Source: Octopus bimaculoides (Eukaryota). From it: DNA of 64,000 nucleotides. Position numbers and translations under genes: made by a program. Where the stretch lies: assembly GCF_001194135.2 (NCBI RefSeq), contig NC_068984.1, positions 133,709,709 through 133,773,708 of the forward strand, written 5' to 3'. Every line of letters starts with the position of its first letter. Position 1 is the stretch's first letter. Positions 1-64,000 of this stretch are shown one piece after another. The notes below the pieces were generated by a model that had not been told where the DNA came from, did not search any database, and saw nothing but the letters and a program-made list of their open reading frames with translations.

Positions 1-102
1 ATCCCACTAGGTATTTTGTTTGATGCCTTACCGATTCTGCCATTCCACCACCATATATGTCTATTTCAGTTTCTTCATAAGTTTCAACCATTTTTGTTTT
101 AG

Positions 103-3100
103 TCTTCTCCTTCAGCTGGAGACAAAATGGAACCATCAACATATATGCATATGACCTTGGACTTCTTGAAACCAGACAAGTTGAAGTAAGCATGCTTTAA
201 AAACCTTTTTAAAACCATTTCTGCATTTAATCAACTGTGATTCTAATGTAGTTTATATTGCAAAATTGCATTGTGTTGTTAGCTTGCATACTAGTGAATT
301 TGACTTTATAGCCAAGGCAGGGAGCTAGTTCAAGATGTCTTGTCATTTTGGATAGCTTCAGTCCATGTTGATCAATTGAACCTTTAAAGTAGAATAACCA
401 ATAACCAATCAAATACATACTGCTAAGCCACAGAACAATAGCAGCTGATAGAACTGACATTTTGATTACTGGTACTTGTATTATTAGTGGTTTTAAATTC
501 TAGCACAACGCCAGCAATTTCGATTGTATCAGCTCCATTACTTAACTGGTTACTTACTTTATGAACCCCTGATGGATGAAAGGAATGCAAAGGGCCAGAA
601 GAAATGCCACCAAGCATTTTGTCCAGCATGTTTACAATTCTGCCAGCTCACCACCTTTATATTATCAATGTAATTAAATAAACATTTCAACAACTATACA
701 TCCTAAATCATTCTTTCTATCAATTCTTAAAATAATGAAGAATTTACTAAAAGATGTTTTCCTGAGGCTTAAAACAGTGTCATCGTCCTTTACAAGACTG
801 CCACATTATGTTGGCATATTAACATTACTAAAATAGCTTTGCCATTAAGTTGGTGTTTGGAACATGAAATTTTGATGGCAGATTTTAATTTAGATCACTT
901 TAAAAACAAGGTTTGTATTGCACAACTAAAGGTAACCTCAGGTGATTTGGTATCAAAAAGGGTTAATAAAACTTGACATTTTGGTTGTTTTAAGAACAAG
1001 TTAGGGGAAAAGATTAATATGGCTGCCTAATTTTCTGAGGTAGCATAGATTGCTAACTGACAAGGTATGTTCTAACAGGCAATAAGATAATGGCTGGAAT
1101 ATTCAAGTAACAAATGGCTTTAAGAAAATGTTATTTTTTCATCAATTATTTTGTTTCTTTTTCTCACAAAATCTACAGGGACAAAAACGGACGCCTGAAA
1201 ACTCATCCAGATTATGACAGCCGTACTCTGTATGTTCCAGACTCTTTCAAGAGTAAAGTTACTCCTGTAAGTTATATCCAAGAAGTCCACCAAAAAATTT
1301 GTTAATTTTTGATTTGCAACTCTTTAATTCTTACATTAGTTTTGTTTGATCAACAGGTGTTAATTTAATGTCTGTCTTTTCATGTTGGCATGGCTTAGAC
1401 CTGAGTAAATTTGAGGCATGATTGTCATGGATGGTTGTTTTTCAAGTGTGGAAATATTATTCTGGAAGACTTTGAAAGCACAGAACTAGCAGATAATTGG
1501 TTGACAAGAAATGTCACCAAATTTCAGCACCAATAGCCTGAACATAAAATAACATCATTGTAACTCAACTGCAAACTACCAGTTCAATATAGTCTTTTAA
1601 ATATTGACACACACATAAAGATGTGAGCATGTCTGTCAAATTCCTTCACAAAGCATTTGTCAGGCTGGGGTTATAGTAGAAGACTATATCCAAAGTAGTA
1701 CATAGTGGGACTGAATTTGTAGCTACATGGCTGAGAGACAAACTTTGTAACAACACAACCTTAAGAATTTTTATTAATCCTTGATAAAATAGAGAATTTG
1801 GCAAGAACTATCAATTGAATAGTTTTAAGTTTGACTCCAGTACCTTCTGTGCTTGCTTAAGTTTACCTGGCTATTAGGAATAACTAACAGATCATTTGGG
1901 ATTGTCACCTGAAATAGACCAGCATCTATTCTATCCAGTGGGGATTTTTTCTTTCATCTGTGAATGTAGAGCCAAGCTCTAGCCATTTCAAGTTTTTGTT
2001 GACCTCTCTTCAATGCCTTGGACAGCAAAGGGAATATATATATATCCAGGTGTGTGTGTGCGTGTGCAATAAAAAGGTGGTAGAAGAGTAATTTGTTGGT
2101 TCTGAGTTGAGCTAGCATGGGTTGATTACACTTGGATAGTGTTTGTTGGTGGGAAGGAGACAATATTTATTATTTTGTGATCATATTGTCAGAATGTGGG
2201 TTGCTTATACATTTTTCTTTTGCTTGTTTATTTGTGACTTTGGGTGTATTTGGAATGTTTGTGGCCTACATGAAATTGTTGTCAGGTGGTTTGCAAAGAG
2301 TTTTATCTCCTATCCCCTTAACTCTTTTGATACCAACCTGCCTGAAACCGGCTCTGTAGTACAGATGTCTTATTTTCATAAGTTCTGAATTAAAATCTTC
2401 CAAACGTTAGTCCCAATTTATGTTCCTAACACTAGCTTAACGATAACTAAGTTGTTTTACTAAATTCTTTGTTATAATTAAAATTAATCGAAAGAAACAC
2501 AGCTTCTCAAAAGAAATACAGTAATGAAAGGGTTAATGCATGGGAACCTGAAGATAATCATTTGATAGATGATAATTCTTAATTTTATGTAATGATTCTT
2601 TGATCTCCAATACAACTTATTCCATTCCAGGCTATGCGGCAGTGGTGGGAGATGAAATCAAATCATTTTGATACTATCCTGTTTTTCAAGGTAATTTTAT
2701 TGTAGTACCTCCTCAGTCATTATATTTATTGTCTAATTCCATATACTCTTTTACTTGTATCTGTTTCTTGCTTTCTTTTTTTCTCCTGTTCTCAATCTCT
2801 TCCTTTTCACCCTATGAACTCCACCACTTTTCTCCTTCACATTCCTTTTCTCTCTTTCTCACAGACATACAAATGATTTACAATATACACTCATGGCTAA
2901 ATGATATAATGTCATAGAGGTTTTGCTCACTGTTCATGCTTGGTATATATACACACACACATACATCATCATCATCATCATCGCTTAACGTCCGCTTTCC
3001 ATGCTAGCATGGGTTGGACGATTTGACTGAGGACTGGTGAAACCGGATGGCAACACTAGGCTCCAATCTAATTTGGCAGAGTTTCTACAGCTGGATGCCC

Positions 3101-6100
3101 TTCCTAACGCCAACCACTCAGAGAGTGCATATCAATGTAGAATCCTAGTTCTAATTAGTATTTGAGCTAGTCTCTTTAGCTGTTGACCCACCAACCAATC
3201 AATCATTCTGAATTCAGCCAATAATTACTGTACTCATAGTTAATTCAATTATTTGAGTTGTTCAAATTCCAGAACCAAACACAACAGAACAACTCTTAAA
3301 AACCTATCTAATTAAATAGCCTTTTTGTTGAATAAAGTTTGCTGTTCTGCATTTTCAGTATTATCGTTAGTACTTTCACAAACAGCCGACAACTAAAACA
3401 GTCACGATGATATTATATATTAACATCAAAATGTTTCCATCATAATATCACTTCAGTATAAAACCATGGGATGTGGTGAAACCAAAATGTTTCCATTATA
3501 ATGTCATCTAACTACAAAGTTTAGAGATGTGTTGTCATTTATTTTCATTGTTTTGTCTTTTTCTTGTTTATATTCAGGTTGGAAAATTTTATGAACTCTT
3601 CCACATGGATGCTGTGATTGCAGTTGCTGAGTTAGGTTTAATCTACATGAAGGTATTGTCTGACTCGGTCCTCTTCTGAATTAAAATGTTAAAAATACAT
3701 AATCTTCAATATTCTCCTGTGAAAAATATATGGTAATAATCTGTATTTAATACAGAAAAAAAAAATTCATATTACCGAAGAACTATTGATTGTATTGATA
3801 GGGTTTTATCCTTAAATTAAATCCCATAAACTAATACCAACCAAATTGTTAACACGAGTTTATATTTATACAATGGCGGTATTAAAATCTCTTACACTCA
3901 TTGGAATTTGTAGTTGACTCTACTGGAAGACCTTTCTGAGTTGACTCCTGCAAGACAAGCACACATAAAGACGTTTGTTAGCTTGTTCTGCAAGCTCTCA
4001 ACACTTTTAACCTATGGTCCTTTTTTCATGACCTGACTTTATTAAAATCTCTTCAATCTGCATTTCTCTGTAAACAGTACTAATTTAAAGTTTATTTTCA
4101 CTCATCCCCCCCCCACAGAAACAAATCTCCTCTTGGTCTCTTTAGCCTAATTTTTACCCCCTTCACATTTATACAAACACTGAATGCTTTGAAAGTTAAG
4201 GTCATTCTTCCCTATATTGATTGTATACTGTATACTTCTATCTATTTAGGGTGATTATGCACATTCTGGTTTCCCTGAAATTGCTTATGGAAGATATGCA
4301 GACCTTCTTGTCCAGAAGGGTTACAAAGTGGCACGTGTGGAGCAAACGGAGACACCAGATATGATGAATGAAAGAGTCAAGAAAAGTAAGATTTTAGTTT
4401 AAAAAAAACCCAGTAATTATAATTTTTTCCATTTCATTCTATTTCTCTCCTTTCTTGTCACAAGACAATGTAGTCGGAATAAAAATTATAAATTCTAATG
4501 GCCATTTATGCATCAGTCAATAGACCAGTCACTGATTTTTTGTCCTATGAAAACATTTTTTAAAATACAAGCATGTCTATAAGGGATGTTATTTCAGGAA
4601 AAATACTGCGGTAACTGGCCTATCATCAGTGTGTAAACATTAAGTATGATACGTATATGGCTATTTTAGTTTAAAACTGCTTCAGTTGCAGATATTAGAT
4701 TTTAAATTCTTGTTTATTTTTTTAATTTCGGACTATAATCCATGAGATGGTTATTTCAAATTTAAATGTTTGAAATGGTGTAAATAAAAATTTAATGTTG
4801 TATCTCCTCTCCATTCTAGTGCATTCAGTTACTAAATTTGACAAAGTAATGAAGCGTGAGATCTGCAGAATCACAACCAAAGGTACAAAGACCTACAGTT
4901 ATATGGAAGGTGACTGCTGTGAGTCTGCTAATTCCTACTTGATGGCTGTTACTGAAAAGGTAACTTTGTATATTTGATGAAGTATAATGCTCTTTAATGA
5001 ATGTGAATTTGCAAAAATGTTGATTTTTAAATTTAATCCAGCACGAACTTATTGATTTTTACATATGCAATAGATATTAGTAATATACTGATTTAAATCA
5101 GTTGGCTGTTTTCTGAGTTATTAGTTACTTGTGATGGTTACAATAAATAAATTTCTGGTTGATGTATATTTGTATTACCAATATGTGAAATATTAACTGC
5201 TATTATTAACTTAGATCACTGATCAAGTTTTCAATTCTATAGTAAAACCACTGGAGTTTTTGTTCTTTTTTCATGAATTTGTATGATATTTGGGTATCCA
5301 TATTTCTATATTAAACGTATAGATATTATCTTTCCCCTTGTATAATTAATTACTTATAGGCTCACATATAGATATCTCTGAAGAAATTTTATCTCATTTT
5401 CTTATATGTGACTATAAATTTATATATGCAATACAGTGTGTGCATACAATTTAGAGATTTACTCTTGGTGGTATAACTTAAACTATTGTACATTATATTT
5501 AAAGGAAGAAAATGATGGATGTTTTACTTATGGTGTCTGTTTTGTGGACACCTCCATTGGGAAATTTCATGTAAGTATACGCCCTACTGCCCATTCTTTT
5601 GTTCACTTATGACTACTCTTGTTAAACTCTATCTTGTTCTGATTGTGTACAGATATTAAACTTAAGGGTAAAAATCTTAGTGTTTTCACGAATCACAATG
5701 GAACCTAATGTCATTGTTTAATTCTGGTGTATTGAAAATTTCTAGAAACTTAATACAATTCATTTTGTCTTTACTTTACTATATATTATATTACTATATA
5801 ATTTGTTTGCAGTATTTTAGTAGGTAGGTTAATTTAAAGCTTGAGATTTCCTGTGTAACTTGATGTGGTTAAAAAGTTTAATAAATACTTAGAATCCAAT
5901 TGTTTAGCTAGATGTCAGTTGAAATAGTAAATGCTTCCTTCTACAATTTCATGTTGCTTTTTCCTTTGTTTTGTTCATCTAATTCTTCATTTCTTTTCAG
6001 ATTGGTCAATTTTTGGATGACCGACACAATTCTAGATTCCGCACACTTTTGATGCACCATACTCCTGCTCAGGTATGTTATTTCAGTTATAATTTTTTTT

Positions 6101-9100
6101 TTTATCGGAACAATGTGGCTGATGCTGGTGTTGCGTACCTGGCATGTAAAAAAGCATCTTTAAAGTGTTGGGCCTCACAGAGGCAATGACATATGACCAA
6201 GACCGTTAGCAATATGCTGTTGTGCTTGAGAAGGACCCATCAAGCCAAGTGAAATCACAGTTGTGGCAGATACTGGTGTCATGCAACTGGTACCCGTACT
6301 GGTGGCACATAAAAACACCCATTACACTCTTAGAGTGGTTGGCATTAGGAAGGGCATCCAGCTCTAGAAACCCTGCCACATCAGACTGGAATCTGGTGCA
6401 GCCCCTCAGCTTACCAGCCCTGGTCAAACTGTCCAACCCATACCAGCATGGACAATGGACATTAAATGATGACGATGATTAGTATCACAACTGAAAGAAG
6501 GAACATTACTGATTTTATATGCCTGTCATCAAGAAACTGATTTTATATTTGCATTTTGTGAGCTGCCTATCCATTTAAATATTGCCCTAGAACTTGATGA
6601 AAATATTCATAGGTCCTGGCATGGCTTTGTGGTTAAGCAGTTTGTTTTCCAACCACATGGTTTTGGGTTCATCTCTTATCCATTTTCCTTTCTCCATTTC
6701 CTCCTGGGGTAGCCATTTATTTCCCCTTACAGTATAATCTGTCCCTGTTCCTTTTTCCTACTTTAGCCTCTCAACACCTGCACAAAACCACCTCCCTTAA
6801 TCCTTTCGTTACCAAACCGGCCAAAGCCGCCCGAAAAAAATTTTGGTTCATGTGACCAAGCCGCCCAAAACCGCTTGTAATCACCTATTCATATTTCAAT
6901 GAGAATATCCGAGCAAATCTCGTTAGTACATTCGTGAAAACACGTGATTATTTGTGTAAACAGTTCAGCTATAGTTTTGTACGATGATCAACGTGGTTTT
7001 TTAATTTTGTGAATTTTGGGAGATTTTTTTCCAAATTTGTTCCTGTTGTGTTTTCAAAATTTGTAATCCTGACAAAAAAATGGATACGAATTTTATTCTG
7101 TTAAGCAGCGAGTCAGANNNNNNNNNNNNNNNNNNNNNNNNNNNNNNNNNNNNNNNNNNNNNNNNNNNNNNNNNNNNNNNNNNNNNNNNNNNNNNNNNNN
7201 NNNNNNNNNNNNNNNNNNNNNNNNNNNNNNNNNNNNNNNNNNNNNNNNNNNNNNNNNNNNNNNNNNNNNNNNNNNNNNNNNNNNNNNNNNNNNNNNNNNN
7301 NNNNNNNNNNNNNNNNNNNNNNNNNNNNNNNNNNNNNNNNNNNNNNNNNNNNNNNNNNNNNNNNNNNNNNNNNNNNNNNNNNNNNNNNNNNNNNNNNNNN
7401 NNNNNNNNNNNNNNNNNNNNNNNNNNNNNNNNNNNNNNNNNNNNNNNNNNNNNNNNNNNNNNNNNNNNNNNNNNNNNNNNNNNNNNNNNNNNNNNNNNNN
7501 NNNNNNNNNNNNNNNNNNNNNNNNNNNNNNNNNNNNNNNNNNNNNNNNNNNNNNNNNNNNNNNNNNNNNNNNNNNNNNNNNNNNNNNNNNNNNNNNNNNN
7601 NNNNNNNNNNNNNNNNNNNNNNNNNNNNNNNNNNNNNNNNNNNNNNNNNNNNNNNNNNNNNNNNNNNNNNNNNNNNNNNNNNNNNNNNNNNNNNNNNNNN
7701 NNNNNNNNNNNNNNNNNNNNNNNNNNNNNNNNNNNNNNNNNNNNNNNNNNNNNNNNNNNNNNNNNNNNNNNNNNNNNNNNNNNNNNNNNNNNNNNNNNNN
7801 NNNNNNNNNNNNNNNNNNNNNNNNNNNNNNNNNNNNNNNNNNNNNNNNNNNNNNNNNNNNNNNNNNNNNNNNNNNNNNNNNNNNNNNNNNNNNNNNNNNN
7901 NNNNNNNNNNNNNNNNNNNNNNNNNNNNNNNNNNNNNNNNNNNNNNNNNNNNNNNNNNNNNNNNNNNNNNNNNNNNNNNNNNNNNNNNNNNNNNNNNNNN
8001 NNNNNNNNNNNNNNNNNNNNNNNNNNNNNNNNNNNNNNNNNNNNNNNNNNNNNNNNNNNNNNTTTCTATTTTGTTGAATTTACCTGTATTTACCTGTAAT
8101 TAAAGTCACTTTGTGACAAAAATTTTGGTATAGAATTGGTTGAGAACCTTTCATTAAATTATCTTCCAAAAATCACATTAATATGTTGATAAATAAAAAA
8201 GTTAGAGTTGTTTAATGAAACCAGCCTAAATTTATGATTATGTTAGAAATTAATTGAAACACATAAGGGGTGTAATTTGGTTAGAAATATGGTAACAAAA
8301 GGGTTAATCCTGCACCGCCAGTCTGTCAAGGGATCTTGTCTTACGACCACCATGGGCCCTTGGGCTAGTCAGATCCTTTCAGTGAAAATTACATTTGAAT
8401 CTAGATATTTGTTGGTTTGTTTCTGTTGCAATTGTTATGGATTTGAAATGACATTGAATTACAATTTCAGATTCTTTATGAGCGTGGTAAAGTCTACCCA
8501 AAGACAATGCAGATAATCAACAATCTTCCTGGAAATGTCATCAAAGAAGGATTAAACCCTGGAACAGAATTTTGGCAAAGTTCCAAAACTTTAAAAACCC
8601 TCTCAGAATGCAATTATTTTGTTGATGAAGAATCCAAAGAGACTGTGTGGCCAGCTGCCTTGAAGAAAATGTTGTCTGATAGTAAGTAATGGCAAATTTA
8701 TTTCATTAAGAATTTGGTGCTGACATTTTTTAAGAATTGTTAAAAAACACTTGCTGTGTATAACTCAGATTTGTTTTAACTTATCTTAACATTTTGTTGT
8801 TTGTAGGTGATGCATTGAATTCTAGTGCTGCAGATGGTTTTGTCTTGGCAGTATCAGCTCTTGGTGCCATCTTATGGTAAATACATATTCCTGTTTTGTT
8901 CCTTATCTTTGTTAAAAGAAAAAGAAATAACACCTAAAATTGGTGTCACGGGGTACTGGTGCTATTTAAAAAGCACTCATTTTGGTATCGCGTAAAAAGC
9001 ATCCATGCTGGTGCCATGCAAAAAGCACTCATGCCGGTACCATATAAAAAGCACCTGTGCTGGTCATTTCCTGTCAAGCCGTCCAACCCATGCCAGCAAG

Positions 9101-9495
9101 AAAAACGGACATTAAATGATGATTTGAAATTGAATTAGATGTTGATATAAAAATCAGAATTAGCTAATTTATGGTAGTTTGATACTTTGCTTTCTTCAAT
9201 ACATATCCCACTAGGAAGACATTCCTCCTCATCCGTTAACAATAATAATCCAGTAATAAATTTATCTTTTACTTTTTACATTGGGCTGCAGCCTTGTCAT
9301 GAAGTATTTTAATTTACTAAACCATCTCCAGTACTTACGTTGTTTTACTTCAAGTCTAGTATTTATTCAGTTGGTCTTTTCTGCTGAACTAAGTTATGGA
9401 GACATAAATAAACAACACTGGTTGTCAAGAATTGGTTTTGACATAGACACACACACTGACATATATACATATGTATGTGTGTGTGTGTGTATATG

Positions 9496-9538
<43 letters not shown>

Positions 9539-12500
9539 TTATTTGTATGTGTCTGAGTATATATATACGTCAAGTGTCCACACCGTTTCTATGTACCAAA
9601 TTCAGTCACAAGACATTTGTTGGCCTTGAGTTGTAGCAGAAGACACATACCCAATGTGCTGTGCAGTGGAATTGAACTTGAAACTAAGTGGTTGCAAAGT
9701 AAGCATTCATATCTTCTTATGAATGGCTTTAATATCAAATTTATAAGAAATTGGGTGTTAGAGGATAAAAATTTAGCAGTAAAATTTCATCCTATGGTCT
9801 TTTTCATATTTTCATTTCAACTACTTGTTTGAAACTATTCAGATTTAATGCAATATCAACTGCTTAATTTGACACAATTAACTGCAAGCGGTCCGTTAAG
9901 CGTTTTGCTTGATAAATAATTTTTAATTCAGATGGATTATTAAACTAATTTCAAAATAGTGACCCCATTGATGCTAAATACTAAGAAAAATTGTATTTTT
10001 TTCTAATTAAATTCATTTATATTTTTCTAATTTGTTGTAATTGCAATTAATTAGGTATTTGAAACACACTTTAGTGGATGAAGAATTGCTGTCTATGAAG
10101 AATTTTGAAGAATATGTCCCTCTTGATAAAAATAATTCTGTATCAGTTCCAAACAGTTCCGTGGCCAGGAATTTTTCTGGAAAACGTCATATGGTAAGTT
10201 ATGTGTTGTCTGAAAAGACTTGCCTTCTTTATCATTTTCATCATCATATAATGTCTGCTTTCCATGCTAGCATGGGCTGGACGATTTGACTGGGGACTGG
10301 CGAACCGGATGGCTACACCAGACTCCAGTCTGATCTGGCAGAGTTTCTCCAGCTGGATGCCCTTCCTAACGCCAACCACTCCGAGAGTGTAGTAGGTGCC
10401 TTTTACATGTGCCACCGGCATGAGATGACAAAAGATATTTGTCATCTCATCTCTGAAACTCAATATTTCCTGAGATCTCACTTCAACATTTCTTGCTATA
10501 TCTGTAAACCTATTCGATCTACAATTGAATGTAAATTCTTAATATATGATAAACAGAGGTGAATGTATTCATCTTCATCCTTGTATGCTAGTGTAGTTGC
10601 ACTCTTACAAGCCATAGGTCTTGCACATTGATTTCAAATACACCTGTTATGAGAGTTACAGCTGGTGGATCAACCAAACACAAAATTTTTAGCCGGTATG
10701 ATGTCTGTGAACCAAGACACTAAACTATTAAATGCTCAGTGTGCTTGGCTGTAAATAGGTATTCTATGCTGGACACATCATTTCTGACCAGTTTAGAAAT
10801 GCTTCTGAGCCAAGACACTGTACTAGTAAACAGTGTGTTTAGTTGTAAATAAGTATTCTATGGTGGACGAACTCTCTGCTCCAGACTGCAAGAGCACTAT
10901 AAAATCATGTAGCAATTCGCTAACTATACAACTCTCACATACAACTTGTTTCAGATACTCTCAACAAAAACGGTCTTTGCTAGCTCTATGGTTCAGTGGA
11001 TTGGGGAACTACATTCTTATATTTTGCTTTATGCTTGTCAGGTCCTGGATGATGTCACTTTGTGTAACTTGGACATCACAGAAAATGGTTTGAATGGTTC
11101 GAGAGAAGGAACTCTTTTAGAAAAACTGGATCACTGCAACACGCCATTTGGTAAATAGAATTTATTTTTATGTTTATTCATTTATTTAACTTATACTTAT
11201 ATGATATATGGAGGCACACACATGGCTGTGTGGTTAAGAAGCTTGTTTCCCAACTGCATGGCATCTTGGGCAAGTTTCTTCTTCTATAGCTCTGGGTCAA
11301 CCAAAGCTTTGTGAGTGGATTTGATAAATGGAAACTGGAGGAAGCCTGTAGTGTGTGTGTGTGTGTGTGCATGCGTCTGTACCTTTGCTTGACATCAGAT
11401 AATGGTTGTAAATGAGCATCACCATTATGGATGTGATGTTTGTTTCCAGTCTTCTGTGAAAAACATGTTTAGTTATGCGGAAATATTTCTTCACCTGAAA
11501 AGTTGTGGGTTGGTGTTAGGAAGGGTGTCTGTCCATAGAAAGTCTGCCTCAACACATTGTGTCTGATCCATGGTTAAGTAGACATTAAATGATGATGATG
11601 ATTGGTTTCTATCAAATGATCTGATGATAACGATGATGAAGGTGATATCTTGCAGATCTAGCAACTGCATGAAGCCATCTTCATCATTTTTTCATTTAAC
11701 GCCCATTTTCCATGCTAGCATGAGTTGGACGATTTGACTGGGGTCTGGTGAACCAGATGGCTACACCAGACTCCAATCTGATCTGGCAGAGTTTCTACAG
11801 CTGGATGCCCTTCCTAACGCCAACCACTCTGAGAGTGTAGTGGGTGCTTTTTACGTGCCACCGGCACGAGGACCAGTCCGGCGGTACTGGCAACAGCCAC
11901 GCTCAAATGGTGTATTTTACGTGCCACCTGCACAGGAGTCAGTCCAATGTTTTGTTCACATGCCACCGGCACGAGTGCCAGTAAGGCGAAGCTGGAAACG
12001 ATCGCACTCAAATGGTGCTTTTTACGTGCCACTGGCATGGAAGCAAGATTGCTGTTCTGGCAGTGATCCCGCTCGGATGGTGCTGTTAGCACTCCAATGG
12101 CACGGGTGCCAGTCATCGAAATACTACCATAAAACCAAAGTGTTGTAATGCTAAAGAGGTTTGTATGGATTCTTGCTTTTGATGGTGATTATATATTTGA
12201 AGTGGAATATTCTTTTGGCTTTGGCAGGGAAACGTCTATTCCGAACATGGCTTTGTGCACCCTTGTGTAACCCAAAATCTATCAATGACCGTTTGGATAG
12301 TCTTGAAGATCTGATGAACATTCCAGATGTAAGTGCTGAGACAAGGGAACTACTGAAGAAACTCCCAGATTTGGAAAGAATTTTGAGCAGGTGTGTGTAT
12401 ATATATATATATATATATTTCTATTTCTATTATCATTTAAATATCAATCTGCATGGCTGTATGGTGGAGAAGCTTGAAGGAGTAGTCAATTGCATTCACC

Positions 12501-15500
12501 TGAATTGGTAAGGCGTTGGACAAAATGTCTTGTATTTGCCTTGGTTCTTTATGTTGTGAGTTCAAACAAATCCTTTTAAGGTCAGCTTCACCTTTAAACT
12601 TTATGGAGTTGATAGAATAACATAGTAAGGAAGTACGGGATTTGACAGTATTGACTAGCCCATTCTTCTCAAAACTTGCTCTTGTACTTAAATCAGAAAC
12701 AAGTGTGAAGAACTGCCAGAATCATTAGATCTTTGGGAGGTAAAAAAAAAGAAATTATTACGTGGTATTTCTTCCAATTTTCTATAGCATATGTTAAAAT
12801 TCTGTTGAGGTCAACTTTGCTAATCATCCTTTTGGGATAGATTAAATGAAGTCCTGGTCAAGTATTGTAGTTGATGGGATCAACTTAACCACTGCTCAAA
12901 ATTACTGGCCTTCTTCCTTAATTAGAAACTTATTATTTTAGCAATGATGTTTTGTAGAGTATCGGTTAAAATAGCTGCTGTTCATTGATCAGAAATCAAT
13001 AAAATTACTTGTCAAATATTGCAATTAATTATTCTTCCATAACCATATTTTTAACAAAATACTCTGCTGGTGATTTAATTAATTTTGAAAATATTTGGAG
13101 AGTTTTAGTAAATAATGTTTCCCTTTATTAATATATGAACAAAAACGTATTATATTAAATTTTGATGCAAAGCATTGATTGAAATACATAAACTCTAAAA
13201 TGAGTGTTTTTATATCATAGTATCAAAGGTGGCATCAAAAGTTAAATTTTCAATATTCCTTCTAATCCAGTACACATTTTTGGTTGGTTTCAAACACAGG
13301 TTATTTACTATATTGCATCTAACTCTGTTGAAAATATTGGCTTTGGGAATTGACTGAAGGAAGGATTTGTGGGTATCTACGTATCAAAGATTTAATTAAT
13401 CAAAATATAGTATAAATAGAACCCTTTTAAAAAACTAAGTTAACCTGGAAAGTCCAGTTTAAAAAAATTTTTGTGAAGAATAACTTCTTAAACTATATAC
13501 ATGAGTTGTCAGTTATTTTATTTTGTTTTTTATTCTTTTTGCATTTTTTAAGAATTCATGCTCTTGGATTATCTAATCGGAGTAATGAACACCCTGATAA
13601 CCGTGCAATTCTCTATGAAAGTCTCACATACAGGTAATAGAGATGTTTTTAACCTTCTCTTAATAATGATCCATGTATTTTATCTTCATTTTACCCTTTT
13701 TCTAAGACTTGAGTTTGTAAAAAAATCAAATTTAATTTCGTACATTTTAGTAAACGGAAAATCGAAGATTTCATTTCTGCTTTGGAAGGATTTAAAGTTG
13801 CTCAAAAAATAATAAAACCGTTTCAGGATAAAGTTGATGGTTTCAAGTGAGTATCATTTCATTTTAAAGTGTCTAATTTTGTGTGTATGTGTATATATAC
13901 ATACATACATAAGTTGATATATTTGAAAGAGTTAAAATATTAATTGTTGAGCGTGATCATTGCCAGAGCAGCTGTCTGGCTTCTGTGCCAGTGGCACGTA
14001 AATAGCACCATTTGAGCGTGATTGTTACCAGCGTCGACTTACTGGCACGTGAAAAGACATTCGAGCGAGGTCATTGCCAGTGCTGCTGAACTGGCTCCTG
14101 TGCAGGTGGCACGTAAAATACACCATTTTGAGTGTGGCCGTTGCCAGTACCGCCTAACTGGCCCTTGTGCCGGTGGCACGTAAAAGCACCCACTACACTT
14201 TCGGTGTGGTTGACGTTAGGAAGGGCATCCAGCTGTAGAAACTTTGCCAGATCAGATTGGAGCCTGGTGCAGCCATCTGGTTTGCCAGTCCTCAGTTCAA
14301 ATAAAGAAGTGAAATAGAACCAGTGTTTATTATTGGTATAATGACATTTCTGAGATGCAACAATATATGTTTCAACACAGGAATTAACATCAGAAATCTT
14401 GCTAATCAAATACAAAAACAATATATTTTGTTTGGTCAGTGTAATAAATTTCCATGCAACATGTATTAAAGGGTGAAAAAAAAAAATATTTTGGGGAAAA
14501 GTGGTCTGAGACAGACCTCATGACTGGCTGTTAAACATTTTTCTTGTTTGAGGTAACATTTATCAACACAATACATCATTATTTTAAGTGTCATGTAATA
14601 TGTTGTAATCCTAGTTTAATGGTCTCGATTACAGATCTATTCTGTTGAGAAAAACAGTTACTGTGAAAAGTTCATCATCTTCTGGTTGTTTCCCTGATAT
14701 GGCAGAAAAACTAAAATATTTTGATGTAGGTATTTACATAAATCAATATGTTTTTATTAAAGAAAATACTTCATGTAATGGCAATGTTTAATTTTTTTTC
14801 TACATCGTTTCATTATTCCCATGTTTCTGATCTACTAAGTTATGCTGATGTAAATGAACCAACAATGGTTGTCAAGTGACACTGAGGGACAAACACAAAG
14901 ACCCCCTCTCTCTCTCTCACACACACACAAACGTGCATGACAAGCGTGTTTCTGTCTATCAAATTCATTTGCAAGGCATTGGTCAGCCCTAGGCTATGTA
15001 GCAGAAAACAGTTCATCAAGGTACTGTGCAGTGGGATTGAACTGGAAGCCAAGTGGTTGCAATGTGAGCTGTTTAATCACACAGCCATGCCTTTGACTAT
15101 GTATAACCATTTAAATTAAAAGTTCAGTAGTTTAAATATATTGGTTGGGGTGTTACCAGTGAAGATGTCTGCATTCCTCTGTAAAAATGTATCTTGTAAT
15201 TTAGCAAGCAATATCAGGATTAGTTACTTGAATGACTGAGCCCCATGAGGTGAGGTGGCTGCTGTAGCAGGTGTCTCTGGCCATTCTCTGTGGCATCACA
15301 ATCATGGTCATGTTCACAGGGTGTGACAACACCCCATTTGTTCTGGAATATATTACCTTCCTCTCATCTTCTGCAGCTTAACTCCCCCCCACTTTTTTTT
15401 CTATTTCTTTGTTTCCTTGTAAATAAATTTTGATTCAATCTTTATATAAATAAAAATAATATTCATTATAATAATAATGAAATTATTGTATACAGTGCTC

Positions 15501-18500
15501 AGGTGCACTACAACTTGTCAAAAGTGCGCATAAAGCATATGCAGTATTGTACAAATGCCTGGAAAGTGAACAGTGTATGAGTCAGATACATGCTTGCGTG
15601 TGTATGGAGGGGGGAACATCAGGTGTAGTGTTGGCGAATCTCAGGAAGCATGGAAGTTTTGAAGGATGCAGTGCTCCGACAACTAACAACTGATGCTGGC
15701 AGTTTGTTCCATACATCAGCAACTCTTAGCATGAAAAAGTGTTTCCGAAAGTCATGGGAGCTGTGCTGTTTTCTGACTTTGTAAACATGTCCACGGGTGT
15801 TAGACAGGTGGAGTTGGAAAAGGTGCTCAGAGTTATTGTTAGTAAGATGGTTAATAATTTTATGGTCTCTGTCAAATATGAAACTTTAACATGACATTAA
15901 AGCTTGATTTTTCAGTTGGTTTTACTTGGCTGATTGTTACATTTTGGTATTGTTTTTTCTTAAATCAGAATGGGTTTGATCACAACAAAGCTAAGAAAGA
16001 TGGGGTCATAGTTCCTAACAAAGGTAGGTAATGATTTATTTTAATACTTACACATAAATTTTCACCCTATCTTAAAGTTTTCATTGACATGTATCTCTCT
16101 TACTTCTGAGTGGACAAATGAGAAATGAGAACTATAAATGTGTATGTGTGTATTCCTGAAGATGGTTAATTATGGAGAATAGTGTGATTTACATAAACAT
16201 CATCATCATTTAACATCTACTAAAATGCTTGCATGAGTCAGATGAAATTTGCTGAGGTAGAATATATTGAATCTTGATTTAATAACCCAACAACTGAATA
16301 TTTATATAATTCTCAAATATTAGAACAATTTCCCCAAATGGCTTAACCTCATTCTAATCAAGTTATAGAAACTAATTAACCAGGGTTGTTGTGGTGTGTT
16401 TCTGAACATGTAGTTGTTCACTTTTCCATGCTTTCATGAATCAGACAAATTTTGTTGAGGCAGATTTTCTACAGTTGGATGCCCTTCCTGTCACTAGCCC
16501 CCACTTGATTAATATCTTCCCATGACTGGAGACAAAGGATAGCGTTTGTTTGATCATTACACTCGTGACTATCATGCAACGTCTAGGCAAAACAGATATA
16601 TATATGTACATATATATTATGTGTGAGACGTGCTTCTTTTAGTTTCTCTGTACCAAATCCACTGACAAGGGATTGTTTCCCCTGCGGCTACAGTAGAAGT
16701 TACTTGCCATGCAGTGGAACTGAAACAGCATGGTTGAGGAGCAAACTCTTTACCACACTGCTCCTTATATTTTTTGGAAACTCTGGAATATTTAAGAGCA
16801 TGGAGGCTGACTGCTCCATTTGTTTTCATCCGTCACTATCATCATTGCCTTCACTGTGTTAGTGCTATAAGAATTTGGCAGTTGATTTGCTTCTTCTTTG
16901 CAGGAGTTGATTCTGATTATGATGGTGCTGTAAAAGATATCAAAGAAACTACCAATGCATTAGATCGATATTTAGACCAACAAAGACAGTTGATGTGTTG
17001 TAAAGTAAGTTTTAAATTTAATTTATATTTCAATTATATATTAATTATATAGTACTTTCTATTTGGTTCCTGCTGTTTCTGAATTTTTGCCTTTGCATTC
17101 ATTGTCTCCAGTCTATGGTATATTGGGGTACTGGTAAGAACCGTTATCAAATGGAAGTGCCTGAAAATATGTGTAAGAAAGTACCAAATCAGTATGAGCT
17201 AATGTCTTCCAAGAAAGGATGGAAACGGTACCGTACAAAAGAGATTGAGAGAATGTTAGCTGAAATGACTGATGCTGAAGATAGACAGTCTGCAGCTTTG
17301 AAGGATACCATGCGGCGAATATTTCATCAATTTGATACGGAGTGAGTAAAATTTTCATTATAAGGAAATAGTTGTTTGTTTTCTGTTTTTGGCATCCGTG
17401 TACATATTCAGGAAAAGTTTGGCGATTAAAAAACATGAGACCTATAAGTCTAGAATGTCAAAAACTTTTCCATGATACAATGAATGGATTAGTTTTCATT
17501 TTTAGATATTTATTCTAGTTATGATGTTTATGAAACAGTTTCTCCTAACTTATTTCAAACTACTAAAAGTTTAAACATGCATGATGGCCATTAAGGGAGG
17601 TAACTAACTCCTCAGCATCAGACGGTCAGTTTTTCTAATTTTTTTTCATCTTTATCGGTACCCTTTCCCTCTGAAATGTAATTAATACCAACGTATTTGT
17701 TCTTGGAGTTTTTGTGGAGTTATAGTCTCATTTCAAGTTATTTGTCGCAACAGTTATCAGATGTGGGACCAAGCTGTCCAGTGTTTAGCTGTTCTTGATG
17801 TTCTCCTCTGTTTGGCTGAATACAGTCGCTGTGGCGAAGGAGCCATTTGCAGACCAGAAATTGTTTTGCCTGAGGCAGATTCCAAAGTATGTTTTATGAT
17901 TCTCTTTCTTATTGCTTTTCTACAATTTATTTGTGTTGATTTTTCTGGTGAACTAACATAGTCATATGAGAATTACTTCTTTCCAATATTCATTGTTTTT
18001 GTGTTAGTATACTTGGAGAGATAAAATAATGGAAATAAAAATTCTAGGATGTCACAATTAATGAAGAACCTTAAAGAAAAATGGATATAATCTTAGTGGC
18101 AATGTGGTTAAGAAGTTCATTTCCCAACCACATAGTTTTAAGTTCAACCTCACTGTTTGACACCTTGGACAAGTGTCTTCTAAAACCCTGGGCCGACCAA
18201 ATCAGATTTGGTAGATGGAAATTGGAAGAAGTCTATTGTGTGTGTGTTTCCTTATCTTGATATTGCTTGATAGTTGTTAGTGTTGCTATCATACAAGCAG
18301 TGTCATTCATTTCCAATATTCAGCAAAAACTGGTCACGGGGTAATGTTGCTTACCTGGAAACAAGTGAGGGCTGGTAACAGAAAGGACATCTGACTGTTG
18401 AAAGTCTGTCTCAACTAATTCTGACTCATGCAAGCACAGAAAATTAGTTGTTAAATGATGTACACTTCATAATTTATTTAAAAAATGTGTCGAAGGGGAT

Positions 18501-21500
18501 ATATAGCAGTGCATCTGTTAAGCTGCAATTTTATCAGAAAATTTGATCTGAAGGCGAATGCAAGTTCTAATTTCTCTTATATTCTATTAGAAGAATTTTC
18601 TGAGCCACAGAAAATTGAAAATAATATTCCATATATTTTGTGAGTCATTTCATCGAGTATAACTTGTAATAAATATGTTCGTTGTTTCAGCCATTCCTTT
18701 TGATACGTGATGGACGTCATCCTTGCATAGGACGGTCGTCTGCTGCTGAAGACTTTATTCCCAATGATATGATGATTGGAGTAAAAGATGTAAGCTTTTT
18801 TTCTTTTACATTTTATTGTTTTTTTTTCTCTTTTATTTCTCTTTTTATGAAATATTTTAATATGGTTCTGATTATGATCACATAATCAACATTTGGATGT
18901 TTGGAGTGAATTTTCAGCAATTCTTGAATTACCCTTTAGCATTCAGATTGTTCTGTTGGGCATCCAACTGTAGAAACCAAGCCAAAATAGACCATGGGAC
19001 CTGGTACAGTCCCTGGCCTTGCCAGCTCCTGTCAAGCTGTCCAACCCATGCCAGCATGGAAATGGACGTTAAATGATGATGGTGATGATGTAAAGCTTAT
19101 TTATTGACGTTGTTTTGAATTAATCATGCATTATGTTGTAGCTTAGAGATTTCAATGGTGTATTTTCAGAATGACATTTTAGGGTAGGTATGAGAGATTG
19201 GATCTGGCTGGTTCAAATATAAAACAAATGAAAATTTGGGCCAGATATGGTCAGTTTGAAAGCTAAAGTGTTAATAGAATGGTTAGTTTAGAAAATTTAC
19301 AGTCTTGTTTTCAATAACTTAGCATAGATGACCTACTGGGAAGCCATGTATTCACTTCTTCAGCAAGACACTTGTTCCTGTCCCTTTATCATACTGTCAC
19401 CTCATTCAGTACTATACCCCAGGGGGGTCTTTCGAGTATTTGCTGACCTCACTAGTGCCAGTACTGTGAAAATAGCATCCATTATAGTCTTTGAAATGTT
19501 GGCATTAGGAAGAGCATCAAGCTGTAGAGACCATGTTAATGTAGTCGTTGGACTTTTGTTTATTGGTTCCTGTTGAACTGTTCAACCCATGCCACTGTAG
19601 AAAATGAACATTAAATGATGATGATGGTAAATCTTTTTAAAAAGAAAGTCACACTGATATTTTTTTATGCTTGTGTAATATTGGCTGAAACTGCATCTCA
19701 ATGAGTAGATTTTTTCTTTGGAGTAAGAAAGTACATTAATACTGATGTACGTCATTTACAAGTGGAGGCACAATGGCCCAGTGGTTAAGGCAGCGAACTC
19801 GTCATAGGATCGCGGTTTCAATTCCCAGACCGGGCGTTGTGAGTGTTTATTGAGCGAAAACACCTAAAGCTCCATGAGGCTCCGGCAGGGGATGGTGGCG
19901 AACCCTGCTGTACTCTTCCACCACAACTTTCTCTCACTCTTACTTCCTGTTTCTGTTGTGCCTGTAATTCAAAGGGTCAGCCTTGTCACAGTGTGTCATG
20001 CTGAATATCCCCGAGAACTACGTTAAGGGTACGAGTGTCTGTGGAGTGCTCAGCCACTTGCACGTTAATTTCACGAGCAAGCTGTTCCGTTGATCAGATC
20101 AACTGGAACCCTCGACATCGTAAGCGACGGAGTGCCAACAGCAAAAGTCATTTACAACATCAGGAGAAGACATGGCAGTTAAGACCTATGTTAGAAAACT
20201 GCTCAAGTATAAGTGATGCTGCTATGACTACACACACAAACCTTATGAACTGTAACCAACGAAAATGCTACCTTTTTCAGCGACGAGGATTCTGTACCCT
20301 TACCTGATCACTATTGATAGTCATTGCTTCACCCCCCCCCCCCGTTTTTTTGTTTTTGTTAGAAGGAAAAGAACGCTCTAAAACTGTACTGTTACAAAGC
20401 AGTCTTTCAATGAAGTAATTACATCTTTCTCGCATTTATTTTCAGAACATAGAAACTGAAGACCCCACCACTGATAGTCAAGTAGTATTGGTAACTGGTC
20501 CCAATATGGGTGGGAAATCTACACTGATGCGTCAAGTTGGATTAATTGTTGTCATGGCTCAGATGGTATTTATTTTCTTCTTTTACTCCTTCTTGATAAT
20601 TTTTTTTTTCCCCATTATGTGATTGATTAAAAACTTCTTAATTGCTTTCAAAATTGTTATTATTGAAGGATTCACTTTAATGATTATCAATTATTTCTAC
20701 AAAGTTCAGCTAACTTGCTACTTGTTGCCTTCTTTAGTTTCCCTCACTTATGGAAGGCAGATGTTAAACGATGATGATGATGAATGTTTGTTTTCTATGT
20801 TCAATTATAATAAAAGCAATTTTACATTACTCTATACTTCTGTAGAGTACAAATTTATTCTTATACAAGAATGTTGTTAACTTCGAGGTTTCAATCAACT
20901 AGGTCATCATCAGACTGCAGAATAATATACAGTAATACCTTACTTTACAATGATCCGCTTTATGAGATCCTGGGTTTATGAGTTTTATTTTATAATAAAT
21001 ATAAAAAGGGTAAACAGCCATTTTGTTTGTGTGGCAATACTGGTTCTGATGTGTCTATACAGCAATGGAGTAAAATGACAGCATAAAATTTCATTGCTAC
21101 TCTGGGAAATTGCTCTCCTTTATGAGCGACCTCCAGTAGCACATTTACTCATATCAAGGCATTACTGTATATATTTATATATGAGAAAGATGGCACGTAA
21201 AAAGCACCATTCGAGCATGATCGTTACCAGCGTCGCCTTACTGGCACTTGAAAAAACATTCGAGTGAGGTCGTTGCAAGTGCTGCTGGACTGGCACGTAA
21301 AAAATACCACTTGAGCGTGGCCATTGCCAGTACCGCCTAACTGGCCCTCGTGTCGGTGGCATGTAAAAGCACCCACTACACTTTTGGAGTGGTTGGCGTT
21401 AGGAAGGGCATCCAGCTGTAGAAACTCTTCCAGATCAAATTGGAGCCTGGTGCAGCCATCTGGTTTGCCAGTCCTCAGTCAAATCGTCCAACCCGTGCCA

Positions 21501-23688
21501 GCATGGAAAGCGGACGTTAAATGATGATGTGCACATATAGGAAACATAACCTTTGTATATAAAGTACATCGTATGTTCATAGGTGACGGGGCCTGTGAGG
21601 TTCTTTTATTGCAATTTGTTGTTTGAGTGTTCAGTTTGTGGAAGAAGAATCTCTGTTGACATTTAATTCTCTCTCTCTATTTATGACAGGTGTGAAGTTA
21701 GAATAAACATGTTTAAATTGTGATTTCATTCTGTAGGGTTGTTATGTGCCAGCTGAGAAATGTCGGATAACTCCAGTAGATCGAGTGTTTACTCGTTTAG
21801 GTGCCAACGACAGAATTATGGCAGGTATGTGTTCAGTTTTCCTTTTGTTGTAAGACCAGCTTCAACTGACCCCCCCCCCCACCTCATTGCATATGTAGTT
21901 ACTTTATTAACTTTTGAGTGATGATGGAAGTCCAAACAAAAAAAAAAAAGGTTTAAGTTGAATGAAAATGATATACAATGTGTCTGTTTCTGACAATGTT
22001 GAGCAAATGTCTTCAATAACCTGGGGCTGGTAGATGGAAACTGAAAGAATCCTGTTGTATGTATTGTGTGGATGATAGTTATAAGTGAGTGTCACTATCA
22101 TTTATTTCCAATATTCTGCAAAAAAAAAAAAAAAAAAAGGGGGTGGGTGGGTGGTAAATATTACTTGGCCGTGGCCAAATACTATCTTGCTTGGAAACAT
22201 TGTGACCCATGCAAGCATTTATATAATTTATATCCCAAGTATAGCTATCATTATTTAGGATAAGAATTGATAGAGAGAGGCCCCTTGCATGTCACCTTTA
22301 ATGCAGCAATATTGTACTGATATTCAATTTTTATATTTAACGCTTTTGTTAACTATATTTCTGTTGAAATACACCTTTGTTTCATCAAATTTTGAAGGTA
22401 ATAAAGAATTTAGTAAAAGGTCATTATTAATCTAGTATTTGGAATATAAACTGAAATTTTAATGGAAGACTTAATTTAACTCACTTTAAAACTACAATTG
22501 CATTAGTATTACTTTTACATGTGGAACCAGCCAAAATTACTGTGCTGTACAATATTTTCCAGGTGAAAGTACTTTCTTTGTGGAACTTAGTGAAACTGCT
22601 TCAATCCTACAACACGCAACAGAGAATTCACTAGTATTGTTGGATGAACTTGGTAAGTTTTTTCTTAAAACTGATATTGATCTATTAATCTGAATATATT
22701 TGCATGATTAAACTTCAGTTAAAATATCTTGTTCTATAAATTGTCAATGTACTAGAAGAATCATTTTCATGATCTCTTTGTAGGCAGAGGAACTGCAACC
22801 TATGACGGTACTGCTATTGCAGCTGCTGTAGTGGAGGAAATCTCGAAGACTATCAATTGCAGGACACTATTCTCAACTCATTACCATTCTTTGACTGACA
22901 TGTTTTCAAGTGATCCCAATGTTCGGCTTGGACATATGGTAAGTCTCCAGTGTGAAAATGGCTGTGTGATAGCATATAAGATCATTGAGCATATATATCT
23001 AGTTAACCGTATAATCTCTTCCACCAATTCTTTATATATATATATATATATATAGTAATTTCAGTTCAATAAGGGTTTGAAAACTTGTAAAATTTCACAA
23101 ACAGTGGACACCAATGATATTTAGTGATTGGAGAAAGCACAAGGAGTTTGACAAATTATCTAAGATTCAAAGCTGGAATATTTTTAGGCAGTGTTTGGTG
23201 AGGTGTGTACTTTATAAAAATATCTTCCATCCTTTTTTAAAGGCATGTATGGTAGAAAACGAGAGTGAAGATGATCCAACCCAGGAAACTATAACATTCT
23301 TGTACAAGTTTGTAAAAGGGGCATGTCCTAAAAGCTATGGCTTCAATGCTGCACGACTGGCCAGTATTCCCAATGAGGTAAGATGAATTTTAATATGGCC
23401 AGCCATCTTTAAGCACTTGTCTAAATATTTGTAAGCGACATGTACATTTTTATTTTATCACCAGATCATAACCAATGGTGTGAAAAAAGCCAAAGAATTA
23501 GAGAATAAGACCCAACGCATTCATTTGATCAGGTACGAAGCCATTTAATTTTCCTTTAACTGTGCAAGTAAACCAAGTTACTATTTAACCAGCAACTTAC
23601 ATAAATCTACTTTTCTTGCAGAGATCTATGGAAATTTGATGCAAAAAATCCGACAGAACTGAAACAGATGGTGCAAGCAATTGGCTGA
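103..23688 (+). CDS. MSH6: DNA mismatch repair protein MSH6 (MutS-alpha subunit), 5'-partial, 28 coding exons in window (about 1006 aa)
   Basis: Exons read by hand, all GT-AG and in frame: 103(or 116)-185, 1179-1266, 2631-2690, 3578-3652, 4250-4385, 4820-4959, 5505-5570, 6001-6072, 8471-8681, 8807-8876, 10055-10193, 11042-11150, 12228-12390, 13553-13633, 13751-13846, 14635-14725, 15969-16023, 16904-17004, 17112-17341, 17754-17886, 18691-18789, 20446-20565, 21737-21824, 22563-22652, 22784-22938, 23243-23377, 23465-23532, 23622-23688 (TGA). Motifs: mismatch-binding [26 protein letters not shown], Walker [59 protein letters not shown]. The N-terminal exons lie upstream of the window. Confidence 0.97.
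2322..2532. mobile_element. piggyBac-type MITE
   Basis: TTAA|CTCTTTTGATACC ... GTAATGAAAGGG|TTAA, with TTAA on both sides. Confidence 0.6.
6801..8303. mobile_element. piggyBac-type element ends flanking the 945-N gap
   Basis: TTAA|TCCTTTCGTTACC at 6801 and GGTAACAAAAGGG|TTAA ending at 8303. These could be one element or the ends of two. Confidence 0.5.
7118..8062. other. Assembly gap (N-run); other gaps at 27114-27386, 28916-29190, 59550-59579, 61372-61381
   Basis: Runs of N. Confidence 1.
9475..9534 (+). repeat. (TG)n(TA)n compound microsatellite
   Basis: Read directly. Confidence 0.85.
11210..11601 (+). mobile_element. Third SINE family: tRNA head, internal (TG)n, (GAT)n tail
   Basis: GGCTGTGTGGTTAAGAAGC...CTTGGGCAAGT...AGGAAGGG...GACATTAAATGATGATGAT. 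Partial copies at about 9560-9720, 14860-15100, 16620-16760, 18090-18440, 25200-25340, 31330-31530, 32680-32900, 49860-49960. Confidence 0.7.
11681..12125 (-). mobile_element. (GAT)n-tailed SINE with internal tandem repeats
   Basis: CATCAT...TTTAACG...CCATGCTAGCATG...GGATGCCCTTCCTAACGCCAACCACTC. Other copies at about 2964-3127, 6115-6479, 8940-9123, 10238-10421, 13950-14300, 21192-21528, 34876-35390, 36438-36612, 41030-41180, 44757-45000, 48398-48712. Confidence 0.8.
15468..15835 (-). mobile_element. 3' fragment of a CR1/L2-clade LINE, antisense in an MSH6 intron
   Basis: Open frame 15831-15619: [70 protein letters not shown]. This has the TRGH...FF..RV...WN.LP..VV...S...FK signature of CR1/L2 ORF2 C-termini. 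Confidence 0.8.
18932..19270. mobile_element. Degenerate piggyBac-type MITE interrupted by a SINE 3' end
   Basis: CCCTTTAGCATTCAG ... TTGAAAGCTAAAGTG|TTAA. A (GAT)n-tailed SINE fragment lies inside at about 18955-19090. Confidence 0.4.
19764..20142 (+). mobile_element. Full-length tRNA-derived SINE, (CAA)-tailed family (probably octopus OR-type)
   Basis: A box TGGCCCAGTGG, B box GGTTTCAATTCC, 3' hairpin. 11-bp TSD GTCATTTACAA at 19751-19761 and 20147-20157. Confidence 0.85.
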
Positions 23689-23703
23689 TTACTATACTTC
23701 TCT

Positions 23704-23786
23704 TTTATTGTTTTAAACCTGTACACAATTTTTGGCAAAAAAAAAATAAATGATAAACAAATTTATTATGTCTTAATTATTTTATT
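23704..23786. terminator. Convergent polyadenylation signals of MSH6 and FAU
   Basis: AATAAA (+) at 23745-23750. AATAAA (-) at 23786-23781, 23767-23762 and 23709-23704. All lie between the two stop codons. Confidence 0.6.
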
Positions 23787-23815
23787 ACAAGTTTAGTAAT
23801 TACATTTTCAGAACA

Positions 23816-25609
23816 CTAAGAATTGGCATTTGGTCCTTTCCTTCGTCCGAAACCAGCAACCACATTGACAAATCTCCTGTTGTATTGCATGCGTCGCTTA
23901 GCACGACCAGTCTTCTGTTTCTTCTTTTCTTGCTTCTCCACCTGGAAAAGAAAAGGTCCATTTTCATTATATCACCCCAACACATCAAAAGATGCTTCTA
24001 ACAAGATGGGGATATTAAAAAAAAGGAAAACTTACTTTGGGAGTTTGTCCCTTCACTTTGCCAGCTCGAGCCAAAGAACCATGGACTTTGCCTGTTAGAG
24101 AAAACAACAGTTTAAGAAACAATTCACCAAATCTAAATGTACATATAAAATGACAACAAATAACTTGCAATACTCATCATCCAACATGTTTTCCATGCTG
24201 GCATGGGTTGGACTACAAGCAATATAAAACATCACTCACCTCCAAGCATTCTCATATCCAAGTGAAGAGTGTTCATGTCTTGCAATGACCCAATCGAGAA
24301 ATCATTGGCAAGTGGGGAGCCATTGAATGTTAAAACTTGCTCATTGATATCAAATCCACCCAAATTGAAAAGCATGTTCTGAAATGTATAATATAGAATA
24401 AGTCTTTCAAGATTTCAAAAGAAACATTACCATGCATACATCTCTAGCCTTTTCAATGCCACCAAACTTCTATTCACTCCATTGGTATCTAATTATCTCC
24501 TACATTTATGTGAGAATCCAGTGAAGTGATTTTCATTATCAAGTTTGAACAGCTTTACTAGTTACTCATCAGAGCAACAAAGAATTGCTTATTCTTTCAA
24601 CTGGTTTTAGCTATTAGATGAGAACATATTTATAACACCACCTTCAACAATTCAAATCAATCACCACACAAATGGCTCTTGCAGTATCTACTTAAGAAAT
24701 ATCACTCCAGGCCATGACAGATGACATGTCTATATATTAAATTCCTTCTGATCTTAGATCTGCAGCCATATTATTATGGCACAAGCAAACAATGTATGAA
24801 GTATAAAGAACGAAGTAAGCTAACCATGGTCGTCGTACTAGGATGAATCAGCTTGAGGCTATTTCAGTTTGAACTGCTGCCCACTTGCCATACCAGAGCA
24901 TGACCATATGAAAGTTACTAATCCCAACCCCCTGTCAATAACTACTGCAACTGGACTAATCATCTTGCTCGTCTTATGCACGAATGGATTGGCTGAATAC
25001 ATTACAGCTAGATGGCCAGCAGTTCTCAACTGAGGCCCATATAGGATTTTGTGCTGCCATCATCTCATTGCCCAGGCTAGCATGGATTGGACAGCTTGAA
25101 TGGAGCTGGCAAGCAGCATCAGACTCCATCTGATCTGGCATGGTTTCTTAGTGTGTACTGGGTGCCTTTAGTAGGTGCAGACATGCCTGTGTGGTCAGGA
25201 AGCTTGACTCTCAACCACAAGGCTTTGGGTACAGCCCCACTGTATAGCACCTTGGGCAAGTGTCTTCTGCTATAGCCTCAGGCCAACTGAAGCCTTGTAA
25301 TTGAATTTGGCAGGTGGAAGTTCCTGTTGCATGTGTATACATGCCAGTGCTTGTCTCCTAACACTTTGTTATAAAAATATGTGAAGTTTATTTTAAACAT
25401 AAATTGGCAACGGGTGTCCACATGAGTAAAAATGGTAATCAAAGGGGTGCGCAAAAAAAAAAAACGATTTAAATTCTCAATTTTAACTAGGAAATTTTCA
25501 AATAACTGGAATGGAAAGACAAAAGCATTATTACCTTGATATCATAAATAGTCTCATTCCCCATCAGACTGAGGGTATGAGTCTCATTAGCCTTTACAAA
25601 CAGCTGCAT
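23816..25609 (-). CDS. FAU: FUBI-eS30 fusion protein (ubiquitin-like FUBI + 40S ribosomal protein S30), 131 aa
   Basis: Coding exons 25609-25535 ([25 protein letters not shown]), 24378-24240 (...LDMRMLG), 24091-24036 ([19 protein letters not shown]), 23941-23816 ([41 protein letters not shown]). The LGG|KVHGSL cleavage junction is intact. Junctions are GT-AG; CDS is 396 nt. Confidence 0.97.
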
Positions 25610-26259
25610 CTTGAATCTCTGTCAAAAGAAAGAAATAAAGATTAGAAAGCGAAACTGCAAAACCCAACTCATGAATCAGTGATAATTTTGCAAAACTAGG
25701 AAGTTTTATACTCTTGAGAGGATTAATAAAAAAGCTTTGTAAACTATTGCTTGTAACATGTAAGTCCGGTTGCAAAACAGATTCAGGTAATTTACACTGC
25801 AACAGCTCACTGTAAATTAGTGATGTGGGGATTTGTAAGTTCCAACATTTTAAAGATAGTACAAATAAGTAGGGAAAAAAAAAAAGCCCAAAATTGGCTG
25901 CCCTGCATATATACATAAACAGTTAATTACAAACCATTTTTGATAAGGGAAAGATCATAGATAAATAAACAAGCTAATTTGTTCCCAACTTTACTGAATA
26001 CCAATCTCAATAATTTTGCAAGAAGTTCCGACACATCTTCGTCAAAAATGAAAGGTTTCCCTTCAAAATGCAAGTAACTAAGGAACGTAGAGACATATTG
26101 TAACACATCCATAATGACGTTAAGCTGGATCAGCTAAATATCTCAAATGAGTGAAAAAAAAACTGAGCAATTATTCTGTTTTAAATAATTGTAAAAACCA
26201 CCTATTATTTGTACAAGAAATACATAAAATTTTCGTCTTTTGTCAACGAAAACACTTAC

Positions 26260-26385
26260 CGCGCCTAAATTTCAATTCACACTGAAAATGTAAATACAAA
26301 CGAATCCAGTAATGTTTCTTAGTTATCAAAGTTAAAAAGCGATTCGTGTACCTGGTCTCTCAGATCAACAAATAAAGAATAAACT
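26260..26385 (-). other. FAU: Predicted non-coding 5' exons of FAU: exon 1 about 26377-26352 and a 22-nt exon 26281-26260
   Basis: Minus strand shows CCAG|gtacac donor at 26352/26351, ttttcag acceptor at 26282 and GCG|gtaagt donor at 26260/26259. The next acceptor (gacag) is at 25619, 9 nt before the ATG. A TCT-like initiator TTCTTTAT has its C at 26377. Inferred from splice signals only. Confidence 0.6.
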
Positions 26386-26389
26386 CAAC

Positions 26390-26442
26390 GGCATAACTAC
26401 AGGGTTTTACCCCCCAGACGGGTAAAACCCAGTAGTTATGCC
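26390..26442. mobile_element. 53-bp palindromic mini-element (collapsed MITE) with an 8-bp target-site-like duplication
   Basis: Arms GGCATAACTACAGGGTTTTACCC (26390-26412) and GGGTAAAACCCAGTAGTTATGCC (26420-26442) have 22/23 complementarity and a 7-nt loop. AACTCAAC flanks both sides (26382-26389 and 26443-26450). Confidence 0.7.
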
Positions 26443-28674
26443 AACTCAACTTCTAGAAATACAATAACGAGACACAACAATTGCGACACTTTTTGAAATA
26501 TGGTGCAATCACCAGTAGCAACAAGCATGAAAAATCGATGTCGATGATTTCACGATGTGTCGCAATTGTTCATTTGTGTTTGGTTACTGAGTTTCTATTA
26601 GGTTTTCGTTTTACACAAATTAAAGTACTTTGTGCGCTTTAATCATATTCAATTGAAAAACAACCCAACTTCCAAATGAATGTCCATACTGTCTCATGAC
26701 AATAGGCTCAATAAAATGCGGAAGTAATATCCTCATTAGTGTGTCCCAACGATTTCGTTTTCTCATAACTTTCAGAAGGTGTAGATTATGATTACATCGG
26801 GTTTAAAAAAAAAAAAAAAAAAAGGCCCCGCACACATTATATACTATCGTCATCATACCTACAATAAAGTGAAACTTGTAAGGAAAAAGTGGGATGAGCG
26901 CGCGCGTCCACCAATCTAAAAGGCATTTGTAAGAAAATGTCCTACAAAAAAAAATAATTAGGCGGACGTCGGAGATGAAAAAAAAATTTTTTTTTTCGAA
27001 AATGGTTTCTTTTATTAGTTCCCCCTTCGTACCGATTTCGTTTCTTTCTCACTCTTACAAATATTGCTTTTCAACATACCTTACCGTCTAAAAACATTCA
27101 CTTCTTACCGAATNNNNNNNNNNNNNNNNNNNNNNNNNNNNNNNNNNNNNNNNNNNNNNNNNNNNNNNNNNNNNNNNNNNNNNNNNNNNNNNNNNNNNNN
27201 NNNNNNNNNNNNNNNNNNNNNNNNNNNNNNNNNNNNNNNNNNNNNNNNNNNNNNNNNNNNNNNNNNNNNNNNNNNNNNNNNNNNNNNNNNNNNNNNNNNN
27301 NNNNNNNNNNNNNNNNNNNNNNNNNNNNNNNNNNNNNNNNNNNNNNNNNNNNNNNNNNNNNNNNNNNNNNNNNNNNNNNNNNNNNNAAGTTATGAGGAAA
27401 CAAAGTTGGAGGGGGATGACGACGACACACACCCGTGCATGTATACGGTAAAAGCAACGAAACACCGGTTTCCCTTATTTCATTAATTTACTTTCTTGTG
27501 CAGATTTTTTTCTTATCGATCTTATACTTCTGGAGTAAACTCCGTCTATTCAATTTATTTGAGACCATTAGAGAAAAGTAAAACAATTCAGTGAATAAAA
27601 AAAAAAAATTTTTGAGGAAAATATTCCGAGTCAACAAATTTGACTCAAGAATAATCAACTCGTGGCGAATAAAATAAGCAAAAATGTTCGCCGTAACGGC
27701 GTTAATTGCAACAAGTCTGTAAATAATAATGAATCTACTAGAAATCCTATTTTGCTGCCAAATTACTGCTAATAAACTTTTAGTGTCGGCCACAGTTTTT
27801 CTTCAATGTGCAAATTACAAAATAGGGATTGAAGAAAAACTACATACACGATTTATGTTCCGTTGGAAAGCTGCTTAAAAACTTTATATATTGGTTTGAA
27901 GCGGAGGGTAAGTTATTTTGCACATAATTTAAATTCCTAAGTATGAAAATCAATACCCCAAGCAAGGTCGACTAGTATATATTTCCAGAAGTTCTGATAA
28001 GTTTTCACTATAAATACTTCATTCTTTCAACGATAACATCGTAAAATACGTAGGCAATCTGAGAACTTTGACATAGAGTCTTTTACACGGTCTTGTTTGT
28101 CCCACTAGAAATAACAGCCAAATTCCTCGACACCCAACAGGTTTACAAAAAGGAGGTAGGATGTGAAGAATAAGGTTGTCGGAGGAGGAGGATGGGTGTT
28201 AAGGAAAAAGATGAAATAGAAACGGTTGGAAAGCATTTGATCACAGGTCTGCTTAATCAGAATTAATTTGGTTGGAGCTAAACAACATGGTGACATACTT
28301 TCTAATAAAATTAAAATTTGAACGCAAGAAGCTGTCCTCAGCGATACGATGTTCAGGTTTTGAGCAAACGACACAACACGTGTGTTAATTTTTCCTTCAA
28401 TACTTTTCTCCAAAATGTGAAAAGGGTTTAACATTACATTTATATGCTCCTCGTGCGGTATATACATATATATTATACGGCGCAATATGAAATTGAAATC
28501 AATTACCAGTATATCTATGACGCAATACAAATTGAAACTTATTTTGTATAAATCAGTGGTTCCCAAAAAGTTATAAAATTACGCATTAGCTTTGATTAAC
28601 TGCTGTCTATCGAGAGAGTTCAAGACCCAGGTTTTCAATACCAGACTGGTTGCTTTACAAAGCAGTAGGCCTTT

Positions 28675-28915
28675 GGCGTAACTACAGGGTTTTACCCCCC
28701 AGACTTTGGGAGGTCATAACTTTCAGAAAAATGAATATTTTTTAATGAAATTTTCTATGCATATAGTATTTACTATGTAGAATCCGAATATACAAAAATT
28801 TCCGATGAGAGTATTTTGGAATGGGGGTGGAGGACAATTTTCGGAAATTCCAACAGAGTCCACTTAAATTCTTCTTAACTTCCAGGAAAATTAATATTTG
28901 GAGAAAATTTCACGA
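28675..28915 (+). mobile_element. Left end of a longer non-autonomous DNA transposon related to the 53-bp element, truncated by an assembly gap
   Basis: 28675-28704 matches 26390-26419 at 29/30 nt. It continues into MITE-like AT-rich internal sequence up to the N-run. Confidence 0.55.
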
Positions 28916-29397
28916 NNNNNNNNNNNNNNNNNNNNNNNNNNNNNNNNNNNNNNNNNNNNNNNNNNNNNNNNNNNNNNNNNNNNNNNNNNNNNNNNNNNNN
29001 NNNNNNNNNNNNNNNNNNNNNNNNNNNNNNNNNNNNNNNNNNNNNNNNNNNNNNNNNNNNNNNNNNNNNNNNNNNNNNNNNNNNNNNNNNNNNNNNNNNN
29101 NNNNNNNNNNNNNNNNNNNNNNNNNNNNNNNNNNNNNNNNNNNNNNNNNNNNNNNNNNNNNNNNNNNNNNNNNNNNNNNNNNNNNNNNNNGAAGGAATAG
29201 AGTAATTCGTAGAAATTGATGTAAGAAAAACGTTGGGGATGCTCTTCAAAAGAAGAATATTTTATTCTGTTATTGTCAAAGAATATTATAGAAGAAATAA
29301 TATGGTCATGTACAAAATTTTATGGGCAGATTTATGGTAATAGTAGGAATAATATTTAAATAAAAAGGAAGCAACTTACATGTGATGTTAAGCCTAG

Positions 29398-29451
29398 AAA
29401 TGGCGGAGAGAGAAAAAGAACGACAGCAATGTGCGTGAAGAGAACTTCCGG
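29398..29451 (+). promoter_or_regulatory. Probable RNF8 promoter with YY1-like and ETS-like motifs
   Basis: AAATGGCGG at 29398-29406 and ACTTCCGG at 29444-29451, in a CpG-containing patch about 200-250 nt upstream of the ATG. Confidence 0.45.
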
Positions 29452-29650
29452 TTCAGCCTGCAGCAAAACTGAACAATTTAATTGCGTGATCATTCGTTAT
29501 ATTATATTAAAAAATTTAAATAATGTATAAGAAAATTTAAATATTTACTTTTTATTGTTTTACGCAATTTTTGCACGTTTTGTCTCCCCCATATGCAATT
29601 TTCACCGAGGCTATCATCTCACCTTTATTAAGACACAACCGTCATCCAGT

Positions 29651-32600
29651 ATGGCGTTACAATATTTTTTGGAAAACGTTAATCACCCAGAGAAAAGCAT
29701 TCTGTTAAACGAAGACACGGTAATTCATATTTTTATTCTTTCATATGTTTCAAGAAAGAAAGTGCCTTACATTTTGATACCTTAATGTTTTCTCAATCTG
29801 TTTTTTTTAATTGAATATGCTTGTCAATAGCATATTGTTTACAAGGCGCGATTTGCAACGATGTTGTTACTATTAAGTTAGTAATATATATATATATCAC
29901 TTATTTTAGCAATTTCTCTTTAAATCTTCTTTTATGTTTTGTATTTTCTATAACCACTTTAATCTTGTATTTTGTTCTGCTGTCGATAACAAAAATACAA
30001 GCTGTATTCTATTCAATGGCGTACTTTTCTACTCTTTGTAATTACTCTGCTACTTAACTGATAGGATAATTTATTAAGCTGTTACGTTATATTTTAATGC
30101 AGAGGGTTGATATTCTACAGTGGAAAGATTAGTGGTTAGTAGCTGATTGTCCGACACTATAGGTAACAATGAGAGATGCTTGGACGAGGTGGTATGTGGT
30201 TAGTTTTGAGCAGAGGCCGCTGAAGTAGTGACAGAATAAGCAGTGAGGAGGCAGTGGAGAGTGTCCTATTAGGTTGCCCGTCTTAGAGGGGGGAACACAA
30301 TGGTATGTTGCCATAGATTGGGATAGCTTTCTCAGGCGAGAGAGCCAGGGAGCTGACACCTAGCGCTAGCACCTTGTTGTACCATATCTGAGCCGCTTTT
30401 TGGTGCGTGTATAGAAGATACAAATTTTAAAGTAAAATAATTTTAGCCAAAGAAATAATAATGATGAAAGTGGCTCTGAAGGGAAGAATTCAACCAAATA
30501 TCGGTAGTTCACGTTAATGTGTGTTTGTACCAAACTATATATGCGTCGCACATTTATACTTCATCTCATTAATGGTGCTTAGGTGCTGGCTCATTGTCCT
30601 GGGAAAAAAGGGTCAAAGGTCATTTGATCACAGGTCTGCTTAATCAGAATTAATTTGGTTGGAGCTAAACAACAACGTGACAAATGGGATGAAATAAGGC
30701 GACATACTGCCCAATAAAATTAAAATTCAAACGCAAGACTATAACTTATTAGTTCGGCAAAAGAGACTGATAGAATAAGTAACTAGACTTACAAAGAATG
30801 TCCTGGGGTCGATTTATTCGGCTAAAACCCTTCAAGGTGGTACTCCAGCATGGCCACAGTCAAATGTCTGAAACATATGCAAGAATATTAATGTGAGAAT
30901 CGAAAACCTAATCAGGTATACAGTAAATAAGTTAAAACTGCTAGATGGGATACGAAAGTCCATTAAATACCCCCCCAGTGTGTCCCTTCACTAACTCTGC
31001 CAGCTACCGATCTGTTTCTTTCATTATCATCATTACAGAAGTAGCAGAAACCGTCATTACAATCACCTACAAGCTTTTTCCCTCGTCGCTATTATTGTTT
31101 CCATAGAGCTAGGTCTTCCTAGAATCGTCTTTCCTTGCTCTTGAGAGGTTGCCCGCCATTGCTTGTCATCTGCGTTTTATGTCTTACAAGTTCCTGTCAC
31201 GCCGCATCGTCCCAACATATTCTTTTACTTGTTTCAGTCGTTTGACTGTGTAAGCTTAGTACTTATTCTCAGTCATTTTTGCTGAGCCGCTAAGTTTCGG
31301 GACGTAAGCACTCCAGTATCGGTTGTGAAGCGATTGTGGACACACGCACGCACGCACGCACGCACGCGCGCGCGCGCGGCGGACAGCGACGGGCTTCTTT
31401 GAGTTTCCGTCTACCAAATCCACTTGCAAGGCTTTGGTCGGCCCGAGGCTATAGAAGACACTTGCCCAAGGTGATACGCAGTGGGACTGAAAGCGGCGGA
31501 ATTATGGTTGGGAAGCAAGCTTCGGCACTTTTCCTTTAAGCGTGACAGCTTAAATATAATCTACTTTTGTTTTTATCTTAAATATGGTTCAGAATATTTT
31601 CCTAATCGACTTTCACCAAATACATTTCTAAGTCACATGAAGGGAAAATACGTTCCTTATGCAAAAGCCCATGCCGTCTGCACCAGCCAGTTGCCTTTTC
31701 ATTATCCATTAAACTAATAATCAAATCCGAATAATCTATGCTACTCACTGATGGAAAATTCATATTGAAATTGTAAATGTTACCACTAAATATAAGCAAG
31801 ATAAAATTAAATCATATTTAAGCTGTCATGCTCAATCGAAAAGGCACCCAAGCTTCTTGCCACACCTGCTGACAGGGTTGATGTGGCCTTTCTTCACTTT
31901 TTCTGTTATACAACCTATAGTCACCTTTAACAATGTACACTCTATGTAGAATACTCTTCATTCCTCCATAAGCTTTCACATACAGTAAGCTTAAAGATGC
32001 TCAACCTGCTAGAAATAGCAACTAAATCCTTTGTAATTTTTAGATACAGGACAATAGTAAAAACTACTTTCCCAAGACAAGCCTTTCTGTTTATGGCCAA
32101 AATATGCTTCACCTTGTTCTTTACTGCTACATACAGAAACATCCTACTTCATATACAAAAGACCATCTCGATGATTGCACTGTCTCCTCTCTATCAGTTC
32201 TATCACTACACTAATATAACAACAAGCGGCGAGCTGGCAGAATCGTTAGCATGCCAGGCGAAATGCTTAATGGTATTTCGTCTGTCGCTACATTCTGAGT
32301 TCAAATTCCGCTGAGGTCGACTTTGCCTTTCATCCTTTCGGGGTCGATTAAGCAAGTTACGCACTGGGGTTGATGTAATCGACTTAGTCCCTTTGTCTGT
32401 CCTTGTTTGTCCCCTTTATGTTTAGCCCCTTGTGGGCAATAAAGAATTAAATATAACAAGCTAATTGGATCCCATGCCTACTGTCATCACCATCCAAGTC
32501 ATACAGTAACAACCAGTATATTAACTCTCTAAAATTCTCTTCTCACCTGCATTGCAGCAGACATTGATTGACAAGATGTTCAATCTAATCATCAACCAGA

Positions 32601-35600
32601 TCAATGACACCAGTTTTACAGAGCCTGTTCATTGTCCCTGGGTTATAACTAATGATTTCAAATTTTTTCCACCATTGCATGGCACCTTGCGTGAGTGTCT
32701 TCTACTTTAGCCTTGGATCAACCAAATCTTTGTGTGTGGATTTGGTAGATGGAAACTGAAAGCCCATTGTGTGCGTGTGTGTGTGTGTGTTCCCTCCATT
32801 GGTTGACAACCAATGTTGGTGTGTTTATGTCCCTATAACTTATCAGTTTGGCAAAAGAGACTGATAGAATAAGTACTAGGCTTACAAAGAATGTCTTGGG
32901 GCCGATTTCTTCAGCTAAAACCCTTTAAGGTGGTACTCCAGCATGGCCACAGTCAAATGTCTGAAATACATACAAGAATATTAATATGAGAATCAAAAAC
33001 CTAATCAGATATACAGTAAATAAGTTGAAACTAACTTGACTATTACTTTTCGAGTGGTTGGCACCTCTGACTAAGTCAATTAGTCTAAGCGATTTACTTT
33101 TTAAATATGCTCATTTTTCATACCTATTTTGTTGTTCTTTCATCATCACCTTGGTATGAAAAGTAGTTTGGAGATTGTCTGAATAAATTAAAATTTTATA
33201 TATTGAATAAATTAATTCTTGTCACTTGAATGTCTCTTGTTTTTTCAATTCAGATAAAAATTGGACGAAGTCAAGATTTACCGGTATGCCTGTTATCTGT
33301 GTGGATTTCTAAACATCATGCTACTATTAAAAGAAATGAAGAAAATTGGACAATTATAGATGAGAATGTAAAATTGTCTTCAGTTTGTTTTTTCTTGTTT
33401 GCTCAATTGTTTCTGCTATTGCTTGTCTGAATTTTTTTTTTTTTCTGGATCAGTTTGGCTATCCAATTGTTTGCTGATTTTCTCAACTCCAGGTTAGATA
33501 ATATATTTTAAAATGAAAGAATCAAAGACTGAAATAGATAAAAGAAATATAGATTCAATGTCTTTCTATCAATCCAATGTTTCCATTTGTTTTCTTTCTT
33601 CATTTTCAAATCTCTTACAGTACCTCTCATTAATTTTAATTAGCATCTCATTAATCAAATTTCTCTTTCCTTATTTTCCAGAGTTTAAATGGTGTTTTCG
33701 TAAACAAGAAAAGAATTCAGGTATTTGAGCAACATGTGATTAAAACTGGAGATCTCATTCAGATTGGAAATTCTAAAGACGAACCTTTCTGTTATAAGCT
33801 TCAAGCAACACTAGTGAAACATAAACCTCACAAAAGTGACTTTTTGGCCGTAAAAAGACATAAACCTGAAATGCCTGTGATAAACAACTCTCCCAAAAAT
33901 CATCTGAAATTCCTCAATAAACCTGTTGATAAAAAAGTGCCTTCTTCACCATTGTTAGTTACTTGTTCAGAAAGTAACAGCAGTGATAATGATAATAAGA
34001 ATATTAATGATAATGAAATCCCCTGTTCTTTGGAAGCGATGGGTTCACCAATGTCAGAAAATGGTGCTACTTCTGATTATGAGATCAAGTTAAAAGAACT
34101 CGAAGAGCGTTTGCAAATGAAAGAAGCAGCTTTGAAATTGGAGAAAGAAAAATCTGACTCTCAGGCAAAAGCCATTGCAAAATTGGAAGCAAAACGGAAA
34201 CAGGTTGAATTTGAACTTCAAAAAACACAGGTACTTGTACTGGCTATATCCAAAACTTATAACTGTTTTCAGCATTATCTGCATTTTTATGTCTGTTTTT
34301 ATCCATGCTTTGTATAGGTTAAATGGGATTCATTGAGACTTGTTTTCAAGCAAAGAAATATTTTTCCCTTAGTCTAGATGTGTTTTCATTGGAGATGGCA
34401 AACAACCAACACCACTTGTATAAAAGGTGATGTTTTGTTATGTCAGAGAAGTCAATGCAGTTATCATTCCTCTTAAATGATTTACAAGTTGACAGCTGCA
34501 GTAAAAACATCTTGTGTGTGTGTGTGTGTGTGTGTGGGGCAATTGCAGGGAGTTGACTTCTTGAAGAGGAAAGACTGCACATAGGGTTCAAATTAAAGAA
34601 CCCCTATGTGGTTCAGTCTCATACTGAGAAGACACATGAGACCAGTATATTCTGGGTTGATCAGTCTCTTGGGAATGAAATTTAATCGATGGAAAGCGTA
34701 TAGCAGCCTATCATATATACAGGATTGGCTAAAAGTCACCTGACAGTAAATCAAAACCACTTAATTCCAAGATTTATTTATGTTTAACAACTGAATGAGA
34801 CTTTGCTAATAAACAGACAAACGGTGATTTTAATTGCAGCATTCAATTATTATACATTCTTAATTGGAATCTTCCTCATCGTTTAACGTCTGCTTTCCAT
34901 GCTAGTGTGGATTGGACGGTCTGATTGAGGACTGGCAAGCCAGAAGGCTGTACCGGGCTCTAATCTGATCTAGCAAGGTTTCTACAGCTGGATGCCCTTC
35001 CTAATGCCAACCACTCCGAGAGTGTAGTGGGTGCTTTTTATGTGCCACCAGCACAAGGGCCAGTCAGGCGATACTGGCATCAGCCACACTTGGATGATAC
35101 TTTTACATGCCACCGGCACGGAAGCCAGTTAGGCAGCACTGGCACTGATCATGGTCAAATGGTGCTTTTTATGTGCCACTGGCCTGGGTGCCAATCAGGA
35201 AGTACTGTCAGCGGCCACGACAAATACTTCACTTGCCTCAAAAGGTCTTCGCAAGCACAGTTTATTGCCCAATCATTGAAGGATACTCTTAAATGTGCTG
35301 GTTATGCTGCACTGGCATAGGCCATGGTTACGGTCTCACTTGGTTCGTCGGGTCTTCTCAAGCACAGCATTTCTCCAAAGGTCTCAGTCACTTTTTTTTT
35401 CGTATTTATCAAAAATTTGTTTAATGGGATAACAGAAAAAAACCAAAAAAAAAACTTGCAAGTAAAAACATAGCAAACAAAATATTGTTTCTCTTGTCCA
35501 TTGTTAATGTGAAATGTTGATTGGTCTTTACACCTTTTGGTTTATTTTGAAATTACAGAAATTAAAAGAAGAAGAAAAAAAGCAACTGGAACAAGAATTT

Positions 35601-38600
35601 CAGGACAAAATGGTGATGTTGTTAAGGAAAAAAGAGAAATCTTTGAAGCAAGATTTGAAGATCAAAAGAGTTGCCCTGGAGCAAAAGGAGAAAACTGAGA
35701 AAGAACTTCTTAATAAGTGCAATTCTGACAAGGCCACTATTGACGAATTAATTAAGTCTAAGGAAGAATTGAAACTGATAATTGATAATAAAGATGCTGA
35801 ACGATGCTTACTGGAGAGTCAGTTGCAGGAAGCAAAATTGGATAATTTGAAAGAGAAAGATGTTGTATTGAAAACTCGTGAAGAGGTCTTGACTAAATTT
35901 TCTGAGATGTTAGAAATGGAGCTACAGTGTAGCATTTGTAATGAACTGTTTGTGCAGGTATGGTGATTTATAAGTAGTTTACATTAATTTTTCTATATTT
36001 GTGTTGTTAAGATAGTTTCTTTTATTTCTTGACTCGTCTCGGTCATTGGACTGCAGCCGTTTTGGGTCCCACCTTGAGTTTTAGTTGAGCAAATCAACCT
36101 TAATATTTTTTAAAGTCTGGTTCTTATTCTATTAGTCTCTTTCTGGAAAACTGCTAAGTTACAGAGACATAAATAAACTAGTTGTGGTTGTGAAGTTATG
36201 ATGGGAAACAAACATAGACACACACGTGTATAGTGGCAATCCTTCCCAACTGACCAACAACCATGGATCAACATTACAGTTGTGAAATGTTACTTATTTT
36301 GTTTCTTAGACAAAACTCTTACAACCCAAATTATTTCTGTTTTCTTGACGAGAAACAAAGATTTCATCTCGCTCCTATTGTTGAAGTTGTTAGTCCTAGA
36401 AAATATCTTTATAAAAGCACACTGGACTAACTGCACTCATCATCATCATTTAACGTCTGCTTTCCATGCTAGCATGGGTTGGATGATTTGAGTGAGGACT
36501 GGTGAACCAGATGGCTACACCAGGCTCCAGTCTGATCTTGCAGAGTTTCTACAGCTGGATGCCCTTCCTAACGCCAACCACTCCGAGAGTGTAGTGGGTG
36601 CTTTTACGTGCACTATACTGATAATATAATATATTTTAGTATATTAGTTATTTGTGCCATTTACTAATTTATTTAAATTCTAATGACATTTCTTAAGCTT
36701 CCAAAATGAATGCAAGAGATGTCACCTGCAAGCCACTTGCCTAGGAGGACATTAACTGAACAAGAAGAGGCAAAGAGTAGAGGAAATTCTTTAGTTCTGT
36801 CACAAACTTTCATACCAGTGGCACAGTAAAAGGTACCCAGTTTACATTGTGAAACCATAGGTGGTGGAGAGCAGTTTTAACTGGTTCTCTCTGTTAATGT
36901 GTATCAGATGAAAGACTGCTACAAGCTGTGATATGCCATGACCTATCCAGCTTTTTGCTAAGATGGTAAAATGGATATAACATGAAGTTTTGTATTGAGT
37001 TGTATCATATCCTGTCTGGGATCAGCTATTGTGTGAACATATTACAACAGGAATGTTAATTCATTAAATTAATGTCTGTCATTTCTTGTTCTGTTTCAGG
37101 CCACTACACTGAATTGCTCACATACATTTTGTTTCTATTGTATACATATGTGGATGAATAAGAAGAATGACTGTCCAGTTTGTCGTACTTCTATTAAGTC
37201 CCAGGCAAAAGCCCTTGTGGTAGACTCTTATATTGATAAAATGACTGCTTTCTTCAGTCCAGAAATGAAAGAAAAGAGAGCTCAATATGTTAAGGAAAGA
37301 AAAGGTATAGTTAAATCTTTGCTCATTTCCTAATTGTTATTTAATATATTAATTTCTTGGCATCATATACTTTTCTTTTGTATTTGACACTCATATTTTT
37401 ACTGCTATACTCCTTGCTTTTGCATAGAGAAAGCAGCCTTTTGTTGACAATTGTACATTGAACTTCTTTCACCCATTTTTTACTCTTGATATAGTAATTT
37501 TAGTTAAGGTGGTGAGCTGGCAGAAACTTTAGCGTGCCGTGCGAAATGCTTAGTGGTATTTCGTTTGTCTTTACGTTCTGAGTTCAAATTCCGCCGAGGT
37601 CAACTTTGCCTTTCATCCTTTTGGGGTCGATAAATTAAGTACCAGTTACGTACTGGGGTCGATTTAATCGACTGGGCCCCTTTCCATAAAATTTCGAGCC
37701 TTGTGCTTAGAGCAGAAAAGGATATAATAATTTTAGCTGTAACTTTAGCACCCAAGAAACAGAAACCATCAACTATGTATTGTAAAGTTTCTGAGCATTC
37801 CATGGGCTTGATTTTTATGGGCTGGCTCTACTAATAACTATTCTTGTAGATCTAATACATTTCAGATCTTACTTTTTCTGTCAGCCTGCCTGATCCAATA
37901 ACCTATTTTGGTTAAATATTACTTACTGAGTTCACAAGATTGAATTTTTACTTACTCTCTTTTTAGCTTGGAACTCTTGCAATTTCTAGCGAGAATCATG
38001 GAATTTGTGATTTCATCTCTTAATACAAACCTAAACTACAACTTATCCAAACTTGTCCTATCACTTCTTTGGGTTTCATGTTTTGCTCGATCAGTTTAAA
38101 ACCTTTTGTAATTATGATCGCCTCAACTGAACTTGTTTGTTCTTGCTCAGACATCAAACCCTACCTGTTTAATTAAGCAAATAATTTGTATAAAGTATAG
38201 TTTGTAGCTTTCAGCATCTCTCAATTATCCATCTTCTGTGTCCTTGCCTATGCAAATCTCTATACATAGTCTCATGTGTCGGGTCTATACCCCTTGCACT
38301 TCTCATTCTGCATCTTCATAACACCCGCGTGCTTTTCTTTTGTATTGACACAGTTACGTCATGATTCATACAAAGTAAACTATTTGGTCCACAAATCAGC
38401 AGACCTTCCTAACTAAACCGTGTCTTCCTTCAAATAACATTGATATTGGTTCTAGTTACATCTTCTCCATTTACTGGTATGTTGCTTAGCTCCCTCTTAC
38501 AACCTACTCTATTACATTATACCATTGGCTGCAGTTCTGCTCTATCTTCATTACTAGTAAATGGTTTGAAGCCATGATCTCTCTTATTATTTAGATAGAT

Positions 38601-38996
38601 GTCATCTTTTATTGCTTTAAAACATTTGGAGTAGTTTCTGAATGGAACAAAATAACTGGATTAATTATAAACCACTTATTATAATTGAATTGAAGTGTTG
38701 GGCTGACAGGATTGAATCATTTGTCTCGTGGAATTAAAATGTTGGTTCCATAAGGCTTTTCTTTTATTATTACTAAGGCATCTGTTTTTTGTTTTTTATA
38801 ATTGTTAGCTCTCAAAGTACCGCAACCAAAGACAAAGAAAAGGAGACACGCTGAACACCAAGAACATGTATTTCATCATGAAACAATACAAGGTGAAATT
38901 CATAATTTCTTAGCAGCCTTAACTGGAGATGATCTTTCAGACAGCTATTATGAGGACTATGAAGATGATTATGGAAGAATGTATTATGTTTGGTAA
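29651..38996 (+). CDS. RNF8: E3 ubiquitin ligase RNF8 (FHA - coiled coil - C3HC4 RING), about 507 aa
   Basis: Exons 29651-29719, 33254-33367, 33682-34230, 35559-35957, 37100-37304, 38809-38996. FHA motifs IGRS...ISKHH...SLNGVFVN...GDLIQIG. RING CSICNELFVQATTLNCSHTFCFYCIHMWMNKKNDCPVC followed by IKSQAKALVVDSYIDKM, as in RNF8. The last exon is less certain because TG|gtaaac at 38992 could be a donor instead of the TAA stop. Confidence 0.9.
32226..32447 (+). mobile_element. Second tRNA-derived SINE family (central TTTCATCCTTTCGGGGTCGAT domain)
   Basis: Head GGCGAGCTGGCAGAATCGTTAG...GAGTTCAAATTCC. Further copies at about 37508-37722 (+), 54361-54568 (-), 49200-49420 (-), 59290-59450 (-), 45780-45910 (-), 12470-12920 (+). 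The central domain resembles the Meta domain (from recall). Confidence 0.75.
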
Positions 38997-40149
38997 ACCC
39001 TGTGAGTTTTTTTCATTTATTTCTTCCCTACCCAGATTGCTGTTCAGTACTATAAGTTTGCAAGACTTAATTTGGTTACTTTGCCTTTTAACTTTGTATC
39101 CTGGACAAAGGTATTTAATTGTAATGGTTGTAAATAGCAAATATGGGTTGCAGGTTGATGAGTGTTTCACCCCAGCCAGTTCATGAAATAATCTCATAGA
39201 CTGAGATATGGCAACAAGAAGGCCGTGTATCTTTTCACTTAAATCAAAGCCATTGAAGCACTCAGCATTTCAAGATGACACCTATGTATCCTGGTTCAGG
39301 ATGTTCATCAGTGTTGGCATAATCAGTATGTCTACAAGTTATCTTCTAAGCACCACATTTGACATTTCCCTCCATGGGCTTGTGGAGAACAGTGTCTTGG
39401 AGTGATGATGCATGCTGTAGCCAGTAAGTATTCTGACTTGATAGCTTCCATTAATTTCTCTTGGGTACCAGTTAGTGCCTATGCTTGTCCCATACAGAAG
39501 GATGGCTTTATTAGTGACGAAAAAGTCACACTTAGTCTTCCTGTTGGGAAGCAAGTTTCTCAATCATGCACATGATGGCAATATATCTAACTGCTGTTTG
39601 TTGTGAATATAGTATATTTACTTCAGTATTCATTTAATAAAGGATTGTTTGCTATTTGTTGCAATGTATGTAAATCTCATTGTGATAATATTGACTTAAA
39701 GATCCATATTCTTTCTACTTTTTAGGTAAATTCGAAAGCAAAACAAATTGTCATCACGTTTAGAGAAATTTATTTACAGCATCTGGATTTGAAGAGATTA
39801 AATCCTTTCCCTGTTTGTGAAATATTGCTAACCAGATGCATTTTCAATTTTAACCAAACAAAGCAAATAGTGAGAAATTGGGAACCAGCCATTTCAAAAA
39901 TATACATACGGTTTCTTCAATAAAATTCAAATTTTTTTTTTTTTTTTTTTTAAATACTTTCATTTTAAATTATATTTTGAAATTAAAATCCTGTTTGTTA
40001 CATATTCATCTGAGATGAATATTGTTATATATAAAATATTTCTGTTATGTTATATGTATCGAATACTATGTAAGGCTAAGCGAAAATTGTGCTTCCATTT
40101 CTGTAATTTATTAAAACAAAAGCAGGGTTTGAATAATTACATCATTTTT

Positions 40150-41020
40150 CAGTATAGCCGCCTTGCTTTTTGATTCACCTCTTGCAAGAGCCCACAAGCT
40201 TGCTTATTCCATTGGAGAAGGTTTTTGTCTGGTCACACAACCATTTATGTACTTCGTCCATATCAAAATCAACACCCTTGTAAAGGATGTTTGAATGTTC
40301 CAAGAAGTGATTGCTGAAAAGGGCAAGATCTGCACTGTATGCTAGATTGTTCCAGCAACTTGAAACCCACTTTTTCAATGGTTTCGATAATATACCTCAC
40401 CATTTGGTGCCAATTGCTGGTTTCAGTTTGTTGGCCAGTATTTTACTGGAGCCTACACTGGTGATTGTAAACCCTTTTTTTTCGAGATGTTTTTTATTGT
40501 TGTACCCCAAAATAGCATTGCTTTTTCTTGAATTTTTTTTTTTATTGTTTTACTGGCAACTCCAGACTCTACCTTGTGGATTACTGATCCAGGTCTCCTG
40601 ACTTTTCTCTCCAAAAATGTTTCACCTTCATTGTTGTAGAGGTTAAGCATTTACATATCCCCCACGATTGCACTTCAATAAGCTCTTGGCACCCAGTAGA
40701 AATGAAGCTTGCCCTAGCTTTCACATCCAGAACCACGATTAATTTGTAGCGAACACAGCACCTCATTGATGGTTACTCAGTTCACTAGAACCATCTGGTA
40801 GATGTTAGGGGGTGTTCTGCTTCATACTTGTGCAGCTATTTTTTAAAAAACTTTTCGATCTGCTCATCTGTGTCAATCTCTCAAAGTGAAAGGAGACTCA
40901 GGAAGCCATGGGATGAAGTACTGAAGGATGATCTTTGACTGAGATGCTTGGCACCTTGCTGTACTCAAGGCTCATCCTCCACAGCAGAAGTGCTAAGACT
41001 GCTCTCCTTGGCAAAGAGAA
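40150..41020 (-). mobile_element. Heavily decayed RNase H-bearing LINE fragment (I-group-like)
   Basis: Frameshifted IY(T)DGS near 40790-40804, KLHFYWVP near 40690-40712 and ANKLKPAIGTKW. These resemble the RNase H domain and downstream motifs of I-group ORF2. Many stop codons. Confidence 0.45.
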
Positions 41021-42425
41021 TTAGCCTGCAAGAGTTCTGAGTTGGTGCCACATTAGAAGCACCCAGCATACACTGTAAAGTGGTTGGCCTGAGGAAGGGC
41101 ATTCACCCGTAGAAACCTGCTGCAACTGTGGTAAAATTGCCCAACCCACGCCAGCATGGAAAACGGACATTAAATGATTATATATATAAAGTACTGGTTC
41201 AACAGCATTATTTCTTAGGAAATTATCTTCATTCCACTTGTCCTTAGACACTGTTTTCACAATCCCATCAGATGGTTTTCTAGATCAATGAGACACCAGG
41301 CCAATTACTACTGCATATCAAAGGTATCTCCTGGGGCACTATCCATTTAGATTAATCTGTCATTATGCATCTTAACTATTAGCATGCCAAAGCCCATACA
41401 AATAATTTAAAAGGTAGTTATCCAGCTTAATACTTTATCTCCAAGCTATTGCCTTTTATTTTTACAAATCAAAATCTGTGGTTCATAACTGATGGATAAC
41501 AACTCTTGTATTGGAAGGTTATATTGGTAGGCTGACTTATAGCCACTGTTGAAAGTATGAAGACATGTTTGTTAAACAGGTTCCTAGAGACCATATTGTC
41601 CAGTGAAATCCCGACCTTGAAGCCAGTAAGCCTGGTATTTTAGTTTTCTTCCAGTATATGTGGTGATCAGACCACTGAGTGTTCACACACCAATGGAGGG
41701 AGGAAAAAAAAACTGCATGTTCAGTCTCAATTGGGTTATGCAAGCACTTTATAGGATAGTAGACCAGTAATTTAACTGTCATACCTATTTTTCCGTATTT
41801 GGATTTTGTGTATTAGCTGACGACGTACCTCACAGAATCAAAATTATCCTGGTATGCTTTGAGACAAAAGTACTAGGGTTGTCAAGAAACAGTGCTTTGT
41901 GCATCTATTGGTGCAATGCAACTAATTTGCCAATTCAAACAACTGCATTTAGATTAATCTTACACAGGTGAGGTGAACCCAATTTGAAGTCCAGCATTAC
42001 AATTAATTTGCCTACATTCCTTATCTTTGGACTCAAAAATGATACCAAGTCCAGTGTTCAGGCAATGTTGGTTGGCTAACAAGATTGATGTACACATCAT
42101 TAAAAGAAACACACACTTGAGACAATACTGCAGTTGATATTGATTAATCCCAACAATTAATCTCCAGGACAAAGAGTCAGTCCTGGATTCCACTTTCAAT
42201 TTTTTCTTAGAACACAGGATGTTTAGTACCACCACTGCATTCTTTAAAGATTTGTTTGTGATATACTGCTGAAAACAACGCCTCTGGGCCCTCAAGTCAA
42301 ACGTAATTGTCTCAAATAAAAAAAAAACAAACAAACAAATATATATATTACAATGTAATTTATTGACTCTTAAGCCAGTTGAATGATGTTTCTTAACAGG
42401 CCTCAGGACATGTTTGCATTAACCA

Positions 42426-44293
42426 TTAGTCAAGCTGAAAAAGAGAAAGATATTTTTTATATATATATAATAGTAATATTAGGGATAAAATCCAAAATTA
42501 CAGGTAAAAACTCAATTAAAATCAATTTATTAAAATTAAATTAAGTTTCACAGTATAAAATATATAGTATTAGGGAAAAGAACCAAGGTTCATGAACTCA
42601 TCGATGAAAATCCAGTCACATATAGAAAAAATTTATAATTAAAAGTACAATAAATACGTATAATAGAATACAAATTAAATATAAGACCAAGATATATATA
42701 TATATAAAAATAAAAAACAAAAGCAAGAGTATTCCAGGATACGACAGTTTGAAACATTCTCGACGGCTCGATCTATTTTGGCTTTTGCACATATACTAGA
42801 AATTTGCCTATATTCCTTACTCTTTCGGCCCAAACTGTATTAATTCGGTTCCATACTTCCCTTTATTGGATTTCATTTGTCTAACAGTAGTTAGACCTGT
42901 TGAAACCCGAATCTTCTGTGCTCAAAACTGACCAAATCGTCAAGTAATGTTTCGAACCGATATCTCAATATCAAATTTAGCGACATAAATACTGGTACCT
43001 TCTTAAATCCAATGTCATTGGAATATTCTCGGAAACATCTTCGGCACATGAAGAGACTGTATTTCCTTATGACACCGTGAGTGTTGGCACAGACTCGACT
43101 GATGGAAGAAAAAAAAAAAGAGGGGGAAAATACAAAGTTTATAATAATAAAACCATAACGATAAAGACAAATGGTTGTTTACATATATAAGCATTCGTTA
43201 CAAAATGAGGCGGAGGTAAAGAATACTCACACCACCCGTTTTCGGTTAACAAAAACCCCAAACCCAATCACAAGATGTATTTTTTTTTACCATCGACCAA
43301 AACGAAAGGGACCACAAAGAAAATATGCAACATTCAGCCACTTCAACTCCCAAATTATCATTATACACGATTAAGATTAATAAAGCTGAGTTAATTACCA
43401 TTTTATGGTATATTCTATTATAGATACTAAATATCACACCTTAGAATCTTCGTATTTATTCAGGTATTTCATATGAGCCAAAGAAGGCGCCCCTTAAACT
43501 GACTCAAATATATAATATACATTAAAGTGAAAATACAATCGAAAAATACTCAATTTCGTCAACAAATATACCGGAAGATATGCTATATACACACGTCTTG
43601 CATTATAGTTGGTAGAGGGTGCGATTTGACTGCTGTTTCTAGCAGGGCAAGCGATCACTTAGAGTAGCATCTTATTTAGATCGTGAACACAGTAGGAAGT
43701 AATATGCGATTAAAGAATGGTCGCAAAAAACGGAAAAGGGCATTCTTGATCTTAATGGATATACTTGAATTGAAGAGTTAAAACACTACGAATTATACGG
43801 CCATGGCAAACACTAACAACATGGCGACCACATCTTCTCAAGGTGGGAGAAATAGGAACATCGATAATAAACCATCTATAGTAATTTATATCTGATTATT
43901 AGTTTCATCTTCAAAACATATTAGGGAGTACAGAATAAATAAATAAATAAATAAACATACAATTCGTATAATTTTATCAATGGCAGTGAAAACTATGAAC
44001 ACACGTGTCTGGAAGAATATCGTGCGATTCGGACTACGGAAATGTGTTACTATTTCATCATTTAAAATAAAGTATTATCTTTGGAAATTACCATTTACCT
44101 TGGTACCTTTATTAAATGTTATTGTTTAGCTCCAAACCAGCTGTGACCATCCCATTTAAGGTGGTATGATGTGGTTTAAAGATTTTGCTGCTATTTCTAG
44201 CAGATGGCGCTTTCGTCTTGAAGCTGCCTCTTAAATTCGACTCCGCACATGTGTGATGATAGTTGTATGATAACTCGTGGATCGTATAAAAAA

Positions 44294-44324
<31 letters not shown>

Positions 44325-44401
44325 AGAAAGGTGTCTTACCATTGTCGTGATCCTGGTCCAAATCGTCTGGGATGAGAAAACCAAAGAGTTGTATGACCCA
44401 T
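42426..44401 (-). CDS. RPS29: 40S ribosomal protein S29 (uS14), 56 aa
   Basis: Exons 44401-44340 ([21 protein letters not shown]), 43098-42999 ([33 protein letters not shown]), 42434-42426 (LD*). The four zinc-ligand Cys are intact. AATAAA lies on the minus strand at 42364-42359. Confidence 0.97.
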
Positions 44402-44459
44402 TTTTAAATATTTAAGAGATATGCACGAACAACGTACGTCTGGTGCGAGTGTTCAACAT

Positions 44460-44496
44460 AAAAGGGAGGGAAGAAAGAGAGAGTTCCATTTATATA
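44460..44496 (-). promoter_or_regulatory. RPS29 core promoter: TATA box followed by a 24-nt oligopyrimidine (TOP/TCT) tract
   Basis: Minus strand TATATAAA at 44496-44489, then CTCTCTCTTTCTTCCCTCCCTTTT at 44483-44460, 59 nt upstream of the ATG. This is typical of ribosomal-protein genes. Confidence 0.7.
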
Positions 44497-46428
44497 TGAA
44501 TCCATCCCATAATTATGCGTGGCTACATTAAAGGGAGATAATCTTCGAGATTGTCGAATTTTTTACTTCCAATTATGAATAGCAGAAAATTTATAGAAAA
44601 AAACCAAAAAAACTAAGATAAAATGTTATAAAGTTGGTTTTTCTCAGTTAAAGATATATTGTCTGAAATATTATGAAATCTTAAATGCTCCATTGGACTC
44701 AACTAAGCATAGTTTTCAAATGATCCTTAGAGCTATCTAACATCAACTGATGTATCATCTTCATCACCATCATCGTCGTTTAACGTCCGCTTTCCATGCC
44801 TGCATGGGTTAAACGGTTTGACTGAAGGCTGACAAGCCAGGCTCCAATCTGATCTGGCAAAGTTTCTACAGCTGGATGTCCTTCCTAACGCCAACCACTC
44901 TGAGAATGTAGTGGGTGCTTTTTACGTGCCACTTGCACGAAGGCGAGTTAGGTGGTACTGGCATCAACCGCGTTTGAATGGTGCTTTTTATGTGCCATGT
45001 AATTCATACAGATGTTTGAAGTCATATTCACTGCAAAAGCACTGTTCAGGTTTTTTTTTACTCACATATTATTATAACATGTTTGCTTTTTTGTTAAAAA
45101 AAAATTGGGGTTTCAGTTGGAGGGAGACTGGTAGCATCCATAACCTTTCATTTAGGGACTGGTGTGGAAAATGGGGGAGGAAGCCATAACTCACGGTTTG
45201 TTGTAGTAAGAAACAACTCATATAAAGATTAGGTTATTCTCAGATCAGAGATCTGGTTCGGTTGCCTGAAACAAAATAGACTTCTCTAAAGGCACCCAAG
45301 GGCCTGGTAATGGTAGTTGATTGGGTGATGGATTAAGTCAACCATGAAAGAACAGATACACTCTATCGGATGGATTTCACTGTAGTTATTTTTTTATCCA
45401 GTTTCATTCACAAGGCTCTGGTTGACCTGAGGATGTGACAGAAGATACTTTTCCAAGGTACCAGACAGTGGAAGTGAACCTAGAAACGTGCTTGTGATAT
45501 GCCTGGTGTGCTAGCAACAGCCTTTAAAATAATCACAGACTTGCAGGAAATTATCTCTGGTGTGTGCAAGGCTATTCTATCTTTATTTTCTTGCTAAAAT
45601 AAACACATGGCTGGTTTCAATGACAAGGGGTTGATAATGGAGATTAAAGCTTAATATGATTTAGTGGAAAATGAGCAAAACGCTAAAATGGGAAGCGAAT
45701 TAATCCATTGTAGAATGAAGTGATGTCTTTAGATCAAGCACATAATTCTTTCTTGTATAGGCTCAAAGCTTGAAATTTTGGAGGAGAGGGTTAGTCAATA
45801 ACACCGACCCCAATATGTGAAAAGAAGTTGAACTCAGAACATAAAGATGGACAAAATTTTGTTAAGTATTTTATCCAGTGCAGTAATGATTCTGCTAGCT
45901 TTCTACCTTGATTAAGATCATAATGATCTGCTCAAAAAAGGTGCCACAGTATATCCAATAGAGACTGAGTTTATATATCTCAAAATTGTATCCTGCTATT
46001 GTATAAAAACATTGTGTAACACGATTTTTGTGCTTGGGTAGCAACCGTTACTTCCTTTTTGCTTAACCCCTAGAAAGTATGAAAAATGGCTAATATTTCC
46101 TTCAAACTTTACTTTTGTTACATTTATTCAAACGCCAAAGAATTCCTCTCAACATGTGATTATGATATATATATATATATATATATATATGGACTCTTGT
46201 ATACATATGTAAAGGATTAAGAGAAAAATAAACAAGAGAGCTGATAATTCCAGAGTCTTGTCAAAAAAGCAAAATGATTAAAAACTTGTAAAAACCCTTT
46301 CACAGCACATGACAAATAACTGTTAACTTTAAAAAATAATTTATCCATTATACAATTTATCCTTTATACAATTTTTGAACGATTGATAATTTAGACTGTA
46401 AAAGCAATATTTCGTCTTTCCAAATGCA

Positions 46429-49400
46429 TCAATTGTTTTGAGAGAAACCTGAAATTTGTTCTATGACTTCGGCTTGTTTCTCAGGTGTCAAAGACTCATA
46501 GTGAGAAAGTTCCATTGAGAAAGAAGCCATTCCAGATGTTAAAGTTCTAAGGGTTGTTGTATATCCAACCATTTCTGAAACAGGTGTTAAGGCTGAAATA
46601 AACTGTAAATCCTGCTGCTGTTGGATTGAAGCAATTTGGCCACGTCGTTTGGCTAAATCTCCAAGAACACCATTTAAATAAGCTTCTTCACAACTTATCT
46701 GAAAGAAAGAAAAACATCACATAAGTTCACATTGGAATGGAAACATGATTCATGACAGACAAGATAAAAGAATAAAAGCCGTACTGAATTAAGTGTAATT
46801 TAATAAGACCTCATAAAAAAAAATTAAATAAAACACATTATCTTACAAACTTATAGTAATGTGGAATCCTTTTATAGTAATTTATTATCATTTATCTCAC
46901 TGTACTTGGTTCTGTATTACTATCCACACATTTTTATTATCTTTCCTATTCTTTTTCTTTATTTTCTTTATCGTGTACAAGAGTGGAAGAAATAGAAAAC
47001 ACAGATAAAATAGTTTGGTATCTAACTTTGTCCCTCTATGATCTGGAAGCAAAAAAGGCTTCAGAGACGAAACTTACCACATATGTGGATCTGGTCAAAC
47101 AACGTAGGAATAAAAAGTGACAAGTCAATTGCCATTTGAGTCAGGCCACAGGGGTCTCCCAGCACTTTGTGTGGAAGATATTGACATCTCTGGGAGCGTT
47201 AGGAAGGGAAGAAGATGACTACTTGCAAGTTGGGGGAAGCAGCAGAAAGAATATTTTGGTTTTCAAACAAGCAGGAGGAGCTGAGTTGAAAGCTACAAGA
47301 GGATGGCCAGTGACTGGCTATCATTGCTAACCTACAAACTGAAGGATATTGTAGTTTAAGGTCAAAATGTCTAAGGAATGTTGAACACTACCTGATGATT
47401 TCTCTGGGCTTAAAGCTACAGTCATAAATAAGTGATTGAATGTCCTAGCATCTGTAGCTGATGTATGGGGAGGGGGGACATACGTTATAACAGCAGGTCA
47501 CTGCATCTACCATTTGTTGGTGATTCCCTATTTCTGGTGGATGATGCCTTTGCACCACTCAGGTAACAACCCTCCAACCCATGGGTCTGTTTGGGTAGTT
47601 GTTACTGGTGAGGGTTTTACAAGGTTGGAGTGCAAATTCTACTTCAACCTCTTTTAGTCACTTTTAATTACATGCAGAGGAGGAAATGCTTGGATCTCTC
47701 CTTTGATATGTCAGTCTCCACACAACGTATCTTCAGAGTGCCTTTATTTAAAAAAAAAATTCTGTGTCTAATTTTTCTTTAAATCAACTATACACATCTA
47801 CCTTAAATACCTGGTCTTGTACCTGTTTAAGAAATCGTTGTTACCTGAACATTCATAAGAGGCTCCATCAGAAAAGTGTTGGCTTTACGCAAGGCTTTTT
47901 GAACTGCGGACATAACACAAGCACTGATCATCGGAAGTGACGTTCTTGATCCAATGCTGACTTCATGAAGTGATACAGAAACATGAATAACAGGAAAGTT
48001 CAGTATCAAACCTGAATAAATATAGAATTACATAGGCAGGATATTAACCAATTATGATTAAATAAAGAAATCATCATTAATTTAGAAAGAATGGAAAAAA
48101 AAATCATCACCTGTTCAAGACAACCCTTCTTTCTTGGATTAATTGAAAAAAAATAAAAATAGTGGACAAGGAGGTATGAGGGGGTGCTGAAACGTTCCTG
48201 GCTTTGGGTAAAAGTAAATACAAGAGGATTAGTTAATTATGATTTTATTCAACATATTTCCTCCTCAGATTCACACACTTATTGCAACAGTTCTTCAGTT
48301 TTTCTAAGCCCTTCCAAATTTTCAGCACCCCCTCGTACATCATACTGTGTGTATAATCTACAACTCTTCTGCAATCATGTGAATTTGAATGCCATTATCA
48401 TCATCATCATTTAATGTCCTTTGCTCATGGGTTGGATGGTTTGACTGGGCTGCACCAGACTCCAGTCTGATTTGACATTTTCTATGGATGGATGCCCTTA
48501 CTAACGCCAACGACTCTGAGAGTGTAATGGGTGCCATTTGTGTGACACCAAGAAGCATTTATGTATCACCGGCATGGGTGTCAATTTGCGTGACACCGGT
48601 ATCTGCCATGACTGTGATTTTGCTTGACTTGATGGGTCTTCTCAAGCGTGACATAATGCCAAGGGTCTTAGTGATTGCCTCCGTGAGGCCCAGCACTCGA
48701 AGGCAATAACTGGTCTCAAATGTTTGAGTAAAATGAAAAGAAAAATTTAAGATAAGAACAGAATTTGTAACCTGCAGTTAAAGCTGATTTGACTCCGTTT
48801 TCAATGGCATTCAACTGGTATCTGTGGATTTGTGTCAGATTGTTCTCTTTGGTGTGGACTAAATTCACATGCTGGAAGTTTCTTGTTTCACTCGGTTCCA
48901 CAGATAATGCTATGAACATCTGATGGCGCTGTTCTCCAAGGGTCTTGTCTAGAATCTCATTGACATAAGCTCTAAAAGATTTAAAACCGAAATGAAATAT
49001 AAAAAAGTTGTTGTGATGAATGAATATCAAAAAAAAAAGGGAGGAAAGAAACAATGATTTAAAATATTAATATACCTTAATAATGAATTTAAAAATGGAG
49101 ATTTATTGAGCTTTATACATTAAGAGTAAATCTCATATGAAACACAAAATTACTTCCTTGAAATAATTATGATGATGATTATTATTATTATTGATTTCAA
49201 ATTGTTTTTTGCACAAGGTCAGCAATTTTTGGACAGGTAATAAGTTTATTACATCGATCCCCAGCACTATATTGAACTTATTTTATTGTCCCCAAAAGGA
49301 TGAAAGGCAGAGTCAACCATAGCAGAATTTGAACTCAGAACATGATGATGATGAACCTAAAAATAAATGAAATACCGCTAAACATTTTGTCCAGCATCTA

Positions 49401-52018
49401 ACGATTCTGCCAGCTTGCCATCTTAATGATTATTCTTTTTTATTGCAAAAACAATTATTAGAATTAAATTCTCTTCATTATTATCATCATTATTGCTGTT
49501 GTCATTTTAACATCTACTTTTCCATGCTTGTATAGATCAGAAAAAATTACCTGAGGGTAGAGTTTTCTACAGTAGAATATCCTCCATCATACCAACCCTC
49601 ATTTGTTTCCAAGCAAAATAATAATCCCCAAGTCTATTCAACAACAAACAACTGAGATACAGTCATATGGAGAACACTGTCTGGATGAGCTTTTTGATTA
49701 CAAAGATTGCACAACACATCAAGCCATGTCAAGATGTCCAGACATACTTTCGTGGTGGACTGCAAGCAAACCAAACTATCTGGATGAACAGTGATGCTTT
49801 TGTTTACAATCAGTGAACACATGTGAAGATTAGGGGAAATACAAACTCACTCACACACAGCTATAATACAAGACACCAGCCAACAACATCTATGCAGTGG
49901 AACTGAACCACTAATTATGTGGTAGCAAAGCAAGCTTCTTAACCACACAGCCATGCCTGTGCAAAATCTACACTAATCAACACTCTAAATATTTAATGAA
50001 TATATATGAGTAAGTTTGTAATAAATTTCTTACGTCTCTTTGATGGTCTCTTTGTAAGCTACTTGCAGTGACCCAAGGTGAACTTCTAAGTTATACTCTT
50101 CCTTAATTCTGTTGCGTACAATATCCAAATGCAGTTCACCCATGCCACATAGAACAGTTTCACCTGTGTCAGGATAAATTTTTACAGACAAAGTAGGGTC
50201 TTCTTTTTGAAGGCATTCAAGTGCATAATCTAAATGTTTCTGATCTGATATAGAGTCAGCTTCAACAGAGCAGAAGAACACAGGGTCTGGAATATCTAAA
50301 CCGGCTAAAACTGGGCTATGAATGTGGTTGCTTTCTTCTTCATCTTGCTGATCAACCCCAACTTCAGTATTAACCTGACTTAGACGATCCTTCTTGTAAA
50401 GTTTCATGGCAGCATCAGCTGTTGCATGGTTTGCTACAAGACTGTCTCCTGTGATTGTCTGAAAAACAAAAAAAATATTTTCTTTTAATTAGATACAAGC
50501 AATGTTAACTAAAATTCATTCTTAGCAAATGCTGTATCATGGTTACAATAAACAGCAAAAAATCTGAAATTTCTTTAACTTAATTGTTTATTCTTTTGCA
50601 TCCAATACTAAATGCTAGCATGGGTAGAATGGTTTTGAAAAATTTGGATGTTGTTTGCATATGGATTGTTGAAGCAAGTATTTTTACAATTAATTATTCA
50701 TCTGTGGAATAGAAGTGACATCATTTTCCACTTGGCTGACTGAGTATATAAAATTGGAGGTAAGTATGATTCATAGTGAACTACCCTGATGCCAGTCACA
50801 AGCTCAGAGGAAGAAGCAGGAGGATTGGGTGTCAGGCCAGCAGTCCAGCCTTGCAAAAATCAGGAATCGCTAAAGAAATGGCAGGAGAAATTTATGAGAA
50901 CAATTGACACGAGGACCAGGTCAACTTTACAACCATTGGCTTGTAAGGTGCTTCCCTCCAGCATTACAACATTTATCAAAAGAAGTAGATATTGAAAAAG
51001 AAGTTTTGACATTACCTGTTTAAATCCAGCAGCACAAACAATGCTGCCAGACATTGCTCTGGATATATCTTCAAATTCATTGGCGTTAACTTGCAACAGC
51101 CTCATTACCTTCTCACTTTGTTTCTGGTTGACATTATAAATAGAAGCACCATTTACCAATTCTCCATTGTATATACGAAGAAATGTTAGTGGTCCACGTT
51201 GTTTGTCATGGATTATCTTGAAAGCCAAGCAAACTAAACTTTTGCCATAGTATTTTAAGAAGTCATGTTTGATGTCCAGAGGTGATGGTAAATAATGATT
51301 GATAGAACTCAACAAATGTTGTACACCTTTGTTTTTCAATGAGCTGCCACATAAAACAGGTACAGCTTCTTGTTTTAATGTCACTTGTCTTATTGCTGAA
51401 TGTATTGCTTCAGCTGGAATATCATTTAAATTATAGTCTTGAAGCACATACTCAGCAATTGTTTCACTCAAATCAGATAACTGACCAATCAGATGAGTTC
51501 TGTGTGCCATAACTTCTTCAAAGAGATCTTCATTGGATTCATCAATTTTTTCCACACTAAATTTTGATCCATCTCGAGACTCTTTTGACCATGTCCACAT
51601 TTCCAAAGTGACCAGGTCAACAAAACCAGTAAAATCTTTCCCACTGCCTAATGGAAAACACAACAATAAGGGTTCTGTCTGTAGTTTGTGTTGCACTGAT
51701 TGAAGACAATGTTTTACATTTGCTTTTGGTTTATCCATTTTGTTAAGAAAGATGATTTGAGGAACTGAATATCGACTTGCTTGTCTCCAAACTGTTAATG
51801 TCTGTGCTTCCACACCTTTAAAAAACAATTTTAAACATATTTATTACAGTTATTGTATAGTTTTGATAATTTATAGACTGTAGGTTCAAACTCTGTTGAA
51901 AATATTGTGATATTGCCTAAATATATCTGATTTGAAAATAGGTCTCATTTCTACTCCATGATGAAGTAGTTAATAATAACTAGAAAGGAAAGCCTATTCT
52001 TTAAATTTGAAGACTAGC

Positions 52019-52066
<48 letters not shown>

Positions 52067-55000
52067 CCTTGACTTAACATCACATTATTATTGTAAAATA
52101 ACTACTAATCATGTACCGAGGTCAATTTAATTAATCATACCACACTTTTTCACTAGGCTTATAATTGCAAATTGTATATGTGTGTTTTATTAAAAATTTG
52201 AGTCATAGAAAAATTTATGCTTTTTGTCATAAATGTACTGACAATGTTTATTCCCAGTGAATCTAATTGAAACCATATTACACTTTAAACATATACATTA
52301 CTATTTGAACATGGCTATTTCCTTTTGCCTTGTTAAAAGATATTTTAAACATAAACTACAGTATAATAGGATATCTTATTTTAGAGAAATCACATGTATG
52401 AGAAGGCAGTTATCTACCTGCTGAGGCATCTAGTATAGTGACAGCTCCATCTAGAACACGTAGTGCTCGTTCAACTTCAACAGTAAAGTCAACATGACCT
52501 GGAAAGAACATATAGCAATACATTTTTGAAAATATATTATATTATATATATCATCATCATTTAACATAAATGCTTTTTTTTATTATAACATATTACATCG
52601 AATAAGAAGTATTAACTAGTGATTTTTCAATCAGAGAAATTAGATACAAAATTTACTAACAGCTTCTATTTTAAATTTATAGAAGAAAAATCGACACCAT
52701 ACCAGGAGTATCAATTAAATTGATTTTGTGTTTCTTCCAGTAACAAGTGACAGCAGCTGAAGTGATGGTAATTCCCCTGTTGCGTTCTTGTTCCATGTAA
52801 TCAGTCACAGTTGTACCTTGGTCAACATTTCCTAAACATTAAAATGAAGCTGCCATTATTCCCATTGAAGAAAACCAGAATATATAAAAGAAGTTAAATA
52901 TCTTAGGGCCATACTCATGAGTAATCGGAGGCAGGAGGCTCAAGTGAATGCTAGAATTTTAGTAATGTGCTAGCTTTAGCATTTGATTCTCATGAGAGGA
53001 GAAGCTGGTAAAAAAGCCAAACTTGCTATCTTCAATTTGGTTCTTGTGTGTATCCTTACCTATGGTCATGAATGTTGTGTAATGACCATAAGAATATGAT
53101 TGTGAATACAAGTGGTCAAAATGGGGTTCCTCTGAAGGACCTCTGGAATTATGTTACTCGATACAGTGCATAGCTTGGAGATCAGGGAATCTCTCTAGGT
53201 CAAGCTGCTACTTATCCACATTGAGAGGCCACAACTAGTGCTATGGACATGTGGTAGCAGGATAGGATCACAAGACAGATTCTTTAAGCCAAGCTAACTG
53301 TTAGGAGACCTAGGGGTAAATCAAGAACGAGATGGTTGAATAATATCCATAGTCTCAGTTGGTCACACTCGGGAATCCAGCAGGTAAGTCTAATGACACT
53401 TGGTTCTGACTGGTCCCTCTGGAGGAAGTGGCTGAAGACCTTACTCTTACAACCCTCTAGGAATAGGGAAAATGAATGGGTGGATGGAAACCAGAATATT
53501 TATAATGTACTTGAAAATATAACTAATATAACAATGGACTAGCCTACCAATAACAGAAGTAAAATAAACAAAGCCGACACCTAGAGATTGTTTGAAGACA
53601 ATGCACAGAGAAAGTCCTAAATATGGTAGCGAGTTGCTTTACTTGACTCATTGTTACCTCCCCTAAGTCAATGTCGTGTACCAAGTATTTATGTGAAAAT
53701 AATGTAATGGATACATATTATGGATAGCCATCAAATAAATACAAATAAAAATCACGATAGATTGTGATAATTTGCTGCTAGTATTATATTTTATTTTGAA
53801 CTAAGCTAATGCATTGTATATTGCTGCGTCCTTTTCCCCCATCAGAACACATTAGCTTTATGCAAAGTTGATCCTCGAATCTAGCTGTCTGAAGTTCTCA
53901 ATAACAATATATCGAAGTTTTAACAATGCAGTACACTTATCTATTTCTTGGTTTCCTAAACGAATATATGCGTAAAATATGTGATTTACAATAATCAATT
54001 ATTTAATCAGGTATTGAAACTTATGGAAAATGCGATTGACGTTCATGCTTTTCTCAAGGACATTATCTATGTAAGGGAAGTGAATTTACTACAACTAAGA
54101 ATAAAAACTTCATGTCATGGGGAACCTCCTGGACTATAAGAAAGGCGTGTTTGAACGGCACATCTATCCAGAGTATCCAGAAAGTCAAAGAAGAAATCCG
54201 TGAATATCTTATCCCCCCCCCCCTTACTAAAAGAAAAACGACACAGTCACCTTGAATTTTGAGAGGAGCTCCCATCTCTGGTTGCTGAAGGAGTCTTGTT
54301 CCTTATAACAAATTTTTTTTCTTAGAGGGCCTGAGAGCTTCTACGTTGTCCTTCCTCTTTTCTACTCTAGGCACAAAGCCCGAAATTTTTGGGGAGGGGG
54401 CCAATAGACTAGATCGACCCCAGTACACAATTGGTACTTAATTTATCGACCCAGAAAGGATGAAAAGCAAAGTCGACCTCGGCGGAATTTGAACTCAGAA
54501 CGTAACGGCAGACGAAATACCGCTAAGCATTTCGCCTGGCGTGCTAACGTTTCTGCCAGCTCGCTGCCTTTGTTGTCTTTCCTCTTGTTAGAACTAGCAG
54601 TCACATTTACCTTAAATCTCACCTTTTAGTCTTTAAAAATATGAATGAATGAAGCACACATTGTATATTAGTTTTTAATGAAAAAAAAAAAAGTTTATAA
54701 ATCAAAACCTCTTATGGGTCACAACTGGAATTTTTAATAGCTTAGTCAAAGGAACAGTAACACCCGTCCATAAAGCTTTTCAGAACTTCCATGACTGGTA
54801 GAAGGAAAGGAAGAAGTCATTCTTAGACCGGAGTTTTGGTTTGAATTCTTCGCAAAGGCACCAAAGAGTTAAGAATGCCTTTAGTTATAGGTGTGTCGAT
54901 TAGTGCTGACAATCAATGTGCTGTATAATCAAACCTTTATATCAGAATTGTCAGACTGATCAACGTGTTTTCTTTAGCTCTAATAGCTGCGCTAGCATTG

Positions 55001-55373
55001 ACGATATTTAGCATAAATACAGAACAATCTCTACGAATGGTTTCTTCAGGATCGATCAATGACAAATTCACTAGAATGAAATAAGAAATAAATCTTATGG
55101 AATTAAGATAAACATACCTAAATATCGGGTAAAACCAGTATAATAGAGAATTCTTTCGGTGGTTGTTGTTTTTCCGGCATCGATGTGAGCCAGAATTCCA
55201 ATATTTCGTACACTTTCTATTTCGGTGTCCTTCGAAGTTTTGAAGGAAGCATGTTTACATGCATTTGTATTGAAATATTTTCGGAAGGTTAGATCTCTAG
55301 TACGATGCAGTTGTATTGTCTTAAGAAGCATTTTTGGCCACCGTATCATTCTCCTGCCAATAACTAATGACAT
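46429..55373 (-). CDS. GFM2: Mitochondrial elongation factor G2 / ribosome-releasing factor 2, about 775 aa, 8 coding exons
   Basis: Exons 55373-55118, 52831-52703, 52498-52418, 51815-51016, 50458-50034, 48971-48772, 48011-47845, 46698-46429 (2328 nt). Basic N-terminal presequence-like segment, G1 [65 protein letters not shown]. The [13 protein letters not shown] and C-terminal LRTLTSG forms fit EF-G2mt rather than EF-G1mt. The start could be M1 (55373) or M9. Confidence 0.95.
46990..47330 (+). mobile_element. Decayed RLE-type (Hero/NeSL-like) non-LTR retrotransposon 3' fragment
   Basis: [34 protein letters not shown] and [14 protein letters not shown] across frameshifts. These resemble the KY.DL...PVEVG.RG restriction-like endonuclease region. 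Confidence 0.5.
48177..48335. mobile_element. mariner/Tc1-type MITE (159 bp)
   Basis: TA|TGAGGGGGTGCTGAAA ... TTTCAGCACCCCCTCG|TA, with 15/16 TIR match and TA on both sides. Located in GFM2 intron 6. Confidence 0.75.
52022..52064 (+). repeat. (TG)n microsatellite
   Basis: Uninterrupted TG run in a GFM2 intron. Confidence 0.9.
52900..53485 (+). mobile_element. Decayed RTE-clade LINE 3' fragment in GFM2 intron 1
   Basis: [20 protein letters not shown]...KMGFL...[16 protein letters not shown]...SLWRKWL with several stop codons. Confidence 0.75.
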
Positions 55374-55442
55374 TATGCAGGTTAGAAAGTGATCTTACTT
55401 ACAATTTTACTAATTAAATATCAACATGTGAATTAATTGGGC

Positions 55443-55453
55443 GCAGCCATTTT
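55443..55453 (-). promoter_or_regulatory. YY1-like motif at the probable GFM2 start region
   Basis: Minus strand AAAATGGCTGC, 70-80 nt upstream of the GFM2 ATG. Confidence 0.35.
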
Positions 55454-55519
55454 CAGATTCAAGGGAAACAACTCTACAAGACTATTTGGGGAGAGTAGAA
55501 TATAGAGGGTATTCTAGAC

Positions 55520-55816
55520 CAGTGCTTCTCAAACTATCTGGTGCGGCGTATCGGCAGTTTTTTTCCAATGTGAGAGGGACCATTAATATTTTTTAGTAAT
55601 ATTAATTTATACCGGAAATAATATATATAATGAATATAATAAAAGTTGACAATTTTTTTTTTATCTTATATCTATTTTGTAAACAAATAATACAATATTA
55701 CAAGCATTTTATAAGAATTTTATAATGTTTCTTTCTTTTCTGGAAACTCGCTGCGTACCGGCAGCTGATGGCTTGCGGACCGGCACCGGTTTGCAGACCA
55801 CCACTTTGAGTAGCAG
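55520..55816. mobile_element. hAT-Charlie-type MITE (about 297 bp)
   Basis: Left TIR CAGTGCTTCTCAAA and degenerate right TIR TTTGAGTAGCA--G. Flanks TTCTAGAC (55512-55519) and TTCTAGAT (55817-55824) match the NTCTAGAN Charlie target preference. Confidence 0.75.
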
Positions 55817-55959
55817 TTCTAGATTGCAGAAATGAGATGGACTTAGAATTGCGGTTTACAACTTTTTACCATAATGATCCATTTTGTAAAACCAACGAAC
55901 CTCTGCGCAGCCCCTTTTGGAGGATATTAAAAAACCCCCATTTTCCAGGCAGTGATCTG

Positions 55960-56026
55960 AAGAAGAAGAAGAAGAAGAAGAAGAAGAAGAAGAAGAAGAA
56001 GAAGAACAACAACAACAACAACAACA

Positions 56027-56092
<66 letters not shown>

Positions 56093-56100
56093 TCATCATC
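55960..56100 (+). repeat. Compound trinucleotide microsatellite (AAG)15(AAC)8(GAC)11(AAC)10(ATC)3
   Basis: Counted directly from the sequence. Confidence 0.95.
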
Positions 56101-57011
56101 GAAAAATACCTTAGGAATGAGAACCCAGGTTTGAAATTTCCCCAAATAGAAAAATTTGCACAATATTTTATTACAAACATATTTATTAAGACTTAACTTT
56201 TATTAATGTTATATATTAAGTTTATTAATTGTCTATGCACGAATTACTGTCAAAACACGTATGTTGTTTTACCTGTATGCATTGCTCTTCATTTTCGAAA
56301 CCTATTCATAAACCTGTAGTCACATGATGCGTGTTCTTTGTAAGAGCATGTAAATGGGAATATTTCGAATTCTTGTGCTACTTACATTGGAAAGGTCAAC
56401 GCTTCATGTAGCACGAAGTGAATTATGGAAAACTGATGTATGTAATCAGGGCCAGCTGTAAGGCATCAGTAACTCGAACAGTTGCTCGGGGTGTTACAAG
56501 TTAGGGAGCACCTTGTCATGTGTTTGGGATCTTTGAAATAAAAAGGGAACATGAAAATACTACTTTGAATGAAAGATATTCTACTCCGAAAAATACCTTT
56601 TTACAAACGATCTGCTACAATAAGGGAGGCAACTTATATTATAATGATAACGTAAAGGATATGAGAAAATTGTGAATGGTTTGTGTAGTTTATGCCTGTG
56701 TCTGTTAATCTTGTCATAAAATGAAAATCGTGACGACGAGTATGATGGTAAAGTTAGGTAGCGATGTGTAAGGTTAAAGAAGACGAGCATGTATAATTTC
56801 AAAATGGACTTGTTTAATATAACAGAATTGACAAAAGCTCAATATTAATCATTCTGACATTTAAGAATTATAAAATTCAGGAGAGAACCGTCCTTGGCAT
56901 TAGTCGATGGGTGGGTGGGTGTCATATTTGATCACTAACGCTATGCTTTGTCCGTAGTCAATATATCTTTCAGTGAATCAATTTAGGTGTAAATACGTAT
57001 CATAGGAGGTA

Positions 57012-57369
57012 GTTGTTGGCACTCCGTCGCTTACGACGTCGAGGGTTCCAGTTGATCCGATCAACGGAACAGTCTGCTCGTGAAGTTAACGTGCAAGTGG
57101 CTGAGCACTCCACAGACACGTGTACCCTTAACGTAGTTCTCAGGAATATTCAGCATGACAAGGCTGACCCTTTGAATTACAGGCACAACAGAAACAGGAA
57201 GTAAAAGTGAGAGAAAGTTGTGGTGAAAGAGTACAGCAGGGTTCGCCACCATCCCCTGCCGGAGCCTCGTGGAGCTTTAGGTGTTTTCGCTCAATAAACA
57301 CTCACAACGCCCGGTCTGGGAATCGAAACCGCGAGTCCGCTGCCCTAACCACTGGGCCATTGCACCTCC
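57012..57369 (-). mobile_element. Same SINE family, near full length
   Basis: Reverse-complement copy with TSD CATAGGAG at 57001-57008 and 57372-57379. Confidence 0.85.
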
Positions 57370-57526
57370 ACCATAGGAGATAGATCACTGCTTTAAATAG
57401 CAGAATCACTGCAAAAATTAATGAATTATGAGAGTTACCAAAGCGTAGAATTACCTTTTCAAGTATCAAGTAATTTACTAATATACAGATATATGTTTGT
57501 GATATTTTAGTAACTTTATATATATG

Positions 57527-57790
57527 TGGAGGCACATGCCCAAGTGGTAGGAGCAGTAGACGCGTGGTCGAGGGATCGCGGGTTCGAATCTCAGACCGGG
57601 CGATGTGTGTGTTTATGAACGAAACACCTAAGCTCCACGCGACTCCAGCAGAAGGTAACGGCGTACTTCCGCTGACTCTTTCGCCACAACATTTTCCCAC
57701 TCTTTCCTTCTGAATTTAGGTGTGGAACCTATACGCCAATGAAACCGGGAAACCGGACCTTATGAGCCAGGCATGTCTCGAGAAGGAACA
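57527..57790 (+). mobile_element. Divergent subfamily of the same tRNA-derived SINE
   Basis: Related head (GGAGGCACATGCCCAAGTGG...GGTTCGAATC) and body, with a different 3' part. Confidence 0.55.
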
Positions 57791-58716
57791 AACAATATAT
57801 ATATATATTGTCGTCTAAGAATTCATAAAGCAGAAAAGATACGCGCTCACATTTGTCAGTAGAATGGATATATTAATCAAAATGTACAGAATTACAGACC
57901 CTTGCCTCAGTTTTGCACTGCGTATTAGATAACCGGATACTAGATAACATCACCGTTATGTAACACCGGCTGCTCTTCAGAGACGAAAGTGTTAGGGTCT
58001 GGCGTGTAACTAATCCTCTCCTTAAAACTGCTGGCAGTCAAAGCCACGTTGTAGTACGGGGTTTACCAAAAAGTAAAATAGTATTCAAAATAATGAGTTT
58101 AGCGATCCTCTATAAGAATTCTCCTACATGTGTAGATTAAGTTGTGATATTGGATAAATATCACGAAAGGCGAAGTCGACTCCAGCGGAATTTGAATTCA
58201 GAACGTAACGACGGACTAAATCCCGCTAAACTCGCCACCTTACTAATGATATAAATAATAATAATAATAATAGTAATATTCATGTTAACGATGAGCTTAC
58301 AGATAATAACGATAGTAGTGTAGATACGACTTGTACTATGCCTCTGGTGTTATAAGAAATCGGTCACATTCCATAAGAGACTAATTCACATATCATCTTC
58401 AGATTACGAGCTTACTTTGAATAGGCTGAAACAACTCAATCGAATACGAGACAGTTTTTCATAAAAAAACTTCTCTTAAATACCAATGTAGATTAAGGAA
58501 CGCTATAAGCGCGATTTTCTTATTCACAACAATAGAGAATGTGGAGGTTAAATTGATAATGCAAAAGACAGAAGAACAGAAGTCATAAATATAGATAAAC
58601 GGAAAATAATTAATGTATGGAGTTGATAGTCTAAGTAACGAACAAGCAGAATAATCCAGATGGCTGCTATTACTTCTTCTATATAAATTAACAAAAATAT
58701 ATATCGTCCGAGAAGT

Positions 58717-59100
58717 TGTTGTTGGCACTCCGTCGCTTACGACGTCGAGGGTTCAAGCTGATCCGATCAACAGAACAGCCTGCTCGTGAAAATAACGTGC
58801 AAGTGGCTGAGCACTCCACAAACACATGTACCTTTAACGTAGTTCTCGGGGATATTCAGCGTGACGTAGTGTGACAAGGCTGACCCTTTGAATTACAGGC
58901 AGAACAGAAACAGGAAGTAAGAGTGAGAGAAAGTTGTGGTGAAAGAGTACAGCAGGGTTCGCCACCATCCCCTGCTGGAGCCTCGTGGAGCTTTTAGGTG
59001 TTTTCGCTCAATAAACACTCCCAACGCCCGGTCTGGGAATCGAAACCCCGATCCTATGCCCGCGAGTCCGCTGCCCTGACCACTGGGCCATTGCGCCTCC
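58717..59100 (-). mobile_element. Same SINE family, full length
   Basis: 12-bp TSD CGTCCGAGAAGT at 58705-58716 and 59103-59114. Confidence 0.85.
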
Positions 59101-59600
59101 ACCGTCCGAGAAGTACAATATAAGCAATAGACATATTAACTGGTTTGAGGTGATATTGTGGACTAAACCATCTGCGATGGGGTGGTCTTAAGCGATGCTT
59201 GGGAGCCAACCCGTACTGGGTGGCGAGAAATTTGATCACCATCGTCATCATCAGCAACAACAACGACAGCGATAGCAGCAACAAAAATTATTTCTAGCTT
59301 ATGACTAAGGTTAGCAACTTTTGAGGGGAAGGGGTTAGTCGATAACATCGATTCCAGAACTTGACTGGTATTTTATTTCATCGACCCCGAAGGAATGAAA
59401 AGCAAAGTTAACGTCGGTGGAATTTGAACTCAGAACGTTAAAAAACCGGAAGAAACACTGTGAACGATTCTAATAATAATTCTTATCAAATTCTGGCACA
59501 AGGCCAGCAATTTTAGGGGGAAAGCCAGTCGATTATATCGATCTCAGTANNNNNNNNNNNNNNNNNNNNNNNNNNNNNNACTAGTACTATATTTCTTCGT

Positions 59601-59977
59601 GGAGGCGCAATGGCCCAGTGGTTAGGGCAGCGAACTCGCGGTCATAGGATCGCGGTTTCGATTCCCAGACCGGGCGTTGTGAGTGTTTATTGAGCGAAAA
59701 CACCTAAAGCTCCACGAGGCTCCGGCAGGGAATGGTGGCGAACCCTGCTGTACTCTTTCACCCCAACTTTCTCTCACTCTTACTTCCTGTTGTGCCTGTA
59801 TTTCAAAGGGCCAGCCTTGTCACACTGTGTCACGCTGAATATCCCCGAGAACTACGTTAAGGGTACACGTGTCTGTGGAGTGCTCAGCCACTTGCACGTT
59901 AATTTCACGAGCAGGCTGTTCCGTTGATCGGATCAACTGGAACCCTCGACGTCGTAAGCGACGGAGTGCCAACAACA
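59601..59977 (+). mobile_element. Same SINE family, full length, nested in another SINE
   Basis: 11-bp TSD ATATTTCTTCG at 59589-59599 and 59978-59988. It splits an older minus-strand SINE (about 59470-60105). Confidence 0.85.
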
Positions 59978-60583
59978 ATATTTCTTCGACCGAAAGGATG
60001 AAAGGCAATATTGAGCGCGGTAGAATTTGAACTCAAAACGTAAAGAGCGAAAGAAATGCCAGTAAGCAATTTGTCTGACGAGGTAACAAGTCTGCCAGCT
60101 CGCCAGTAATGAAAAACATACAATGTATAAAGGAAAGCGTCTGCTAAAAAAATGGAGACCATCAGCTGAATTTGTTTGTTGGATGGATATGTGAGTGCAG
60201 ATGTATATATGTATCTCTCCATTGTTTTCCTCTCGATCCTTTCTGTCGAAGAGCGTAGGCTCGAAACGGGACACCGTTTCGTCACAGGATAACTCATTTT
60301 TACCAAACACACACACATACACACACACACATGCACGCACATTTCGTGCGCATATAATTGTTTCTGCCATGTCATGGCGTAGAAAGTTACACGATAACGG
60401 TGTGAATTGAATAAAAGTACAATAGTTATCCTAATTTTTTCTTCCGATTAAAATGTGTGCCATGGAATGGGAGTTGCGATGGTCTTTAACAAGAGAAAGT
60501 AGAACGTAAACATTTCTTTCATTTGCTTAGTAATTGACAAAAATACTTGGAAATGACACAGCACATTCGTTAATGAATGTTAT

Positions 60584-60745
60584 TATTACTTCCGGCTTAG
60601 CGAAGGCGGAGGTATTGTTTTCAGTCCTGTTTGTTTGTTTGTCTGTGGTCAAGATATCTCAAGAACCACTGGATGGATACCGATGAAACTTTCATGGATG
60701 TTTGGCCTCGTGACTAGCACGAACTGACTGGATTTTGGGATCTGT
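60584..60745 (+). mobile_element. 5' part of a Helentron/HINE-like or similar non-autonomous element
   Basis: ATTACTTCCGGC-TTAGCGAA-GGCGGAGG short hairpin followed by (TTTG)n/TCTG. The motif AACTG(ACTG)GATTTTGGGATC recurs at about 60722 and 61008, suggesting nested insertions. Family assignment is from recall only. Confidence 0.4.
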
Positions 60746-60867
60746 TTTTTTTTATTATTACCCATGCAGGCTAACATAGAGGGGACAATACAATATGATT
60801 GGGGTCACATACAATCGAATGATATAATAAAATTTTCATGTATAATGAAATCGAATGAAATGCAACA

Positions 60868-60956
60868 CAATAAATTACAAGCAATAAATTGCAAACAATA
60901 AATCCCAAAGAATAAATCACAAACAATAAATCACAAACCACAAACAATAAATCACA
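60868..60956 (+). repeat. 14-nt minisatellite (CAATAAATCACAAA-like), about 6 degenerate units
   Basis: Tandem units read directly. Confidence 0.8.
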
Positions 60957-61040
60957 CGATGAGGTGTTCAAAACAGGTATGCTCCGACCCCACGAGCCCT
61001 GGGACTAACTGGATTTTGGGATCGATCTGGTACCGGATTG

Positions 61041-61562
61041 GGATTTTTTTAAAAACGGGGGCCACATTTTTCATTAATGTTTTACGTAGTGTTTTTGGTA
61101 CCGAAAGACTTTCAAACTTCGTATACTTATCTATTTTGTGTTATAGAACAGAAAAATATTTTTGTATTCGAATTTATTTCATGTAAAAAGTTGTCTTATT
61201 TCGATAATTTCAACCAATCACTGACAAGTATTCAGTTGTTTACATTTACTCCTTTGGCTGATTAAGCCATAGCTTCGTTTTATTTGCTTTTTTCATTTTC
61301 TTTTTTTTTCTTCGTTTTATTTGCTTTTTTCTTTTTAAATTTGCTGTTTTACCCTAACCCTAACCCTAACCNNNNNNNNNNCGTCAGTGATTGGTTGAAA
61401 TTACAGAAATACGACAACTTTAACATGGAATAACTTCTGGATTTCTTTTTTTTTAAAGAAGACTAAGAGAAAAAGATGTTTTATATGACACATTCTACCA
61501 GTGTTCCAAGTTTCAAAGTGTTTCGTTAATGAAAAATGTGGCCCCCGTTTTAAAAAAGATCC
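61041..61562. mobile_element. Foldback/palindromic non-autonomous DNA element with (CCCTAA)n core
   Basis: Terminal arms GGATTTTTTTAAAAACGGGGGCCACATTTTTCATTAA and TTAATGAAAAATGTGGCCCCCGTTTTAAAAAAGATCC. Inner arms at 61187-61225 and 61383-61421. Flanks CCGGATTG and CCGGATGG (7/8). Confidence 0.7.
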
Positions 61563-63689
61563 CCGGATGGTTTTTCCTGTGTTTTTTTTTACTTAACCTT
61601 TGAGAGTGGTTGGGTTGATTTTTAGTATTCTCGTCTGTGAGAGCAGTCGAGTTTATTTCAGATATTCTCATTTTAAAAATCATCTCTGGCTAATCGTTGA
61701 GGGGACGTAGCCGTTGTCGTTAGTGTTGTTTTTCGAATCATTTGATTCTGAGTTGTGTTAGAAGTGTGTTCGCTCCATGTGAGTTTTGTTGTATTGTATT
61801 GTTAATTTACTGAATTATTCAACTGTTATTAACTGGAATTGTTGAAATTGTTGTTAACTGGCTTTTATTTTTTCTTCCCCATTTATGGGTGAAGTTATGA
61901 ATAATACCGTCATAGAAAGTAGACCAGCGGCCAGTTACGCTGCGGTAACTAGAAAAGGTCTGTCAGTAGAGGTACTGCAGGTCCAAGAAGTCGAATTAAA
62001 GGGGAAGAATTTAAAAAATGTTCCTGTCGATCAGGCCAACAAAATAGCCTGCTCGTGAAATTAACGTGCAAGTGGCTGAGCACTCCACAGTACAAATACT
62101 GTTAACGTAGCTCTCAGGGAGATTCAGCGTGACACAGAATATGACAAGGCCGACCCTTTGAATTACAAATACTTTTCGTTTTTGCCAGTTGAGTGGATTG
62201 GAGCAACGCGAAATAAGGTGTCTTGCTCAAGGACACAACGCGTCGCTGGGAATAGAACCGACAACCTCACGACTGTGGGCCGAATTCCCTAACCACTAAG
62301 CCACGCATCCTCACATCTTTCACTGATATGATTTAGAAAAGCAACCAAGTTCTATTAAAGCGTTTCTGTTGAAAAATCACTACAATGTCTATGCAGATAT
62401 TCATCTAAAAGGGACCGCTTCATTTTATCCCGACATTCTTTACTTACCAAAGATTGTATCACAAAGACTCGCCTTCCTATTCAGGATCGGAAAATACTTA
62501 CTCACGGATAATTACCATCAACAGAAATCCGGTGAACCCCACAAAGGAGGCCTACTTTCACATCTGGGATAGTGTTGTTGTGCAACAGCTTCTGACATCG
62601 TAGTCCACATTCAAAGAAAAGCCACTTGAGTGATAAGCATGAAGTCGGTCGCTTACGCACTTCAACCACTGGCCCCACAGACGTACAATCTCTTCTCTCT
62701 ACCCCTTTTGTCATTATTCACTGCTTCTTCTCCTTGGAACTGGCTGGTCTCGTGCCACCACTAGTGAGGTATACCCGAATCGCTTATCTTTTCTTTTTTT
62801 ATTTGTTACCTATGTTGTTGTTATTCCAGGCTCCGTACAATTGGAAAGAAAGGAGAAACGACCGACAACACAGTTCTTTCTTCTCAGAAGGTTGGTCCTC
62901 GGAAAATTGTCTTTGTCCTTTCTTTTTTTCCAGCAGCCGTCCACTTACAACTATTCAAGATGAATATTAGCTCCATCACTTTCACTGGTCTTGGAAGACA
63001 TAGGAAAAGCTTAGGAACAGACCCTTCTTATCAATAAATAAACAATATAAAAAAAAATAATAAATAAAACGACAAAAGCAAGCCCTGACTGAAAGTTAAC
63101 TCAAAATTTATGTAGCATATCCTTGGGCACTTAACAGGATATACAACTGAGATGACAATAACAATGAATATAAATGTAATTCTAAAATGGTAAAACATCT
63201 GCTGTTAAGCTAATATTAAATAAAACAACAAAATATTGTTAAATATACGGGACAGATGAATTGTTGTAAACACGAAGATTACCAAAAATGAAACAGCAGA
63301 TTAATCATTTCTTAAAATTCGTTTTCATCTTTTTATCAGAAGATAAAAATATAGACAAAGAAAAACGGGTCTGAAATACCCACAGGGTATCTCTGTCGAC
63401 TCATTTACGTCAGCAAACTACATTTAACCGTTCACAACGACGCTTCATGGTATTTTTTTTCCATATGGAGGTGAGTGCATTTAATCTGAGTAAGCTGATG
63501 AAATTTAAAATATTTATTTTTGAAAGGAAATTAAGTTTAAACCGTAAAAATGACAATGAAAGATGTTCTGTACATGAGTGCAGACTCGATATACTTTATT
63601 CATGAATGAAAATGCCAAATCATAATGGAAATCGAAAGCAATAATTTCCTTCGAATTTCTGTTTATAACTCATTATTAAGAGGAAAAGT

Positions 63690-64000
63690 GGAGGCGCAAT
63701 GGCCCAGTGATTAGGGCAGCGGACTCGCGGTCATAGGATCGCGGTTTCGATCCCCAGACCGGGCGTTGTGAGTGTTTATTGAGCGAAAAACACCTAAAAG
63801 CTCCACGAGGCTCCGGCAGGGGATGGTGGCGAACCCTGCTGTACTCTTTCACCACAACTTTCTCTCACTCTTACTTCCTGTTTCTGTTGTGCCTGTAATT
63901 CAAAGGGTCAGCCTTGTCACACTCTGTGTCATGCTGAATATCCCCGAGAACTACGTTAAGGGTACACGTGTCTGTGGAGTGCTCAGCCACTTGCACGTTA
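63690..64000 (+). mobile_element. Same SINE family, truncated by the window edge
   Basis: Nearly identical to the 59601 copy. Confidence 0.85.

Follow-up and report, generated by a model that had tools for sequence, protein, structure and literature searches.

The window, a 64,000-nucleotide stretch of Octopus bimaculoides DNA, carries on its minus strand a FAU gene whose product matches O. bimaculoides XP_014785489.2 exactly. Exons 2–5 span 23819–25618, with the ATG at 25609 and coding segments at 25609–25535, 24366–24235, 24098–24030 and 23911–23819. Upstream of them we placed a non-coding exon 1 at 29380–29418 (minus strand), whose first base we infer to be the C of CTTTTTCTCTCTCC (29418–29405); the donor CAT|GTAAGT ends the exon at 29380. 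Across the junction of exons 1 and 2 the protein P0123 reads ...TSH|RFKMQLF. In octopus gene models, FAU has spurious N-terminal extensions, which were read from the 5′ UTR. Intron 1 (25619–29379, minus strand; GT at 29379–29378, AG at 25620–25619) holds a 53-bp palindromic element, a longer copy of the same family and an older MITE-like element. The upstream exon 1 is used in the FAU models of four octopods (O. bimaculoides X1, O. sinensis, O. vulgaris and Argonauta); the X1 model carries it upstream to at least 29493, and the Argonauta model starts at the homologous pyrimidine tract. This tract is 14 nt long at 29418 in the window, and 26–33 nt upstream of it lies CCGGAAGT (29444–29451, minus strand), which we take to be an ETS/GABP-type site and whose CGGAAGT does not vary between Octopus and Argonauta. 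Exon 1 and its promoter form the sole non-coding block of the FAU 5′ region that is conserved between Octopus and Argonauta, and exon 1 is located 233 bp from the start codon of the divergent gene RNF8. Gene models, motifs and conservation thus support a predicted FAU first exon and promoter at about 29380–29470, shared with RNF8 as a bidirectional promoter. The region resembles the TCT/5′-TOP promoters of ribosomal-protein genes in its C followed by 13 pyrimidines, its upstream ETS-type site, its lack of a TATA box and its divergent neighbor, while the palindrome is outside such a promoter, about 3 kb downstream in the intron.

A preliminary description of this DNA had reported a near-perfect palindrome with a flanking direct repeat at 26382–26450, and the palindrome, its loop and the repeat were all found there. 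The left terminal inverted repeat (TIR) is the 23-nt GGCATAACTACAGGGTTTTACCC (26390–26412, plus strand). It is followed by the 7-nt spacer or loop CCCAGAC (26413–26419, plus strand), in which the left-end sequence shared with the longer copy goes on, and by the right TIR (26420–26442, minus strand), whose reverse complement is GGCATAACTACTGGGTTTTACCC. The arms pair at 22 of 23 positions, the sole mismatch being at position 12, A against T. The 53-mer has GGCATAAC at either end, where the longer copy has GGCGTAAC. The element is flanked by two 8-bp copies of AACTCAAC, at 26382–26389 and 26443–26450; this direct repeat is perfect and its boundaries tolerate no shift, not even of one base. Searching with the 23-mer at up to three mismatches we found three matches in the window and none in 100 dinucleotide-preserving shuffles, which excludes a chance origin. 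Folding of the hairpin gave z-scores of −7 to −11, and as RNA the palindrome is predicted to form a hairpin of −39 kcal/mol on the FAU sense strand.

Alignment with related species had been proposed as a way to find an empty site, and O. sinensis provided one: its orthologous site is clean, with a single AACTCAAC, exactly one GTTGAGTT and no insert. Because this site is empty, the 53 bp together with the 8-bp duplication represent a true transposon insertion, and the earlier view of an element reduced to its two TIRs, with a genuine 8-bp target-site duplication (TSD), is borne out. The state in O. sinensis could also stem from a deletion between two 8-bp repeats, which would change the timing of the event but not the nature of the element. 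The 23-nt TIRs, the TSD with an empty site in a relative, and the small size without coding capacity are those of a MITE. The 53-bp palindrome is a real insertion of a transposon of which little but the two inverted ends remains.

A second family member lies 2.3 kb away, as had been noticed earlier. Positions 1–30 of the 53-mer (left arm plus loop) match 28675–28704 at 29 of 30 positions, and from there the longer copy, which starts GGCGTAACTACAGGGTTTTACCCCCCAGAC, runs on to an assembly gap at 28916–29190. The 241 bp that precede the gap (28675–28915, plus strand) are the left part of a longer non-coding MITE, with only short stop-free stretches and with a subterminal direct repeat at element positions 40–66 and 199–225. 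Its candidate left TSD copy is AGGCCTTT (28667–28674), a motif that was not found at the O. sinensis counterpart of this site. From 29191, directly after the gap, the sequence is that of the orthologous flank; the right end of the longer copy must therefore lie inside the gap, and the copy would be at most about 516 bp long, provided that the gap size is right. In the gap we expect a right end ...GGGTAAAACCC(A/T)GTAGTTA(C/T)GCC followed by AGGCCTTT. The chromosome-level O. bimaculoides assembly has the identical sequence and identical gaps at this locus and so leaves the gap unclosed, and a look-up of the 45-aa ORF adjoining the gap, made in search of an independent contig, returned nothing on record. 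An O. vulgaris locus contains one diverged relative of the same end, GGCATACCTACAG...TTTCAGAAAAATG...TTTTTTAATGAAATT. In about 210 kb of octopus DNA only three members of the family were seen, two in the window and the diverged one in O. vulgaris. Exact scans for the TIR in public metagenome and viral collections gave 0 matches, and a search for further copies that used a stop-free stretch of 55 aa translated from the MITE interior gave no candidate. The longer copy had also been placed upstream of RNF8; the location upstream holds, but only as part of FAU intron 1.

To which superfamily the element belongs can be judged from its ends. Merlin elements, related to IS1016/IS1595, have conserved 5′-GG termini, 8–9-bp duplications and TIRs from 24 bp (Feschotte, 2004, as summarized in PMC8101967), and O. 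bimaculoides has 191 Merlin-type proteins, an unusually high number (PMC8101967). The 53-bp element shares with them the 5′-GG start of its TIRs, a TSD of 8 bp, where Merlin makes 8 or 9, a TIR of about 23–30 bp and a host rich in Merlin transposases. We recovered an 8721-bp Merlin element from O. sinensis and O. vulgaris that encodes a DDE_Tnp_IS1595 protein; its termini are GGCGATG/GGCATAG and perfect 8-bp duplications flank three of three copies. The earlier suggestion that GG termini and an 8-bp TSD suit Merlin agrees with this element, which carries the same signature. The 53-bp element is, however, far shorter than the described Merlins, and its similarity to the recovered Merlin TIR does not go past six bases, the common ends being limited to GGCRTA. 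BLAST of the ends of the 8.7-kb element against the window returned low-complexity matches only, and a Merlin copy on another O. bimaculoides contig had no recognizable inverted ends. As no transposase-encoding element with matching GGCRTAACTACAGGG termini was found in the octopus loci examined, we regard Merlin membership as probable. The same result leaves some room for another superfamily, since 8-bp duplications are made by several of them (hAT, P, Mutator, Zisupton and Novosib), and non-autonomous hAT and P elements likewise combine an 8-bp TSD with short TIRs. Such an origin seems to us unlikely, though it keeps appreciable weight. The termini of hAT elements are YARNG and those of P elements CATG, and here the ends read GGCAT; the duplication length would suit hAT, but the termini do not. 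In contrast, a GG terminus is a Merlin hallmark (PMC8101967), and the octopus Merlin copies start GGCGAT/GGCATA and have 8-bp duplications.

The preliminary description had set the palindrome in the FAU core promoter, with a first exon at 26352–26377 (minus strand) that began at a TCT start at 26377 and ended at a donor CAG|GT. Its arithmetic was correct, the palindrome spanning −13 to −65 when counted on the minus strand from the C at 26377. If 26377 were a main or alternative FAU start, an essential ribosomal-protein gene would carry a transposon palindrome in its core promoter, either tolerated or co-opted as a promoter or cruciform element, which would be notable. In favor of this placement, CAG|GT stands 26 nt after the initiator-like TTCTTTAT and O. 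sinensis has retained the two motifs, the site falls in a CpG-preserved domain (observed/expected 1.7 at 26200–26399), and an earlier RefSeq record has a FAU isoform X2 whose 5′ exon is unknown. We nevertheless consider it improbable, as all available models take the upstream exon, and the models of the four octopods together with the conservation in Argonauta put the promoter about 3 kb upstream. A TCT/TOP start was defined by the initiator YYC(+1)TTTYY, or by a C followed by at least 4–15 pyrimidines; TTCTTTAT at 26377 has an A at +5 and only four pyrimidines, and does not conform to the strict YYC(+1)TTTYY. It matches the relaxed form, of which the window has 154 occurrences, or one in about 830 nt of each strand. 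Conservation gives a promoter at 26.3 kb no support, because the identity of 88–98% around the palindrome equals that of the rest of the intron, about 90% between O. bimaculoides and O. sinensis. The 26377 segment is absent in Argonauta, in contrast to the conserved exon 1 promoter at 29.4 kb, and in O. vulgaris the whole segment is deleted, a loss of 2 × 245 bp, while FAU is intact. With the first exon and promoter at about 29380–29470, the palindrome falls in intron 1. CpG observed/expected is about 1.0–1.2 across 26–30 kb, including the palindrome, and 0.1–0.5 in the neighboring gene bodies; the 26–30 kb interval is probably unmethylated, promoter-proximal chromatin. Since this interval includes the palindrome, the insertion might have a regulatory effect or mark a minor internal start.

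The stable hairpin on the FAU sense strand also raises the reading that the palindrome is a functional RNA gene within the FAU intron, a microRNA precursor or a snoRNA. Introns of ribosomal-protein genes are frequent snoRNA hosts, and the palindrome has weak Rfam matches to SNORA69, mir-1954 and mir-55. There is a precedent in Made1, a palindromic MITE that gave rise to miR-548 (PMC1784062). Against this, the best Rfam scores are far below their gathering thresholds (26.8 versus 47 for SNORA69 and 23.7 versus 99 for mir-1954) and are driven by the stem alone, and the SNORA69 match comes without a paired 5′ hairpin and without an ACA box. Nothing reached an Rfam threshold anywhere in the window, and any function would be very young, the element being absent in O. 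sinensis. On these thresholds and on inspection of the alignments we rejected the RNA-gene reading, which is extremely improbable. A search of the whole window for tRNAs found none. The hairpin is nevertheless transcribed inside the very abundant FAU pre-mRNA, and cephalopods edit RNA heavily, so the insertion might be non-neutral in another way, as a source of lineage-specific small RNA or a substrate for A-to-I editing, or by marking or modifying a minor internal FAU start; taken together, we judge these effects very improbable.

The reading we favor, with a probability of roughly 0.8, is that of a non-autonomous element, most probably mobilized by Merlin, that was internally deleted and inserted in intron 1 of FAU, most likely without effect. 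A cut-and-paste DNA transposon, on which a Merlin transposase (IS1595-type DDE) most probably acted in trans, inserted at the target AACTCAAC in the O. bimaculoides lineage, and filling in of the staggered 8-bp cut produced the flanking duplication. The 53-bp copy keeps only 30 nt from the left end and 23 nt from the right. We infer that it derives by internal deletion from a longer MITE, one of roughly 250–520 bp that resembled the copy 2.3 kb away, and that the deletion was of the kind that results from abortive gap repair or end joining. This loss may have preceded the insertion, giving a mobile TIR-only micro-MITE comparable to human Made1, or have followed it in place. The conserved TOP-type start is about 2.98 kb upstream of the element, and the acceptor of exon 2 follows 770 nt downstream. 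The element would be transcribed in the FAU pre-mRNA, where it could fold as a 23-bp hairpin, and be spliced out with the intron. The likeliest effect on FAU would be none.

Whether the unit was already 53 bp long on arrival, as a mobile, multi-copy, TIR-only micro-MITE rather than a local product of its neighbor, bears on the earlier naming of the longer copy as the parent element. Position 4 is an A in both arms of the 53-mer and in the O. vulgaris relative, and a G in the neighbor, so that the neighbor is not the obvious donor. Made1, in which two 37-bp TIRs surround 6 bp, shows that such a unit can form a successful family (PMC1784062). On the other hand, neither the window nor related loci of about 150 kb yielded a second 53-bp copy, and the 7-nt spacer would offer very little DNA for the ends to pair within one molecule. 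We regard arrival at 53 bp as a tentative possibility, with odds somewhat below even.

As the site is most likely in the first intron of FAU, about 3 kb past the conserved promoter, the 53-bp element is probably an ordinary, neutral remnant, and intronic remnants of this kind are common. As a Merlin-type insertion it is nonetheless clean and datable, the empty site being preserved in a sister species, and it is an extreme TIR-only derivative that compares with Made1 but comes from a different superfamily. Made1, or MiHsmar1, is an 80-bp human MITE derived from mariner (PMC1784062), for which an origin by end joining has been discussed (PMC3814204). Made1 belongs to Tc1/mariner and makes a TA duplication; its copies number in the thousands and microRNAs have derived from it, whereas here one 53-bp copy is known, without evidence of processing. 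Both elements consist of two TIRs and a 6–7-nt spacer, and both are internally deleted, near-perfect palindromes that form a stable hairpin when transcribed.

The palindrome at 26390-26442 lies between two exact copies of an 8-bp direct repeat, AACTCAAC (26382-26389 and 26443-26450, as the window reads). It consists of two 23-nt arms with one mismatch around a 7-nt spacer (GGCATAACTACAGGGTTTTACCC / CCCAGAC / GGGTAAAACCCAGTAGTTATGCC), and the first 30 nt of this 53-mer are matched at 29 of 30 positions at 28675-28704, where the match extends up to the assembly gap at 28916-29190. The arms, loop, flanking repeats and recurrence claimed in the preliminary description were all borne out by our reading. 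At up to three mismatches the 23-mer has three copies in the window, versus none in 100 shuffles, and the hairpin energy is -39 kcal/mol for minus-strand RNA and -22.5 kcal/mol for DNA (z-scores -7 to -11). Aligned with the window, the orthologous site in O. sinensis reads ...TATTTtTAGAA GTTGAGTT TATTCTTTATTTG..., that is, a single 8-mer without the insert, with both flanks alignable base for base. The empty site sought in a related species thus exists, and it indicates that the window gained 61 bp (53 of element and 8 of duplicated target), with boundaries that cannot be shifted by even one base. Such a gain is the classical signature of cut-and-paste insertion, and the suggested transposon origin of the palindrome is strongly supported by this comparison. 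An identical pattern would result if the O. sinensis lineage had lost one 8-mer and the insert by slippage between the two repeats; this would change the dating and not the nature of the element.

To place the insertion relative to FAU, we located the gene by tblastn with human FAU and then by reading the minus strand, which gave four coding pieces (25609-25535, 24366-24235, 24098-24030 and 23911-23819). Over its full length the encoded protein equals O. bimaculoides XP_014785489.2, and it shares 97% identity with FAU of Octopus sinensis. Directly before the ATG exon there is a good acceptor, ttttgacag, so at least one non-coding exon must lie upstream. Three FAU models (P0001 of O. sinensis, P0122 of O. 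vulgaris and P0123, isoform X1 of O. bimaculoides) carry an N-terminal extension encoded by an upstream exon, which in the window ends ...ACATCACAT/GTAAGT at 29380 and is joined by splicing to AGATTCAAGATG at 25618; the intervening intron 1 occupies 29379-25619 on the minus strand. The extensions (41-45 aa, without homology; window 29380-29493 and 29597-29617, minus strand) are probably annotation artefacts, 5′ UTR exon(s) mis-called as coding, and the current O. bimaculoides FAU protein record is the 131-aa form. The O. sinensis and O. vulgaris models begin within ~10 bp of the 5′ end of the RNF8-like gene. The upstream exon includes GTT CTTTTTCTCTCTCC GCCATTT, and its tract from 29418 consists of C followed by 13 pyrimidines, with CCGGAAGT 26-33 nt upstream. 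The FAU model of Argonauta hians, a partial coding sequence, starts exactly at the homologous tract CATCTTTCTTTTACC, and a four-species alignment revealed conservation from Octopus to Argonauta of CGGAAGT, ACGCAC, TCTTTT, TCCGCCATT and CACATGTAAGT. The RNF8-like ATG, at 29651, is 233 bp from the pyrimidine tract, a spacing that implies a compact bidirectional promoter.

The 53-mer had been described as part of the FAU core promoter, with a TCT start at 26377. Most probably it is instead situated in intron 1, about 3 kb downstream of the conserved exon 1 promoter (2.98-3.03 kb from the inferred start), with the exon 2 acceptor a further ~770 nt downstream. At the proposed start the sequence is TTCTTTAT, which departs from the strict YYCTTTYY consensus; the relaxed motif has 154 matches in the window, one for every 830 nt of strand. 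Around 26377 the sequence is 88-98% identical to O. sinensis per 50 bp, not above the rest of the intron, and when the FAU 5′ region as a whole was searched against Argonauta by BLAST, matches were confined to the coding exons, RNF8 exon 1 and the block 29362-29547, with none around 26.2-26.6 kb. O. vulgaris, 97.7% identical to O. sinensis in this region, is without L001:12760-13004 and 13040-13284 (O. sinensis coordinates); neither the insertion site nor the proposed start with its donor is left, so the segment is dispensable in a close relative. A promoter with its start at 26377 is improbable, and exaptation of the palindrome as a promoter or cruciform element is unsupported. CpG observed/expected is ~0.85-1.24 over 26-30 kb versus 0.1-0.5 within the bodies of FAU, MSH6 and RNF8, and by this measure the whole of intron 1 and the palindrome in it resemble unmethylated DNA close to a promoter. 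Given this ratio, which does not pinpoint a start site, the 53-mer may have a regulatory effect, or FAU may have a minor internal start.

The missing O. vulgaris sequence comprises two 245-bp blocks of intron 1, both present in O. sinensis and O. bimaculoides, with 35 bp kept between them (L003 ~12700-12735 versus L001:12760-13284), and may reflect one complex ~490-bp deletion or an assembly or haplotype difference. Nearby, at 26260-26281 on the minus strand, a 22-nt segment, TGTGAATTGAAATTTAGGCGCG, lies between cattttcag and gtaagtg; it is identical in O. sinensis and missing from O. vulgaris, and may represent a small cassette exon of the FAU 5′ UTR. A 24-nt inverted repeat (AACAATTGCGACACTTTTTGAAAT / ATTTCACGATGTGTCGCAATTGTT; 26476-26499 and 26547-26570, 88% complementary, 47 nt apart) begins 26 nt from the flanking 8-bp repeat and 34 nt from the palindrome, and is found also in O. 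sinensis.

The longer copy that starts at 28675 lies 0.7 kb into intron 1. Its surroundings can be aligned to O. sinensis at 28474-28551 on one side and from 29191 onward on the other, so its right end must fall inside the gap and its length is at most ~516 bp, provided that the gap is sized correctly; assembly GCA_001194135.2 shows identical gaps at this locus. Having no long ORF, the longer copy is a MITE, and a direct repeat lies subterminally in it (element positions 40-66 and 199-225). It stands in a stretch that cannot be aligned with O. sinensis, and AGGCCTTT is its candidate target-site duplication. This neighbour had been taken for the parent of the 53-mer. It is a member of the same family, but not the obvious donor, as position 4 is G in the longer copy and A in both 53-mer arms. 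This A is shared by a diverged O. vulgaris relative, which reads GGCATACCTACAGATTTTG...TTTCAGAAAAATGGGTACTTTTTTAATGAAATT from 19439 on the minus strand of L007. Another MITE-like element, older and ~670 bp long, has imperfect inverted ends (GTGTC..CCAACGATTTCGTTTTCTCATAACTTTCAGA) and occupies 26741-27433, including the gap 27114-27386, and is found in O. bimaculoides, O. sinensis (L001:11853-12524) and O. vulgaris. Its subterminal part is similar to the longer copy at positions 20-70 (CCCCCCAGACTTTGGGAGGTCATAACTTTCAGAAAAATGAATATTTTT), so the two may come from related families, this one being the older.

Merlin elements are characterized by TIRs from 24 bp, a conserved terminal 5′-GG and 8- or 9-bp duplications (PMC8101967, summarising Feschotte 2004), and O. 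bimaculoides has unusually many Merlin-type proteins, 191 (PMC8101967). A search with one of these, KOF79200.1 (S1 Appendix of PMC8101967), led to a DDE_Tnp_IS1595 protein of 305 aa, encoded at two O. sinensis loci and one O. vulgaris locus. The three copies (L006:4266-12986, L008 ~4253-12987 and L007 ~3887-12938) have in common a unit of 8721 bp, bounded by ~355-bp TIRs (termini GGCGATGTTTCG.../GGCATAGTTTCG...), and all have perfect 8-bp duplications (GCAAATCT, CAAGGCTT and GAAACTTT). The 53-mer resembles these genuine Merlin elements in its GGCRTA ends and 8-bp duplication, but its TIR is unrelated to theirs past the first six bases, and we found no autonomous element whose ends match. The Merlin assignment proposed earlier is probable, at roughly 0.6-0.7. 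Mutator, Zisupton and Novosib are further candidates; hAT and P elements, which end in YARNG and CATG, respectively, do not fit. Identity among the 8.7-kb copies, each at a different locus, is 99.2-99.6%, suggesting recent activity in the O. sinensis/O. vulgaris lineage, and their interior contains a 344-bp inverted repeat and long TA/TG microsatellites.

The 53-mer is composed of left-end positions 1-30 joined to the terminal 23 nt of the right end. When an element has been excised, abortive gap repair or end joining typically yields internal-deletion derivatives (PMC3814204), and the 53-mer could have arisen in this way; it may have moved already at 53 bp or may have been trimmed after insertion. 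The closest precedent is human Made1, a near-perfect palindrome of two 37-bp TIRs around 6 bp (PMC1784062). Nothing in the window reached an Rfam gathering score. At relaxed thresholds the hairpin weakly matched SNORA69 (26.8 versus 47 bits), mir-1954 (23.7 versus 99) and mir-55; the alignments cover the stem alone, with the 5′ hairpin unpaired and the ACA box absent, and we rejected an RNA gene, the matches being generic hairpin resemblance. The 53-mer is probably an ordinary, neutral intronic remnant, notable chiefly for its unusually small, TIR-only form and for the clean empty site that a sister species has.

The gene order is common to all loci compared (O. sinensis, O. vulgaris and Argonauta hians), with a divergent FHA+RING gene (RNF8-like) upstream of FAU and a convergent PWWP+MutS gene (MSH6-like) downstream. 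Minus-strand ORFs at 50030-51828 with elongation-factor-G-like sequence (including GMGELHLDI) point to a mitochondrial EF-G-type gene downstream of the RNF8-like gene. CpG-undepleted domains are sharp (26001-30000, 31001-32000, 43001-45000 and 54001-64000; observed/expected ~0.9-1.2), the one at 26-30 kb covering the FAU/RNF8 bidirectional promoter and the entire FAU intron 1 and ending near 26.0 kb, a pattern consistent with mosaic gene-body methylation. Interspersed repeats at 25184-25319 (FAU intron 2), 21191-21529, 31246-31523, 32672-32977 and 34869-35187 match many sites of the O. sinensis locus at 70-85% identity and are probably octopus SINEs or other high-copy families.
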